Of a stretch of 64,000 bases of DNA, positions 1 through 64,000 are shown in pieces (the first letter of the stretch is position 1; each line of letters opens with the position of its first letter). The translations under genes and the position numbers were made by a program. Origin of the DNA: Nitrosopumilus sp. (GTDB lineage Archaea; Thermoproteota; Nitrososphaeria; Nitrososphaerales; Nitrosopumilaceae); the NCBI GenBank assembly GCA_963667665.2, contig OY763927.2, positions 640,001 through 704,000 of the forward strand, in the 5' to 3' direction. The notes under the pieces were generated by a model. The model did not search any database, had not been told where the DNA came from, and saw only the letters and a list, made by a program, of their open reading frames with translations.

Positions 1-1
1 A

Positions 2-148
2 GGAGATATAGAAAAAACACTTTTTCCAAGTTATGCAAAAAAAGGTAAACTCAATACAATTAAATTCAAAAAAATAAAATGGTATTCAATTGATTCTATC
101 AAAGATATTGAAGAGAGTTCACTAGAAATAGAAAAAATAATAAAATAA
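2..148 (+). CDS. C-terminal part of a probable sugar-phosphate nucleotidyltransferase (truncated by window edge)
   Basis: Open frame GDIEKTLFPSYAKKGKL...WYSIDSIKDIEE...IK* ending TAA 146-148; WxSIDSxKD resembles NTP-transferase C-terminus. Confidence 0.55.
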   Translation, partial: GDIEKTLFPSYAKKGKLNTIKFKKIKWYSIDSIKDIEESSLEIEKIIK

Positions 149-160
149 AAAATTTGAGTA

Positions 161-307
161 TTATGCACCTGTTCTGTGCAATGTAACCATCATGTATGCT
201 ACTTCTTCAACAAAGGATTCATCTTTGCTAACTAGTGTGTATTGTGTAGCATTATTCCAAAAAGTTTCCCCTTTGTATGATTTTTCATTAAAAATTTGTT
301 CACTCAA
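161..307 (-). CDS. small hypothetical protein (48 aa)
   Basis: TTG start, MSEQIFNEKSYKGETFWNNATQYTLVSKDESFVEEVAYMMVTLHRTGA*; below the ORF track cutoff. Confidence 0.45.
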   Translation of the reverse strand: MSEQIFNEKSYKGETFWNNATQYTLVSKDESFVEEVAYMMVTLHRTGA

Positions 308-407
308 TGTTTATGATTAGTATCTGATCTGATAATACTCCACCTCAATCAAAATTAACCTATTACTAAAACAGATACGCTAAATATCCATCACACATAC
401 AATTTTC

Positions 408-1373
408 ATGCGAATTGGATGTAGTCTAGGCTCACTTCTTTCAGTAAATCAGGTTCTAGAATGCTCAGAAATTCTGTCTAAAACCAATGTCGATACAATT
501 TGGATACCTGAAACATGGGGTATGGAGAATTTCTCAATGTTAAGTGCTGTATCAAACAAGACAATTACCAAAAAAATAGGCTCATCTATTATCAACATCT
601 ATTCAAGAAGCCCATCAGTAATTGCAATGGGTGCATCTACTGTAGATACATTATCTGACGGACGATTAATTCTCGGTCTTGGAACAAGTAGTTTGCCAAT
701 AGTTGAAACTTTTCATGGTTACAAATTTGAAAAACCAGTACAACGAATGAAAGAATATGTTAAAATAATTAAATTAGTTTTATCAGGAAAAAAAGTAAAT
801 TATTCTGGAGAAATTTTTAATTTAAAGAATTTTACATTATTAACAAAACCAAAAAGAGAATCAATTCCAATTTATTTAGCAGCTGTTAATAAAAAAATGG
901 TTGATTTAGCATGGGATATTGGAGATGGGGTGATTTTTTATCTAAGACCAATAAATGAGATGAAAGAAACAATAACAAAAATGCAATCAAAGAAAAAAAT
1001 TGATGTTACTTGTCAGATAATTACTTGTGTTGGAGAAGATTCCGATGTTGCAATTGAACGTGCTAAAAAAACATTGGCGTTTTATGTATCTATAGGAAAA
1101 GTATATAGAGAATTTTTGGAAAAAAATGGATTTAAAAATGAAACATCAAACATATTTGATGAATTCAAAAAATCAGGATTAGAATCTAATCATGAATTTG
1201 TTACAGATTCAATGCTGCAATCACTTTGTATATCTGGTACTCCTGAAGAATGTAAAAAACAACTTCAAAAATTTCATAAAACAGGAATAAATTCACCAAT
1301 AATTCAATTTAATCCAGTTGGAGATGTATCTGAATCTTTTGAGTTATTGAAAAAAACATTTTTGGAGGAATAA
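408..1373 (+). CDS. LLM-class (probably F420-dependent) oxidoreductase
   Basis: IWIPETWG, SDGRLILGLG and IPIYLAA motifs of luciferase-like monooxygenase/Mer family. Confidence 0.85.
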   Translation: MRIGCSLGSLLSVNQVLECSEILSKTNVDTIWIPETWGMENFSMLSAVSNKTITKKIGSSIINIYSRSPSVIAMGASTVDTLSDGRLILGLGTSSLPIVETFHGYKFEKPVQRMKEYVKIIKLVLSGKKVNYSGEIFNLKNFTLLTKPKRESIPIYLAAVNKKMVDLAWDIGDGVIFYLRPINEMKETITKMQSKKKIDVTCQIITCVGEDSDVAIERAKKTLAFYVSIGKVYREFLEKNGFKNETSNIFDEFKKSGLESNHEFVTDSMLQSLCISGTPEECKKQLQKFHKTGINSPIIQFNPVGDVSESFELLKKTFLEE

Positions 1374-1374
1374 A

Positions 1375-2484
1375 ATGATCAAAGTTGGAATAGCAGCATA
1401 TGGAATTACTCCATTTACAAAAGATGATGAAAAAATAGAATCTGTTTTACTCAAATCTACAAAGACACTCTTTGAAAATAATCCTAAAATTAATAGAAAT
1501 GACATTGATGCAGTATTAGTTTCTACAAACAATAATTCAAAATATCTAGCCCCAATTTTATCAGAAATGACTGGAATTAAACCAAAAATTGCTCATTCTA
1601 TAGAAAGTCTATGTAATTCAGGCACGAATTCGATTGTTTCAGCATATTCATACATTGTTTCAGGGCTTGCAGACATGGTTCTCATTAACGGTGCTGAAAG
1701 ATATGATAGTCCAGGACAAATTTTAGACTGGGATAATTCAAGAGGGGAATTCAAACATCCAATATTTTGGGCATCTATTTTTACAAAATCATACAAACGA
1801 GAATATTTAATTTCTGATGAACAACTAGCACTTGTTTCAGTAAAAAATCATAAACATGCAAAAGAAAATCCTAACGCTCTATCAAACAAAACATTCACAA
1901 TTCAAGATGTAATAAATTCTAAAAAATTAACTGATGATCTTAGAGTATTAGATTGCTCAAGACCGTGTACTGGTAGTGCTTCTATTCTTCTTGCATCTGA
2001 AGAAATGGCTAAAAAGATTACTGATATGCCTGTATGGATTACAGGTATTGGTCAAAAAACAACTTCAGCTGGATTTACAAAAAATATGTCATTTAGTTCA
2101 ATGGAATCAACCAAAATAGCAAGTAACGCTGCATTAAAAATGGCAAATCAAAACATACAAGATATTGATGTTGCAGAGGTTCATGATGCATTTTCTGTTT
2201 GTGAACCAATGGCATTAGAATCCATGGGTTTTTCTGATTCAGGTTGTGGAACTAGTATGATTAAGGAACTTTATGACACAAACAATTTTAAAATAAACCC
2301 TAGAGGGGGATTGATTGGATCAGGTCATCCTCTTGGGGCAACAGGAATAGCTCAAACTATAGAAATTATGCAACAACTTCAATCAAATGCAGATACAAGG
2401 CAAGTTGACAATGCTAATGTGGGATTGGTTCACAATATGTCTGCAGCAGCCACATCTTCAACAGTATTGATTCTAGAAAAATGA
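1375..2484 (+). CDS. thiolase / acetyl-CoA acetyltransferase (archaeal SCP2-like type)
   Basis: ESLCNSG active Cys, AEVHDAF, INPRGGLIGSGHPLGATG. Confidence 0.92.
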   Translation: MIKVGIAAYGITPFTKDDEKIESVLLKSTKTLFENNPKINRNDIDAVLVSTNNNSKYLAPILSEMTGIKPKIAHSIESLCNSGTNSIVSAYSYIVSGLADMVLINGAERYDSPGQILDWDNSRGEFKHPIFWASIFTKSYKREYLISDEQLALVSVKNHKHAKENPNALSNKTFTIQDVINSKKLTDDLRVLDCSRPCTGSASILLASEEMAKKITDMPVWITGIGQKTTSAGFTKNMSFSSMESTKIASNAALKMANQNIQDIDVAEVHDAFSVCEPMALESMGFSDSGCGTSMIKELYDTNNFKINPRGGLIGSGHPLGATGIAQTIEIMQQLQSNADTRQVDNANVGLVHNMSAAATSSTVLILEK

Positions 2485-2789
2485 GTTTTGAGTCTGAATT
2501 ATTACAGGGGAAATTCTGTATTCCTGAATGTACAGTTTGTAAGAAAATTGTTTGGCCCCCAGCTGAATTTTGTAATTATTGTTTTGGGGTAGTGTCTCTT
2601 AAAAAAGGTGATTTTAAAGGTAAAGTAATTGAATTTTCAAGACAAGACAAGGAATATTTTTGCATAATAGAATTTGAAAATACTATTAGAATAATAGCAA
2701 AAATTTTACAAATTCCGGAAATAGGACAGACAGTTCAAATTTCAAAATGTGGTATTCTTAATGGGAATCATTTTTTTTATGTTAATTGA
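2481..2789 (+). CDS. DUF35-type Zn-ribbon/OB-fold protein (thiolase partner)
   Basis: CxxC...PP...CxxC motif; overlaps thiolase stop (ATGA). Confidence 0.8.
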   Translation: MSFESELLQGKFCIPECTVCKKIVWPPAEFCNYCFGVVSLKKGDFKGKVIEFSRQDKEYFCIIEFENTIRIIAKILQIPEIGQTVQISKCGILNGNHFFYVN

Positions 2790-3609
2790 ATTTTGTGTAA
2801 ATATATGGAGTTTCAATTGTTTGATCAAAAGTCCATATAGTTGGCAATGAAACGGTATCAACTATATTCAAATTATGTTTTTTAATAATTGAACCCCATC
2901 CACCATGTGACAAATTGTTTGATAATTGTTTTTTAGAATTTGTTCCTGCAAATACTAATCCAGCATTATGAGATATACTGGAAATTCCATTTATTTTATT
3001 AATAATACTAATTGCCAAAATATCTCCGCCCATTTGAGAAAGACCTCCAATAAAAAAAACAGGTTGTGTTAATTGAAGTTGAGAATAATCAAATTCTAAG
3101 GCATCTTTACATTTTGGATTAAAGTTTTGATTTGTGGATTTACTAATTGTTTCTTGTAATTCTACTAACACATCATCTATTTCAATACTGTATGAAATTA
3201 ATCCCAATATTTTTCCACAAAATGCAATTCGTCCATCTCCAGAACCAATATCTACCAGTTCTTTGTACCTTAATTTTTTTGCAACAAGGGCCATTACATA
3301 CGCAGACATTATCCATGTTGGGTAAAATGGTTGGCAACTAGAGCCATGTTTTATGCTGTTTAACCAATATTCGTTAATATCTCCTTCATAAACAACGCAG
3401 GTAGTTCCTGCAATTTTCTCTTCAAATGAATTAAAGTATATTGGATTTTTTTGAGCAAAATCATGAAGTGCTTCTAAATGATTTGTATCTATTGGAAATT
3501 GAGTAGAAGTAGAAACAGGTATTACTTCTTGAATATGGGCGCTGCCAGTATAATTTTTTGCAAATTCATGTTTTACTAGAACAAGATTTTTTACAAGATC
3601 ATCAAGCAT
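2782..3609 (-). CDS. putative SAM-dependent methyltransferase
   Basis: LVDIGSGDGRIA motif I followed by SIEID. Confidence 0.7.
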   Translation of the reverse strand: MLDDLVKNLVLVKHEFAKNYTGSAHIQEVIPVSTSTQFPIDTNHLEALHDFAQKNPIYFNSFEEKIAGTTCVVYEGDINEYWLNSIKHGSSCQPFYPTWIMSAYVMALVAKKLRYKELVDIGSGDGRIAFCGKILGLISYSIEIDDVLVELQETISKSTNQNFNPKCKDALEFDYSQLQLTQPVFFIGGLSQMGGDILAISIINKINGISSISHNAGLVFAGTNSKKQLSNNLSHGGWGSIIKKHNLNIVDTVSLPTIWTFDQTIETPYIYTKFN

Positions 3610-3947
3610 TAATTCAGTAAAATGAATGGGTTTGATAAACTCATTGCCCTCTAATTTGATTTTTTAGATAAAATTGATGCCAGTTCTTGTTCCACTTTTT
3701 TTAACTGCTTAATTGTTTTTGTCTGCATAATTTCAATATCCTTAAGTTCATTTTTAGAAGGATCCATTACCAATTGAAAACTTTGATGTTTTAATATATT
3801 CAAATAGAAATCCTTGCAAAAGAATCTGTAATTACATTCAAAGAGACATTCCCTGATTACAGAGAAAGCTTTGATGAGGATCATAATATTAGTTATTCCA
3901 TACAGGCTAGAAATGCAAACACTGGCAATATCTTTGCATTACAGATT

Positions 3948-4172
3948 ATGTATTATCTGCAAGGACCACCAGTAAGTACTGATAATTTTAATGAACGTGA
4001 AAATATCCAGTGTATCCCAGGTGAGAACATGTATGTCGGTGAGGGGGTGAGATCTATGTATATGGGCGGAGGAAACACTGATCTGTTCATACATGAATCA
4101 ATAAAAAGTACAAACTGTCTAGATGATGACTGGGATGCTAAAATGCTAACCCCTGAAGAACTCTTACAGTAA
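3948..4172 (+). CDS. hypothetical protein or fragment
   Basis: 74-aa ORF, no recognised motif. Confidence 0.3.
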   Translation: MYYLQGPPVSTDNFNERENIQCIPGENMYVGEGVRSMYMGGGNTDLFIHESIKSTNCLDDDWDAKMLTPEELLQ

Positions 4173-4359
4173 TATTTTATTTTCAAGACAATCTTATTAT
4201 ACAAATTAAAATTGATTCTACTTGTTGCCAAGCTTGAAACAAGTTTCATATCTTGTAGGATTAACCATAACCATTACACTTTTCTCGTTATTTTTGTACA
4301 TGGCATTACCATCCATGCTTTATGAGGACCATTGAAATGATAATACAGGCTTTGCTGAT

Positions 4360-4662
4360 ATGACTGATGAGGAGGTACTGGAATTATTTGTAACACATCC
4401 ATCATACTTTGCATTTTATGATAAACATCCAGATGCAATACAAGAATTAAACATAAACAGACATGGCGCAAATCTTGAGGTAGGTATTGCAAACTATCAG
4501 AACGGCGACTTTCTGATTTTAGATATGCACTTGGATAGGCATGATCTAGATGTTAGTGTTAATATTAGATGTGAGAGTGAGAATGATGACTATCAAAATA
4601 ATCATGTAGATGGCTTGTTTGCAGTTGACTTTATTTATAATACAGACTGTCTAATGAGATGA
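4360..4662 (+). CDS. hypothetical protein (possibly 5'-truncated)
   Basis: 100-aa ORF translationally coupled (ATGA) to the GNAT gene. Confidence 0.5.
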   Translation: MTDEEVLELFVTHPSYFAFYDKHPDAIQELNINRHGANLEVGIANYQNGDFLILDMHLDRHDLDVSVNIRCESENDDYQNNHVDGLFAVDFIYNTDCLMR

Positions 4663-5114
4663 ATGGTAGTATTTCCATTAATGATGTTATAATAAAAACA
4701 GCTCTTGATCAAGACGTTTTAGATATCTTGGAATTACTATACGAGCTAGGACGTCCAAGGCCACAACATGAGGACTTTGAATCTATCGTGAGAAAATACA
4801 TTGCAGATGCTGACAAGGAAATACTAGTTGTGTTATACCAAGATAAAATTATTGCAATGGCAAGTATCATTTATCTGCCCAGGTTAAACTATACAACTTT
4901 AGAGTTGTACATCCCAGAGTTGATTATATCTGGTAACTATCAAAGTAAGGGGATTGGGCGCAAGCTAGTATCTGTAATTATCGGTATGGCCAAAAAGCGA
5001 AACTGTCATAGAATTAGACTAGAGTCTGGGTATGACAGAATAGATGCACATTCGTTTTATACTAATATTGGATTTATGGATAATGCAAAGTCATTTGTGT
5101 TAAAATTGATTTGA
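4659..5114 (+). CDS. GNAT family N-acetyltransferase
   Basis: YQSKGIGRKL acetyl-CoA motif, AHSFYTNIGF. Confidence 0.9.
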   Translation: MNGSISINDVIIKTALDQDVLDILELLYELGRPRPQHEDFESIVRKYIADADKEILVVLYQDKIIAMASIIYLPRLNYTTLELYIPELIISGNYQSKGIGRKLVSVIIGMAKKRNCHRIRLESGYDRIDAHSFYTNIGFMDNAKSFVLKLI

Positions 5115-5172
5115 TGAATCATAAATAATGAATAGATTGTTTTAAATTTGGATAGAAAATTAATTTTAGAAA

Positions 5173-5340
5173 ATGGCTTTTATCAATTATTTTACTAACA
5201 ACTATTGTAAAGGCTGTGAACTTAGATTCTTAAAATCAGATGGAATTTACTGCCCTAAATGCGGTTCACAAGCCAGAACTGCCCCTAGACATGCATCTAA
5301 AAATAAAAAGAAATATAGAGAAAATAATATGTCTATTTAA
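5173..5340 (+). CDS. small Zn-ribbon protein (55 aa)
   Basis: MAFINYFTNNYCKGCELRFLKSDGIYCPKCGSQARTAPRH...; two CxxC pairs; not in ORF track. Confidence 0.6.
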   Translation: MAFINYFTNNYCKGCELRFLKSDGIYCPKCGSQARTAPRHASKNKKKYRENNMSI

Positions 5341-5405
5341 TATTAAAAACTAACGATCATAATAATTATGATCATAGTTTTATAGATTAATTATAAAAAA
5401 TAGAT

Positions 5406-5678
5406 TTGTTAAAAAGAATTAGTGTTCCAATAGTTATTTCAATTCTTAATAATTTATCAACTCATGGCCCTCTTAAAAGAACAAAACTTGCACTTTACTC
5501 GCATTTACCATATGACAGATTTATCAAATACATGAATATGCTATGTCTTTTAAATTTAATAAAATTAAATCATACTGCTAATGGATTGTATGTTGATATT
5601 ACAATATTTGGCACTAGTGGAAGGTGCAGACATATTGAAGAAACTAGAAAAAGAAAAAGAAAAAGAAATAGTCGATGA
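5406..5678 (+). CDS. winged-helix DNA-binding protein (thaumarchaeal type), C-terminus probably chimeric
   Basis: GPLKRTKLALYSHLPYDRFIKYM...YVDITIFG wHTH pattern. Confidence 0.6.
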   Translation: MLKRISVPIVISILNNLSTHGPLKRTKLALYSHLPYDRFIKYMNMLCLLNLIKLNHTANGLYVDITIFGTSGRCRHIEETRKRKRKRNSR

Positions 5679-6108
5679 GGATAAAATTGACATGCTAACA
5701 GACAAGTTCAAGAAGATACGTTATGAACTTAATAAAGAGGGTATTGCTTCAGCAAAACAATATGAAGACAATGCAGATTATTGGCGTTCATTAAGTCATC
5801 CTGAATCCCCAGATGTAGCAGCACATGGAGTTCACAATACTTCTTATGATTCTCAAATCATACCAACTTCTCACACATGTTCTAGCTGTTCTCAAAAAGG
5901 ATATTTTATATCCGGTTTTGACTGGTGGGTAATTCAACCTATTTGGAAAACATCTGAATCTGCTGATTATTGGACAAGAGTAACAACTACAACACAATCA
6001 TATGCTTCTGAGATAGAAACTGATCAACACTATGAGGAAATAAAACCTTGGTCTCATTATTCTCTAAAGAAAAGTGGGTCCATTGAGTGGTTTCTGGCCA
6101 TATTGTAG
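5581..6108 (+). pseudogene. fragment of a larger, probably exported protein
   Basis: Overlaps wHTH end and appears to continue by frameshift into 6087. Confidence 0.35.
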
Positions 6109-7169
6109 TTAATAATTTTGACAATGAACTTCAGTACTCAAGTCCTTTTGTATTCACTTCGACTTATGTAACACCATCATATGCCACGTTAGAATATTCT
6201 TGGATTGATGATGTTCCCAGCCATTCTAGACACATAACACAAGCTAGCGCAAACACAACAACTACCGTAACATCAGACAAGAACTACAACAACGTTACAA
6301 TTGAGGACGGTGGAATATTAGATGTACAAAATGTCATAATAAAAATCGATGGAACATATACAGAGAATGGAACCGGTAAGATTAAAGTTGGAAGAACTGG
6401 TTGTATTGGAGGCACACCAGGCATTGGTGTTGGTGGAATAGGTGGTGTTGCATTCAGGGCAGCCATTGGATCCCGTGGACGAGAAAGACCAGCAGAAAAT
6501 GGTGATGCAGCAATTAACATACCTGCAGGTAATGCACCCTCATGTACTGATTTTATAAATGCTGCCACATTTGAAAATGACTTATTACTATTTGATGTGA
6601 TAGCCCCAAAAATCAGATCACAAATTCAAGGAGGTAAAGGTTCTGATGGAACAGAAGCTGCACCATCAGGTACTGATGGAAGGGGTGGTACTGATTCCTT
6701 TAGATTCGGTACTTGGAGAACAAACAACCTAGGAGGAAGAGGTGCAAACGGTGCAGCAGGTGTAATGGGTGGAGGTAAGTTCCTTTTGTATATTAGAAAC
6801 ATTGCAACAACACTTAGAATTGATGCTAAAGGAAGTGATGGAAATAATGGACTGCAGGGAACAGCAGAAGCTGGCATTATACCTACTGCAAGTTCTGGTG
6901 CTGCAGGATCTGCAGGATCAGCAGCATCCTCAAGTGCTACTCTTGGCTCAGATGGAGCTCAGGGTGCAATTGTTTATGTCGTGTATAATGCTTTGAATGA
7001 TAATACACAGACAAACACTACAATTACAAATAGTGTTGATATTTCTGGCGGTGTTGGTGGATTTAACGGAAGTGTTGCAGGTGCAGCAAATGCATTGTTG
7101 ACTAGCAAGGGATCAACTAGTCCAGATGGTCTTAAGATTGTAGAATCACAGAGTGATCTAACAACATGA
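6087..7169 (+). CDS. glycine-rich surface or virion-like protein
   Basis: Many GxxG/GGxGG runs (GGTPGIGVGGIGG, GGRGANGAAG, GAAGSAGS). Confidence 0.55.
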   Translation: MVSGHIVVNNFDNELQYSSPFVFTSTYVTPSYATLEYSWIDDVPSHSRHITQASANTTTTVTSDKNYNNVTIEDGGILDVQNVIIKIDGTYTENGTGKIKVGRTGCIGGTPGIGVGGIGGVAFRAAIGSRGRERPAENGDAAINIPAGNAPSCTDFINAATFENDLLLFDVIAPKIRSQIQGGKGSDGTEAAPSGTDGRGGTDSFRFGTWRTNNLGGRGANGAAGVMGGGKFLLYIRNIATTLRIDAKGSDGNNGLQGTAEAGIIPTASSGAAGSAGSAASSSATLGSDGAQGAIVYVVYNALNDNTQTNTTITNSVDISGGVGGFNGSVAGAANALLTSKGSTSPDGLKIVESQSDLTT

Positions 7170-8316
7170 GGTGGTTGCTTAAATGGTAAACTTTACTCCG
7201 GACTCAACTACAATTGCAACACTCAACACAGAGACAGATTTATTTGATGTTACAAATGACAGGTATTTTGCCACATGGTTATTTACAAATAATATGGAAT
7301 CGGGGGGGGGGTATTTGCACAGACTTCATCTGATGCCTCAACTACAATTGTAGATAGAGATATACCCCCAACAAACCTTCTATCTACTTCAGGCCCCGAT
7401 GATATATTTTTTTATTGGGATGCACCAAGTGATGTAAGTACATATCCTGACACTACATATCAATTGCAGTATGTTGATTTTGAAACCATATTCAACATAC
7501 AGGGCTATCATGTATCTCCAATATACCGTAGTACTCTAAACTTTACTGTTGGTGATACTACTACTGTAGAAATTATACTAACCAACAATACTAGAATAGA
7601 TGTTGGCACAGTAATTACAGAAGGGTTACAACTTGACCATGAAGACTTCGTAAGTGGTGCAATATATGTAAGATATGGTATACAAAGTGTTCATGTTCCA
7701 ACATGGTTTACATGGGATGAAAGTATTCCTATAACATACACAAGCTATTACTTTACAAAGTCTTTACATACAGAGCTAGACACTCCTAGTCTACGAGCAC
7801 TCGAAACGTATCGTGTAATCATTACAGATACAGAACTCTTTACGAATAGTCATAGGACACTAGCGTTTACTCTTAGTAATATAGACTTACCACCGCCGCT
7901 ACCTACTGGAACTATGATATGTGAAGTATCTTTGAGTGGAAACTTGGCTTTCGGTAATTTGGGCATTGGTGCAGTATCTAGTGCAGAGACTCTAACGTTT
8001 ACCAATACTGGTAACGCTACAAACCCTGCTGATATTGAAGTGAGCGCAACTAATTGGTTGAGTACTACTGATCCACTTGTAATAGTAATGAATGCTGAAA
8101 ATACAAAGTATTCTGACACTTCATCTGATGCATATGCCGATAGAACATCGTTTACAACCTCTAATACATCTATTATTGATGATCTTGTAGTTAGTGACAC
8201 TGCTGACTCTTATTTACAAGTTCAAGTCAATCTATTAGATCTAACGTTTAGAGGAGTGATCTGGACCCCTTGTTTTAGTACCGTTTTTTGCATCTTTTTC
8301 CGAATGATTTCAGCCC

Positions 8317-9150
8317 TCATTTATTCCCATCCTCCACTTTGCGAGCAAACTCATTGGGGGTGACATACCCCAGAGCCGAGTGTATCTTGTCGTTGTTGTA
8401 GTCTGCAAACGCTCTGGCCAACACCACTTCGGCGTCTTGGAACCTGACAAACTCATGGGGCCATACATACTCCCGTTTGAGCGTTCCATGGAAAGACTCT
8501 ACGTGTCTGTTCTGTTCTGGCGTGTGCTTCCAGATGAACTCGTGCCGGATCCCCAACGCTTTCATTGCCTCCCGAAATTTGCGGCTGATGTACTGTGAAC
8601 CGTTGTCTGTCCTGAGCCTCAATCCTGGAACTTTTCCACCGGCCTCTGAGACGGCCTGCAGGACGGACTGAATCGCAGTGTCGGCCGTGGCCGCGGTGTC
8701 AAACATGTAAGCTGCCCACTTCCTGGTGAACACGTCCAAGACGTTGAAACAGTAACACCATCCGTCCCTACCGCAGTGAATGTATGTAATGTCCGTCTCC
8801 CATAACTGGTTGGGTCCGGTTGGCTTGAATCTCTTGCGTCTGGATATCCTGATTATGTCATTTTTCGTCTTTTGTGGCTCGTTCCAGCCTATTTTCCGAT
8901 ATATCCGCTGTATTTTCTTGCGGTTGGTGGACACCCCGGTCTCTCGAGAGATCTGCGCGGCCATCCTCCTGGTTCCGTACGTGGGACGCCTTGATGCTAT
9001 CTGTCGCACCTTATGGGTGACGCTGGCATCTATGGGGATCACCTTGAATTTTTTGGTGTAATGCCAAGCGCATTTGGATACCCCGCAATACCGCAACGCC
9101 TTGTTCAGGCTCATGTATTCGACGGCTTCACTGACTGCCTTTGTCTTCAT
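8317..9150 (-). CDS. IS3 transposase OrfB (rve DDE domain)
   Basis: LWETDITY, RTDNGSQY, VESFHGTLKRE, HSALGYVTP. Confidence 0.95.
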   Translation of the reverse strand: MKTKAVSEAVEYMSLNKALRYCGVSKCAWHYTKKFKVIPIDASVTHKVRQIASRRPTYGTRRMAAQISRETGVSTNRKKIQRIYRKIGWNEPQKTKNDIIRISRRKRFKPTGPNQLWETDITYIHCGRDGWCYCFNVLDVFTRKWAAYMFDTAATADTAIQSVLQAVSEAGGKVPGLRLRTDNGSQYISRKFREAMKALGIRHEFIWKHTPEQNRHVESFHGTLKREYVWPHEFVRFQDAEVVLARAFADYNNDKIHSALGYVTPNEFARKVEDGNK

Positions 9151-9461
9151 TGTTTTGCGCCCTCCAAAGTTTTTTTTAAAATGTCGTTGGCCACGGTAAT
9201 CTCGCCTATTATACGCTTGAGATTTTCCACCTCCTTTGTGTGGATCTTGGCCACATCCCCTCGGCCCGCCAAGGCTTGTTTCCCACCTGCCATGAATTTA
9301 TCCTTCCAGTCTTGGAATGTGGCCGGTGAGATGTTGTGCTTGCGACATAACTCAGCAGCAGACGTACTGGTATTCAAAAATTCCAGCACGATCCTGGCCT
9401 TCTCCTGTGGCATGCGTCTCTTGCTCATACCCATTTTGTTACCCCCTGTGCCAAAAAGCAT
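9147..9461 (-). CDS. IS3 transposase OrfA (HTH)
   Basis: AELCRKHNISPATFQDWK; A-run slippery site (ILKK) near its 3' end. Confidence 0.9.
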   Translation of the reverse strand: MLFGTGGNKMGMSKRRMPQEKARIVLEFLNTSTSAAELCRKHNISPATFQDWKDKFMAGGKQALAGRGDVAKIHTKEVENLKRIIGEITVANDILKKTLEGAKQ

Positions 9462-9602
9462 TCGGATTTGATCGGTTCTATTCTAGAGGGGTCCGGCCCA
9501 GGAGCCACACAACAAACAATCACTTCCAGTACTACTTGTCCTGGATAGTTCTTTTTTTTAATTTGTATAATTAACACATAATGATACCTGGTGATAAACT
9601 AA

Positions 9603-9866
9603 ATGTTAAAACAATTTATTTTTGGATATTCAACAAGAACGATTTCGGTTCTAGTACTAATGGCAATAGTACTATCAATGACTTCTAGTACGGTATTTGC
9701 AACTACGCCTGAAAGAGAGGTACCTTTTTTACCAATTATTAATCATGATGATATTTTTGATGCAAGATATGGTTCTGATGCAGCAAATAGCGTATTAATT
9801 GAAATAGAGAAAGTAAATAATATGTTTTCCATTATGAAAAATGATTTGAAATTTAAACAATCATGA
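9603..9866 (+). CDS. short signal-peptide-bearing protein, probably truncated
   Basis: Hydrophobic N-terminus ending STVFA. Confidence 0.4.
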   Translation: MLKQFIFGYSTRTISVLVLMAIVLSMTSSTVFATTPEREVPFLPIINHDDIFDARYGSDAANSVLIEIEKVNNMFSIMKNDLKFKQS

Positions 9867-9954
9867 CCGCGTGATTATCAGTAACCAAAATATTTGCTAA
9901 TTCAGCCAGATATTATGTAATTACCAGCTTTACTATACCTAATATGGGAACAAT

Positions 9955-10527
9955 TTGTCATTGCGAAGAAAAACCATAACATTAACAATTTCAAAACAAG
10001 AAATTATTAAAAAAAGTAAAAATAATAATCAAAAAGCTGCTAGATTACGTAGACAGCGAGGGTATCACTGGGAAGATACATTAGTAAAACGATTCAATAA
10101 TGTAGAAAAATGGAAAGCATTTAGACTTGGCTCTCCAAGTATTGCATTACCCGACGTATTGGCAGTAAGTACAGAAGAAAATACAATATATGCCATAGAG
10201 GCAAAATCTGGAACTAGTACATCACTTCCAGTTCCAGCAGATCAGATTGAGCGATGTTTAGAATGGATTAAGACGTTTGATATTTTCAAAAAAAGAAATG
10301 TGCTTTTGGCATTCAAATTTCTCTCCAAAAAAAGGTTAGGCGTGGGAAAATACGAAAGCCGAGAATTAAGAGAATTCTATAAAATTTGGGATGAATCACT
10401 AGAAATCACAGATTGTGTCTGTACGTATGAAGGGAAGTTTTTTGCAAAAATAGACGGTATAAGAAAAGAACTTTTTCTCAAGGAATGCTCAATGCCATTT
10501 AAGACTAAACAAAGGAATAGCACATAA
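9955..10527 (+). CDS. Hjc-type PD-(D/E)xK nuclease / Holliday junction resolvase-like
   Basis: GYHWE...LPDVLA...AIEAKS motif. Confidence 0.8.
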   Translation: MSLRRKTITLTISKQEIIKKSKNNNQKAARLRRQRGYHWEDTLVKRFNNVEKWKAFRLGSPSIALPDVLAVSTEENTIYAIEAKSGTSTSLPVPADQIERCLEWIKTFDIFKKRNVLLAFKFLSKKRLGVGKYESRELREFYKIWDESLEITDCVCTYEGKFFAKIDGIRKELFLKECSMPFKTKQRNST

Positions 10528-10578
10528 CAAAAATTGATTTTCAAATGATTTTATAAGGATAAAATGCAATAATGAATA

Positions 10579-11022
10579 ATGTCTGAAGAAAATAGTGAAT
10601 CAACTGAAATAAATTCTGAGTCACTATTAGAGATAGTTTCTGATGCTGAAGTCAATTCACGAATTAGTTTTGAAGAATTTACTGATGAAAGAACACTGAT
10701 CAGTTATGATACTTTTGGTAAAAAACAAATGAAGATCAAGGTATTGGAAGTATCTGATGAGGTTCCTCATTTAAGATGGAAACTTGGAGATCGTGTTAAA
10801 ATAACAAAAATTCTTGTGACTATCAAACATCTTGAAACACAACAAGTAGAAGAAGGTGAATTTGATATCGAATCTATTGAAAGAGAGTTAGCTGAAAAGA
10901 GACACTATACCTCAACTAACAGATGGATTCCCGTAGACTTTATTAAAAATGGATATGTTTTAAAATCGTATCACACCAGATTAATCAGCGATGCACACGC
11001 ACTAGATTATATTATATTTTGA
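10579..11022 (+). CDS. hypothetical protein
   Basis: 147-aa ORF with core-like composition, upstream TTTATAA. Confidence 0.65.
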   Translation: MSEENSESTEINSESLLEIVSDAEVNSRISFEEFTDERTLISYDTFGKKQMKIKVLEVSDEVPHLRWKLGDRVKITKILVTIKHLETQQVEEGEFDIESIERELAEKRHYTSTNRWIPVDFIKNGYVLKSYHTRLISDAHALDYIIF

Positions 11023-11094
11023 TTAGATATTGTATCAAAAATTTATGATTAATCTCTGAAAAACATTATAAACAAAAGAATTTGAAAATGGTGT

Positions 11095-11412
11095 ATGAGT
11101 TCAAAAGAATTCGAAGTGAATGGAACTGATTACAAAGTTGTATTAACAGACCAAGTAATCGGCCAAGTAAACAATCTCAAAGATCTTTATAATGCAGCAT
11201 ACGAAGATCCTGAAAGCTTTGAGGATGTCAGTGCTGAAATTTCAAGTACAATTAATGAAATTGCTAGTATTGTAAAACCCCCAGCAGAAGACAGTGATCT
11301 TGATGGACTAATTCAAGAAATTATTAAAGCAGTAGATACCAAGGCATCAGAAATTGAGAAGGAACTACAAGAAAAAGAAAAACCTGAGAAAAAATCAAAA
11401 TCTAAAAAATAA
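11095..11412 (+). CDS. acidic hypothetical protein
   Basis: 105-aa ORF, upstream TTATAAA box. Confidence 0.65.
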   Translation: MSSKEFEVNGTDYKVVLTDQVIGQVNNLKDLYNAAYEDPESFEDVSAEISSTINEIASIVKPPAEDSDLDGLIQEIIKAVDTKASEIEKELQEKEKPEKKSKSKK

Positions 11413-11474
11413 TCAACCATAAACTCATAAAAAATCAAGACATACATTATATTCTAAATAAGATAATTATAATT

Positions 11475-11591
11475 ATGTCAAGAAGCTGTGAATGTGGTAT
11501 TTGCGGTCATCATAGTGAATCAGAATGCCTTGAAAAAGAATGTAAATGCTGTTTAAATTTTCATGAAAGATCAGGTCCAAAACGAAAATAA
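11475..11591 (+). CDS. Cys/His-rich micro-protein (38 aa)
   Basis: MSRSCECGICGHHSESECLEKECKCCLNFHERSGPKRK*. Confidence 0.55.
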   Translation: MSRSCECGICGHHSESECLEKECKCCLNFHERSGPKRK

Positions 11592-11602
11592 TTTTTTTTA
11601 AC

Positions 11603-11710
11603 TTAACTATCTTTATTGAAGCAACCACACTTTTTTGAAATATGTCTTGAACATCCAAACAATTTATGATCTTTACAACCACATAACACACATTTTTTTT
11701 CAGCAGTCAT
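11603..11710 (-). CDS. Cys-rich micro-protein (35 aa)
   Basis: MTAEKKCVLCGCKDHKLFGCSRHISKKCGCFNKDS*; ATGA-coupled to upstream ORF. Confidence 0.5.
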   Translation of the reverse strand: MTAEKKCVLCGCKDHKLFGCSRHISKKCGCFNKDS

Positions 11711-12081
11711 AATTTTTCAATTAATTCCTTAACTTCATCCATCATTTTTTTATCTTCTAGTGCTTCCAATATCTTTAATCGCATATTTTTTACCCTTTTG
11801 AGATCATTGGAATATAATGGTGCCATAGTTTCAATTTCTTTTTCAAAGTAATAATTATCCAAATAATACTGAAATTTGGATTTTACTGTACTAAAATTAA
11901 ACGAAGTAATTTTTTCAGTATCAATTTTTTTTAATACAACTTTTAAGAATCCATTAATTTTCAGTATCTCTTTTTTAATATTATTAAGATCTTCATTTTT
12001 ATCTTCAATTTCTTTCAGTTTTTTGTATGAATCAAATATCTGCTTTAGTATGTTTTTTAAATATTCATTATAAGTGACCAC
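11707..12081 (-). CDS. hypothetical protein
   Basis: 124-aa helical ORF. Confidence 0.6.
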   Translation of the reverse strand: MVTYNEYLKNILKQIFDSYKKLKEIEDKNEDLNNIKKEILKINGFLKVVLKKIDTEKITSFNFSTVKSKFQYYLDNYYFEKEIETMAPLYSNDLKRVKNMRLKILEALEDKKMMDEVKELIEKL

Positions 12082-12179
12082 AGTTATTTTTAAGATTAAT
12101 CTAATCTAAAGTTTAGGAAAAATAGCTTGACTTGTATAAAATTTACACATTTGCTTTAAATTATCACCAATTATCTGTA

Positions 12180-13523
12180 ATGACAATGCAGGATGATGCT
12201 TATCTCAAATGTATTGATCCACAATGTGGTTTAGAGTACCCAATTAAGAGTACAAATGTACAATGTGAGGAAGGTCACATGTTAGATGTCAAATATAAAA
12301 ACAAGTTATCAGATAAATTAAAGGAAATATTTTACAAAAGACGAAATTCTCAGGGGAACATTTTCAATGAAAGTGGAGTTTGGAGATTTAGAGAATTGTT
12401 AAATTTTTGCCAGATAGATACTGAAGATATTGAAGAGTGTTCAAAATATCTAGTATCGCTTGATGGAGCAGAGGGAAGACAATCAAAGCCATACCAAATG
12501 TCAAAAGCAGCAGAATTTACAGGAACATCAAATGAAAATTTATGGCTACAGCCTGAAGGATACAACCCAAGTGGCTCTTTCAAAGATAACGGTATGGCTA
12601 CAGCAGTAACTCATGCAAAAATGGTGAATGCGAAAAGAATTGTTTGTGCATCAACTGGAAACACATCAGCTTCTGCTGGAATGTTTGCAGCAAATGAGGG
12701 GATGAACTGCGATGTATATATTCCTGCAGGACAAATTGCACCAGGAAAACTCAGTCAAGCATATCAGTTTGGGGCACAAATTGTGGAAGTAGATGGAAAT
12801 TTTGATGATGCATTAAAACAATCACTAGAAGATGTAGATAATCATGATGGATACACAGTAAACTCAATTAACCCATTTAGAATTGAAGGACAAAAAACAA
12901 TTCCATTTAGAGCATTAGAGTACCTTAATTGGGAATCACCAGATTGGATTGTTTATCCAGGAGGAGCTTTAGGAAATACTTCAAGTTGTGGAAAGGCACT
13001 AATGGAATTACATGAGTGGGGTTGGATTAAAAAAATTCCAAGAATAGCAGTCATAAATTCTGAAGGTGCAAGTACATTATCAGATTTGTATAATGGAAAT
13101 TTTGAAGGAGAAGAGCTTAGATGGAATAAAGGTAAACCAAATACTGAATTAATATCAAGATACTATAATCATTTAGATAAAGAAGGAATACGTCCAAAAA
13201 CCAAAGCTACTGCAATCCAAATTGGTAGACCGACAAATATTTTGAAAGGTTTACGTGCACTAGAATTCACAAACGGTATAGTAACAACAGTTTCAGACTC
13301 TGAAATGCTTGATGGTATGTCAGTTGTAGGTCTAAATGGTTTTGATTGTGAGATGGCATCAGGGGCAACAGTTGTAGGAATTAAGAAATTAATCAATGAA
13401 GAGATAATCAAAAAAGATGATGTAGTAGTTGGAATACTCACAGGTAGACAAAAAGATGCAATGCTTCCTGTTGAATACCATAACAATCCTGAAAATAAAT
13501 TTGCAAAACCACCAAAAAACTAG
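12180..13523 (+). CDS. thrC: threonine synthase
   Basis: NPSGSFKD PLP lysine, CASTGNTSAS, NSINPFRIEGQKT; ATG 12180 preferred. Confidence 0.95.
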   Translation: MTMQDDAYLKCIDPQCGLEYPIKSTNVQCEEGHMLDVKYKNKLSDKLKEIFYKRRNSQGNIFNESGVWRFRELLNFCQIDTEDIEECSKYLVSLDGAEGRQSKPYQMSKAAEFTGTSNENLWLQPEGYNPSGSFKDNGMATAVTHAKMVNAKRIVCASTGNTSASAGMFAANEGMNCDVYIPAGQIAPGKLSQAYQFGAQIVEVDGNFDDALKQSLEDVDNHDGYTVNSINPFRIEGQKTIPFRALEYLNWESPDWIVYPGGALGNTSSCGKALMELHEWGWIKKIPRIAVINSEGASTLSDLYNGNFEGEELRWNKGKPNTELISRYYNHLDKEGIRPKTKATAIQIGRPTNILKGLRALEFTNGIVTTVSDSEMLDGMSVVGLNGFDCEMASGATVVGIKKLINEEIIKKDDVVVGILTGRQKDAMLPVEYHNNPENKFAKPPKN

Positions 13524-13674
13524 GCTCATTTTTAGGCTCAATTAATTCATAACTGTTTCAGTATCTTAAGAGTTAAATCTCAGTTTTACAAATTTATCAT
13601 AACCAAAAGATGGTGCAAAAAAACTAAATGAATAATTTGTGTAGTTGTTCTAAGAAATTTTATCGGAGGATATC

Positions 13675-14928
13675 ATGGTAGATTTATGGGTTGAAATTGT
13701 AATCTTATCTGCTCTCATTGGATTATCTGGATTTTTTAGTGGATTAGAAGTTGCACTTGTTGGAATCAGAAAATCAAAAGTAATTCAACTGTTTCAGGAA
13801 GGAAAAAAAGGTTCAAAAGCATTACACAAATTAAAAACAAACCCAAGCTGGATGATGTCAAGTGTAAATCTTGGCAATAACCTTGTAAGTGTTGGAGCAT
13901 CTGCACTTGCAACAAGTTTAGCAATCAGATTATTTGGAGATGACGGTTTAGGAATTGCAGTTGGAGTAATGACATTTTTAATTCTTGTATTTGGTGAGAT
14001 TACTCCAAAAACATACTGTAATGCAAATTCTACTAAAATTGCACTAAGATATGCCCCGGTATTACTGACATTTAGTTATGTATTCTATCCAGTTGTGAAA
14101 TTCTTTGAAGTTATTACAAAAGGGGTAGTAAAATTAACTGGAAGTAGTTACACTCCTCCACCAATTACTGAAGAAGATATCAAAGAAGTAATTGATCAAG
14201 GATTAGAAGAAAAAGCAATTGAAAAAGAAGAGATGAAGTTAGTTAAAGGAGCTCTAAAATTTGATGACACTGTAATTCGTTCTGTAATGACTCCAAGAAC
14301 AAAGATGTTTACACTTAATTCGAAAATGTTGCTTTTTGAGGCACTACCTCAGATTAATCAAAGTGGACATTCAAGAATTCCAATTTATGGTGATACAAAA
14401 GACGATATTGTAGGATTTATTCATGCAAGGGACATTCTAAAAGAATTAGAGAAAGACAACAAGATGGCAAGTCTAGAACAGATTGCTAGAAAACCTGTTT
14501 TTGCATCTCAAGAAAAAATGGTTAGTTCTTTGTTAATGGAAATGCAAGGAAGAAGAACTCACATGGCAATTGTTATTGATGAACATGGAGGGATTGAAGG
14601 TCTGGTTACCCTAGAAGACTTGGTTGAAGAGATTGTAGGTGAGATTGAAGATGAGACAGATCTACCGAGACCAGCAGGATATGAAAAAATTGATCAAGAT
14701 ACAATAATCACTAATGGAGATATCGAGATTGATATAATTAATGAAATTTTCAAGACCAACATTCTGGAAGGAGATGACTATGCATCACTTAATGGATTAC
14801 TTCATGAAAAACTCAAAGATATTCCACAAGAAGGAGACAAGGTGGAAATAGATGAACTCAGAATAATTGTTGAAAAAGTTTCAAAAAATATTCCCAAAAA
14901 AATTAGAATTGAGAGAATTAAACACTAG
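13675..14928 (+). CDS. hemolysin/CNNM family protein (DUF21-CBS-CorC)
   Basis: SGFFSGLEVAL, LVFGEITPK, VMTPR, VIDEHGGIEGLVTLEDLVEEIVGEI. Confidence 0.92.
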   Translation: MVDLWVEIVILSALIGLSGFFSGLEVALVGIRKSKVIQLFQEGKKGSKALHKLKTNPSWMMSSVNLGNNLVSVGASALATSLAIRLFGDDGLGIAVGVMTFLILVFGEITPKTYCNANSTKIALRYAPVLLTFSYVFYPVVKFFEVITKGVVKLTGSSYTPPPITEEDIKEVIDQGLEEKAIEKEEMKLVKGALKFDDTVIRSVMTPRTKMFTLNSKMLLFEALPQINQSGHSRIPIYGDTKDDIVGFIHARDILKELEKDNKMASLEQIARKPVFASQEKMVSSLLMEMQGRRTHMAIVIDEHGGIEGLVTLEDLVEEIVGEIEDETDLPRPAGYEKIDQDTIITNGDIEIDIINEIFKTNILEGDDYASLNGLLHEKLKDIPQEGDKVEIDELRIIVEKVSKNIPKKIRIERIKH

Positions 14929-15977
14929 TCTTTTTTAGTAAAATGTTCTTGTAATTTCTGTTTTTTTTCTTTCATGTGAAAAATTGATTCAGTATGCTCA
15001 AATGCATCTTCATATGATTTTTCAAATAGCATTGCTTGCATTAGTATATGGTTTTCAGGAATCACAATGCCTGTTTGATCATCAGAATACATCATTTGAA
15101 CTGTATCACCTATTGAAGTGGTCATATTTGCATGAATGTGAATCATGTTTGTATCTGTAAAATTAAAACCCATACTTTGAGCATAATCCCTAACATCTTT
15201 GGTACCCTTTGCAGACCACAAAGTGGCTACACCAAATTCATTTGTAAAAATTTCATGAATTTCAGAAGGTTTTGGTGCTAAATCCTTGAATCTAATATCA
15301 ATTATGTGTAAATGCATTTGTCTTGTTGGGACTTTAATTGCTCGAACATAAAGAGGAGTATCCTTTCCAAAATACATCTTCACATCATCCCCATGATGAG
15401 GTTTTTCTGTCATTTCAATAGTATCTGTAATTGATTTATCAGTTTGTTCAATATCTGCCCATCTTCTAATAAGAGTCACATCAAATCGAATTAATCTATC
15501 TCCAAACTTGTCACGTAGTGGTTCGAGAATTTTTCCCATTCCAGTTACATTACAACTACCCTGCATCACATGTTGCTTACCTATGACATGTTCATAATTT
15601 ACCCTAGAGTTAAACAGTAAATCAGAGACAGCTTCAGAGCCCATAGTAGATTCCCCTCCTTGATAAATAACGGAAATATTTTTTGGTTCATAAATATTCT
15701 TTTTATTTTTGTAACCAAATCCGCCAGGAGAAGCATCAATTACTAAATCACAATCATCAAGTACAGACTCTATAGTTCCTGCAATTTTATAATTTGAAAA
15801 ATCACCCATCTTTTTTTCTGGAACATAGACATTCAAACCGCAAGAAATGGCAATCTCTACTTTATCATCAGGAGTGTATTTACCTACTCCAATAACTGTA
15901 ACCTCTGGATCATCTTTAAGAAAAGAAGTAATTCTACTACCAATGGATCCGTAACCATTAATGAAAACTTTCTTCAT
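14925..15977 (-). CDS. gap: archaeal type II glyceraldehyde-3-phosphate dehydrogenase
   Basis: INGYGSIGSR, YQGGE, SCN catalytic Cys, IVIPEN. Confidence 0.93.
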   Translation of the reverse strand: MKKVFINGYGSIGSRITSFLKDDPEVTVIGVGKYTPDDKVEIAISCGLNVYVPEKKMGDFSNYKIAGTIESVLDDCDLVIDASPGGFGYKNKKNIYEPKNISVIYQGGESTMGSEAVSDLLFNSRVNYEHVIGKQHVMQGSCNVTGMGKILEPLRDKFGDRLIRFDVTLIRRWADIEQTDKSITDTIEMTEKPHHGDDVKMYFGKDTPLYVRAIKVPTRQMHLHIIDIRFKDLAPKPSEIHEIFTNEFGVATLWSAKGTKDVRDYAQSMGFNFTDTNMIHIHANMTTSIGDTVQMMYSDDQTGIVIPENHILMQAMLFEKSYEDAFEHTESIFHMKEKKQKLQEHFTKKD

Positions 15978-15994
15978 AAATTCTGTATAACAGT

Positions 15995-16015
15995 CCCATT
16001 TATTTAGATTAGTTT
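15995..16015 (+). repeat. putative attL of island 2 (in GAPDH promoter region)
   Basis: CCCATTTATTTAGATTAGTTT; 18-bp core 15997-16014 identical to 33188-33205; extra half-site CCCATTTATTT at 16026-16036. Confidence 0.75.
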
Positions 16016-16058
16016 GACCTATATTCCCATTTATTTACTATTTTGATTCGAATATAGT

Positions 16059-17123
16059 ATGGACGAAAAGCCTAGATGTTTAGTTCTCTTTGAGGCTTCA
16101 TGTAGATCAGAAGCAACCAAACAATCCTATCTTTATGAATTAGAAAAATTTGTTAGATGGTCAAACAAGGATTATGAAGCATTACTATTTTTAGAAAAAA
16201 CGGAATTAACTGATTTACTTGTTGATTATGCTCTATACCTGAAACAAAGAGTTAGTGCAAATTCAATGCCAATTTACTTTGCAGGAATTTTCAAATTCTT
16301 TGAGATGAGTGATAGAAAATTCAACAAGAGAAAGATTAGATCACTTTATGGTGAGAGGGTAAAACGAGCAGGAGACAGACCAATTACGAGTAAGGAAATT
16401 AATTCTATGATTAGAGGTTGTTCAACTCAAAAACAAAGAGCCTTAGTTTACCTATTTTCCTCAACAGGAGCTAGACCTCAAGCCATAGCCGATCTAAAAA
16501 TGAAACACCTTGAATCTATTGGAAATGGTTGTTTATCTCTAAAACTTTACGAGGGTTCTTTGCATGAAATGTACTCATTTTTGCATGAAAACGCAACTAA
16601 TGAATTAAAACAGTATTTTGAATGGCGTGAAAAACAAGGTGAAAAGTTAAACCCAGAATCTTATGTTTTTGTAAATTCTGATGAATTAATGTTTTTGAGA
16701 GTAAAACCCATGCACAGTACATCAGTATCTTCAGTGTTTAGAGAGCTTATCGAGAAATCAGAAATTAAGAGAACAAAGGTGAATACAAAGAACTATGATT
16801 TATCTGCAACAGGTGGATTTAGAAAGAGATTCAATACTATAATGAAATTAAATCCTAATGTTTCTCAAACCATTGGTGAGATGTTAATGGATCATTCAAA
16901 TTATTTAGAGAAGCATTACTTTAAACCAACAAAAGAACAATTGTTTGCAGAATTTGAGAAAGCAATTCCTGAATTAATATTTGATGATGCAGAGAAATTA
17001 AGAATTACAAATGAGAATCAACAAAAAAAGATTAAGGAATTAGAAACAGATCAAGACAGAAAAATTATGAATCTAGAATTTATTGTCGGAGAATTATCCA
17101 AAAGATTAGAATCTAAACTATAA
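16059..17123 (+). CDS. tyrosine recombinase/integrase
   Basis: STGARP (Arg I), GFRKRF, LMDH, KHY catalytic Tyr; coiled-coil C-tail. Confidence 0.9.
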   Translation: MDEKPRCLVLFEASCRSEATKQSYLYELEKFVRWSNKDYEALLFLEKTELTDLLVDYALYLKQRVSANSMPIYFAGIFKFFEMSDRKFNKRKIRSLYGERVKRAGDRPITSKEINSMIRGCSTQKQRALVYLFSSTGARPQAIADLKMKHLESIGNGCLSLKLYEGSLHEMYSFLHENATNELKQYFEWREKQGEKLNPESYVFVNSDELMFLRVKPMHSTSVSSVFRELIEKSEIKRTKVNTKNYDLSATGGFRKRFNTIMKLNPNVSQTIGEMLMDHSNYLEKHYFKPTKEQLFAEFEKAIPELIFDDAEKLRITNENQQKKIKELETDQDRKIMNLEFIVGELSKRLESKL

Positions 17124-17164
17124 ACTTAGTTTGGTGAAGTGCCATCATATAGTGTTCAATGATT

Positions 17165-17540
17165 TGTTTTTTGAATGATTTATGATCATTAATTATTCCA
17201 TAGAACATAAAATCAAAGAGTTTAGCAATTTCTGTATTATTTCTTTTAAATTCAGCAGGACTAAGTAATTTTAATCTATATGCCAGAAAGTTTCTATTGT
17301 GAATATTTAGTGTGTTAAAATCACATTCACTAAAGTATCTATAAAGATCCTCCTGCGCAGATTTTGTAAGATAATAGATACCTTTTTTGGTTTTCTTAAA
17401 AAGTGGTTTGTGTTTTTTTACAATTAATTTTCTAAAATCCTTTGCCCAATCATGATCCCAATCTTCTTCAAAGGATATAAAATCTTTTTTTGAAACACTG
17501 ATTTGATAAACTTTTTTTGTTTTTTTTACAAAAATACATT
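17165..17540 (-). pseudogene. degraded gene remnant
   Basis: Consecutive minus-strand frames (ISFEEDWDHDWAKDFRKLI; YLTKSAQEDLYRYFSECDF) broken at A/T runs. Confidence 0.35.
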
Positions 17541-17625
17541 ATCACCTAGCTAATATTGCCACATATGAAAATCTTCTTTGCAGGGGGCTTTTGTTGGCCT
17601 TTTATAGTAATGGAGTATTGATTAT

Positions 17626-19227
17626 ATGACAACATACTACAAGGTGATACGCACCGTGACACCTGCCGATCTCGATACGCGTCCAAGGTTCGTCGAGGTA
17701 TTGAAAATAATGCCCTCTGAGGGGTACGTAACACGCAATCATTTCAAGAATATTGAAAAAAACCATATCACCCGTGGTCTGATGCACGCGTGCTCAATCG
17801 GGATACTCCAAAGAGTCTCGCCACACGATCAGGTCTTGAATCTGGAATCCGTAAAGTTCTGGTGCACTCAGTTAAATGACTCCAACTTGAAGAACACGGT
17901 CTCACCGTCAGATACCAGAAAGTTGTATTTGAATGCACTTTCCAGATTAAACGGATGGTTGCCATGCAGGCAGTTCCCCTCGCACAAGACTGTAATGTCA
18001 GATGGGCAGATAACGCGGCCGCCTATTACAAAGTCGTTTGCAAATGTGGAAGAGTTGTTGCACTATTGTACAGAGTCAGAACATGGCACAAAGACTGCAC
18101 AACGCGTTATACGTGAGTATGTGACAGATGCACATATAGTACAAATGTCCAGTAGTGTACAAACCAACATACGCACCGCCATAAAGTCGTACTTTAAAGT
18201 GAATGATATTCCACTTGATATTCCAAAGGTCAAGAAAAAACAGGCAGACAGTACGCTAGATGATGACCCCATGACCCTTGAGGACTTTTACAAGATGTTG
18301 CAAACAGGAACTCCTGGAATAAAGATGAAGACGATCATGATCATAAAGCTTCAATCTGGCATGGACTCCAGTACACTTACGGACAGGTTCAACTACGAGG
18401 GGTATCGACAGATAGTCAAGTATTTCAAGACAGACGACCATAATTCATGGAGCCTTGATTTGTGTCCCGTTCCAATCAAAACTGTCCGTGTCAAGACTGG
18501 TGTGCGGTACACGACGTTCCTTGAGCGTGATGCCATCGCACAACTACAGGAATACCTGACATGGAAGGAGACAAAGCACGGCAAGCAAGATATTGCAAAA
18601 CCACTGTTCATGACAACGAGAAACAGGCCTATATCTTCAATATGGCTATCGACGTGCTTTTCACAGGTGGCCGTTCGTGCGGGAATACAGAAAAAAGTGT
18701 CGCATAGGGTATACAAGATTAGGGCACACGAGGTACGCGACCTTTTAAAAAGCACGCTTATGGCAAGCAAATGCGCACAGTATGCGGCAGATCACGTGCT
18801 CGGACACGCACCGAAGGACTCGTATGAAAAGTCGGCCGTGTTGTATCCGAAGGAATTACGTGCAGAATACGCCAAGGCGTCCTCACGCATCAACATATTC
18901 TCAAAGGTGGAAAGTGTCCTGAACACGGCAAAGGATCCTGCCAGTCAGGACGCCCGCATAAAGGAGCTGGAGGCGCAGGTAAAATCATCAAAACAGTCCA
19001 AAACAGAAAAAAATATGACGGAAGAAACTAACAACGATATCGTAAAAAAACTGTCTCAAAAACTCGATTACGTGGTATCTATAATTAACTCACTGCCCAT
19101 CGACACCAAGGAAAAAATAGCTGACAAACTTGAAGATTTAGACAAACTTGAAGATTTAGACAAACTTGAAGATTTAGACAAACTTGAAGATTTAGACAAG
19201 TTTAAGGATTCTGACGACACGGACTAG
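17626..19227 (+). CDS. large tyrosine recombinase-family protein with C-terminal DKLEDL repeats
   Basis: QSGMD, RVKT, HEVR, LGH, DSY motifs; GC-richer than core. Confidence 0.85.
   Translation: MTTYYKVIRTVTPADLDTRPRFVEVLKIMPSEGYVTRNHFKNIEKNHITRGLMHACSIGILQRVSPHDQVLNLESVKFWCTQLNDSNLKNTVSPSDTRKLYLNALSRLNGWLPCRQFPSHKTVMSDGQITRPPITKSFANVEELLHYCTESEHGTKTAQRVIREYVTDAHIVQMSSSVQTNIRTAIKSYFKVNDIPLDIPKVKKKQADSTLDDDPMTLEDFYKMLQTGTPGIKMKTIMIIKLQSGMDSSTLTDRFNYEGYRQIVKYFKTDDHNSWSLDLCPVPIKTVRVKTGVRYTTFLERDAIAQLQEYLTWKETKHGKQDIAKPLFMTTRNRPISSIWLSTCFSQVAVRAGIQKKVSHRVYKIRAHEVRDLLKSTLMASKCAQYAADHVLGHAPKDSYEKSAVLYPKELRAEYAKASSRINIFSKVESVLNTAKDPASQDARIKELEAQVKSSKQSKTEKNMTEETNNDIVKKLSQKLDYVVSIINSLPIDTKEKIADKLEDLDKLEDLDKLEDLDKLEDLDKFKDSDDTD
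19123..19212 (+). repeat. 18-bp tandem repeat (4 perfect + 1 degenerate)
   Basis: GACAAACTTGAAGATTTA x4 then GACAAGTTTAAGGATTCT. Confidence 0.95.
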
Positions 19228-19371
19228 ATCCAGGCGTGTCGGCTACGCAACTACTACAATTTTTAGGTCTTTTATAGAAATCGTATACGTATTGTATGTC
19301 AGTTAATAGGGTTCAAAAAATACTGCACGAATACCGCACGACCCTCAAAATGTGCAGGCACGAAAGCGACT

Positions 19372-19569
19372 ATGCCGTACTGTACGATTACATGGAGATG
19401 GAGCACCCTACTGTGCCATTCGTGCTGGACTGAGGAAAAACCGGTACGCATGGACGAGGACACCGTGAAGATATACAGGCCGAGACAGTTGAGAGCTGTA
19501 CGGGTAAGGTGTCTGAACTGCAACACGCTTGTCACGGAGCAGAAAAAGTGCACAAAATGTTTTCAATAA
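19372..19569 (+). CDS. small Cys-rich Zn-finger-like protein
   Basis: CHSC, CLNC, CTKC pairs. Confidence 0.45.
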   Translation: MPYCTITWRWSTLLCHSCWTEEKPVRMDEDTVKIYRPRQLRAVRVRCLNCNTLVTEQKKCTKCFQ

Positions 19570-20093
19570 CATTAACTGTACGGTTTGAATCATTCTGTGA
19601 ATACGGATAACCTGGAAAACTCCCTGCCAGCAGACACTGTTCGTGATGTTTGCTGTCAGAATCAACGTATGTTCCACTCGTCATAGTACGACTCGTATTG
19701 TAATGTGGTTAACCTGTCAAATTCTGTTACGTTAATACCACATTAAGCATAGTCCTGTAAACAGTACCAACATGACGTACAAGATAATTTAGAAACGTTT
19801 TCTGCCCGCATTTTAGGGGCTTACATATTTGAGTACACACCTGTGTTTATTTCGTCATGTTGCTTCGGTTTCCTTTAGTTTGTAGGCATATTGATGACTG
19901 TATTTAATATATTTTTTATGATTTTTGTTGTTGTGTACTTATGTATATAGGCCCCGAAATCTCTGCATACAACCTTAAATGACGAATTTGATGTGCTTTG
20001 AGAGTATTTCCTGTTTTTCTAGGCACGACGTGAACATATATCTTTTTTAACAATACGTATCAAGAATTGTTATGTCTCTGGAGAAATACTGAA

Positions 20094-21374
20094 ATGATTA
20101 AAATTTTATGTATATCGTTGCTTGTACTACTGTGTGGCATCATCCCACTATCCTTTGGTGAGAATGCAGACGAAATCTGCAAGCAGGCAGTCTACTATGA
20201 GCAATGCTTATTCGAAAATTGGGTGATGATGTATAATGCAGACGAAATCTGCAAGCAGGCACTCTACTATGACGAGATTTATGGTGTTTATACCGAATTT
20301 GGCGTCACAGATTACGAGATGTCTACAGGCGACTTTGTGGCCTTGTGCAATGATGATGAGTATGGAACTTTTGACATCTTCCTGTCTGCTGATCAGCCCG
20401 GCACTCTGACCATGACTGTCTCAAAGGAACCATTCGATCTTATGGAACGGTTTGATTATATTAAATCCTGTAATTATGACGAATACACTATCAACGGCAG
20501 TACTATAGATTCCCATAATGCAGGCATTACTGCCAGTCAGCTATCTCAGACAGACAACTCACGAATAATTCAATTTACTTGGGACAAACCAGTACGTCAG
20601 ATCTCGTACTCGCATAATTCTGTTTCATGCATTCAGGGTCACAATGATTTAGGACTTGAACCCTCAGAACCGTTTCCTACGCGTAAACCAACATCATATA
20701 CTCAAGGTAAGATTGATAGAATATCTTACTGTCCTTCCAGTTATGTTGTATACCTTAACCATACTATTGTAAATGCTACTTTGATCCAATTTTGTGCAAG
20801 TTATGGTAACGTAGACTACAAAATCAATGCCTTTGATGATGGGTATATTGTATTGGATCTTCCCAATGATTTTTTAAGAGATGATAAGCCTTTTGAAATC
20901 TATGTATATTCTTTGAATACTATTTTTAACGTAGATTATAATCGTCCATATCCTCCCGTGTACAAACCTGTAGATGATGATCCTGTAGCTGATGAGATAA
21001 ACAAGTCACTACAAATTACACGATTGGGCACATATGACACTTTTAAGAGATATCATATCCCTTTTCTAAAGGGTGAAAATTTCCATAATCTGGGGCAGAT
21101 TACTAAAGCTATAATTTATGACATGACAGACATTCTTGCCAAATACCAAACACCTATTGGGAATATTCCTACTAGTCAATACGACATTCCAATGGAAATT
21201 ATGTCACCTAAAAAGCAATTTGAGTCAGGGATAACATTAGAAAACATTCAATGTAGAGAATTCAAGATTCTTATGCAGTCTCCTAGAAATTTACCGGCAT
21301 GTATTAATGAGTCATCTGTAGATAGTCTAATCGATAGAGGATTCATAAGGATTCTGCAGACAAATCTTGGTTAA
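20094..21374 (+). CDS. secreted/surface protein with thaumarchaeal-type C-terminal Cys domain
   Basis: Signal peptide; C-terminal SPKKQFESGITLENIQC...PAC...LIDRGF; duplicated NADEICKQAxYY. Confidence 0.7.
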   Translation: MIKILCISLLVLLCGIIPLSFGENADEICKQAVYYEQCLFENWVMMYNADEICKQALYYDEIYGVYTEFGVTDYEMSTGDFVALCNDDEYGTFDIFLSADQPGTLTMTVSKEPFDLMERFDYIKSCNYDEYTINGSTIDSHNAGITASQLSQTDNSRIIQFTWDKPVRQISYSHNSVSCIQGHNDLGLEPSEPFPTRKPTSYTQGKIDRISYCPSSYVVYLNHTIVNATLIQFCASYGNVDYKINAFDDGYIVLDLPNDFLRDDKPFEIYVYSLNTIFNVDYNRPYPPVYKPVDDDPVADEINKSLQITRLGTYDTFKRYHIPFLKGENFHNLGQITKAIIYDMTDILAKYQTPIGNIPTSQYDIPMEIMSPKKQFESGITLENIQCREFKILMQSPRNLPACINESSVDSLIDRGFIRILQTNLG

Positions 21375-21561
21375 TTTTTGCATCTATACCAACAACGAAA
21401 AATTCATATCAACATTTAGAACAAATGTATGATCTGACCATCATCTCTGAAAAATATGGTATATGTTGAACACTCAAACGAAAAGAAAAGATACATTAGG
21501 CAATGAATTTAGAACTTGTACTTGTTTTTGATCTTTATACGTAAAATTTTTTCTTTATCAT

Positions 21562-21628
21562 ATGACAAACTGTTCATATTGCGATTTAGACATAGGCAAT
21601 GAACAAAAAATTTGTTTTGACTGTTCCT
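21562..21628 (+). pseudogene. 5' end of Zn-finger gene cut by IS3
   Basis: MTNCSYCDLDIGNEQKICFDCS stops at IS end 21629. Confidence 0.45.
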
Positions 21629-22160
21629 TGGTGGGGACCCCTCTAGAAGGAGAACACTTGCATCCATATACATTAGACCCAACACTGGAGGACAAATATC
21701 ATGGTAAAGAGCAAATTTACACCAGAGCAAAAGATCCAGATTGTACTGGAATCGATCAGAGCCAGCATGCACGGTAGAACTGTGCCGCAAGCACAATATT
21801 CACCCACAGACGTTTCATAACTGGAAACAGAGATTCATGGAGTCCGGCAAAGCAGGCCTGAGTCAGTCAGGAAAGAAGGATCCAATCAAGACCATGAAAA
21901 AGAGAGGGGAGGATTACAAGAGACTGATAGGCGAGCTGACCATTGCCAACGACATTTTAAAAAAAACTTGGGAGGAAGGCAGAGATTGAGTGCCGTCAGA
22001 GAACTGTGTGAAAAGATGAGCCTGCGCAGATCACTGCGCTATGCCGGAATATCAAGACGCATGGGTATCACAAACCCAAAGCAAGGGAGATCGGTCTGGA
22101 TCCGGCAACCGTGCAAGCAGTGCAGAGGATAGGCGGCAAGAGACCCACCTACGGTACGCG
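21629..22160 (+). mobile_element. truncated IS3-family element (left end, frameshifted orfA, start of orfB)
   Basis: TGGTGGGGACCCCTCTAGAA end resembles 9500 end; VELCRKHNIHPQTFHNWK...ANDILKK; RPTYGTR then abrupt break. Confidence 0.85.
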
Positions 22161-22752
22161 TAGTACCGGCCATTAAGATCCACTCACTTTGCACGCGTCA
22201 TTGACTTTGGGCCTGACAACTGTTGTGCAAATCCAAGCGGTGTAGAGCTTGTGTCTTTTGCCTGCATTACAGGCACGAGACTGCAGGTAACTGCCGTGTA
22301 AATCCAAGTAACGTGTGGAGCTGACGCGCACGAATCGGATGCGGCGTGAAAAAATGCGCGAGCAGCGGGCGTACATAAAAACAATCTTGAACGCCGGTGT
22401 AAAAAACCCCGATTATGGAATCATGTAATCCATCTGCTTGACCGGCAGGAGCTGTCCGGTATCGATCAGAATCTGGATTGACTTGGCAAGTTCTTCGGCA
22501 TTATTGAAACATCGCTCGGCAAGCATGATTAATTTGGGCAGAGTTTGAAATGCTGTTATTCTGTATAGCCGAATGAAAAAATTGAAATCTTCTAGTCTAT
22601 TTGATCGATCCAATCCTGAAAGTACCAGTATAATTAGTAGAATACAGGCATAGAACGTGATTTTTTAGAATTTCTTGGGTCGCTAGACTTCACAGGAGAA
22701 AATAGGTTATCATAACTTCCCAAAACCATTTACAATATATTTAAAATCAGAT

Positions 22753-24189
22753 TCAGATCCCAAAAAAACCCTTTACAGATACAAAAGTGAAAATACCGAT
22801 AACAATGGCAAGAAGAATTTCTATAATAGAATTAGTTTGCACTGTTTTTTGTAACTTTAAACTAGTTTGATTGTAAATGTAATCAGTCATTTTGTTTATG
22901 GGTTTATCCGTCGAGTCAAGTTTCTCAGCAATCGCAGAAAAATGATTTTTGATCATATTTGCAACAAGTTCAAAATACGCTTGTTCCCCAACACGATTTA
23001 TTAGAACCCCAGCAAAGTTATCTGGTTTTGGAGGTATTGGAATTTCAGATATTCCAAATATTCCTCTTCTAGAACTCATTTCATCAATCTGATCTATAAC
23101 TTTGTTTTTGGTTGAATTGAGAAGTATGCCCATGCTTGCATAGTTACCTTGTAAAGCAGATATACCGTTTTGAAAATCAGTGATCTGGGAAGTGTTATTT
23201 TCATTTAGCATATGCTGTATTTGTTTTCTTTGAGATTCAAGTTCTTCGGACAACTTGTTCCTAACAATTTCAAAATACGATAACCATGTAAATATGCCAG
23301 TAACAAACAAGTGAATATTCATTGCACTAGTGACAGAGAAAAATGTTTCCAAATTAGGACCAAACATTTTAATTTCTTTTTCTATTCCTTGACTATCAAA
23401 TTTTGGGAGACATACACTAATTTGATATTCGTGCGTGATTGTTACGCCACATGTTTGTAATTCTCCGCCACCTCCAAATTGTTCATAATGGGTAATGAAA
23501 GAAAGCACACCACCGTCAAAATTTATTGCAGATAAAACAGTCGGTAAACTAAAAACCTGCAAGAGAGATAATTCGCGTAATTTTTTACTATGTTGTGTAG
23601 AACGTAATCTAAATTTTTTATTTTGGTACTGAAGTGATAACAACTCTCGTACGGATTTTGTACCTTCTTGTAGGTCATCCTCAGAATTGATAACATGATG
23701 CATATGAAATCTAGGTTTAATTCTAGACATTTCATAAACTTGGTTGGATAAACCGTTGAGACTTTGTAAATACAATTGAAATGGAACAATTAATTTGGCG
23801 GAGTCAGTGATTGCAGATTGTTCAGACTCGAGAGATAATTGGACATATATCAGTAATTGAAAATACGGCAGTTCATTACATTCTAATCCCACTAGGTACA
23901 CTTGTTGGATTTTGCTTTTGAAAACTTGAGCAAAGTTTCTCTGATCTGGTTCATTTTGTTTATCGTCAATGTATTTTAAAAATATTTCAAAGTCATCAAC
24001 TTTCCAAACATGTTTCTTTTCCAGAATCCAGTTTGTATGACCAGAAATACTGGTATTCCCTGATTTATTTTCGAAGACAGAGGGTTGTCCAAAACATTCA
24101 TTTAGTTTTTGTATAATGTGTTCTTTTTGATCTTTTTCAAATATGTCATTAGTTTCTAACGCTGAAAATTTTATCGTTGATGCAGTCAT
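22753..24189 (-). CDS. hypothetical protein with coiled coil and C-terminal transmembrane helix
   Basis: 478-aa ORF; IIEILLAIVIGIFTFVSV C-terminus. Confidence 0.7.
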   Translation of the reverse strand: MTASTIKFSALETNDIFEKDQKEHIIQKLNECFGQPSVFENKSGNTSISGHTNWILEKKHVWKVDDFEIFLKYIDDKQNEPDQRNFAQVFKSKIQQVYLVGLECNELPYFQLLIYVQLSLESEQSAITDSAKLIVPFQLYLQSLNGLSNQVYEMSRIKPRFHMHHVINSEDDLQEGTKSVRELLSLQYQNKKFRLRSTQHSKKLRELSLLQVFSLPTVLSAINFDGGVLSFITHYEQFGGGGELQTCGVTITHEYQISVCLPKFDSQGIEKEIKMFGPNLETFFSVTSAMNIHLFVTGIFTWLSYFEIVRNKLSEELESQRKQIQHMLNENNTSQITDFQNGISALQGNYASMGILLNSTKNKVIDQIDEMSSRRGIFGISEIPIPPKPDNFAGVLINRVGEQAYFELVANMIKNHFSAIAEKLDSTDKPINKMTDYIYNQTSLKLQKTVQTNSIIEILLAIVIGIFTFVSVKGFFGI

Positions 24190-24288
24190 CGTTAATTAGA
24201 ACTATATTATTCTATTAAATTTTTATTGAATTCTCAATATGTGAACACATGAAAAATACCCGAATATAGTTGCTGCGATGAATTAACC

Positions 24289-24520
24289 GTAATAGGTTAG
24301 GTCGCCCAGAATGCTTCTGACAGCTTTTCAAACCAGTTCAGCCCCAAATCTCCCACGTGAGCATGCATGTCATTATGGTGCAGAACATGATCTTCCCTCC
24401 GACGGTTAACCATCTTTTGGCGTATTTTGCGGCGTATCGCCACCTTGCGCAACATGCGTTCGGACTCGCTGTTGGTAGGCTCCATGCCAGGGTAACGTAT
24501 GAACGTGAACAGGTCAGGTC
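24289..24520 (-). mobile_element. IS66-family transposase 3' remnant with GTAA end
   Basis: PGMEPTNSESERMLRKVAIRRKI; terminal GTAATAGGTTAGG. Confidence 0.75.
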
Positions 24521-24687
24521 CTCTTGCTGATGTCCATCCCCATATTTTTCATCTTTTTATCACCTTTTTGCGGATTGTTTCTGGTGGATCGGAAGATGCA
24601 ATCACCTATTCAGTGCGCGAAGCACAGGAACGCAACAACTCGGGTTGCTCCATTCAAGATAAAGTGCGCGAAGCACGTATGCAAGGA

Positions 24688-24741
24688 GGTCGATCCGTTA
24701 TGGGGTTTACGACGAGAGTGTTTTTACATGCATTCACACTA
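24688..24741 (+). repeat. ~54-bp dispersed repeat, copy 1 (others at 28415-28468, 29422-29475)
   Basis: GGTCGATCC...TTACGACGAG..TGTTTTTACATGCATTCA; 45/54 identical to copy 2. Confidence 0.8.
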
Positions 24742-24880
24742 TCATGAGCGAAAGTCTAAAATTAAGCGAATGTGAGGATCTGCGAGGAATACAAGATATG
24801 GTTATTCGGAATTCAAAGTCATGCGTGGAAAAAGAAAATGTCAGAAATCTGTGGCTGTATAACGTGTAAATTGTGATGGC

Positions 24881-25612
24881 ATGAATGATAATCACAATCC
24901 AGATGTTCAGTCTGCTGACGGCGCTGATGTAGATCAGATTACTGTAATGTTTGACACTAGTGTTCTCCTTTACGTGATAATGGACGAGGTAGGGCTGAGT
25001 CATGACATAAAATTTACACCGCATGTACGCAAATTCGTCAAAGGGAAGAACCAGGCAGTATCAAAAGAGGTAGCCAGTCAAATCGAAATAAGACTGAAAG
25101 AAAAAAAATCCAAAGGAAGGGCCAGAAACGAATCTATAGGAGGATCAGGAGTAGGATCCATGATAGAAAGAGCTGTGAAGACCCTAAGAGAAAAGTATGA
25201 GATAATAGATACAGATGAATGGAAAAGCTACTCTGAAAAGATAGAGAACATACTGAGCACATTGGTTTCAAACCCAGAGCACGCCATGTCACAGAACTGG
25301 TTAACAAGGAAAAAAACATTGCTGTTCAAGAAGAACAAAGATATAAACGGATTAGAGACGATCGAAGCAAAGAGGGACGCACTTAGAATTCTAAAAAAAG
25401 AGATGCTGAAAGGAAAAGACATAACAATATTGGCAAAGGCAATGAAGATGTCAGAAACTAGAAAGATCCACTTTGTATCAAATGATGGAGATCATGTCTT
25501 CCTTGGCAAATCGGTTATGGCGCTCACAAAAAATCGCATGCGGGTGTACAAACCTGGAAACTGGGAGATATATCATGTTCAACTTATCCTAAAACTCTCC
25601 AGTACATCATAA
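24881..25612 (+). CDS. PIN-domain protein (C-terminus altered by IS5)
   Basis: VMFDTSVLL, KDITILAKA, FVSNDGDH acidic PIN motifs. Confidence 0.7.
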   Translation: MNDNHNPDVQSADGADVDQITVMFDTSVLLYVIMDEVGLSHDIKFTPHVRKFVKGKNQAVSKEVASQIEIRLKEKKSKGRARNESIGGSGVGSMIERAVKTLREKYEIIDTDEWKSYSEKIENILSTLVSNPEHAMSQNWLTRKKTLLFKKNKDINGLETIEAKRDALRILKKEMLKGKDITILAKAMKMSETRKIHFVSNDGDHVFLGKSVMALTKNRMRVYKPGNWEIYHVQLILKLSSTS

Positions 25613-26457
25613 TTGATGCCAAATACACAAACCCAAGATAATTATCACAGTTCTTCTCATATCTGATTCTTGTTCTATGAAATCCATTCTTCAACCATGC
25701 AAAGAATCTCTCAACAACAAACCTTGTCTTGTTGTAATTGTTCTGCATGTTATTTGGTACGATGAATTTGGAATTATTCCTGTATGGAATGCAGCATCTG
25801 ATAGAATGATTTCTCAGATAATTCCTGATGTATTTTGCATCATAGCCCTTGTCTGCATACACTGATACGATCTCTTCTATCATAGAATCATCTACAAAAT
25901 CTGAAATTGATTCCATGACATCGATGAATTTCGTACTATCATGTTGATTTGCAGGACTGCATACAATTGATATTGGCAATCCATTACTATCTACGGCAAC
26001 ATGTATTTTTGTACCTAGAATCTTCTTGAAACCATCATATCCAGTTACGTTGCCCCTTTTTTATTGGAAATTGATGATGAATCAACTGATATCTTTTGCA
26101 GATTAATCTTGTTTTGTTTGTAAGCTGATTTCATTATTCCAGAAAGAATCTTTTTCCATACTCCTTTTTGCTGCCAGTCTTGTAATCGTAGATGTGTAGT
26201 TGATTTGGAACCATACTTTTCTGGTAATTCTTCCCATCTGCATCCAACAGTTAGAACAAATAGAATTCCATTAATTGTTGTTCTATCATCACATCTTGGT
26301 CTGCCTGTTCTTGCAGGTTTTGGTAAATGTGGTATAATTGATTTCCACTGTTTGTCTGTTAGTTCTTTATGAATCATAGAAATGATTTGATAGATGTTAT
26401 TGTTAGATCCATACTATCATCAAATGTTTACAAAATGATCTGTTTTAGGATGAGTTG
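25580..26457 (-). mobile_element. complete IS5-family element (IS427-like, two ORFs, 878 bp)
   Basis: TIR CAACTYATCCTAAAAC at both ends; 3-bp TSD GTT; orfA 26045-26377 (GRPR, GCRWEELP) and orfB (ADKGYD, RFVVERFFAWL) joined at AAAAAAGGGG. Confidence 0.92.
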
Positions 26458-26529
26458 GTTACATGAATGTTTCAATTTTAGCTTGAGATAAGAAAATGAT
26501 TAAACCTAAGGATTAGAGTATCACATTTC

Positions 26530-27355
26530 ATTAAGCTGTAACAGATGCATCTGAAAAACAGCCGCAGTCTTTGCGTTGCCGGTTTCTTTGCGCGAACAAC
26601 TGCAGTAAACCTGCACTTGAGTGACGAGAACACTAATTCTACTATGCTGCGCTGGTGGTACGTATCTTCAAACTCTTCAGGGTTTTTCCTGCCACCTGAG
26701 CATCTCTGCCCTTGGACCGAATCCATTTACCACATGGTTCTTGCGGGTGCAGATCACAGGCCTCCTGCCGGTATTGCGGATCATCCTGTAGTTCTCGTTT
26801 GCATCGTATCCTGCATCAAGCATTACGCATCCTGCGCCATCAGGAACCTTTTTGATCATCTCCTGAAACGCCGGCGAATCATGCACCCATCCCCAGATAA
26901 CTGCACAGGATGCGATCTTTCTCCCCTTTACGTCAGTAACTATGTGCAGTTTGACGAATTCGCGCCTAGAGATGACGCCTCTCTTGGCATCCTCCCACTC
27001 AGCATACCTAATTATGGCAACCACGGTGGAGTCGCCCAGCAGTGATCCGTGCGCATAAGATACTGCCTGCCTTTCTATTATCTCGTGCAGCCAATCATAA
27101 TCTGCCATTATAGTGGCCGCATGATGCAGACAGGATTTTGAGGGAACAGTTTTTAATCCGTACATGTGTAATGTTCCTTGATGTGTCTGTAGGTATGAGA
27201 CATGCTGACGGTATGAATGGCAGCGAAACTCTCGGTCTGCAAGACATGCCATGTACGAGATCATTTGCGTTTCACTTGGTGTAGTGGGCAAATAGATCTC
27301 AGATAGGAGGGTAACGAGGGCCTTTATTCGTAACCTAGTTACGTGGCCTTCGCCC
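26530..27355 (-). mobile_element. degenerate IS5-family transposase (IS903/ISH1-like), frameshifted
   Basis: GDST, FVKLHI, HDSP, LDAGYD, YHQRSIVELVFSSLK in two frames. Confidence 0.75.
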
Positions 27356-28409
27356 CTATACGCCATCGCTTTTTGTACTCCTCTGGAATATCTTTGATGG
27401 TTCGTTTTATGTACTGGCGTTCCAAATTTGTGGCATACGTCAGATACTTCCATTTTCTCCCATCCTTTGTTTCCTTGAGACGCTTCTTTATTACCAAATT
27501 AAACCTGAACACTGTTCCGTTACTGGATCTCATCTCATACTTTGATACTGCCTTTCTTTTGCCACAGCGAAACTCTGCGACGGCATTTTTGATTCCCGGC
27601 GTCTTGCTTACTGCCATCAGGAACCTCTCACCACGCCCGTTCAGAAAACGCATCATCTCTACATTGGCAAACTCCCTATCCATGAAAAGCACTGGCTTTT
27701 TGAACCCCTGTTTGAGCGCCTCTGAGAGTAATTTACGCACAAATTTGACCTTGGTCACATGCTCTGTAACGTGTACGACCGCTATTGTAGGCAGCTGTTC
27801 TTCTGTGACTGCCTGCATTGTGGCGTACGTCTCGAACCTGGATGTTCCGCCCTTGGGCTTGCCACTGATTACAAGGCTGTCATTGTGCCTGTCTGCGCCT
27901 GTAAACGGGATCAGGTGTTTGTCTATGGCCAGTATGTGACCTGTCTTCTTCTCAAGACCTAATCCGTTCTTGACTGTATTATTTAACATGCGTCTGCACA
28001 GGGTGTCCATCCTGTCTGAACCTATTGCACTTATCATCCCTAACAGCCACTGAGATGTCGGGATGCAGATGTTCTTGTCATCTTTGAGCATGACTGACAG
28101 ATCTGCCACGGCCTTGTTGGCAGTCGATCCGGTCTTGCACATGTGTAACAAAACCAGAGGCATCCTTGAGATCGTACAGGGCGTTATACTTTATTGAAAA
28201 TGGTATATTTACATATTCCAACGCGTCATGCAAGACCTTGAATTCTTCTTTCGTAACGATGTCCCGGAAACTTTGTTCATTTTTCTGGTTTGACATGTTA
28301 ACTGGTTAAGTTTTGAACATTTAGCGTCGTATGTCAAAAAATAATGTCAATTAGATTATGAGATTATGAGCAAAAAAACCATTTACGGAGCACATTTTCA
28401 ACTTCTGAC
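27356..28409 (-). mobile_element. truncated ISH3/IS4-like transposase, frameshifted
   Basis: LAIDKHLIPF, LFMDREF, YATN, YKKRWRI cut before the catalytic Glu. Confidence 0.75.
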
Positions 28410-28414
28410 ATAGG

Positions 28415-28468
28415 GGTCGATCCATCACCGAGATTACGACGAGTATGTTTTTACATGCATTCAAACTA
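28415..28468 (+). repeat. dispersed repeat copy 2
   Basis: GGTCGATCCATCACCGAGATTACGACGAGTATGTTTTTACATGCATTCAAACTA. Confidence 0.8.
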
Positions 28469-28750
28469 GATCCGAGTAGTGCTGTTCTATTGTACGGAAA
28501 TTAGATTCGCCTAAGTTTAAGCGTATCATAAAGATTATTTTTCGTTGGTTTTTCGTTGATTCTTTTATCGTTTCGGCGGCCGGATCCGAAGCAATCACAC
28601 TCATCAAGTATGATTGCACACCAGGGTTCTCAAACATGATGGGACTGAATCAGAATACCATTCCGTCAAGCGTGTTTTACTTGGGCCCGGCCTGATTTGG
28701 GACTGATCCGTGGGAGAGTCTTTATTATCTGTCGCGCCACACACGTACAG

Positions 28751-28945
28751 ATGCTCCAGAAATGTCCAGAGTGCGGGAGCGCCAAGGTGGCGGAGATAGT
28801 CTAATGGTATCTTAGTTCAGATTGGGAGAAGGACGTGGACTCGGGCAAGGTGGCGTTGGGCGGGTGCTGTATTCCTCCAGATACGCGCAGCTGGCGATGC
28901 CGGTACTGCGACCACGAATGGGGAGAGGTGGAAGGGTTGGACTAG
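28751..28945 (+). pseudogene. small Zn-binding protein with internal stop
   Basis: MLQKCPECGSAKVAEIV*...GKVALGGCCIPPDTRSWRCRYCDHEWG; TAA at 28802. Confidence 0.6.
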
Positions 28946-29159
28946 CTATCGCGGCACTCGGATTTGGTGGCCCTTCAAACGAGCCTTGGGAGATGTTTTT
29001 CATGGGGTTTGTTAGGTTTTTCACCACAGGAAACCACATGCAGGCTGTTTTATCATAACATGTGTCTGCGTGCAGGGCTCATTGCCTTTACGTGACGGGA
29101 GCGGCGCAGGTGGGGAAGGGCATCAAACATGGCAAACTCGGGCTTCAAGTGATCGGATT

Positions 29160-29333
29160 GAAGTGGCCGCTACTATACACGAGGGTATGGAGCCTACGAA
29201 CAATTCCGTAGAGCGGGAGATACGATACCCGGTAATACATTGCAAGATCCGCGGCCAGATTGGAAGTACTGGGAAGATGGCAAGGTTTGTCATACTGCAT
29301 ACCTGCATCATGATGTGGCGCAAGCAAAACTGA
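29160..29333 (+). mobile_element. IS66-family transposase 3' remnant
   Basis: EGMEPTNNSVEREIRYPVIHCKIRGQIGS...TCIMMWRKQ. Confidence 0.7.
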
Positions 29334-29421
29334 ATTTTTATCAGGAATGGATCGCATTCTACTGGCACATGCTTGAGTCACGCTGAGCCGAAACGCGTAC
29401 CGAAGCACACGTTTCCAAAGA

Positions 29422-29475
29422 GGTTGATCTATCACCATGATTACGACGAGGATATTTTTCCATATGTTCAGAGTT
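29422..29475 (+). repeat. dispersed repeat copy 3 (more diverged)
   Basis: GGTTGATCTATCACCATGATTACGACGAGGATATTTTTCCATATGTTCA. Confidence 0.7.
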
Positions 29476-29512
29476 CATGCATGTGTGTCACTATAGGTGC
29501 AAGTCCGGTGGT

Positions 29513-29773
29513 TTACGCTTTTTTCCTTGGTCTCATCAGCACCAGTATGCCTCCCCCCAACAACGCCGTGCCAAGGGGCATCCTAATGACAAAAAGCTCA
29601 CCCCATGCGTCGTTGCCGGTCTCCCATATGTTGCGGCCGTCAAACCAAAGCGATCCGTTCGTCACGAGGTTGAACAGTATGATGCCTACTATCGGAAAAA
29701 GCTGCCACAGAAAGTAAAGTGATGATGCTGTGAGCCCCCATCCCACAAGCTTGTAATATTTGGAGTTAATCAT
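29513..29773 (-). CDS. small membrane protein
   Basis: Two hydrophobic segments in 86 aa. Confidence 0.5.
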   Translation of the reverse strand: MINSKYYKLVGWGLTASSLYFLWQLFPIVGIILFNLVTNGSLWFDGRNIWETGNDAWGELFVIRMPLGTALLGGGILVLMRPRKKA

Positions 29774-30145
29774 AATAAGAAAAAAGGTTAGGACACAAAT
29801 ATGCCTATCGCTAAACTGCCTAATTGGGTGGTTCTTGACGATTGTGATGCATCATACTTGTTGTATGTCCTTACGAAAGTGATCCTGCTTGATCCAAACG
29901 CATTGCGCCAAACGCTTTCAGTGTCTTACGCGCTTGTCGCTTCTTGTCACGTTGGGCGATGGCTCCATAGCACTGATCGCCATCCTTTCCGGCATTGCCG
30001 GTTCTGCCGCGACGTTCATCTTTTCGCCGAAATCAAGCAAGGAGTGACACTCGTGTACTATTATGCATGATCCGCTGAAGAAGATCCCGTTCCAGATCCC
30101 GATAACTTCACAGAGCCTATTATAGAACTGTTTTTAAGTTTCAAT

Positions 30146-30421
30146 TTGGGTAAATTATTTATGGTACGGATTACACTGATCATTATTCCCATCATAATTG
30201 TCATCCTTTATACAATGCTATCTTTTTTCTTTGATGTAGTAACATCTGCTGCTGGCTGTGCAGATTACCATTTTAATTGTGACTGTGAAAAAGTTGGGTA
30301 TTGTGCATATGTTGAGTTCGTTTATTTTCTCAGCGTGGGACTCCTTTTGTGTGGATTAGTGATAGTTGAGCTAATTTTGGTAAGGAGAGCAGATAGAATC
30401 GTAAAAAAAATGAAAACGTAA
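30146..30421 (+). CDS. small two-TM membrane protein with Cys-rich loop
   Basis: TM-CADYHFNCDCEKVGYC-TM. Confidence 0.55.
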   Translation: MGKLFMVRITLIIIPIIIVILYTMLSFFFDVVTSAAGCADYHFNCDCEKVGYCAYVEFVYFLSVGLLLCGLVIVELILVRRADRIVKKMKT

Positions 30422-30606
30422 AACTGCCAAGATCAATAATCTCAAATATGCTCACGAAGTCACGGGATCCGACGATGTTCTAGGTCACTGCCACAGATTG
30501 GCATCTGACAACCACTCTAGGTTAACACCCGATCCATTTTGAGGAAACCACTTGAAGAGTTAACAGTAGAGATTATGGGTAACCGATTACTACAGGATAC
30601 ATGAAA

Positions 30607-30661
30607 GTAATAAGTTAGGTGACCCAGAACACCTCTGACAGTTTTTGAACCGGTTCAACCT
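30607..30661 (-). mobile_element. isolated IS66 end
   Basis: GTAATAAGTTAGGTGACCCAGAA...TCTGACAG similar to 24289 onward. Confidence 0.65.
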
Positions 30662-30684
30662 TAGTTTGTCTCATATAAGCACAC

Positions 30685-31135
30685 TGATCTGGACCCCTTG
30701 TTTTAGTACCGTTTTTTGCATCTTTTTCCGAATGATTTCAGCCCTCATTTATTCCCACCCTCCACTTTGCGAGCAAACTCATTGGGGGTGACATACCCAA
30801 GAGCCGAGTGTATCCTGTCGTTGTTGTAGTCTGCAAACGCTCTGGCCAACACCACTTCGGCGTCTTGGAACCTTGCAAACTCATGGGGCCGTGTGGAATC
30901 GTTCCACAGGACTCTCAAAAAGGAATATCTGTGGCGGCATGAATTTGCCAGTTATCAGGAAGCCGAAAAGATCCTGGCAGATGCTTTCGCAGATTACAAC
31001 CAAGAAAGAATTCATTCTGCCATAGGATACGTGACGCCTGTAGAGTTTGCATCACAGTGGGAGATGAAGAATAAATGAGGGGGACTGTATGGATGATCAT
31101 GCAAAAAGCGTTCTCATTTTATGGGGTCCACTCCA
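30685..31135. mobile_element. back-to-back fusion of two IS3 3' ends
   Basis: 30685-30890 near-identical to 8257-8462; 30891-31135 encodes ESFHRTLKKEY...HSAIGYVTP and ends GGGGTCCACTCCA. Confidence 0.88.
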
Positions 31136-31151
31136 GCTGACAAGTAATGCA

Positions 31152-31382
31152 TTGACAGAATACGTCGAGCAGGATTACATACGCAAAGATACGATAGAGA
31201 AAAGATCGTACCAGACAAATCTTGCGCAACATGCGATGTCTAAAAACTGTCTGGTTGTTTTGCCGACAGGCCTGGGCAAGACGGCAATAGCGCTGCAGGT
31301 GATCGCCAAGTACCTGTCAGATGGTACAGGAAGTATTTTGTTTTTGGCACCTACGCGCGTGCTAGTAAACCAGCATTTATGA
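31152..31382 (+). pseudogene. N-terminal fragment of Hef/FANCM-like SF2 helicase
   Basis: RSYQ, NCLVVLPTGLGKT, LFLAPTRVLVNQH then stop. Confidence 0.8.
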
Positions 31383-31532
31383 AAAATAACGAGCTGTTTT
31401 GTGCGCCAAAATTTATGCAAGAGTAATTAGGCACATTATTTTGTACATATTCAAGCATGAAAACTAACCCAACGCCTGAACTGCACGTGTTGAATAATTT
31501 AAAAAATATTCCAAATCAGTGTCTTAAATTAA

Positions 31533-31817
31533 GCATTAATTCTTACAAATAAAAATGCAGAATATACTAAAGCCGAGGGACATCTAGAACTTAGGGTTCA
31601 TGATGATGCTGGGAGAAAGAGACTTTCTACTGAGTATGATGTTACAAGAGATGATTTTTTCTCATGGAAAGATAATTCTGGGGAAAAAATTACAGGGTAT
31701 AGAATTCAAGAAACCAAATTTTTCGAATCTTATATTCATGATGTATATGTAGACTTTACATTAAATGATGGAACCAATTGGAAAGATCTTCATGCTACTT
31801 TCTGGTCATTAAATTGA
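31533..31817 (+). pseudogene. 5'-truncated hypothetical gene
   Basis: Open frame LILTNKNAEYTKAEGHLEL...WKDLHATFWSLN* without a start, coupled to next gene. Confidence 0.4.
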
Positions 31818-32815
31818 AACCTGTAATAATTATCGCAACAGTATTTGTTTTGATAATTTTTACTCCAACAATAGCAAATGGGGATGAATATGTAGAAAAA
31901 TGGAAACGGTATGTTGAATCATATAAAGAATTTATGGAAATCTACAAAACATGGGCTCACGATACAATAAATTATTACAAATCACAATTACTTGAATCTA
32001 ATAAAAGTCTAGAAATATTGAAGGATGAAAACAGAGGACTGAAACAGGATAACAAAGAACTGAAAAATCAAGTCAAAGGGTTAAGAGAATCATATGAAAA
32101 TTACGTTGAAGAGGTTAAAACCTATGTCGAAGGTGTTGAATTATACAACAAAGCAATTGATGACTATCAACAAAAAATTGATGATTATCAACAAGAAATA
32201 GATAAACAAAGTAAAGTTCCCCAAACAACAATAACCAAAGAAGAAGTAAAGCTCAAATTGTTTGATTCAAAGGGAAACCAGTACAATTGGGTTGTTCCAA
32301 TTGAAACATACGAAACTTATGTTCAATACTCCTATGTTCCCACACAAGTAATCAAATACCCTGACGGCAGAACTCAAAAGGTTGGAGAATTTTCAAGTTT
32401 TGTTAAGGGAAGTTTTACCAAAGTAATTGATGAAATCTATGACAACTCTTCAAGCGAGGGCAATTTTATCTATGAAGTGTGGTTTATCACTTCTCAGATT
32501 ACAATTTATTCCACAGACATTAGAGAAGACCCAAGGTTTGCAGTAGAGACGTTGGTAAGAGGTGGTGGAGACTGTGAGGACACAGTCATACTAATTGCAG
32601 ATATGATCAGATCATCATCTTACACTAAAGACTGGAAAATGAATATGCTTTACTTTGATTCAGACAATCCAACAAATCCTAAACAAGTCAATCATGTATC
32701 TTTGGAAGTAAAAACTCCAGATAGTTCCTATGTTCTTGAGACAACTGCAAAAACAGTAGAAGGTCTTAATTCATGGAATGGTGTTGGAATTTTTGGATGG
32801 CGTACATCTGTTTAG
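31814..32815 (+). CDS. secreted coiled-coil transglutaminase-like cysteine protease
   Basis: Signal peptide, coiled coil, GGGDCED / NHV / LETT triad pattern. Confidence 0.75.
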   Translation: MKPVIIIATVFVLIIFTPTIANGDEYVEKWKRYVESYKEFMEIYKTWAHDTINYYKSQLLESNKSLEILKDENRGLKQDNKELKNQVKGLRESYENYVEEVKTYVEGVELYNKAIDDYQQKIDDYQQEIDKQSKVPQTTITKEEVKLKLFDSKGNQYNWVVPIETYETYVQYSYVPTQVIKYPDGRTQKVGEFSSFVKGSFTKVIDEIYDNSSSEGNFIYEVWFITSQITIYSTDIREDPRFAVETLVRGGGDCEDTVILIADMIRSSSYTKDWKMNMLYFDSDNPTNPKQVNHVSLEVKTPDSSYVLETTAKTVEGLNSWNGVGIFGWRTSV

Positions 32816-32847
32816 CCTAAAATGTTTGCGGGGTTAATCATTTTCAA

Positions 32848-32886
32848 AAATAAATGTGGTATTTGCCCATTTACTTAGATTAGTTT
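32848..32886 (+). repeat. internal att-like site
   Basis: AAATAAATGTG-GTATTTG-CCCATTTACTT-AGATTAGTTT; 20/21 match to 15995-16015. Confidence 0.75.
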
Positions 32887-33103
32887 ACACATCAACATTC
32901 AAGGTAGACAGCCAGCAATCGTGTGGCGGTCTATCTTTGATATCGACTTTGATATATTCTTCATGGAATCGAGGTTTTGTTTTTGTATTCTTTTTGAACT
33001 CTTCTTTTTTTACTGCCAATTTTAAATTCATAATCGTCCTTTCTTCATTTAACATCTTTTTTGATCTTTGTTCTGGTGTTCGTATCTTTGATCTACCTAT
33101 CAT
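32885..33103 (-). CDS. small basic protein (72 aa) between two att-like sites
   Basis: GGAG SD-like motif before ATG 33103; stop codon overlaps the att core. Confidence 0.55.
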   Translation of the reverse strand: MIGRSKIRTPEQRSKKMLNEERTIMNLKLAVKKEEFKKNTKTKPRFHEEYIKVDIKDRPPHDCWLSTLNVDV

Positions 33104-33167
33104 TATATCTCCTAATACAACAAAATACAACTTAAGACCATGTCTGTCATCGATATTACAAATTTTA

Positions 33168-33205
33168 AAATAAATTGGGCATTTGCACATTTATTTAGAT
33201 TAGTT
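33168..33205 (+). repeat. putative attR
   Basis: AAATAAATTGG-GCATTTG-CACATTTATTT-AGATTAGTT. Confidence 0.75.
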
Positions 33206-33218
33206 CTTAAATCTAATT

Positions 33219-33518
33219 ATGGGGTTTTTATCTAATTTCCGAAAAGATGTACAATCTGCAAAGATAAACAAAGCTGCCCAGATTAACGGTAAAAACCTCA
33301 AAGAATTATTAAAAAAATTCTCAGAAGATCGGGATAAAATTGAAAAAGATACAGGTGTTAGACCACAAATTGATGAAAGTACTCAACTGTTTATGCAAAA
33401 AATTCTAAATGTGTGGATTTCAGAAGGAAAAGAGATTGACGAAGAAAAATTCTGGAATGAGGTTGATTCTAACAGACAGTTTACTCATACAGTTGAATAT
33501 TATGAGATTAAACGATAG
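33219..33518 (+). CDS. hypothetical protein (probable core gene originally divergent from gap)
   Basis: 99-aa ORF, core-like composition, 13 bp after attR. Confidence 0.65.
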   Translation: MGFLSNFRKDVQSAKINKAAQINGKNLKELLKKFSEDRDKIEKDTGVRPQIDESTQLFMQKILNVWISEGKEIDEEKFWNEVDSNRQFTHTVEYYEIKR

Positions 33519-33650
33519 AACTAAAACAAATGTCAAATTAAACCAAATTTGTTAATTTAGTTTCATTTTACTCAAAAAAATAGACTGGAAAGAAAATTTT
33601 GATGACGAACTCACATATAATCACAAAATAGGTATTATCAATTATAAAAA

Positions 33651-35532
33651 TTGGACAAGAATTTCCTGATTAGTAAATTAGCAGATGCCATAGAACAATC
33701 TAAAGGAGATCAAGGGCGAAATCAGTACATTCTAAAAAGAATCAAAGTAGACAAAGAGTTCATTAATTCAGATAAATTATATCTTGAAGAATTTTAGGGC
33801 TAAAAATTTCAGAAATTACAGATCAAACAGTTATTTCACATCAACAAATTCTAAAAAAAGATAAATCAGTTTTTCTAAATCCCAACCTAATAAAATGTGC
33901 TACATGTAATAACGAAATAAAATTAGATGAAAAATCTACTAGAATTCAGAGTTTGTGGCATCATGATACATGTCAGAACCCACTTTCTGGGAACAAGCAG
34001 GAATTTGAAAAAAGAGAGTTTCAAAATAATAAAAATACAATAAATAACCAAATTTCAAAAACCACAAAAAGTTCTTTGAACGTAAATCACGATCCAATAG
34101 TAATTTTGATTGCACTTGGAATTATTGTGTTCATTTTTGTAACTCCTTTCTATTTTATCTCAGGGTTTAGTGCAGGTGCAATGATAATAGGAGGAAGTTT
34201 GGTACTGTATCAAATTTTAGATGCAAGAAGATGGTCAGGAGTAGACTTAGAACACGAAAACATGCTCCGGGTATTTTTTCAATACTACTTTTAGTTCTCC
34301 CATTTGCACTTGGAGGAATACTTGCATTTGAAGGATATACACTCTGGGAATCCATATATCGTTCAATCATATTGTGGGGATTTACAATTACATTTTGGAG
34401 TATTATGTTAATGGTTCCATTGGCATTGTATAGTAAAAATAAAGAAGACCCAATGAAACCAGCACAAAGATTTCCATTAGTTAGTATCTTAATTCCTGCA
34501 TACAATGAAGAAAAAGTTATTGCAAAAACAATTGAAAGTGTATTAGAAATAGATTATCCAAAAAAAGAAATCATCATTATTGATGATGGAAGCACAGATA
34601 AGACTTTGTTGATTGCAAAAAAATTTCAAAGAGACAATGTAAAAATTCTACATAAAGAAAATAGCGGTAAGGCTACTGCACTTAACTATGGAATAAATTT
34701 TGCAAAAGGCGAAATTTTAACAATTTTAGATGCAGATACTATTGCTGGTAAAAATTCATTAAAAGAGATTGTAAAAGTTTTTGAAAGCTCTTCCGATATT
34801 GGCGGGGTAGCTGGTAATGTCAAAGTTAGAAATAAAACAAATTGGCTTACATGGTGTCAGGCATTAGAATATGTTTCAGGATTACAAATTGCTAGAAGAG
34901 CATTTGATATGTTTGGTGCAATCACAATAGTTCCAGGAGCTATGGGGGCATTCAAAGCAAATATTCTCAAAGATGCAGGTGGATACGATAAAGATACCAT
35001 TGTAGAAGATTTTGATGCAACAATTAAAGTTCTTAAATCTGGAAAGATAATCAGAGGAACCACAAAATCATTGGCATATACAGAAGCTCCAGAAAAAATA
35101 GTCCAATTTGTTAAACAGAGAAACCGATGGTATAGAGGAAATCTTCAAGTAGTTTTTAAACACAAAGATGCCATAACCAATCCTCGTTTTGGGTTTTTAC
35201 AAAAAATTGCACTACCTTACATGATTTTATCAATGATGGTGCTACCTATTAGCGGATTTTTTATGTTAGGCGCTTTGATTTTATCGATTATTGAAGGAGA
35301 CATATTTTTTGTCTTAAGCTCCATGTCATTTTTTATAATTTTGCAATACATGCTGGTGAGTTTGGCAGTTAGAATAAAGAGAGAAGACCCAAAATTGATT
35401 CTCTATTCAATTTTCCTTATGTTTGGATTTAAACAAATTCAAGATGCTTTACTAATAAGACAGTTGTTTGAACAATTATTGAGAAGAAAAGCAAAATGGA
35501 CAAGTGTAACAAGGAAGGGATTTAATGAATAG
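33651..35532 (+). pseudogene. processive GT2 glycosyltransferase (PgaC/IcaA-like); N-terminal part frameshifted twice, catalytic ORF 34231-35532 open
   Basis: IPAYNEE, DDGS, DAD, VED, QRNRW; upstream frames from TTG 33651 shift near 33790 and 34250. Confidence 0.75.
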
Positions 35533-37651
35533 TAGAACAACATCACTGAATAAATTAATTTATCTGCTATCTATTGTAGTATTATTCACATTAGTTTTCC
35601 AAAATGTTCTAATGTCTTTTGCAGAAGATACAGGAAACATTAATGTAGAATTAAAATATGAAAATGGAGACAGAGTTAGTACTTGACAAACAACACTGAA
35701 AATTTTCCAAGATAACAATGATGAACTGTTAAGAGTAATAGAGTTTCCTGAATCAAATCCTTATGAAATTAAATCATTGCCACTAGGTCACAAATACACA
35801 ATTGAAGTTTTTGTAAATGATATGTATGCGGAAGAAAGTTTCTTATTTTTGAACGAGTCAGAAGCAGAATTACAAATTTCTATTCCTCTTCAAGCAGGAA
35901 TGCAGTTTATTGTATACTATAATGATGGAAGTACCCCAATTGAGGGGGCCAAAGTGTCTATAAAATCAGATGAAAACAAAGAGTGGGCAACAGGAGACAC
36001 TGATTCTGAAGGAAAAACCATTAGATTTTGGTTGCAACCAAATATCATAGTAAATGATGATTACTATATTGCAGAGATTTCACTAGCAGAAGGATTAGAT
36101 TATGTAGAACAACCAATCAATCTATTTCCTAAAGTAATAGGGGACATTGAAATTATAACACCGTGGACAGACAATATTGAAAATCTTATTAAGATTAATG
36201 TGTACAAAGACAGTTCACAAAAAGTGTTAAAAGCAGATGGGGTATTTCTTGTAGAACTATACGATTCAAAAAATAACAAAATATTGGAATCTACTGTAAA
36301 CGCTAGAGGGGAAGTATATTTTTCAAATATTGCTGTAGACAAATACTCAATTGTTGTCATCAAGGTTGCCAGTGAAGAAAATGAAATGTGGGCAACAAAA
36401 GACACTGTGATCACAGGTGATGAAGAATCCATTTCAGTCTTCAAAGAGGGAACCAAAGTAACAAAAGAAATCATTACTTGTAATTGTGTAGCATTTAGAC
36501 TAGATGATGTTCAAGACTACTACCTTCGTGGACCTCAAGTAGATATTATAGAGTTATTCCAACAAAAAAATGCTGATCTTACTATTGGAATAATTGGAAG
36601 TGTTTTTGGAACAGATCCTCTATTAGTTAATTACATTGAACGAGGGTTGGCAAATGAGTTTTCCACACTTGAAATTGCCAGTCATAGTTACAGTAATGCA
36701 AAGTTAACAGCTTTAGGAAAAACTGAACAAAAAACATTGTTAGAAAAAACAAACGAAGTATTACAGAATACTTTAGGAATTACACCAAAAACATTCATTC
36801 CTCCTCTAAACTTGTTTGATGATAATACCTTAGAGATTGCTGCTGAATTAGGATTTACACATATTACCGGCCATATTGATGAAAATCATTCTCCACCATA
36901 TCTTGGAGTAGACTCTGAAATTTTGTACTTTCCTGCAAATACTCAGACTGCAAAGCTAAATCCAGATGGAGTTACATGGAATAAACAAGAACGTTCTTTG
37001 ATTTTAGAAGAAATTAAGGAGTTTATAGATGAAAATGGGTTTGCAGTAGTTATGATGCATCCATATGAGTTCACGATTGAGGAATTAGGAGCATATACGA
37101 CTGAAACAGACCAAGATATGATAGATAGAGTTGGGAAATTAATTGATGAGATAAATGAGTCAGGTATTGAAATTGTCACAATAAGTGAGATTAATGAGAA
37201 AATTATACAGCCAGGTCAAGAACCTATTGAAAAAGAAGAATTAGGTGATGAGAAAATATTCAAGAGGAGGTAGTTACTGAAAAGAATCAGGACATTTCAA
37301 TTTTAGTTCAATACACACAAAGAATTTATGATAAGGACTTTGTACAGATAGATGTTAAAATTTATGATACAGAACAATAGATTAAATGATTTTTATCTAA
37401 ATCAAGGATTTGTTCCAAATACCAATATTGAAATTTTAGTTGTAGATGAAGATAATCAAGAATTTTATTCTACATCTGGAATTACTAACGATAAAGGATT
37501 ACTTGAAATTGAATTTTATATCCCTGAAAATTCAAAAAGAGAAACACTAACTGTTACTATAAATGCAGAGAATGAAAATTCAAAATCATCAAAAATATTA
37601 CAAATATTTAGTTTAGGTAGAGAACCAAGTGGAGGATCATCTTCTCCATAG
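35525..37651 (+). pseudogene. secreted polysaccharide deacetylase (NodB-like) multidomain protein, disrupted
   Basis: Signal peptide from ATG 35525; in-frame TGA 35684-35686; FRLDD, EIASHSY, FIPP, VMMHP motifs; further breaks near 37270 and 37378. Confidence 0.78.
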
Positions 37652-37689
37652 CACAAAGAACTAAATGCATTAAAAATATTTAATGTTCA

Positions 37690-38403
37690 TTGATTCATGG
37701 TCCATCTTTAGCCATTGGTGCTACAATTGCATCAATAGTGATAATTGTAATATTTTTAGGGTTTAATGGAATGTCAAATGAAGTAGAACTTGTAATAGAA
37801 CCTACTCCAACCATTCAGGAAATAGGACCTCCAAAAATTTCTATGGACACATTTTTAGAAAATGGCTCTCCAATACTAGGGAATACTGAGGCTCCAGTTA
37901 CATTAGTTGAATTTGGAGACTATCAATGTCATTTCTGCAATGTTTTCTTTCATTCAACAGAAGATGATATTTTGAAAAATTATGTAGAAACAGGAAAAGT
38001 TAGAATGATTTTTAAAGACTATAATATTATTGGACCTGATTCTGTAAGAGCATCACACGGTGCACATTGTGCAAATGATCAAGGGTTGTTTTGGGAATAT
38101 CATGATATTTTGTATTCAAACTGGACTGGAGAAAACAATGGGTGGGCATCTTCTGAGAATCTTGAAAAGTTTGCCAAAGAAATTGGTTTAGACATGGATG
38201 AATGGTCTGAATGTGTGACTAACGGGTATTATTCACAAACAATTCTTGCAAGTAATCAAGATGCAAAAAATCTGGGCATAACAGGGACACCTGCATTTTT
38301 TGTTATTGGTCCTGATGATAAAACCACCCGAATTTTTGGAGCACAACCATTTGAGGCATTTGAAAAGATTTTTGAAATAGAACTAGAAAAATTAAAAAAT
38401 TAG
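37690..38403 (+). CDS. DsbA family oxidoreductase
   Basis: EFGDYQCHFC, GITGTPAF, GAQP. Confidence 0.92.
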   Translation: MIHGPSLAIGATIASIVIIVIFLGFNGMSNEVELVIEPTPTIQEIGPPKISMDTFLENGSPILGNTEAPVTLVEFGDYQCHFCNVFFHSTEDDILKNYVETGKVRMIFKDYNIIGPDSVRASHGAHCANDQGLFWEYHDILYSNWTGENNGWASSENLEKFAKEIGLDMDEWSECVTNGYYSQTILASNQDAKNLGITGTPAFFVIGPDDKTTRIFGAQPFEAFEKIFEIELEKLKN

Positions 38404-38506
38404 CGATCAAATTAGAAAAAAAGATGTACAAAAATACTAAAACTTCCTTCCTAGCTAGTTAGAATTTACTCAATATCCTTATTAGTGAACCATCAAACCG
38501 AAGCTC

Positions 38507-39901
38507 ATGGTAGCTGGAATAGATGATATTGCAATATACATCCCTAGATTGTATGTTGATGCAATTGATTTTGCAAAAGCTAGAGGTTTAGATCTAGTAA
38601 AATTACAAAAGGGTCTAGGAGTTTCTCAAATGGCAATAGTTGATGCTAATCAAGATCCAGCATGTCTTGCAGCAAATGCATGTTTAAGAATTATGCAAAA
38701 AAATAAACTATCTCCAGAAGATATTGGTAGATTATACGTTTCAACTGAATCTGCATTTGACGAATCAAAGGCAATGAACTCGTATGTTATAGGAATGCTT
38801 GAGCAAGTTTATGGTCAAGGTGCATTTGAACACTGTGGAGGTATTGAAACCAAATTTGCTTGTGTAAGTGGTTCATATGCTCTTTATGACAATACAAACT
38901 GGATTAGAGCTGATGAAGCAGACGGAAAGTCTGCATTAGTTGTGGTATCTGATATTGCAAAATACGATATGGGCTCTAGTGGAGAAATGACTCAAGGAGC
39001 AGGAGCAGTAGTAATGCTTCTTAATGACAATCCAAGATTAATGGTCTTTGATCCTAAAGTTACATCCACTTCAATTAAAGATGAATATGATTTTTACAGA
39101 CCTTTTGGAAAAGAGACACCAATAGTCCATGGTCAGTATTCTAATTTACTTTACATGATTCAAGTAAGAAAAGCACTTGATGCCTATAAGAAAAAAGCAG
39201 TCTCAACAGGACTAATCAAAATAGAACCTGGAGAAACAATTTTAGATCATATGGATTACATCAACATGCACTTGCCATATAGTAACATGGGCAAAAAGGC
39301 CTTAGCATATATGGTCAGACATGAATGGCGTCAACTTCCACGATGGGAGACAATTTTGCAGGAAATAGGATTAGATGAACCAGTTCCACAAGATCCACGT
39401 GGGACAATTGAATCAGTGTTAAGTGATGAAGAATTTATGGCAAAAGACCATGAATTTACCAAATTGTTTTCAAAAACTCCTGAATTCCAAGAAGTGTATG
39501 AATCAAAACTTGCAAGTTCACTTATTGCATCTACTATGATTGGAAATCTGTATACAGCATCACTGTACTTGGGATTTAGAAGTAGTTTAGAATATGAATA
39601 TCAAAAAGGAATTGATTTGGAAGGAAAAAGAGTTGGATTTGGATCATACGGTAGTGGGGCTAGTGCAATGGTATTCAGTGGAGTTATTCAGCCAGAATAT
39701 GAAGAAATTGTAAAGAACATGAACTTGGAAGCAGAGATAGGAAATAGAAAAAGGCTAACATGGGAAGAATACGAAAACTTGCATGAAAATAAAATAGAGA
39801 TCGATGAATCTATGGTGCATACAAAAAAAGAATTTGTCTTAGTGGATGTAAAAACTGAAACAGAATCTAAAGGTGAAAGACGTTACATCTATAATGAATA
39901 A
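38507..39901 (+). CDS. hmgS: hydroxymethylglutaryl-CoA synthase
   Basis: STES, KFACVSG, TQGAGAV, HLPY, GNLYTASL, SYGSG. Confidence 0.92.
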   Translation: MVAGIDDIAIYIPRLYVDAIDFAKARGLDLVKLQKGLGVSQMAIVDANQDPACLAANACLRIMQKNKLSPEDIGRLYVSTESAFDESKAMNSYVIGMLEQVYGQGAFEHCGGIETKFACVSGSYALYDNTNWIRADEADGKSALVVVSDIAKYDMGSSGEMTQGAGAVVMLLNDNPRLMVFDPKVTSTSIKDEYDFYRPFGKETPIVHGQYSNLLYMIQVRKALDAYKKKAVSTGLIKIEPGETILDHMDYINMHLPYSNMGKKALAYMVRHEWRQLPRWETILQEIGLDEPVPQDPRGTIESVLSDEEFMAKDHEFTKLFSKTPEFQEVYESKLASSLIASTMIGNLYTASLYLGFRSSLEYEYQKGIDLEGKRVGFGSYGSGASAMVFSGVIQPEYEEIVKNMNLEAEIGNRKRLTWEEYENLHENKIEIDESMVHTKKEFVLVDVKTETESKGERRYIYNE

Positions 39902-40104
39902 TATATCTAAAAATTAATTTTAATAATAAAATCACTATGCAGTTGTAAAATGATTTATTGCATATACAACAATTCCTATGCCAAGAAGGCCATAACAAAT
40001 GTTAGCAATATTTTGAGGTTTCATGATTAGAATATCAATAATCAAGTATATCTTCTTTCAGGTATATTAATTATTCATATTAGGAGAATAATTATTACAA
40101 AATA

Positions 40105-40656
40105 ATGCAAGAAGAACCAAATCCAGTCAAAGAATATCTCTTTGATTATTTATCAAAATCAGAAGAGAAAATTGAAAAATTAATCTCTGAGGAAAAATTC
40201 TCAGAAATAATTGATAATGTTATAGAAAATTGTTATGATAAAATTATCACATTGGGAGGAAAAGATGAAAGTGTAGGGGTTTTAGCAACAGGATTGCTAC
40301 ATTATTTACTAACTAATGCTCTAATTAACAGTCAAAGAAAAGTAGAGTATAAGGAAATAGAGATAGATATTGTAATTCCAGATATTAAAACACTAGAAAA
40401 AGATCCCAAAAAGACATTGTTAATTTGTATTCCAAAATCATCAAACAAGAACATCATTGAAGAGAAAATTTCTCAGTTAGAGAAAATACAACCTGAAAGA
40501 GAGAATGTTTGGGTAGTCTTATCAGAAAATGTTTCTATAAATCAAAAATATTTTGTACTAACTAAAGAAAATAATTCTTTTTCAAAAATTATCTTTGAGA
40601 TTGCTCAATTTAGTGATGTTCACGGCACAAATAAATTCAAAATTTTACGAATCTAA
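40105..40656 (+). CDS. hypothetical protein
   Basis: 183-aa ORF, IDIVIP motif. Confidence 0.65.
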   Translation: MQEEPNPVKEYLFDYLSKSEEKIEKLISEEKFSEIIDNVIENCYDKIITLGGKDESVGVLATGLLHYLLTNALINSQRKVEYKEIEIDIVIPDIKTLEKDPKKTLLICIPKSSNKNIIEEKISQLEKIQPERENVWVVLSENVSINQKYFVLTKENNSFSKIIFEIAQFSDVHGTNKFKILRI

Positions 40657-40657
40657 G

Positions 40658-41341
40658 TTATTTTAATAATAATTTTAAATCAATATTCTTTTTGAAAATA
40701 CGATATAACGATGCATTACTCATGTCTTTAATGAATGGAATTGAGCCTAAAACTTTGACTCCAGTGAGATTTTGCAGGTCTCGTGTTAATTCTTTTACAG
40801 GATACCCCGCATCAAAATTATTAATAATAATTCCTTTAACTGGAATTTTATATTTTTCACACATTTTACAAGTCATGATAGTGTGATTAACTGTTCCAAC
40901 TTTACTTCTCGTTACAATTACTGTAGGAATTTTCATTTCTTTGATTAGATTTGTAACGTAATAATCTTTAAGAATCGGAGTCATAATTCCACCCATACCT
41001 TCAACAAGAATCATGTCATGAAGTTTTGTGAGTTTTTTGAAACTAGATAATATTGTAGATATTTTTGGTTTTGTTTTTAGATTTTTCCAAGCAGTGTAAG
41101 GAGATGCAGGGATTGGAAAAAATTGTGGGTTTACTAAATTTTCAGGATCACATGCTTGTGCGGCCCTAGATATAATTACAATATCTTCAGATTTGTATCC
41201 TTTTTTCTGAGCTCTTCCAGCTGCAAAAGGTTTCATTACACCTACATCAATTCCCATCTTACGAAATGTTACACCCAGACCTGCAGTGATGTAGGTTTTT
41301 CCAACATCAGTATCTGTTCCAGTAATAAAGAGGGATTTCAA
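40658..41341 (-). CDS. bioD: dethiobiotin synthase
   Basis: ITGTDTDVGKT, VEGMGG, GTVNHT. Confidence 0.95.
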   Translation of the reverse strand: MKSLFITGTDTDVGKTYITAGLGVTFRKMGIDVGVMKPFAAGRAQKKGYKSEDIVIISRAAQACDPENLVNPQFFPIPASPYTAWKNLKTKPKISTILSSFKKLTKLHDMILVEGMGGIMTPILKDYYVTNLIKEMKIPTVIVTRSKVGTVNHTIMTCKMCEKYKIPVKGIIINNFDAGYPVKELTRDLQNLTGVKVLGSIPFIKDMSNASLYRIFKKNIDLKLLLK

Positions 41342-41415
41342 CAGATTAGATTCTGAATATTTGGTTGATTAACTTTATCGTTTAATTATAAAGATCTGCA
41401 ATCTTACAAAATCAG

Positions 41416-42732
41416 TTGAAAAGTTCTATTTGGCACCCAAACACTCAGATGAAAGAATGGGATTCCTTTGATACAATCACCAAAGGTAAAGGAATGTGGT
41501 TAATTGATTCTAAAGGCAACAAAATGCTTGACGGAGTTGCATCAATGTGGTGCAATGTTTGGGGGCATTCTAATCCAGAATTAGTTAAAGCCATTACAAA
41601 TCAGAGCAAAAAACTGCAACATTCCACCTTGTTTAATCTTACAAATGAGCCTGCAGAAAAGCTTGCAGATAATCTAGTAAAAATTTCTCCTGGAATGTAC
41701 AAGGTATTCTATTCAGATAATGGGTCTACAGCAATGGAGATTGCTATCAAACTAGCATTACAATATTGGAAAAATATTGGAAACAAAAAGAAAACAGAGA
41801 TTGCCACACTAAAAAATGGATATCATGGGGATACATTTGGAGCAATGTCAGTAGGATTTGTACCAGAATTTTTTGGTAAATTTAAAAAACAATTATTTTC
41901 AACAATACAATTTACAGTTCCTAACAAATACAGAATACCTAAAGAATTTACTTTTTTAGATTATCAAAACTATTGTTTAGAAAAGATTGAAAAAAGATTC
42001 ACTAAAAATAGTAACATTGCAGCTTTTGTTATGGAAAGTGGTGCACAAGTAGCAGGAGGCGTTATGATTTATCCAAAAGGATTTCAAAAAAAGATCAGTC
42101 ATCTTTGTAAAAAATATAATGTGTTATTTGTTTTAGATGAAATTGCAACAGGTTTTGGAAGATTAGGATCCATGATACAGTATGAAGAACAAAAAAGCAT
42201 CCCAGATATTGTTGCGTATGGAAAAATGTTAACTGGTGGATATCTAACAATGGCTGCAACATTAACAAACAAAAAAATTTATGATTCATATTTAGGAGAA
42301 TTTAATGATTGGAAACACCTCTTTCATGGTCACACTTACACAGGAAATCCAATTGCAGCAGCTGTTGCAAATGAAAATCTCAAAATGTATAAAAAAAATA
42401 ATTTGATCAAAAAGATTCAAAAAACATCAAAAATCTTTGAAAAATTCTATCAAGAAATTTCAGAAATTGACATTGTAGGTGACATCAGACACAAAGGAAT
42501 GTTGATGGGAATTGAATTAGTGACTAGTAAAAAGAAAAAAACCCCAATTCATCCCAAAAAATCAATCAATAAGATATTTTTTGAAGAGGGTAAAAAACAA
42601 GGAATCTTTCTTAGAACCCTAGGAAACATAGTCATGCTTGTTCCTCCACTAGCAATTTCAGAAAAAGAACTTGATTTACTCCTAAACAGAACAGTGAAAA
42701 CAATCAAAGCAGCAAAATCAAAAGTGATTTGA
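41416..42732 (+). CDS. bioA: adenosylmethionine-8-amino-7-oxononanoate transaminase
   Basis: IWHPNTQ, DNGSTA, YHGDT, DEIATGFGR, FHGHTYTGNP. Confidence 0.95.
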   Translation: MKSSIWHPNTQMKEWDSFDTITKGKGMWLIDSKGNKMLDGVASMWCNVWGHSNPELVKAITNQSKKLQHSTLFNLTNEPAEKLADNLVKISPGMYKVFYSDNGSTAMEIAIKLALQYWKNIGNKKKTEIATLKNGYHGDTFGAMSVGFVPEFFGKFKKQLFSTIQFTVPNKYRIPKEFTFLDYQNYCLEKIEKRFTKNSNIAAFVMESGAQVAGGVMIYPKGFQKKISHLCKKYNVLFVLDEIATGFGRLGSMIQYEEQKSIPDIVAYGKMLTGGYLTMAATLTNKKIYDSYLGEFNDWKHLFHGHTYTGNPIAAAVANENLKMYKKNNLIKKIQKTSKIFEKFYQEISEIDIVGDIRHKGMLMGIELVTSKKKKTPIHPKKSINKIFFEEGKKQGIFLRTLGNIVMLVPPLAISEKELDLLLNRTVKTIKAAKSKVI

Positions 42733-42733
42733 C

Positions 42734-42763
42734 TGTTAACCCCCTACGCCTTCAAGGTTAACC
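42734..42763. promoter_or_regulatory. BirA-like operator upstream of bioB
   Basis: TGTTAACC-N14-GGTTAACC resembles the known BirA signal TGTtAAC-N14..16-GTTaACA. Confidence 0.55.
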
Positions 42764-42804
42764 TTTCCACTAGTGTTATTAATGAAAAATTATTGAAGTA
42801 AATT

Positions 42805-43782
42805 ATGAATACTCTAGAGTTTATCAAAGAGTGTCAAGAAAAAGTATTTTCTGGAATTGGAATTTCATCAGAAGACACTGAAAAATTATTTAACATTCCA
42901 GATGAGAACTTGAAAGATTTAGCAAGTTGTGCAAATGAAATAACTAGAGATTTTAATGGAAACAAAGTAGATGTAGAACAGTTAAACAATATTAAAAAAA
43001 ATGCATGTAGTGAAGACTGCACATTTTGTGGACAATCTGCTTTTTTTGATACAGGAATTGAAACATATCAATTACCTACACCAAAAGAAACAGTTACAAA
43101 AGCTCAAAAAGCAAAAGATGAAGGTGCTGAATCATATTGTCTTGTTGCAGCATGGAGAGAACCATCACCAAAAGATTTTGAAAAAGTATGTAAAATAATT
43201 ATTGAGCTTAATAATAAAGTTGGAATAACTATAGAGTGTAGTTTAGGTTTTCTAACACAAGAACAAGCAAAAAAGCTAAAAGAACTCAAAGTAAAAAGAT
43301 ACAACCATAATTTAGAGACAGCAAAATCAAAATTTCCTGAAATTTGCACTACTCACACATATGAAGATAGGTTAAAGACATTAAAAATTGCAAGGAATGC
43401 AGGATTAGAGTTATGCACGGGTGGAATTATAGGACTTGGAGAAACAAGAGAGCAGAGACTAGAGTTAGCATTAGAATTATCTAGACTATTTCCTGAAGAA
43501 GTGACAATTAACATGTTAGTTCCAATGCCTGGAACTCCGCTTGAATTACAAACAGAGTTATCTAATTCAGAGATTATTCGAATGTTTTCTGTGATCAGAT
43601 TTCTCTTGCCAGAATCAGTCATAAAAATTTCTGGAGGAAGAGAAACAAATCTTGACGATTCTGGAGAAGAGTTACTTCAGAGTGGTGCAAATGGAATTAT
43701 CACTGCAGGATACTTGACGATGGATGGAAATGAGGCTAAAAAAGACCTCAAAATGATAGAGAAAATTGGTCTCAAAGCATAA
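42805..43782 (+). CDS. bioB: biotin synthase
   Basis: CSEDCTFCGQS, YNHNLET, CTGGIIGLGE, SGGRE. Confidence 0.96.
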   Translation: MNTLEFIKECQEKVFSGIGISSEDTEKLFNIPDENLKDLASCANEITRDFNGNKVDVEQLNNIKKNACSEDCTFCGQSAFFDTGIETYQLPTPKETVTKAQKAKDEGAESYCLVAAWREPSPKDFEKVCKIIIELNNKVGITIECSLGFLTQEQAKKLKELKVKRYNHNLETAKSKFPEICTTHTYEDRLKTLKIARNAGLELCTGGIIGLGETREQRLELALELSRLFPEEVTINMLVPMPGTPLELQTELSNSEIIRMFSVIRFLLPESVIKISGGRETNLDDSGEELLQSGANGIITAGYLTMDGNEAKKDLKMIEKIGLKA

Positions 43783-44896
43783 ACTAGACTTTATTGATTC
43801 AGAACTAGGTAAAATTAAGAAAAACAACCTCTATAGAAAATTACAATACGGCAAGGTAGAAGAATCACACATTACAATTAATGGAAAAAAACTTCTCAAC
43901 TTGTGTTCAAATGATTATCTTGGAATTCATACAACAAAGATACATTTCAAACAACTTCAATCAAGTTCCAGACTTGTTTCTGGAAATGATGAATTATACA
44001 AAAAATTAGAAGACATATTAGCAAAACATAAATCAAAACAAAACAGTTTAGTTTATCCTACAGGGTACATGGCAAATCTTGGAGTAATTTCTTCAATTGC
44101 AAAAAAAGGTGATTTAATTCTCAGTGATGAACTAAACCATGCAAGTATAATAGAATCATGTAAGTTGTCAGATGCAAAAGTATTGATTTACAGACATAAT
44201 GATATGCAAGATTTACAAAAGAAATTAAAACAAAAAGGAAAAAATAAGATTATAATTACTGAAGGAATATTTAGCATGGATGGAGATTTTTCATCTCTAA
44301 AACAAATAACTGAAATCTCAGAAAAAGCAAAAGCAATTACTGTCATAGATGATGCACATGGAGATTTTGTTGTTGGAAAAGATGGAAAAGGTACACCAAA
44401 TTATTTTAATGTTACAAAGAAAATTGATTTGTATATTAGCAGTTTAAGTAAAGGATTAGGATCATTTGGAGGATATGTGGCATCACAAAATAATGTGATT
44501 GATTTATGTATCAACAAATCAAAATCATTTATCTACACATCAGCACTTCCTTCATTTTTAATTGATTATTCTCTAAAAAGATTTGAATCAAACAGAGAAA
44601 GACAAAGAAAAAAACTAGAAAAAAATACACACCAACTCTCAAAAGGACTAAAACAAATTGGATATGAGATAAATTCTAAAACACATATAATTCCAATAAT
44701 TATCGGAAGTGAAAAGTCAGCAATGGCCTTTGGGAAATTTTTGTTTAGTAATGGAGTATTTGCACAACCAATAAGATATCCTACTGTTCCAAAAAATCAA
44801 GCAAGATTAAGAATTTCAGTTACTGCCTGGCTCTCAAAGGTAGAAATTGAGAAAACACTTGAAATTTTTGAAAAAGCACATACAAAATTTGGGTAA
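43766..44896 (+). CDS. bioF: 8-amino-7-oxononanoate synthase
   Basis: SNDYLG, DELNHASI, FSMDGD, DDAH, SLSKGLG, IRYPTVP. Confidence 0.92.
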   Translation: MVSKHKLDFIDSELGKIKKNNLYRKLQYGKVEESHITINGKKLLNLCSNDYLGIHTTKIHFKQLQSSSRLVSGNDELYKKLEDILAKHKSKQNSLVYPTGYMANLGVISSIAKKGDLILSDELNHASIIESCKLSDAKVLIYRHNDMQDLQKKLKQKGKNKIIITEGIFSMDGDFSSLKQITEISEKAKAITVIDDAHGDFVVGKDGKGTPNYFNVTKKIDLYISSLSKGLGSFGGYVASQNNVIDLCINKSKSFIYTSALPSFLIDYSLKRFESNRERQRKKLEKNTHQLSKGLKQIGYEINSKTHIIPIIIGSEKSAMAFGKFLFSNGVFAQPIRYPTVPKNQARLRISVTAWLSKVEIEKTLEIFEKAHTKFG

Positions 44897-45001
44897 TTAT
44901 CGTAAAGTATCAAATCCACCTAATGCAGGTGAGCCAATAATTACTGCAAATGTGACTATAATTCCTAAAAGTGCACCTACAATAACGAAACGCTTGTTCA
45001 T
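44897..45001 (-). CDS. small single-TM peptide (34 aa)
   Basis: MNKRFVIVGALLGIIVTFAVIIGSPALGGFDTLR*. Confidence 0.45.
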   Translation of the reverse strand: MNKRFVIVGALLGIIVTFAVIIGSPALGGFDTLR

Positions 45002-45098
45002 GATAAAAATTCCATCAAGCCCAGTTAAAAACGGATTGTATTGAGATTTGGAGTAGATGTGGAAGAATGCTTTAAAGGAAAAATTGTAAATTTATCGC

Positions 45099-45830
45099 AT
45101 GGCAGATCCTACAATATTTGTAGCATTACTTGCAGGTCTTGGTTCGTTTATTGCTCCATGTATTCTACCAATGATTCCAGCTTTTCTTGCATACATATCA
45201 GGAACTACTGTAACAGAACTAGGTTCTAAAAGTGGATCTGTCCTAACTATTAATCGATTAAACATTGTACTAAATACTGTATTTTTTGTATTGGGTTTTT
45301 CAGTAGTGTTTTCTATTTTAGGGGTTTTGATTAACAGTGTTTTTTCTAGTGCGATTGGTGAATTTACAGAGAGCCTTAATTTCGTAGGTGGAACAATCAT
45401 TATTGCATTTGGAATCTTTATGTTATTATCTACAAAAATTCGTTCATTAAATATAGAGAAAAAATTTTTACCAAAAAATTCAAAATCAAGTTATCCAATG
45501 TCTTTTGTATTTGGTTTGGCATTTGCTGTAGGATGGACTCCATGTGTTGGTCCAATACTTGGAACAATACTTACGTTGGCAGCTACCACACCATCTATTT
45601 CATTTAGCTTGTTACTTGCATATTCATTAGGTTTAGGAATCCCATTCATCTTAATGGGTGTCTTTTTTTCAAGAGCTACAAGATTCATTCGTTCAATGAC
45701 TAAACATCTAAAATATTATAATGTGATCTTGGGTGGATTTATTATTCTTTTAGGAATTTTGGTATTCACAAATCAATTAGCATATATTGCAAATTTTCCA
45801 CTTCTAAATGAACTAATTTTCTTAGGATGA
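45099..45830 (+). CDS. ccdA: cytochrome c biogenesis CcdA family protein
   Basis: PCILPMIP, GWTPCVGPIL, multiple TMs. Confidence 0.9.
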   Translation: MADPTIFVALLAGLGSFIAPCILPMIPAFLAYISGTTVTELGSKSGSVLTINRLNIVLNTVFFVLGFSVVFSILGVLINSVFSSAIGEFTESLNFVGGTIIIAFGIFMLLSTKIRSLNIEKKFLPKNSKSSYPMSFVFGLAFAVGWTPCVGPILGTILTLAATTPSISFSLLLAYSLGLGIPFILMGVFFSRATRFIRSMTKHLKYYNVILGGFIILLGILVFTNQLAYIANFPLLNELIFLG

Positions 45831-45834
45831 TCAA

Positions 45835-46944
45835 ATGAAATCAGAAATTAAATCAGCATTAATCTTAGGAATTGTCATTGCTACAGGATTAGGAATAACA
45901 AGTATGATTTTTTCATCATTTGATGAGGAATTTGAGTCAGCAAATATTACTTTAGAAGAAAATTCAATGACTAAAATTGATAAATCAGGATTCAAAAAAG
46001 CCCCAGATTTAGTTGGGATTGCACATTATCTTAATACTACACCTGAAAAATTAAGTGAAGAGATTAAGGACAAAGTGATACTATATGATATTTGGACATA
46101 CAGTTGCATTAATTGTATCAGAACATTACCATACATCACAGCATGGAATGACAAATATGCAGATCAAGGATTATTAATTATTGGTATTCATTCACCAGAA
46201 TTTGAATTTGAAAAAGATCCGGTTAATGTTGAGATGGCAATAGAAAAATTTGGTATTAGTTATCCTGTTCTTTTAGATAACGACATGGAAACATGGAAAG
46301 CATTTGAAAATAGATACTGGCCAAGAAAATACATTGCAGACCATGAAGGGTATATCCGATATGATCATATTGGAGAAGGGGGATATCAAGAAACTGAAAA
46401 AGTTATTCAGCAACTTTTAGATGAAAGAAGCGCATCACTTGGAATTCAAATGGCATCAGCTGCATCACTTGTAGACATTGATGAATTTGAACATTCAATG
46501 TTTAAAAGTCCAGAATTATACTTTGGTTACAAGTTTGCACAAAATAGAAATCAACTTGGAAGTGAAGAGGGATTCAAACCAGAACAAACAGTCACATATT
46601 TAGAATCAGACAAAACAGACTTGCATAAATTCTATCTAACAGGAGAATGGACTAATTATGAAGATAGTATGGAATTAGTTTCAGATACTGGAACCATCAA
46701 ATTACGATACAATGCAAAACAAGTAAACATTGTAACTGACAATACTGCAGAATTAAAGATATTTCTTGATGGCAATCCAATTCCTGCAAAGTATTCAGGA
46801 GAAGACATTACATCAGAAAATAGCCTGATAGTCTCAGAGGCAGGTCTATACAACATCATAAGCAGTGAAAATAGTGAATCACACATAATAGAAATACAAA
46901 TTGAGGGTAAAGAATTTCAGATATTCACATTTACCTTTGGATAG
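45835..46944 (+). CDS. membrane-anchored thioredoxin-like protein (DipZ C-terminal type)
   Basis: WTYSCINC, GIHSPEFEFEK, NRYWP, FTFTFG. Confidence 0.88.
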   Translation: MKSEIKSALILGIVIATGLGITSMIFSSFDEEFESANITLEENSMTKIDKSGFKKAPDLVGIAHYLNTTPEKLSEEIKDKVILYDIWTYSCINCIRTLPYITAWNDKYADQGLLIIGIHSPEFEFEKDPVNVEMAIEKFGISYPVLLDNDMETWKAFENRYWPRKYIADHEGYIRYDHIGEGGYQETEKVIQQLLDERSASLGIQMASAASLVDIDEFEHSMFKSPELYFGYKFAQNRNQLGSEEGFKPEQTVTYLESDKTDLHKFYLTGEWTNYEDSMELVSDTGTIKLRYNAKQVNIVTDNTAELKIFLDGNPIPAKYSGEDITSENSLIVSEAGLYNIISSENSESHIIEIQIEGKEFQIFTFTFG

Positions 46945-47038
46945 TGTAACCATTCACTATTGTCACTCCAGTGACACTATGTGTGGTGACAAATCTGTTT
47001 AAAACAAAAATTTTGAGAAAGACTAGGTAAACTAAAGC

Positions 47039-47689
47039 ATGTTAAGCAACTCTTGGGATAAAGTAACTGGAGAAAGTATATCACAAAAAGTAATCAATAA
47101 AGTAAAGCCAGAAGAGCCTATTAAAAACAAAATTGATTTGGCACAAAAAAAATTACAGTTTCAAATTACAAAATTAGAAGGAATTAACGAAAAATTACAG
47201 AAAAAACATGACATGATCTTTGAGAAGTTAGTAAATGCTACAAGAAATAACAAAACAGGTTACGCTCATGCATATGCAAGGGAATTAACTCAAGTAAGAA
47301 AAATGAAGAACATGGTAAGTGGAGCAAAATTATCCATGGAGCAAATCAAACTTAGACTAGATACAGTATCAGAATTAGGAGATGTAGTAGTAACACTCAG
47401 CCCATGTATGTCAATTATTAGAGGACTAGCACCATCACTAAAAGGAATAATGCCAGAAGCCAACGCATCTATGCAAGATTTATCACAAATTCTTGGCGAT
47501 GTAATGTCAGATTCTTCATTGTCAATGGGTGATGGTATGAATATCAGTGCCGAACCAAATGAAGACTCATTAGCAATACTTGAAGAGGCACATAGTATAA
47601 TTGCAGGTCAGGCAAAATCAACAATTCCAGAAATTCCAGATAGTCTCAAACAACAAATAGTTGAGAAAAGATCAGGCATTTTATTATAG
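47039..47689 (+). CDS. cdvB: ESCRT-III / Snf7 family cell-division protein (CdvB-like)
   Basis: AHAYARELTQVRK, LRLDTVSELGD, ILEEA. Confidence 0.75.
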   Translation: MLSNSWDKVTGESISQKVINKVKPEEPIKNKIDLAQKKLQFQITKLEGINEKLQKKHDMIFEKLVNATRNNKTGYAHAYARELTQVRKMKNMVSGAKLSMEQIKLRLDTVSELGDVVVTLSPCMSIIRGLAPSLKGIMPEANASMQDLSQILGDVMSDSSLSMGDGMNISAEPNEDSLAILEEAHSIIAGQAKSTIPEIPDSLKQQIVEKRSGILL

Positions 47690-47751
47690 AATTTTATTTT
47701 TACAAAGAAGTCATTAGTAATACTAAATAACAATCATAATTTCAAGGACAC

Positions 47752-48105
47752 ATGCCAGCCAATGGTCCTGTAAGCTTAACAAGACAAACAATTTACTGTT
47801 TTATTCCAATTATGAATTGGTATGCAGCATATCATATCAAAAAATTCAGAAAATATTTGCTTATTGCGATTATTGTAGAACTATCATTAGGTGGAATTCA
47901 CATGGCTTTGATTCCTGAATATGACTCAGATAGAATGTTCATAGGAGGCGAACAAACTGCAGAAAATTTAGATATTGATTGGGAGAAATGATGTTACGTA
48001 CAGACCATCAACTTGGTTTGTCATTATTTTTGATGATAGTGATAGTAGAATTTTCAGTAACAGTATACTTTATTCGTAGATAGTCTAATCAATGAAATCT
48101 ACAAT
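47752..48105 (+). pseudogene. membrane protein pseudogene
   Basis: ORF stops at 47991; shifted continuation ...VTVYFIRR*SNQ*NLQF with two stops. Confidence 0.55.
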
Positions 48106-48447
48106 TTACTTAGATTTCTTTTTACTTTTTTGAACAAGAATTTTCTTTATTCTAGAAATTGTAGGATAACTATATCCACGGCGACGATAATTCGCTATCA
48201 TCATTTTCCAATTCTTTAATCTCCATTGTGCTTGTTCAGTAGTTACAGAATGGACCTCTTTTTGAATAATGCTTTTCCTTCCCACTTTTAGAGTTCCAGC
48301 ATCTTTTGCAGACCACCTATTCTTTGCAAATTTTAGTCCTGAAAGTATCTCTTTTACCGGCATTTCTTTGAAATATTCTTTGAGTTTTTTTAGCTCTATA
48401 TCTGTAGGTTTTTTGGAAATTGTTAATTCTACTATTGGTTTTACCAT
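48106..48447 (-). CDS. basic hypothetical protein
   Basis: 113-aa ORF, RRRGYSYPTISRIK. Confidence 0.65.
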   Translation of the reverse strand: MVKPIVELTISKKPTDIELKKLKEYFKEMPVKEILSGLKFAKNRWSAKDAGTLKVGRKSIIQKEVHSVTTEQAQWRLKNWKMMIANYRRRGYSYPTISRIKKILVQKSKKKSK

Positions 48448-48693
48448 GAAAATTTTAATTGCTTATACTTTAAGAGAATCTTGCTAAATTAGAATTAACT
48501 AAATCAGGAAATAATCCAAGATAATTTAATGATTCTAACATGACAAAGGAATGTTAACATTCTTACATAATGTATTATACATTCCAAATCCAAGAATAAT
48601 TGTTGCAAAAGCTGCTAATGGGATCAAAATGAAAATTTTAGTTTTAAGACCCATAATCAAAATTGGATGTATGCCTATAAAATCGTCACAGTA

Positions 48694-49110
48694 CTAATCA
48701 ACTGTGATTGTAAAGGTTCCTTTTGTTTTAGGATCCTGTAATAATGAGACCATTTCTCGGGGTAACAAATTAGATGCCTTGTCACAGTTAACTGCCAACG
48801 TTCTTGGGCATATGAAATCACTTTTTCTAATCACAATGTCTTCAGAATGAGTAAGGATCAAATTAGGATGGCCTTTGCCCTTCAAAACAAATTCATGTTC
48901 ACCTACATTAATTGAAAAAGTTATCTTGGAATTAGAATTTTTGAGTTTATTTTTTAATTCTTGAGGCAAATCAGCGCAACTTGAAGTTGCATTAACACCA
49001 ACTATACAATCACCTTGAGGTGTCAAATTAGATTCTTTTGTAATCTCTATGGTTTTTTGATGATTAGAACGAATATTTTCATGTCCTGAAAACTCTATCT
49101 CAAATTTCAT
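48694..49110 (-). CDS. DUF371 family protein
   Basis: GHENI, LTPQGDCIVGV, IVIRKSDF. Confidence 0.85.
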   Translation of the reverse strand: MKFEIEFSGHENIRSNHQKTIEITKESNLTPQGDCIVGVNATSSCADLPQELKNKLKNSNSKITFSINVGEHEFVLKGKGHPNLILTHSEDIVIRKSDFICPRTLAVNCDKASNLLPREMVSLLQDPKTKGTFTITVD

Positions 49111-49226
49111 AAATCCAACAGGAATTCAGTTGCAAATTAAGCTTGTTTCCTAGCCTCCGATCATGGTGCTGATTTTTTTCAATTTTGGGCATAGTTTAAA
49201 TTGAATATTCAAAGCATTGCAATCAA

Positions 49227-49964
49227 ATGCTTCCTGCACAACAAGGTTACGATAGAGCAATTACAGTATTCTCACCAGACGGTAGACTATACCAAGTAGA
49301 ATATGCTATTGAGACCGTTAGAAGAGGTACAATCGCAGTTGGTGTAAAATGCAAAGATGGAATAGTAATTGCAGTTGAAGAAAAACCAAGAAAATTACAA
49401 ATTTCTGAAACAGCACAAAAGATTTTTCAAATTGATGATCATGTTGGAGTTGCAGCAGCAGGATACATTCCAGATGCAAGAAGTCAAGTAGACAACGCAA
49501 GATTCTTTTCTCAAAGTAACAAAATGATTTATGATGAACCAGTTGAGGTTGAAGCAATTGCAAAACATTTAGCTGATCAATGTCAACAATATACACAATA
49601 TGCAGGTGTAAGACCATATGGTGTTGCACTTATTCTAGGTGGTGTGGTAAACAATGCACCACAGTTGTATCTAACTGACCCTAGTGGAACATACATTTCT
49701 TATGATGCAATTGCAATTGGAGCAAATTCTGATCAAGTAACTGACTTTTTAGAAAAAACTTACAAAAATGATCTTTCATTAGAAGATGCTTCAACATTAG
49801 CAACAGCAGGAATTTATCTATCAAGTGAAGACAAAGATGGAACAGCACACATTAGAATGGCACAAATCAAAACTGAAACTGGGGAGTATGAAATAGTTTC
49901 TAAAGAGCAGATAACAAATTATGCAAAAGCTGCTAAAGAAAAATACCCACACGAACAAAAATAA
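49227..49964 (+). CDS. psmA: proteasome subunit alpha
   Basis: GYDRAITVFSPDGRLYQVEYA, RPYGV, TDPSG. Confidence 0.97.
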   Translation: MLPAQQGYDRAITVFSPDGRLYQVEYAIETVRRGTIAVGVKCKDGIVIAVEEKPRKLQISETAQKIFQIDDHVGVAAAGYIPDARSQVDNARFFSQSNKMIYDEPVEVEAIAKHLADQCQQYTQYAGVRPYGVALILGGVVNNAPQLYLTDPSGTYISYDAIAIGANSDQVTDFLEKTYKNDLSLEDASTLATAGIYLSSEDKDGTAHIRMAQIKTETGEYEIVSKEQITNYAKAAKEKYPHEQK

Positions 49965-49996
49965 TTACTTTTAACTGCTTGTGAGATAAAATTACA

Positions 49997-50809
49997 TTGA
50001 AATTATCAGTAGCCATCCCTGAATCATCATTATCAGATGACTCGCTCAAGATAGATAAAACAAGAAAAATATCAGTTTTAGCAAGGGCTTGCTCTATTTT
50101 CAAAATAGATACAATCTATGTTTACCAAGATGGAGATAACAAACAGGATGGAAGTTTACTTGTAATGATTTTAAAATATTTAGAAACACCACAGTTTTTG
50201 AGAAGAAGACTGTTTCCTAAAATGAATGACTTGAAATTTGCAGGAGTTCTACAACCACTAAAAATTCCCAGCCACATCACACCAGCGAATTCAAAAAATA
50301 TCAAAAGAGGAGATGTAAGAGAAGGAATCGTAGTTAGTATAAAGGGAAAAAGATTTGTGGATGTAGGAATAAATCAACTAGTACAATTTTTTGGTAAGAC
50401 TTCAATTGGAAAAAGAGTTACTGTTCAGTTCAAAGAAGGTCATCCTAGATTTTCAGTAAAAGAAATTGATAAAAGTGAAGTCAAGGATTATTGGGGATAT
50501 TCAGTTAAAGAGAGAGCAAACTTGTTTTCATTATTAACTGAATGGAAAGGAAACATCATCATCACATCTAGAAAAGGAAAAACTGCAACAAAAGAACAGA
50601 TTTCTAAATATACAAAATCAGATCAGCCAGTATTGATAGTATTTGGTTCCCCTGAAAAAGGAGTTCATGAGATTTTAAGAGGTAAAATGAAAAATGTACA
50701 AAACGCAAAGATCCTAAACTTTTTTCCAGATCAAGCTACTCAAACTGTACGTCTAGAAGAAGCACTGTTAGGAACATTAGCAATAATTAATGCTCAAAGA
50801 GTATCATAG
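49997..50809 (+). CDS. SPOUT RNA methyltransferase (DUF171 type)
   Basis: YLETPQFLRR, VFGSP, QATQTVRLEEA; typical position before rpl3. Confidence 0.88.
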   Translation: MKLSVAIPESSLSDDSLKIDKTRKISVLARACSIFKIDTIYVYQDGDNKQDGSLLVMILKYLETPQFLRRRLFPKMNDLKFAGVLQPLKIPSHITPANSKNIKRGDVREGIVVSIKGKRFVDVGINQLVQFFGKTSIGKRVTVQFKEGHPRFSVKEIDKSEVKDYWGYSVKERANLFSLLTEWKGNIIITSRKGKTATKEQISKYTKSDQPVLIVFGSPEKGVHEILRGKMKNVQNAKILNFFPDQATQTVRLEEALLGTLAIINAQRVS

Positions 50810-50810
50810 T

Positions 50811-50921
50811 ATGCCAGAAAAAAAGAACTTCTTACGGTTGGCAATTGGAATGGGATCTATAGGAATTATAATTGGTGTAATTACTATGTGGAATATGTTA
50901 GTAGATTTGTTAAATTTATAA
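50811..50921 (+). CDS. small single-TM peptide (36 aa)
   Basis: MPEKKNFLRLAIGMGSIGIIIGVITMWNMLVDLLNL*. Confidence 0.4.
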   Translation: MPEKKNFLRLAIGMGSIGIIIGVITMWNMLVDLLNL

Positions 50922-50936
50922 TAATTTTTGGCAACA

Positions 50937-50989
50937 ATGGTTAACCATAATTTTCTATATGGTTAACGATATCTCATATGGTTTAATAG
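50937..50989. promoter_or_regulatory. repeated ATGGTTAAC boxes at the r-protein operon promoter
   Basis: ATGGTTAACCAT, ATGGTTAACGAT, ATGGTTTAATAG; last overlaps a TATA-like TTTAATA. Confidence 0.5.
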
Positions 50990-51015
50990 AGGGCAATCGA
51001 TGATGCGACTTGACT

Positions 51016-52008
51016 ATGGGAGCTCGAAAACGACATTCACCACGTAGAGGAAGTCTTGCATACTCACCTAGAGGACGTGCCAAAAGCATGGAAGCAAGAA
51101 TCAGAGCATGGCCAAAATTAAAAACTAACGAACCAAAGATTTTAGCTCACTGTGGATTCAAAGCAGGATGTGTACAGATTGTAAGTATTGACGATCGTGA
51201 AAAGACACCAAATGCAGGAAAACAACTTGTTAGTTTAGGTACAGTATTAGTAACTCCACCAGTTTTAATTTTAGGAATTAGAGGATATTCAAAAGATCAT
51301 TATGGATTACATGCAGAATTTGACGTATATGCAGAAGATATTCCAAAACATATTGCAAAAGAAATTACATTAAAAAATAAAGAAGGTGCATTAGAAAATG
51401 CAGGAAAAAGATTAAGAAAAATTAAAGAAATCTTTGCAATCGTTGCAGTTTCTCCACGTTCAGCAGGATTAGAACAAAAGAAACCATATATTTTTGAAGC
51501 TTCAGTAAGTGGTGGAGATATAGAAAAACAATTTAATCATGTTAAAGAATTACTTGGAAAAGAAATTAAAATTGATCAAATTTTTGAAATTGGTTCAACT
51601 GTAGATGTTGCAGCAATTACTAAAGGTAAAGGATGGCAAGGAGTTATTCAAAGATGGGGAGTAAAAAAGAAACAACACAAATCAAGAAAAACAGTTAGAG
51701 AAGTAGGTTCACTTGGTCCAATATCTCCACAAAGCGTCATGTATACAGTTCCAAGAGCAGGGCAAATGGGATTCCATCAAAGAACTGAATATGATAAACG
51801 AATAATGATAATTGGAAACACAAATGATGATCAAATTAAAATAAATCCAGATGGAGGATACAAACACTTTGGATTAGTTAAAGGTGATTTTATTGTTCTA
51901 AAAGGTTCAGTTCCTGGAACATATAGAAGATTGATTAAACTAAGAAGGCAAATCAGAAATGCACCAGACAAAGTTAACAAACCAAACATTTTGGAGGTAG
52001 TAGTATAA
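51016..52008 (+). CDS. rpl3: 50S ribosomal protein L3
   Basis: PRRGSLAYSPR, GFKAG, TKGKGWQG, PRAGQMGFHQRTEY. Confidence 0.97.
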   Translation: MGARKRHSPRRGSLAYSPRGRAKSMEARIRAWPKLKTNEPKILAHCGFKAGCVQIVSIDDREKTPNAGKQLVSLGTVLVTPPVLILGIRGYSKDHYGLHAEFDVYAEDIPKHIAKEITLKNKEGALENAGKRLRKIKEIFAIVAVSPRSAGLEQKKPYIFEASVSGGDIEKQFNHVKELLGKEIKIDQIFEIGSTVDVAAITKGKGWQGVIQRWGVKKKQHKSRKTVREVGSLGPISPQSVMYTVPRAGQMGFHQRTEYDKRIMIIGNTNDDQIKINPDGGYKHFGLVKGDFIVLKGSVPGTYRRLIKLRRQIRNAPDKVNKPNILEVVV

Positions 52009-52820
52009 TGAAGACTACAGCATACACAACTACTGGAACAAAAGATGGAGAAGTAGAACTTCCAATAATATTTTCAACTCCATTTAGAAGAGAATTGATT
52101 CACAAAGCTTTCACTAATTTAACATCACACAAATTCCAACCACAAGGAAGACATCCAACTGCAGGGCAAGACGTAGTAGCAGACTCAAATAATCCTCCAA
52201 CAGGTCAAGGCGTATCTCGTGTAGCCAGAGCAACTGGAGGAGGAGGAGGAAGATCAGGTCAAGGTGCAGAAGTTGCATCAACTAGAGGAGGAAGACAAGC
52301 ACACCCACCTATTGTTGGTAAGGTAATATACAAGAAATTAAACAAAAAAGAAAATAAACTCGCATTGTGTTCTGCAATTGCTGCAACTGCATCAAAAGAT
52401 ATTGTTGAATCAAGAGGTCACAAAGTTGATGGTATAGAATCATTCCCAATTATAGTATCTGATGATATTGAATCAATTTCTAAAACAAGTGAAATGGTCA
52501 AAGTGCTAGATTCACTTAACTTATCACAAGACATTAGAAGATTAGATTCAAGAAAAATACGTTCTGGACAATCAAGACTTAGAGGAAGAAGTAAGAAAGT
52601 TGGAAAGAGTGTTTTGTTTGTAACAATAGATTCTTCAAATTTGAGCAAAGCAATAGGTATAATTCCTGGTGTAGATGTAAAAAATGCAAAAGATTTGAGT
52701 GTATTAGATTTGGCCCCAGGTTCAGATCCAATCAGATTGACAGTATATTCAAAATCAGCAATTAAAGAAATCGGGAAAATTAAATCAACACATCTGGAGA
52801 TATTGGTGAAAACACAATGA
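52008..52820 (+). CDS. rpl4: 50S ribosomal protein L4
   Basis: TRGGRQAHPP, KKLNKKE, LAPG. Confidence 0.96.
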   Translation: MKTTAYTTTGTKDGEVELPIIFSTPFRRELIHKAFTNLTSHKFQPQGRHPTAGQDVVADSNNPPTGQGVSRVARATGGGGGRSGQGAEVASTRGGRQAHPPIVGKVIYKKLNKKENKLALCSAIAATASKDIVESRGHKVDGIESFPIIVSDDIESISKTSEMVKVLDSLNLSQDIRRLDSRKIRSGQSRLRGRSKKVGKSVLFVTIDSSNLSKAIGIIPGVDVKNAKDLSVLDLAPGSDPIRLTVYSKSAIKEIGKIKSTHLEILVKTQ

Positions 52821-53083
52821 ATGTAGATCAAGCTAATAGAATTATTGTAAAGCCATACATTACAGAAAAAACATTTGCAATGGTAGAAAACGAAAGTATA
52901 GTTTGTTTCATTGTAGAAATTTCAGCAAGTAAACCACAGATTGCAGAGGCTGTAAAAATACTTTACAATGAAAATGTTACTAACGTTAACACAGCAAGAA
53001 CGATTTATGGTAAAAAGGCATTTGTTCAGTTTGAGAGCACAGCAAAAGCTAGGGATTTGGCAACAAAGATAGGAATGCTATAA
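52817..53083 (+). CDS. rpl23: 50S ribosomal protein L23
   Basis: PYITEK, VNT, GKKAFV. Confidence 0.95.
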   Translation: MNVDQANRIIVKPYITEKTFAMVENESIVCFIVEISASKPQIAEAVKILYNENVTNVNTARTIYGKKAFVQFESTAKARDLATKIGML

Positions 53084-53127
53084 TATGGACCATGAAACCC
53101 GAATTACATTAACAGAGGAGAAGAAGA

Positions 53128-53523
53128 ATGGTTAAAGAATTTTTATACAGAGGAATTCCAAAAGAGGAGTTAGAGAATACTTCTTTGGAGAAATTATTTT
53201 TATTATTCAACTCTAGACAGAGAAGATCTCTTACCAGAGGCATTAATGATGGAAAAAGAAAATTAATTGCAGAGATCAAGGATGCAAAAGCAGGAAAATT
53301 AAAGAATCCAATCAAAACTCACCTAAGAGATTTGATCATTTTGCCACACATGGTAGATGTTACAGTAAATGTTTTTTCAGGAAAAGAGTTCAAACCAGTC
53401 ATAATTAGAACAGAAATGATTGGTCATTACTTGGGAGAATATGTCATAACAAACAAAAAAGTCTCACATGGTGCACCAGGAGTAGGAGCATCAAGATCCA
53501 GTCTGTATGTGCCATTAAAGTGA
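53128..53523 (+). CDS. rps19: 30S ribosomal protein S19
   Basis: IKTHLRD, EMIGHYLGEY, ASRSSLYVPLK. Confidence 0.96.
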   Translation: MVKEFLYRGIPKEELENTSLEKLFLLFNSRQRRSLTRGINDGKRKLIAEIKDAKAGKLKNPIKTHLRDLIILPHMVDVTVNVFSGKEFKPVIIRTEMIGHYLGEYVITNKKVSHGAPGVGASRSSLYVPLK

Positions 53524-53528
53524 TTATT

Positions 53529-53987
53529 ATGGGTAGATTCAAGTACGCATTTCAAAATTATGACGCAACAAGACATGTGCGTGCATCATTAAGAGAAAAA
53601 GACATTTCACACAAACATGCACGTGAAGTTGCAGTTTCCATCAAAGGATTATCAATTGAAAAAGCAAGAGATTTCTTACAAGCTGTAATTAACAAAGAAA
53701 GAGCAGTTGCATTTAGACGATTCAAAAATCAAGTTGGTCACAAATCAGACCCAGGAATGATGTCAGGACGTTATCCACAAAAAACAGCAAAAGAGTTTAT
53801 CAAAGTTTTAGATAATTTAGAATCAAATGCAGAATACAAAGGAATGGATTTAGATAGATTAAAAATTATTAACGCAACAGTTCACAAAGGAGTTATCATA
53901 AAAAGATTCACACCAAGAGCAATGGGAAGAGCAACTGCAAAAAATGATGTGTTAACTCATGTTGAATTGGTGGCTAAGGAGATTTAG
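53529..53987 (+). CDS. rpl22: 50S ribosomal protein L22
   Basis: [20 protein letters not shown]. Confidence 0.96.
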
Positions 53988-53989
53988 AA

Positions 53990-54970
53990 ATGTCAGCAGT
54001 CAAAAATGTAATCAGAGATAACTACAACATGATGCTTCTCAAAGATTATTTGAGAGATGCAATTAAAGATGCAGGATTTTCACATGCAGAAATATCAAAA
54101 ACTCCAACAGGAACTAGAGTTGCATTACATGTAACAAGACCGGGAATAGTTATCGGAAGAAAAGGTACTGGAATAAGAGCACTAACTGAAAAACTTGAAA
54201 CAGATTTTGGATTAAAAAGCCCACAAATTTCAGTAGTAGAAATTGAGAAACCAGAACTAGCTCCAAGTGTGATGTGTAACAGAATGGCGTCTCATCTTGA
54301 GAATGGAACTGCCTTTAGAAGAGCGACAATGTGGACATTAAAACAAATCATGGAAGGTGGAGCAATGGGAGTTCAAATAACAATCTCTGGAAAACTTAGA
54401 GGTGACCGTTCAGCATTTGAAAAACACACCGCAGGAATCTTACCTAGAGCAGGACACCACGCAGAAGTTATAGTTGATGAAGATATTGCACATGTAAAAA
54501 CTGCAATGGGGTTAATCGGAATTAGAATTAGAATTGCAAGAAAAGAAAAGCTTATCCCAGAATTTGAAATGATAGATAAAAAATCAAAGAAAGTAAAACA
54601 AGTTCAAGAAGAAAAAGCAGAGAAAGTAACTGAACAAACTAAGAAGGTAAGTAAAGAAACTGAGAAGGTAAGTAAAGAAACTGAGAAGGTAAGTAAAGAA
54701 ACTGAGAAGGTAAGTAAAGAAACTGAGAAGGTAAGTAAAGAAACTGAGAAGGTAAGTAAAGAAACTGAGAAGGTAAGTAAAGAAACTGAGAAGGTAAGTA
54801 AAGAAACTGAGAAGGTAAGTAAAGAAACTGAGAAGGTAAGTAAAGAAACTGAGAAGGTAAGTAAAGAAACTGATAACAAGATAAAATCAGAAACAGAACA
54901 AATTGTTATTGAAGAAGAAAAAATGAAAAGTATAGAAACACTAGAGAATGAGGAGGCCGATATGAAATGA
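53990..54970 (+). CDS. rps3: 30S ribosomal protein S3 with repeat-expanded C-tail
   Basis: [12 protein letters not shown] domain, ISGKL; (KVSKETE)11. Confidence 0.96.
54644..54874 (+). repeat. 21-bp tandem repeat x11
   Basis: AAGGTAAGTAAAGAAACTGAG, last copy ends GAT. Confidence 0.97.
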
Positions 54971-55173
54971 CAAGAATTAGTATGAAGACCATTAAACAAC
55001 TAAATGATAAAGATCTCAAAAGTAGAATTCAAGAGACAAGAAGTGAGCTTAAAAAACTCAGAGTTGATGGAGCCAAAGGTACATTGAGAAAACAAAGCGG
55101 TAAACTAAAACCATTACGTCATGACATTGCAAGAATGTTAACTAGAATAAATGAGATGAAAAAAGAGAAATGA
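54967..55173 (+). CDS. rpl29: 50S ribosomal protein L29
   Basis: [10 protein letters not shown]; operon position. Confidence 0.93.
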
Positions 55174-55436
55174 TTACAATAGATAACATTACATCACACG
55201 AATTCATCGGATTACACACTGAGATTATTCAATCAACTAATCCACAAATCATAGGATTAAATGGGAGGATTGTTGATGAAACAAAATCAATGTTTAGAAT
55301 AAATACAAAGAATGGAGCAAAGTCCATTGCCAAATCAGAAAATAGTTGGAAATTTACAATTGAAGATAAAGATGTAGTGATTGATGGCTCTAAAATTGCA
55401 AAAAGACCATTTGACAGAATAGGAGGAAAAACATGA
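55170..55436 (+). CDS. rnp1: ribonuclease P protein subunit Rpp29/Pop4
   Basis: HEFIGL, GRIVDETK, RPFDR. Confidence 0.9.
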   Translation: MITIDNITSHEFIGLHTEIIQSTNPQIIGLNGRIVDETKSMFRINTKNGAKSIAKSENSWKFTIEDKDVVIDGSKIAKRPFDRIGGKT

Positions 55437-55756
55437 CTCTAAACATCGGATTAAAAGTAAAAGAACCAAAAAGAGAATGTACAGACAAGAATTGCCCATT
55501 TCATGGTAACTTATCAATCAGAGGAAAACTCTTTGATGGAAAGGTAACAGGTAGTAAAGCAAAGCAGACAATTACACTACAAAAAGATGCACCAGTTTAT
55601 TTTAGTAAATTTAAGAGATATGCAAGAGGTAAAAGCACAATTCACGCACATGTTCCAAGATGTATTGATGTCGAATCAGGAGATATTGTATTGACTGCAG
55701 AATGTAGACCAATATCAAAATCTGTATCATATGTAGTAGTAGAGGTTAGATCATAA
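55433..55756 (+). CDS. rps17: 30S ribosomal protein S17
   Basis: DKNCPFHGNL, ECRPISK. Confidence 0.96.
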   Translation: MTLNIGLKVKEPKRECTDKNCPFHGNLSIRGKLFDGKVTGSKAKQTITLQKDAPVYFSKFKRYARGKSTIHAHVPRCIDVESGDIVLTAECRPISKSVSYVVVEVRS

Positions 55757-56178
55757 TGGCAAAACAAGCAGGTAAAGGAGTAGAAGAATTCCGTCCATAT
55801 GTTACAAGAGTACTTCCAGTGGGAGCACAAATTGTGTGTGCCGATAATTCTGGAGCTAAAATTTTAGAAATAATTAATGTTCCAAGACATAAAACAAGAG
55901 CATCTAGACTTCCTTCAGCAGCAGTAGGAGACTTTTGTAATGTTGTAGTAAAGAAAGGACCAGCAGTATTAAGAAAACAAGTACATGGTGCAGTTATTGT
56001 CAGACAAAAATATGCAGTTCGTAGATTAAATGGTGTCAGAGTTTGTTTTGAAGATAACGCAGCAGTTCTAATTACTCCAGAAGGAGAAACCAGAGGAACA
56101 GACATCAAAGGACCAGTTGCAGTAGAAGCTTCAGAAAAATGGCCAAGAGTAGCTAACTTGGCATCAATGGTGGTATAA
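55756..56178 (+). CDS. rpl14: 50S ribosomal protein L14
   Basis: CADNSGAK, FEDNAAV, IKGPVA. Confidence 0.97.
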   Translation: MAKQAGKGVEEFRPYVTRVLPVGAQIVCADNSGAKILEIINVPRHKTRASRLPSAAVGDFCNVVVKKGPAVLRKQVHGAVIVRQKYAVRRLNGVRVCFEDNAAVLITPEGETRGTDIKGPVAVEASEKWPRVANLASMVV

Positions 56179-56182
56179 AAAA

Positions 56183-56950
56183 ATGAAACCAAGTAAAATG
56201 CGCAATAAGATGATTTATCTTGCAACATTCCAGACAAGAAGTAAACAACTTGGAAGTGCATTATCAAAAGATCTCCAAAAAAAATATGGAAAACGAAGTG
56301 TTCGTGTTAATGAAGGTGACAGTATAAAAATTGTTAGAGGGGAATTCAAAGGAGTAGATGGAAAAATTGCAAAAGTATCTCCACAAAAAAATAGTGTAAC
56401 AATTGAAGGAATAAAAAAAGAGAAAACAAAAGGGGACAAATTTGATGTTTATATTCACACATCAAATCTTCTAGTGACTTCACTCAATTCTGAAAATAGA
56501 TGGAGAATAGCAAAACTTGAAGGAAAAGATCCTAAAAAGCAGCCTAAAAAGACACTTGTAAAAGAAGAACCAGTCAAAGTAACAAAAGAAAATGCTAAAG
56601 AAACAAAAGAAGAACCAGTCAAAGTAACAAAAGAAAATGCTAAAGAAACAAAAGAAGAACCAGTCAAAGTAACAAAAGAAAATGCTAAAGAAACAAAAGA
56701 AGAACCAGTCAAAGTAACAAAAGAAAATGCTAAAGAAACAAAAGAAGAACCAGTCAAAGTAACAAAAGAAAATGCTAAAGAAACAAAAGAAGAACCAGTC
56801 AAAGTAACAAAAGAAAATGCTAAAGAAACAAAAGAAGAACCAGTCAAAGTAACAAAAGAAAATGCTAAAGAAACAAAAGAAGAACCAGTCAAAGTAACAA
56901 AAGAAAATGCTAAAGAAACAAAAGAAGAACAAAAGAAACAAAAGAAGTAA
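56183..56950 (+). CDS. rpl24: 50S ribosomal protein L24 with repeat tail; apparent frameshift, extended frame ends 57192
   Basis: GDSIKIVRGEFKG, IHTSNL; (KEEPVKVTKENAKET)n. Confidence 0.94.
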   Translation: MKPSKMRNKMIYLATFQTRSKQLGSALSKDLQKKYGKRSVRVNEGDSIKIVRGEFKGVDGKIAKVSPQKNSVTIEGIKKEKTKGDKFDVYIHTSNLLVTSLNSENRWRIAKLEGKDPKKQPKKTLVKEEPVKVTKENAKETKEEPVKVTKENAKETKEEPVKVTKENAKETKEEPVKVTKENAKETKEEPVKVTKENAKETKEEPVKVTKENAKETKEEPVKVTKENAKETKEEPVKVTKENAKETKEEQKKQKK

Positions 56951-57150
56951 CAAAAGAAAATGCTAAAGAAACAAAAGAAGAACCAGTCAAAGTAACAAAA
57001 GAAAATGCTAAAGAAACAAAAGAAGAACCAGTCAAAGTAACAAAAGAAAATGCTAAAGAAACAAAAGAAGAACCAGTCAAAGTAACAAAAGAAAATGCTA
57101 AAGAAACAAAAGAAGTAACAAAAGAAACAAAAGAAGTAACAAAAGAAACA
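56561..57150 (+). repeat. 45-bp tandem repeat (8 + 3 perfect copies) with 21-bp subrepeats
   Basis: AAAGAAGAACCAGTCAAAGTAACAAAAGAAAATGCTAAAGAAACA at 56561-56920 and 56974-57108; AAAGAAGTAACAAAAGAAACA x2 at 57109-57150. Confidence 0.97.
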
Positions 57151-57191
57151 AAAGAGGTAGTAAAAACTCAAAAAAAGGAAGATGAAAATTA

Positions 57192-57908
57192 ATGGTAAGT
57201 ATTGCAGGAAGTAAAAAACTCAAACGTCAAATGGCTCCACAGTTTTGGGGAATTACCAGAAAGAGTAAAAGATTTGTGATTACAGTTAGACCAGGCCCAC
57301 ACAAAAAGAATTATTCAATACCTACTGCAGTATTTCTAAGAGACACACTAAAAATTGTCTCCAGTCTTAGAGAAGCAAAAACTGCAATATATTCAGGTAA
57401 AATAAAAATTGATGGAGTTGTAAGAAAATCACTTCACCACGCAATTGGATTAATGGATGTGGTAGAATTAAAAAATGTTCCAGACATTTATCGTCTAGTT
57501 CCGTCAAAAGAAAAATTACTAAAACCAATTAAGATTAACGAATCAGAAAAATCAAAAAAAATAGTTAGAGTATCTAGTAAAACTACAATTAACAAAGGAA
57601 AATTACAAATAGGATTTCATGATGGACGTTCAACTATTTCAGATACTAAAGTAAATGTAGGAGATACTTGTTTGATACAAATACCAGAGCAAAAAATTCT
57701 TGAAGTAATTAAATTAGAAGCAGGTTGTCAATGTTTGGTAATTCGTGGAACAAACGTAGGCCAGATTGGAAAAATTGAATCTATAGAAGAAGGAACATTC
57801 ATTCTTCCAAAAAGAGCAATACTGGTTTTAGGTGATAGAAAAATTGAAGTTCCAACAGATATCATAATAGCAATAGGAAAAGAGGAGCCCGTTATTCAAA
57901 TAAAGTGA
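57192..57908 (+). CDS. rps4e: 30S ribosomal protein S4e
   Basis: LKRQMAP, RPGPH, IGLMDV, FHDGR. Confidence 0.96.
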   Translation: MVSIAGSKKLKRQMAPQFWGITRKSKRFVITVRPGPHKKNYSIPTAVFLRDTLKIVSSLREAKTAIYSGKIKIDGVVRKSLHHAIGLMDVVELKNVPDIYRLVPSKEKLLKPIKINESEKSKKIVRVSSKTTINKGKLQIGFHDGRSTISDTKVNVGDTCLIQIPEQKILEVIKLEAGCQCLVIRGTNVGQIGKIESIEEGTFILPKRAILVLGDRKIEVPTDIIIAIGKEEPVIQIK

Positions 57909-57912
57909 TCAT

Positions 57913-58434
57913 ATGTCTCAAACAACAGAATCCCCAATGAAAAAAATCATTTTAGATAAAGTAGTTCTAAACATGGGATTAGGTAAATCAGGAGATGTAA
58001 TTGAAATTGCTAAGAAAGCGCTAAATCAAATTTCAGGAAAAAAACCATGTGAACGTGCAGCAAAAGAAACACAAAGAGATTGGGGAATTAGAAAAGGAGA
58101 ACCTATAGGAGTTTCAGTAACAGTTCGTGGCGAAGATGCTAAAGCATTACTAAAAAGATTGTTAGAAGCTAAAGGTGATGTTGTTAAGGGTAAATCATTT
58201 GATAACTTTGGAAATTATTCATTTGGAATTAATGAACATATAGATATTCCAGGAGTAAAATATGAACCACAAATTGGAATTTTGGGTCTTGGAATTTCAA
58301 TTACATTATCTAGACCCGGTTACAGTATAAGAAAAAGAAGTAAACATAAAGCAAGTGTTGGGAAAGCTCACGTTATAACAAATCAAGAAGCAAAGGATTA
58401 TCTAGTAAAAGAATATGGAGTCACGGTAGAATAA
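57913..58434 (+). CDS. rpl5: 50S ribosomal protein L5
   Basis: WGIRKGEPIG, FGINEHIDIPG. Confidence 0.96.
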   Translation: MSQTTESPMKKIILDKVVLNMGLGKSGDVIEIAKKALNQISGKKPCERAAKETQRDWGIRKGEPIGVSVTVRGEDAKALLKRLLEAKGDVVKGKSFDNFGNYSFGINEHIDIPGVKYEPQIGILGLGISITLSRPGYSIRKRSKHKASVGKAHVITNQEAKDYLVKEYGVTVE

Positions 58435-58613
58435 TGCCAAAAGATAGATCATACGAATTTACTGGGAGAAAGAAACATGACTTTGGTAGAGGTTCAAGAT
58501 GGTGTAAAAGATGTGGAGATTACACAGCAGTTATACAGAAATATGATTTAATGTTATGCAGACGATGTTTCAGAGAAGTAGCAGTATCTTTAGGCTTTAG
58601 GAAAAATATGTGA
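58434..58613 (+). CDS. rps14: 30S ribosomal protein S14
   Basis: GRGSRWCKRCG...LCRRCFREVA; 59 aa, missed by ORF track. Confidence 0.95.
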   Translation: MPKDRSYEFTGRKKHDFGRGSRWCKRCGDYTAVIQKYDLMLCRRCFREVAVSLGFRKNM

Positions 58614-58619
58614 GAGATT

Positions 58620-59012
58620 ATGCCAGCAACTAACGTTTTAGCAAATCTATTTGTCACAATATACAATAACGAAGCAAGAAGAAATATCAAATGTGTTATT
58701 CTTCCAACATCAAAACTGGCAACTGAAGTTCTAAAAACTCTTCAAAAAGAAGGGTATGTTGGAGAGTTTGAACATATTGAGGATAATAGAGGAGGAAAAT
58801 TCAAAATCAAACTATTAGCAAAAATAACAAAATGTGGAGCAATTTCCCCAAGATTCAAAGTAAAAAATAATGAATTCAACAGTTGGGAACAACAATATTT
58901 GCCTGCATACAATAGAGGAATGCTTCTAGTTACTACTAATCAAGGAGTTATGTCTCATCATGAAGCAGTACAGAAAGGAATTGGAGGATTTTTGATAGGT
59001 TATGTCTACTAA
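58620..59012 (+). CDS. rps8: 30S ribosomal protein S8
   Basis: CGAISPRF, TTNQGVMSH, GYVY. Confidence 0.96.
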   Translation: MPATNVLANLFVTIYNNEARRNIKCVILPTSKLATEVLKTLQKEGYVGEFEHIEDNRGGKFKIKLLAKITKCGAISPRFKVKNNEFNSWEQQYLPAYNRGMLLVTTNQGVMSHHEAVQKGIGGFLIGYVY

Positions 59013-59559
59013 TCAAGTTGAAAAGTTTCAAGAGGAGGTAATAATTCCAGAAGGAGTTAAAGTTACACAAAAGAAAAACATGTTAGAATTTGTGGGACCG
59101 TTAGGTAAAACTTTCAAGAGTTTTCGTAGTATTCCAGTAAAGATAGAAATTGTTGAGGGTAAAATTCTCCTAAAGGCGATGGGTTTTAGAAAAAAAGATT
59201 ATTCTATTTTACATACTGCAAGATCAATTATTAGAAATATTTGTGAAGGTCTAGTAACAGGTTATACAATTAAGATGAAAGTTGTCTTTGCACACTTTCC
59301 AATTACAGTAAAAGTAGATGGAAAGAAAATTTTAGTTGAAAACTTCCAAGGAGAACGTGCACCAAGAATTACAAAAATTGTTGGAAACACTAAAGTGATT
59401 CCAAAAGGTGAAGATGTTGTTCTTACGGGAGAAGTTTGGACAGATATAACTCAAACCGCAGCAAACATTGAGTTAAAAACTAGAGTAAAAAATAAAGACC
59501 ACAGAGTTTTCTTAGATGGTATATACATCTATGATACAAAAAAAGGCTTAGAAAAATAA
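59002..59559 (+). CDS. rpl6: 50S ribosomal protein L6
   Basis: AHFPI, ENFQGER, DHRVFLDGIYI. Confidence 0.96.
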   Translation: MSTNQVEKFQEEVIIPEGVKVTQKKNMLEFVGPLGKTFKSFRSIPVKIEIVEGKILLKAMGFRKKDYSILHTARSIIRNICEGLVTGYTIKMKVVFAHFPITVKVDGKKILVENFQGERAPRITKIVGNTKVIPKGEDVVLTGEVWTDITQTAANIELKTRVKNKDHRVFLDGIYIYDTKKGLEK

Positions 59560-59575
59560 ATTTCTAGTTTTCCTT

Positions 59576-59863
59576 ATGACTCTTGATCCAGAATTTACAA
59601 AACAAACTACAGATTTAATTGAACAGACATTAGAACTATACAAAACATCAGGAGCTTCACCTAGAGTTGGACAAATATGGGATTGTACTAGTATTGGAGA
59701 TTTTTTGTGTGGGTTTTTTGTTGGAGAGATGGTAGGTTCTACACTTAGTGCATTTCAAATTGTTCATCACAGAGAACCCACAGCTGATGAACATTTAGAA
59801 ATTATTAATTTAGTAGAAAATTATTCAAAAGAAATTAAAGAATTTTTTTCTAAATTCAACTGA
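59576..59863 (+). CDS. hypothetical protein
   Basis: 95-aa ORF following rpl6. Confidence 0.65.
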   Translation: MTLDPEFTKQTTDLIEQTLELYKTSGASPRVGQIWDCTSIGDFLCGFFVGEMVGSTLSAFQIVHHREPTADEHLEIINLVENYSKEIKEFFSKFN

Positions 59864-59936
59864 CAAATAATTAGACTTTTGTCTATTGTGCATAGTCGTA
59901 AGAATTAAATCACTTTTACCAAGGTACAAACGTGTT

Positions 59937-60010
59937 GCCGCCCTAGCTCAGCGTGGTAGAGCGTCCGACTGTTAATCGGATGGTCGTCAGTTCAAGTCTG
60001 ATGGGCGGCG
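59937..60010 (+). tRNA. tRNA-Asn (GTT)
   Basis: Acceptor GCCGCCC/GGGCGGC, D arm GCTC/GAGC, anticodon loop CTGTTAA, TTCAA T loop; T-run downstream. Confidence 0.95.
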
Positions 60011-60084
60011 CTTTTTGTTTCTAAACTCAAATATTGAAATATTCTTTTTGAACACTTTAGATAGATTCACATATAGAATAAATT

Positions 60085-60112
60085 ATCTTTCTAAATTTGA
60101 ATTTAGAAATAT
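60085..60112. repeat. 11-6-11 palindromic site (also 60015-60042, 60725-60752, 63908-63935)
   Basis: ATCTTTCTAAA-TTTGAA-TTTAGAAATAT. Confidence 0.7.
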
Positions 60113-60200
60113 TGATCGGTTGATAGTAATTGGTTTACTCTATTAGACAATATAGATCTAATAGATGATCGCATATCTAGAATAATGCAGGAGGTTTACA

Positions 60201-60470
60201 TTGGTCAGAACTAGAAGGGCCAATAGATATTGTGTTGATTGTGGTGCAAGACTAGTGTATTATCCCAGATTATCAAACCCAAAGGCACCAAACGAGCACA
60301 GAATACTAGTTTATGCGTGTCCTGACTGTACAGAGGACTTTGAAAAGCCAAAGATGTTCTCAATTCGGCGCAACCAAGTAGAAGCGCCGCTAGAGACAGT
60401 AGAAATTGAGATCACACAGACGCAGAAAAAAACGCGAGAACAGAATATGAGAGGACCTGAAACTAGATGA
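60201..60470 (+). CDS. Zn-ribbon protein
   Basis: CVDC...CPDC; upstream GGAGG. Confidence 0.65.
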   Translation: MVRTRRANRYCVDCGARLVYYPRLSNPKAPNEHRILVYACPDCTEDFEKPKMFSIRRNQVEAPLETVEIEITQTQKKTREQNMRGPETR

Positions 60471-60691
60471 GTGACGCCAAACAAAGAGGTAACGCGTGGT
60501 TTTTGCTACCAATCATACTGGGAATTGTGGGCGGAGTCATTGCATTTTTTGTCTTACGACAAGATGATCCTGCAAAGGCAAAAAATTGCCTGTACCTAGG
60601 AATCGCGTTGATGTTAGTGGGTACAGTCTTAAACATCATCCTTGTTGCATATTTTCCAGAGTTGGGTACAGGCTTTGATGTGAACATCTAA
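60467..60691 (+). CDS. small two-TM membrane protein
   Basis: WFLLPIILGIVGGVIAFF...DDPAKAKNCL. Confidence 0.7.
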   Translation: MSDAKQRGNAWFLLPIILGIVGGVIAFFVLRQDDPAKAKNCLYLGIALMLVGTVLNIILVAYFPELGTGFDVNI

Positions 60692-60724
60692 AAGTATCAA
60701 ATGTCCTACAGGTGCAGATTTTTA

Positions 60725-60752
60725 ATATCTCTAAATTCGAATTTAGAAATAT
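60725..60752. repeat. 11-6-11 palindromic site
   Basis: ATATCTCTAAA-TTCGAA-TTTAGAAATAT. Confidence 0.7.
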
Positions 60753-60817
60753 AGTAAATCCAGACTAGTGATCATTCAAATTTAGAATCATATTGAAGAT
60801 GTGTGTGATGTTTTATC

Positions 60818-61267
60818 ATGAGCGCGTCTAGAATGCGAGACAATATTGAAAGATGGTTGATTCACGAGGGATTGTCTTTTGAGGATGTAAAAAACCCAGA
60901 AAATTCTTTTCAAATTCTAGTAAAACATGCAGGTCAATATGGAATTCCTGTAGAAATATTTGAGCCAAAAGCACAATCAGGGGTTATAGTATTAGGAGCT
61001 AAAGCAATTATGAAAAATAATCAAATTGCAAGATATCTTGGATTCAATGAGGAAGAAAAAGAGAGATTTGCAGAAAAAGTGTCAAATTTTTGCAATTCAA
61101 TTCATGCAATAAATAAAATCATCACAGAAGATGGAAAACAAAAGATTGGAGTTTATTTTGTATTAGATGACAAGGAAGACATCAATCAACACACAATTTT
61201 TGATGCTATGGACAGAGTATCAGAAATGCATGAAAAAACATCAAGATTTTTGATGAAGACATTCTAA
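60818..61267 (+). CDS. DUF2299-like hypothetical protein
   Basis: IERWLIHEG N-terminus; 149 aa. Confidence 0.55.
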   Translation: MSASRMRDNIERWLIHEGLSFEDVKNPENSFQILVKHAGQYGIPVEIFEPKAQSGVIVLGAKAIMKNNQIARYLGFNEEEKERFAEKVSNFCNSIHAINKIITEDGKQKIGVYFVLDDKEDINQHTIFDAMDRVSEMHEKTSRFLMKTF

Positions 61268-61985
61268 AAAATAGACGATTTATCAATTCTTCGTGGACGT
61301 TATATCCAAAACTTTGCATTCTAAATTATGAAAACAAAAACCTCAAAACCAAAAGAACCAACTATTTCTTCTGCAGAGTTGTCGAGATTTGGTATGGAGT
61401 AATGAATAAAGATCTCAAAGTAGCAAGTACTGCCAAAAAAGGCAGGATAACCATCAAGTTAGAAAGAGAATAACAATAATCTGATGTTTTGTCGAGGATT
61501 TACCCCCCACACACACCCTTATTTTACATGAAATGTGTGTCCAAATGCACATGCAGAGTGTAAAATTAGAATTTGCCTAAAAATAGACGTGAAAAATTTC
61601 TTTTTACAGATTAACGAAACCTCTGTGAATGAATCATTCAAATCAATGAATGGTTTTTTTGAACAGTTTCAAACAGGTTCATCGAATTCGTTTTCATAAA
61701 TTATGGATTGGATTACTCTAATGTTGGAAAATTTTTTAAAATGACAAGTTTTCTAAAAACATGCCCAAGTGTTAAACCCCCCTAAAAATTTTGTTCATTT
61801 AGGAACAATACCATTTTTTGAAAATAGTAAATTTTGATGGGGGGATGAACACTTGTGCCTAGATACAACATGCAACCCTAATTCCACCCTGGTATCCCAG
61901 CTAAACATACTCAAACTATTCTTGTCGTGCGTAAAAGCTAAACCCCTTAAATTTTGATAAAAAATAAAGAAAAAAAAGAAAAAAA

Positions 61986-62633
61986 TCAGTGTTTTGATTC
62001 TTTGACTTTTAGATCAGTTGTGGCGACAACATCATTGATACAAACTGCATCAATTTCACCTAAGCCATTGAAAACAGGAGCAATAGTAAATGATACTACA
62101 TTACCAATATTTCCATCAGCTAGGAAACTAATGTTATCACCAGAGAGACTGTGAGTTCCAGCAAAATAATATGGTACATCTTCCATTATTGCTTTTTTAT
62201 TCTTAATCTCTACATCCCCAGAGGCTTGCCATGTGATATCACGAACTTCGAGTCCAGGACACAAACCAGTTCCAATTAGAGGATCTAGATCTTGGGAATC
62301 TTGAAGTGCAACATAGTGATTATGGAATGAAGCATCGTTTGCATCTACTTGAGCTTCGCTATCCCATACACCACCATGAGTGGTAGTAACAGCTATAGCC
62401 TCAAGACCAGCACCGGAAATAATTCCATATCCATATGCACCAGTAGTTTCAATTTTGGCTTTAGTTTCGATTTTAGCCTGTTCAAACTCTGTGCTATCAG
62501 TAGTGATTTTTGCCTTTTTCACATCTAGAAAACTTCCCATAGCATCAACAGCAATTGGAGATGCAATCATTGCAATTCCAAAAACAGTAGCCAATGAAAT
62601 GGTCAGAATTTTCTTTGTGTTTGTTTTAGTCAT
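61986..62633 (-). CDS. secreted hypothetical protein
   Basis: Signal peptide; TTHGGVWDSE and FHNHYV motifs. Confidence 0.7.
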   Translation of the reverse strand: MTKTNTKKILTISLATVFGIAMIASPIAVDAMGSFLDVKKAKITTDSTEFEQAKIETKAKIETTGAYGYGIISGAGLEAIAVTTTHGGVWDSEAQVDANDASFHNHYVALQDSQDLDPLIGTGLCPGLEVRDITWQASGDVEIKNKKAIMEDVPYYFAGTHSLSGDNISFLADGNIGNVVSFTIAPVFNGLGEIDAVCINDVVATTDLKVKESKH

Positions 62634-62980
62634 TGGTACAAGTCCTAAAGTATGGTAATTTAAGTAAATCGTAAACTCATACTATCTCTGTATCATAATC
62701 AAATAACACTACAAAACAATACTTTGCAAGAAAAAAGATCAAACCTTCAAGACGGAGAACATGACTAAAACAATCCCAAGGCTCGATCAATTAACCAATA
62801 ATTACAAAATAATTTAGTAAGATGTCTGATCAAAGCGATCAAACACTAGATCGCAATTTATTTCCTAAATACATGACACCATAGCGATCATGTGACATAT
62901 CACATGTGTGATTTTTCTGCAAATTCAGTAGTTTCTAAAAATTCCGTTTCAACTATATACCAAAATAATTCAGTGTTTTC

Positions 62981-63472
62981 ATGGTAAAAATCGGTCCAAT
63001 CATTGTAATTGGAGCAATAATAGCTACTATGGGTGCTGGGATGTTCATGTATACACAATATCAAACAAATTACATTTCATCAGTTGCAGGAGAGACAGTT
63101 ACAGTTGGACCAGTAGAGTATGTCATTACATTTGAAGGAACACATGATGGAAGTGAAGAAAAAAGACCTGAAAACACGTTTGTAATGATTGGAATCACTG
63201 CAAAAAACATCAGTGAAGAAAAAACTCTGCTTACAGGAGGACAATTCTATATTGTTGATGAAAAAGAACAAAAACACATTGCAGTTTATGGTGAAGAAAC
63301 ATTTTCTTCTAAAGACTTGTTCATTGTATGGTTAGAACCAAACAAACCAATTGGAATTACAACACAGTTTGATATTTCATTTGATGAAAAAAAATTATAC
63401 AAAATAATTATTAGACCACAAAAAGAACAATCAACAACGGACACAGCTGTTGTTTGCATAACAAATTGTTGA
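62981..63472 (+). CDS. membrane-anchored DUF4352-like Ig-fold protein
   Basis: N-terminal TM, FVMIGITAKN, FYIVD, LEPN. Confidence 0.65.
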   Translation: MVKIGPIIVIGAIIATMGAGMFMYTQYQTNYISSVAGETVTVGPVEYVITFEGTHDGSEEKRPENTFVMIGITAKNISEEKTLLTGGQFYIVDEKEQKHIAVYGEETFSSKDLFIVWLEPNKPIGITTQFDISFDEKKLYKIIIRPQKEQSTTDTAVVCITNC

Positions 63473-63573
63473 TCGCATTTTTTAAAAACAAAAAAAATTG
63501 TCAAATTTTTCTATAGGTAGCGTAGTTATGTGTGACTTGTACCATATAACACGCATAACTTTTGGAAAAAGTT

Positions 63574-63864
63574 ATGGCAATATCCAAAGCCAAAAGAGCA
63601 GCAGCAGCTAAAAAAGCAGCACGCACTCGAAAGAGAAACGCAGCAGCAAAAGCAGCAACAAAAGCAGCAGCAGCTACTAAAGCAAAGGCCTCTCGTAGAC
63701 GAAAGGCAGCAGCTAAACCTGGAGCAGCAACTCGCAAGAAAGCAGCTCCAAAACGTAGAGCAGCTCCAAAACGAAAGGCAGCTAAACGTAAAGCAGCTCC
63801 AAAACGTAAAGCAGCTAAACGTAAAGCACCAAAAAGAAAGGCAGCAAAAAAACGTAATCGTTAA
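63574..63864 (+). CDS. Lys/Ala/Arg-rich histone H1-like basic protein
   Basis: KAAPKRKAAKR repeats; T-rich terminator follows. Confidence 0.75.
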   Translation: MAISKAKRAAAAKKAARTRKRNAAAKAATKAAAATKAKASRRRKAAAKPGAATRKKAAPKRRAAPKRKAAKRKAAPKRKAAKRKAPKRKAAKKRNR

Positions 63865-63907
63865 ACTGTCTAACTTATTTTTTCTATTTTTTTATTCTCA
63901 ATTTAAA

Positions 63908-63935
63908 ATGTTTCTATATTCGAGTTTAGAAACAT
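63908..63935. repeat. 11-6-11 palindromic site
   Basis: ATGTTTCTATA-TTCGAG-TTTAGAAACAT. Confidence 0.65.
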
Positions 63936-64000
63936 TCTAAATTACTAGTCTTGCATCTTTAATTCAGGCAAAACAAAAACTTTGTTTGGTTTAATTTTTA

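Follow-up and report, generated by a model that had tools for sequence, protein, structure and literature searches.

An integrase-less one-gene unit next to a recombinase-bearing element at the putative gap promoter of Nitrosopumilus

In the 64,000-nucleotide stretch of Nitrosopumilus DNA analysed here (the window), two direct repeats enclose a segment with a single short reading frame. The question raised by this locus is whether the enclosed segment is a discrete mobile unit without an integrase of its own and, if so, how it came to lie where it does. The components follow each other in the order gap, core (attL), element E, site S1, unit U, site S2, 13 bp and orfR. Both sites are located on the plus strand, S1 at 32848-32885 and S2 at 33168-33205. 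Their start-to-start distance is 320 bp, and the repeat comparison within the window gave 87% identity over 39 nt. Each site shows inverted arms in an 11-7-11 layout and ends in AGATTAGTT. Two points of the preliminary description, namely a pair of direct repeats exactly 320 bp apart and an inverted-arm structure in both of them, are thereby confirmed. S1 is a full site consisting of a left arm, 7 bp, a C-type core and AGTT; it matches the consensus obtained from other genomes and serves E as attR and U as left boundary. S2, also a full site, has a T-type core and a CAC variant, forms the right end of U and is joined to the native DNA upstream of orfR.

A degenerate pattern derived from S1 and S2 gave two matches in the window and none in 100 dinucleotide shuffles, a test that is circular because the pattern comes from the same sites. 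Independent support for the site is provided by its recurrence in other genomes, with no matches in the reversed controls. The T-type core and the CAC of S2 are unlike the other S copies. Compared with the S located beside U in the metagenome contig L143, S2 carries five differences in 34 nt, which are treated as mutation because they do not clearly exceed the divergence of U itself. The assembled contigs of runs X1 and X15 end within S1, at 32853 and 32873, respectively.

The interior of U (32886-33167) comprises 282 bp, of which 281 nt recur with identical boundaries in L143 (93.6% identity) and in L142 and L168 (95.7%). Its sole gene, located on the minus strand (32885-33103), encodes a basic protein of 72 aa translated from an internal ATG; the ORF program lists it as a 101-aa ORF at 32885..33190. 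The gene possesses (i) a GGAG motif 7 nt ahead of the ATG; (ii) a CTTAAGTT motif 25 nt upstream of the ATG; (iii) a stop codon (32885-32887) overlapping the last T of S1. The single 72-aa ORF with GGAG and a stop codon overlapping the left site had been described before and was found as stated, the overlap being particular to the window genome: the corresponding ORF of L143 ends 17 nt short of the site. The 72-aa protein has no match in Pfam or NCBIfam, and its homologues form 24 clusters, all of them without a name. The alignment of the family is conserved, the basic N-terminal half included, and the ORF is intact in every aligned row. The structure model, of modest confidence (pLDDT 67.9), predicts a single long helix at residues 10-38. 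A paralogue of the gene lies at G000:C1:827881-828068, flanked by an arginase-family gene on one side and on the other by an ORF of 340 aa judged to be a flap endonuclease, and related copies are present in three other genomes. U is thus bordered on both sides by directly repeated att sites and contains no integration genes, as is the case for CIMEs (integrase-less att-flanked elements). The 320 bp form a discrete integrase-less one-gene unit between att-type sites, at a site also used by an integrase-bearing element, which supports this part of the preliminary description.

The native surroundings of the insert were reconstructed from both flanks. The gap gene, encoding a type II glyceraldehyde-3-phosphate dehydrogenase, is located on the minus strand at 14925-15977 (NCBIfam NF003251, 308 bits, cut-off 185), and its start codon is 17 bp from the core. 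The core is the 20-bp sequence CCCATTTATTTAGATTAGTT at 15995-16014 on the plus strand, a third, partial copy of the repeat that was absent from the preliminary description. It corresponds to the T-type native promoter sequence proximal to gap and marks the left boundary of the inserted DNA (attL). On the opposite side, orfR (33219-33518, plus strand) is a conserved chromosomal gene of 99 aa present in 54 of 81 genus genomes and divergent from gap in the empty site. The gap orthologues of relatives adjoin orfR, with 84-89% DNA identity, and GACCCATTTATTTAGATT is retained upstream of gap in relatives free of inserts. In G095, gap and orfR are divergent and 63 bp apart, with CCCATTTATTTAGATT between them. 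The spacer measures 244, 361, about 960, 1035 or 1406 bp in other relatives, or gap lies more than 1.5 kb away. In most relatives where gap was seen it is adjoined by GACCCATTTATTTAG, usually followed by ATT, one copy having a substitution.

A second empty site was found in run X5, which represents a close relative and for which the read evidence consists of assembled contigs with depths. The order there is gap, core, 13 bp and orfR, the empty site being the core followed by CTTAAATCTAATT. The X5 assembly joins window position 16010 to 33219 and runs from 16014 into CTTAAATCTAAT, which equals window 33206-33217. The flanks are covered at a depth of 238-523, as opposed to 0-6 at both ends of E. 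The empty sites of G095 and X5 indicate that 16015-33205 consists entirely of inserted DNA, and they identify the promoter region common to gap and orfR as the attachment site. That the spacer would act as a shared promoter is suggested by a box rich in A/T that precedes each of the two start codons by about 25 nt. The only tRNA gene of the window is located at 59937-60011, and the anchor of the array is the gap promoter. The pair TTAGATTCTAAA...CAATACGCTTAAGTT was considered as a general host promoter and dropped, as the genome contains no more than 15 copies of TTAGATTCTAAA and 25 of CTTAAGTT.

The larger part of the inserted DNA is element E (16015-32847; 16.9 kb), with a GC content of 0.31-0.49 compared with 0.29-0.34 in the flanks. 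According to Pfam, it contains two tyrosine recombinases, IS fragments, a truncated helicase and a 345-aa coiled-coil ORF. E is bounded by the core and S1, and S1 doubles as the left site of U, which is the tandem arrangement known for CIMEs. The combination of a tyrosine recombinase, short direct repeats and an empty site in a relative is also the one by which thaumarchaeal cryptic elements are recognized. The first recombinase, Int1 (16059-17123, plus strand; 354 aa), was assigned to PF00589 with 27.7 bits at a cut-off of 27.1; on the NCBIfam XerA / integron-integrase model it reaches 42.8 bits, below the cut-off of 220. The second, Int2 (17626-19227, plus strand; 533 aa), is tyrosine-recombinase-like, its PF00589 match (E 1.1e-4, 22.4 bits) being below the cut-off. 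Paralogues of Int2 in the window genome show 32-37% identity; a weak S-like stretch near one of them (G000:C1:509785-509822) was considered and found unconvincing. Int1 starts 44 bp past the core, so that a circular E would place Int1 directly behind S. An integrase gene directly behind attP is the usual arrangement.

A link between Int1 and S was sought in other genomes. Homologues of Int1, at no more than 41% identity, are encoded by 82 of 151 genus genomes and by 7 of the 10 S-bearing ones, which indicates no real association of this family with S. In the 29 other Int1-family loci inspected, neither S nor the core was found upstream. Three integrase genes do lie near an S copy: an apparently truncated Int1 homologue (42% over 114 aa) 3.9 kb from S and on the same strand in G077 contig C91; a 357-aa Int1 homologue (37% identity) about 950 bp from S on the opposite strand in L174; and a truncated integrase, unrelated to Int1, about 700 bp from S in L154. 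No recombinase is consistently found beside S; most copies have housekeeping or island genes on either side, and no integrase was detected in the few kb inspected around them. Int1 has no relative in viral contigs and no match in phage records. A different kind of connection is provided by a unit of about 270 bp in L123, which begins like E (GGTTTGACCTA..CCCATTTAT compared with AGTTTGACCTA..CCCATTTAT in E) and ends in S. Its E-like left end together with S at the right indicates that miniature derivatives of E-like elements exist.

The position of the crossover can be read from a T/C polymorphism that distinguishes the copies of the repeat. The gap-side copy is of the T-type (CCCATTTATTT), like the native motif, at the window element and in G071, L143, L168 and L123. 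The far-side S is of the C-type (CCCATTTACTT) at E of the window, at the G071 insert and in L143 and L168. In L121, L123 and L176, native DNA begins right behind a C-type S, the junction of TTAGATT with CTTTATTAAAAAA being exactly the empty-site sequence. The polymorphism and the junctions together place the exchange between the SNP and the end of TTAGATT. The earlier proposal that strands are exchanged in the 7-bp spacer of these sites is therefore not supported. An exchange of arms in the spacer was also considered, the left arm of S1 being the exact complement of the right arm of S2; it was rejected on the same junction and SNP pattern, which places the crossover in TTAGATT, and because arms of the GTGG and TGGG type are frequent in the remaining S copies.

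The consensus of the 34-bp site S, AAATAAATGGGGTATTTGCCCATTTACTTAGATT, was searched as a pattern with one mismatch allowed. This revealed 20 matches in 10 of 151 genus genomes, and S was found in 11 of 401 genomes of the family, belonging to 2 of 27 genera; both reversed controls gave no match. An exact, stricter pattern detected S in 105 metagenome stretches, and S could serve as a simple metagenome marker for units of this kind. The window genome has only three S copies in addition to the gap core. The conservation of S ends at both borders and its central 10 nt differ between copies (as in GGGGTATTTG, TGGGAAAAAA and GGGTCTATAG), the spacing and the core not being independent findings because they are fixed by the search patterns. 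The S pattern had no match in viral contigs and none in phage records, and Rfam gave no match at E up to 1 for 31500-34000.

The DNA on the two sides of S was then compared among copies. With 40-nt flanks, 83 distinct copies fell into 38 left and 50 right clusters, which occur in 70 combinations, the largest left cluster (n=30) being paired with 20 different right clusters. With 250-nt flanks, four left and four right clusters had at least two partners. Judged from these flank sequences, S is a junction between exchangeable modules. For some copies, those of the purL-purF spacer among them, no left-hand partner could be recognised, and the comparison of this spacer over 32 loci yielded no clean empty/filled pair. 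As single-stranded DNA, S forms a weak hairpin, with -3.1 to -4.9 kcal/mol (z -0.4 to -1.6) for the two sites of the window and -3.1 to -6 kcal/mol (z -0.4 to -2.5) overall. Given this weakness, its arms are more likely to be double-stranded binding sites.

U is not bound to E. In L143, the order is gap, core, U, S, 62 bp and orfR, and E is absent, as it is from L168. The L168 locus reads CNNM gene, gap, core, u1, S', u2, S, u3, S, U, S, orfR; it consists of four site-bounded units of 328-495 bp each, and L142 repeats the L168 array and has one more insert, ending in S, towards gap. Between gap and orfR, relatives thus have up to four or five units in a row, with no integrase between the two genes in the arrays of L168 and L143. 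The refuting condition set in the preliminary description, namely that variable single-gene units between such sites are missing from every other genome, does not hold: units of this kind are located by gap in other genomes and metagenome contigs, namely L168 (four units), L142, L143, L123, L176 and G071. The X5 assembly contains a contig of 366 nt (depth 29) that spans 32866-33217 with two differences, and 31897-32507 is at depth 0. The ends of this contig would fit a k=31 assembly bubble formed by an empty and a U-only allele, the leftmost 14 letters being outside the view, and may be taken as a hint of both alleles. The mobilisation of U by the 16059 integrase, proposed in the preliminary description, is not supported, U occurring without E in L143 and in the X5 contig.

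The position and divergence of U bear on its age. U was seen solely in the slot next to orfR (window, L143, L142, L168 and X5), and its identity to the window copy, given above, is accompanied by 89.5% for gap, 91.1% for the CNNM gene and 86.3% for orfR. A divergence near that of the flanks and a constant slot on the orfR side suggest that U is an old resident of the lineage and E a later arrival, so that U looks older than E at this locus. The same flank-like divergence and fixed position also fit the vertical inheritance of a fixed insert.

Units bounded by S were also collected irrespective of the gap locus. The list contains 22 S-to-S intervals, about 16 of them distinct, and 20 of the 22 hold an ORF of at least 30 aa, the largest ORF measuring 70-526 aa. 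The main ORFs of these 20 intervals are located on the plus strand in 14 cases and on the minus strand in 6, and several S-bounded units carry promoter-like motifs of their own. The recognisable cargo families include GNAT acetyltransferase, isochorismatase, glycosyltransferase and collagen-like protein. In all listed contigs with several S copies, these are in direct orientation.

The reading that we prefer proposes that a family of site-specific integrative elements of marine Nitrosopumilus-type archaea attaches to the gap/orfR promoter region. In the 34-bp S that would form the right end of each element, the promoter motif is present twice, first inverted and then, after about 7 variable bases, in direct orientation as CCCATTTAC, with TTAGATT behind it. 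Recombination would take place between S and the chromosomal motif CCCATTTATTTAGATT, with the crossover inside TTAGATT, so as to restore the native motif beside gap (attL) and leave S at the far side (attR). As attL would be restored each time, a newcomer would enter next to gap and older inserts would shift towards orfR. In the window, U (320 bp from site to site, no recombinase) would have entered first, followed by E with its two tyrosine recombinases. The sites, the empty site, the separate occurrence of U and E, the arrays of relatives and the place of the crossover are established by the observations above. A tyrosine recombinase from a larger element, acting in trans, would move the small units, and U would have entered as a mini-element and not have been cut down from a larger one. 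It is on balance probable that U is an integrase-less unit inserted site-specifically at the gap-promoter site, with E accreted afterwards. Points against this reading are the inconstant presence of a recombinase beside S, the fixed slot and flank-like divergence of U, the atypical core of S2, the S copies that lack a left-hand partner, and the fact that a double-stranded circle of 320 bp is a poor recombination substrate.

A more far-reaching version would see in the locus a gene-capture system of marine ammonia-oxidising archaea that operates in the manner of an integron with different components: S-ended single-gene units would be taken up one by one at the TATA-box region of gap/orfR and at other TTAGATT sites, and excised and re-inserted by tyrosine recombinases acting in trans, U being an active cassette. 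We regard this version as possible but doubtful.

The rival closest to the preferred reading, already named as the alternative in the preliminary description, regards the small units as fixed scars of internal deletions in once larger, integrase-bearing elements, stacked through the rebuilt site and not moving by themselves. Several observations agree with it: the L123 unit still has an E-type left end as well as S, the two separated by about 270 bp, L154 and G077 contig C91 each have a truncated integrase gene close to an S copy, and U stays next to orfR with a divergence about equal to that of its flanks. Decay is, moreover, the textbook origin of CIMEs in the available text of PMC5704250. 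Against this, each of the four adjacent units of L168 would require a deletion sparing one small gene and the right-hand site, the ORF of U is intact, well conserved and equipped with a promoter-like motif of its own, and run X5 apparently holds empty and U-only alleles with breakpoints at the repeats. We consider an origin by decay unlikely. It overlaps with the preferred reading, since a decayed unit would still be movable in trans.

Two further explanations dispense with tyrosine recombination. S might have a regulatory or structural role, for example as a palindrome bound by a protein, as a terminator or as a bidirectional promoter, and the units might be ordinary small genes in a fast-evolving spacer. 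Each arm of S is a copy of AAATAAATGGG, the motif of the gap promoter, promoter-like motifs are often found before or after S, a minus-strand T-run follows S, and a minus-strand ORF ends 0-70 bp before S in the window, G127 and G064. Such an origin without site-specific recombination is nevertheless very improbable: inserts are present or absent with exact breakpoints at TTAGATT, S is absent from 141 of 151 genus genomes with only three copies in the window genome, S copies in unrelated contexts are identical at up to 34 of 34 positions, and the left and right flanks combine freely. The other explanation is transposition of single strands with hairpin ends, of the IS200/IS605 (PATE) or REP/RAYT type, in which an HUH enzyme inserts the unit 3' of TTAGATT. 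It would account for a conserved part lying wholly on one side of the junction, for an imperfect palindrome with a variable centre and for flanks that switch directly after TTAGATT. The Y1 transposase (PF01797), however, has no match in G000 (99.97% complete), with 6 of 14 control genomes positive, and no Y1 was detected among the 122 + 142 S-neighbour proteins scanned against Pfam. The weak hairpin and the low copy number of S also speak against it, and direct repeats of 16-20 bp with a promoter-like attB suit a tyrosine recombinase better. We consider this mode of transposition scarcely credible.

Nitrosopumilus-type archaea are among the most abundant marine microbes and have small genomes, in which the gain and loss of accessory genes are poorly understood. 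If the preferred reading, site-specific entry of U followed by accretion of E, is correct, a promoter-anchored hotspot of stacked one-gene units would offer a concrete route for the flux of accessory genes. Tandem accretion with integrase-less units, known from bacteria and from tRNA targets, would then also occur in archaea and at a promoter.

Among known systems, integrons and CALINs come to mind on account of their rows of mostly single-gene units, which end in an imperfect palindromic site, with the newest unit nearest the insertion site. The attC site is 57-141 bp long, with R''-L''...L'-R' boxes and a GTTRRRY core. The arrays described here resemble integrons in the rows of mostly one-gene units ending in an imperfect palindrome and in the single proximal insertion site. 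In contrast to integrons, no IntI is located next to the array, and an integrase, where present, lies inside an inserted element. S differs from attC, as so defined, in its length of 34 bp, its TTAGATT end and the lack of R/L boxes and GTTRRRY. Unlike integron cassettes, the units carry ORFs on both strands with their own promoter-like motifs. Three defining features (IntI, attC and promoterless cassettes in one orientation) are thus missing, and the locus is not an integron. The cassette stacking proposed in the preliminary description is supported as far as site-bounded units stacked by gap are concerned; with no IntI, no attC and ORFs on both strands, the system is no integron in the strict sense. 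Xer/dif elements and pdif modules differ as well, S being found in only 10 of 151 genus genomes and its copies being direct, not inverted; a thaumarchaeal dif sequence is not mentioned in PMC2958812.

On the best reading, the locus follows the CIME or tycheposon pattern of tandem accretion and not that of integrons. In the CIME/accretion model of ICESt1/ICESt3 from Streptococcus thermophilus, an integrase-less att-flanked unit stands in tandem with an integrase-bearing element (available text of PMC5704250). As in the CIMEs described there, U has sites of the attL/attR type, E shares its site, and stacking would result from repeated site-specific integration. In contrast to the CIMEs of ICEs and IMEs in that text, the host is an archaeon, and integration takes place at a promoter between divergent genes, whereas the CIMEs have the 3' ends of tRNA or protein genes as targets. 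The one-gene units are far smaller (0.3-2 kb) and stand in rows of four or five without conjugation genes, and their right end is a conserved 34-bp palindrome common to many unrelated units.

The integrated elements of thaumarchaea have direct repeats with a median of 17 bp and an intergenic target in 15 of 68 cases, and the tandem re-use of a site is mentioned (Krupovic et al. 2019, PMC6563490). E is similar to the cryptic integrated elements of that survey in its tyrosine recombinase, 20-bp direct repeat and intergenic target, whereas the surveyed elements are complex and multigenic, unlike the single-gene U. Integrase-less single-gene units and a gap-promoter target are absent from the passages of PMC6563490 on tandem elements, att sites, intergenic targets, direct repeats and cryptic integrated elements, and the word "glyceraldehyde" has 0 occurrences; its Table S2 could list the target. 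Tycheposons of Prochlorococcus have tRNA genes as targets, and partial tRNA copies stand between them; newcomers at the same site push older ones deeper into the island, degenerate remnants occur, and cultures are heterogeneous for excision (available text of 10.1101/2020.12.28.424599). The likeness to tycheposons, as described there, lies in the streamlined marine hosts and in newcomers displacing older inserts; the differences are the anchor, here a gap promoter motif, and the separator, here the palindromic S.

In a narrow search of freely accessible literature, no paper from 2021 on among those listed joined tycheposons and Nitrosopumilus, and none among those listed dealt with Nitrosopumilus cassette arrays of this type. 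Accretion with integrase-less units (CIMEs), newcomers pushing older inserts (tycheposons) and cryptic elements of the E type are known already from the texts cited above. The present locus is set apart by its archaeal host, the promoter anchor, the very small one-gene units in rows and the shared 34-bp palindromic right end.

A third full copy of S, the conserved 34-bp site which ends in TTAGATT and bounds the units, is located outside the window at G000:C1:767198-767231 of the Nitrosopumilus sp. genome (L066 12199-12232, minus strand). This copy is followed on one side by a gene of 429 aa and, farther out, a FAD-oxidase gene, and on the other side by a gene of 134 aa and, farther out, a DnaJ-domain gene. 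A 77-aa gene adjoins the site; judged by eye, its sequence looks like that of an HNH nuclease, and a family scan of this gene gave no match. The right flank of the site recurs in other contigs after S with six different left flanks, which indicates that this locus may be a second hotspot.

In many contigs, the TTAGATT end of S runs directly on into the motif TTAGATTCTAAA, which makes up the core of TTTAGATTCTAAA, a perfect palindrome of 13 bp. This motif is present 15 times in the whole genome, whereas roughly two occurrences are expected from an estimate based on base composition, and it is frequently positioned at the borders of small-gene modules. It has also been identified directly upstream of a paralogue of the 72-aa gene carried by U, the 320-bp unit between the two window copies of S. 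The paralogue lies outside the window at G000:C1:827881-828068 (L012 10774-11028), and its alignment with the 72-aa gene covers 189 bp at 80% DNA identity. It is flanked by an arginase-family gene on one side and, on the other, by a 340-aa ORF which looks like a flap endonuclease, a putative assignment.

The analysis of E, the 16.9-kb integrated element, revealed that its IS content varies from sample to sample. Assembled contigs of the sequencing runs X1, X5 and X15 contain joints within the element (24676-28412 and other places), situated at IS-related repeats, with skips of, for example, 3.7 kb and 8.6 kb. A 206-nt repeat belonging to an IS with rve-type integrase fragments occurs in two copies of 98% identity, one within E (30685-30890) and the other (8257-8462) in a further GC-rich region, located at about 6-10 kb. 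Repeats of a different kind are found within ORFs: (i) four tandem copies of the 18-bp unit GACAAACTTGAAGATTTA at 19123-19212, located at the 3' end of a 533-aa recombinase-like ORF and encoding the repeat DKLEDL; (ii) long tandem repeats at 54570-54926 and 56417-57242, which are in frame and have 21-bp and 45-bp periods, in ORFs downstream of the E-U insertion.

Among the relatives, the purL-purF spacer (L081, L082, L090, L091, L093, L073 and L075) contains, upstream of purF, about 170 nt of conserved non-coding DNA starting with TGATCGC..AAAGTGATCAGCATTTTTATTGTTCAAA. Genomes of the genus differ in this respect, some possessing the stretch and others lacking it; it may represent a leader or riboswitch-like element.

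A gene for a small zinc-ribbon protein of about 43 aa (CxxC...CxxC), with TTTAGATTAGTTTCGTTTGATTAATTTTAAAC after it, has been identified in relatives and metagenome contigs (L023, L045, L112, L076 and L121). This pair occupies two places, the gap-orfR interval, which is the attachment region between the divergent GAPDH gene and orfR, and another locus; thereby, modules smaller than the S-bounded units are shuffled as well.
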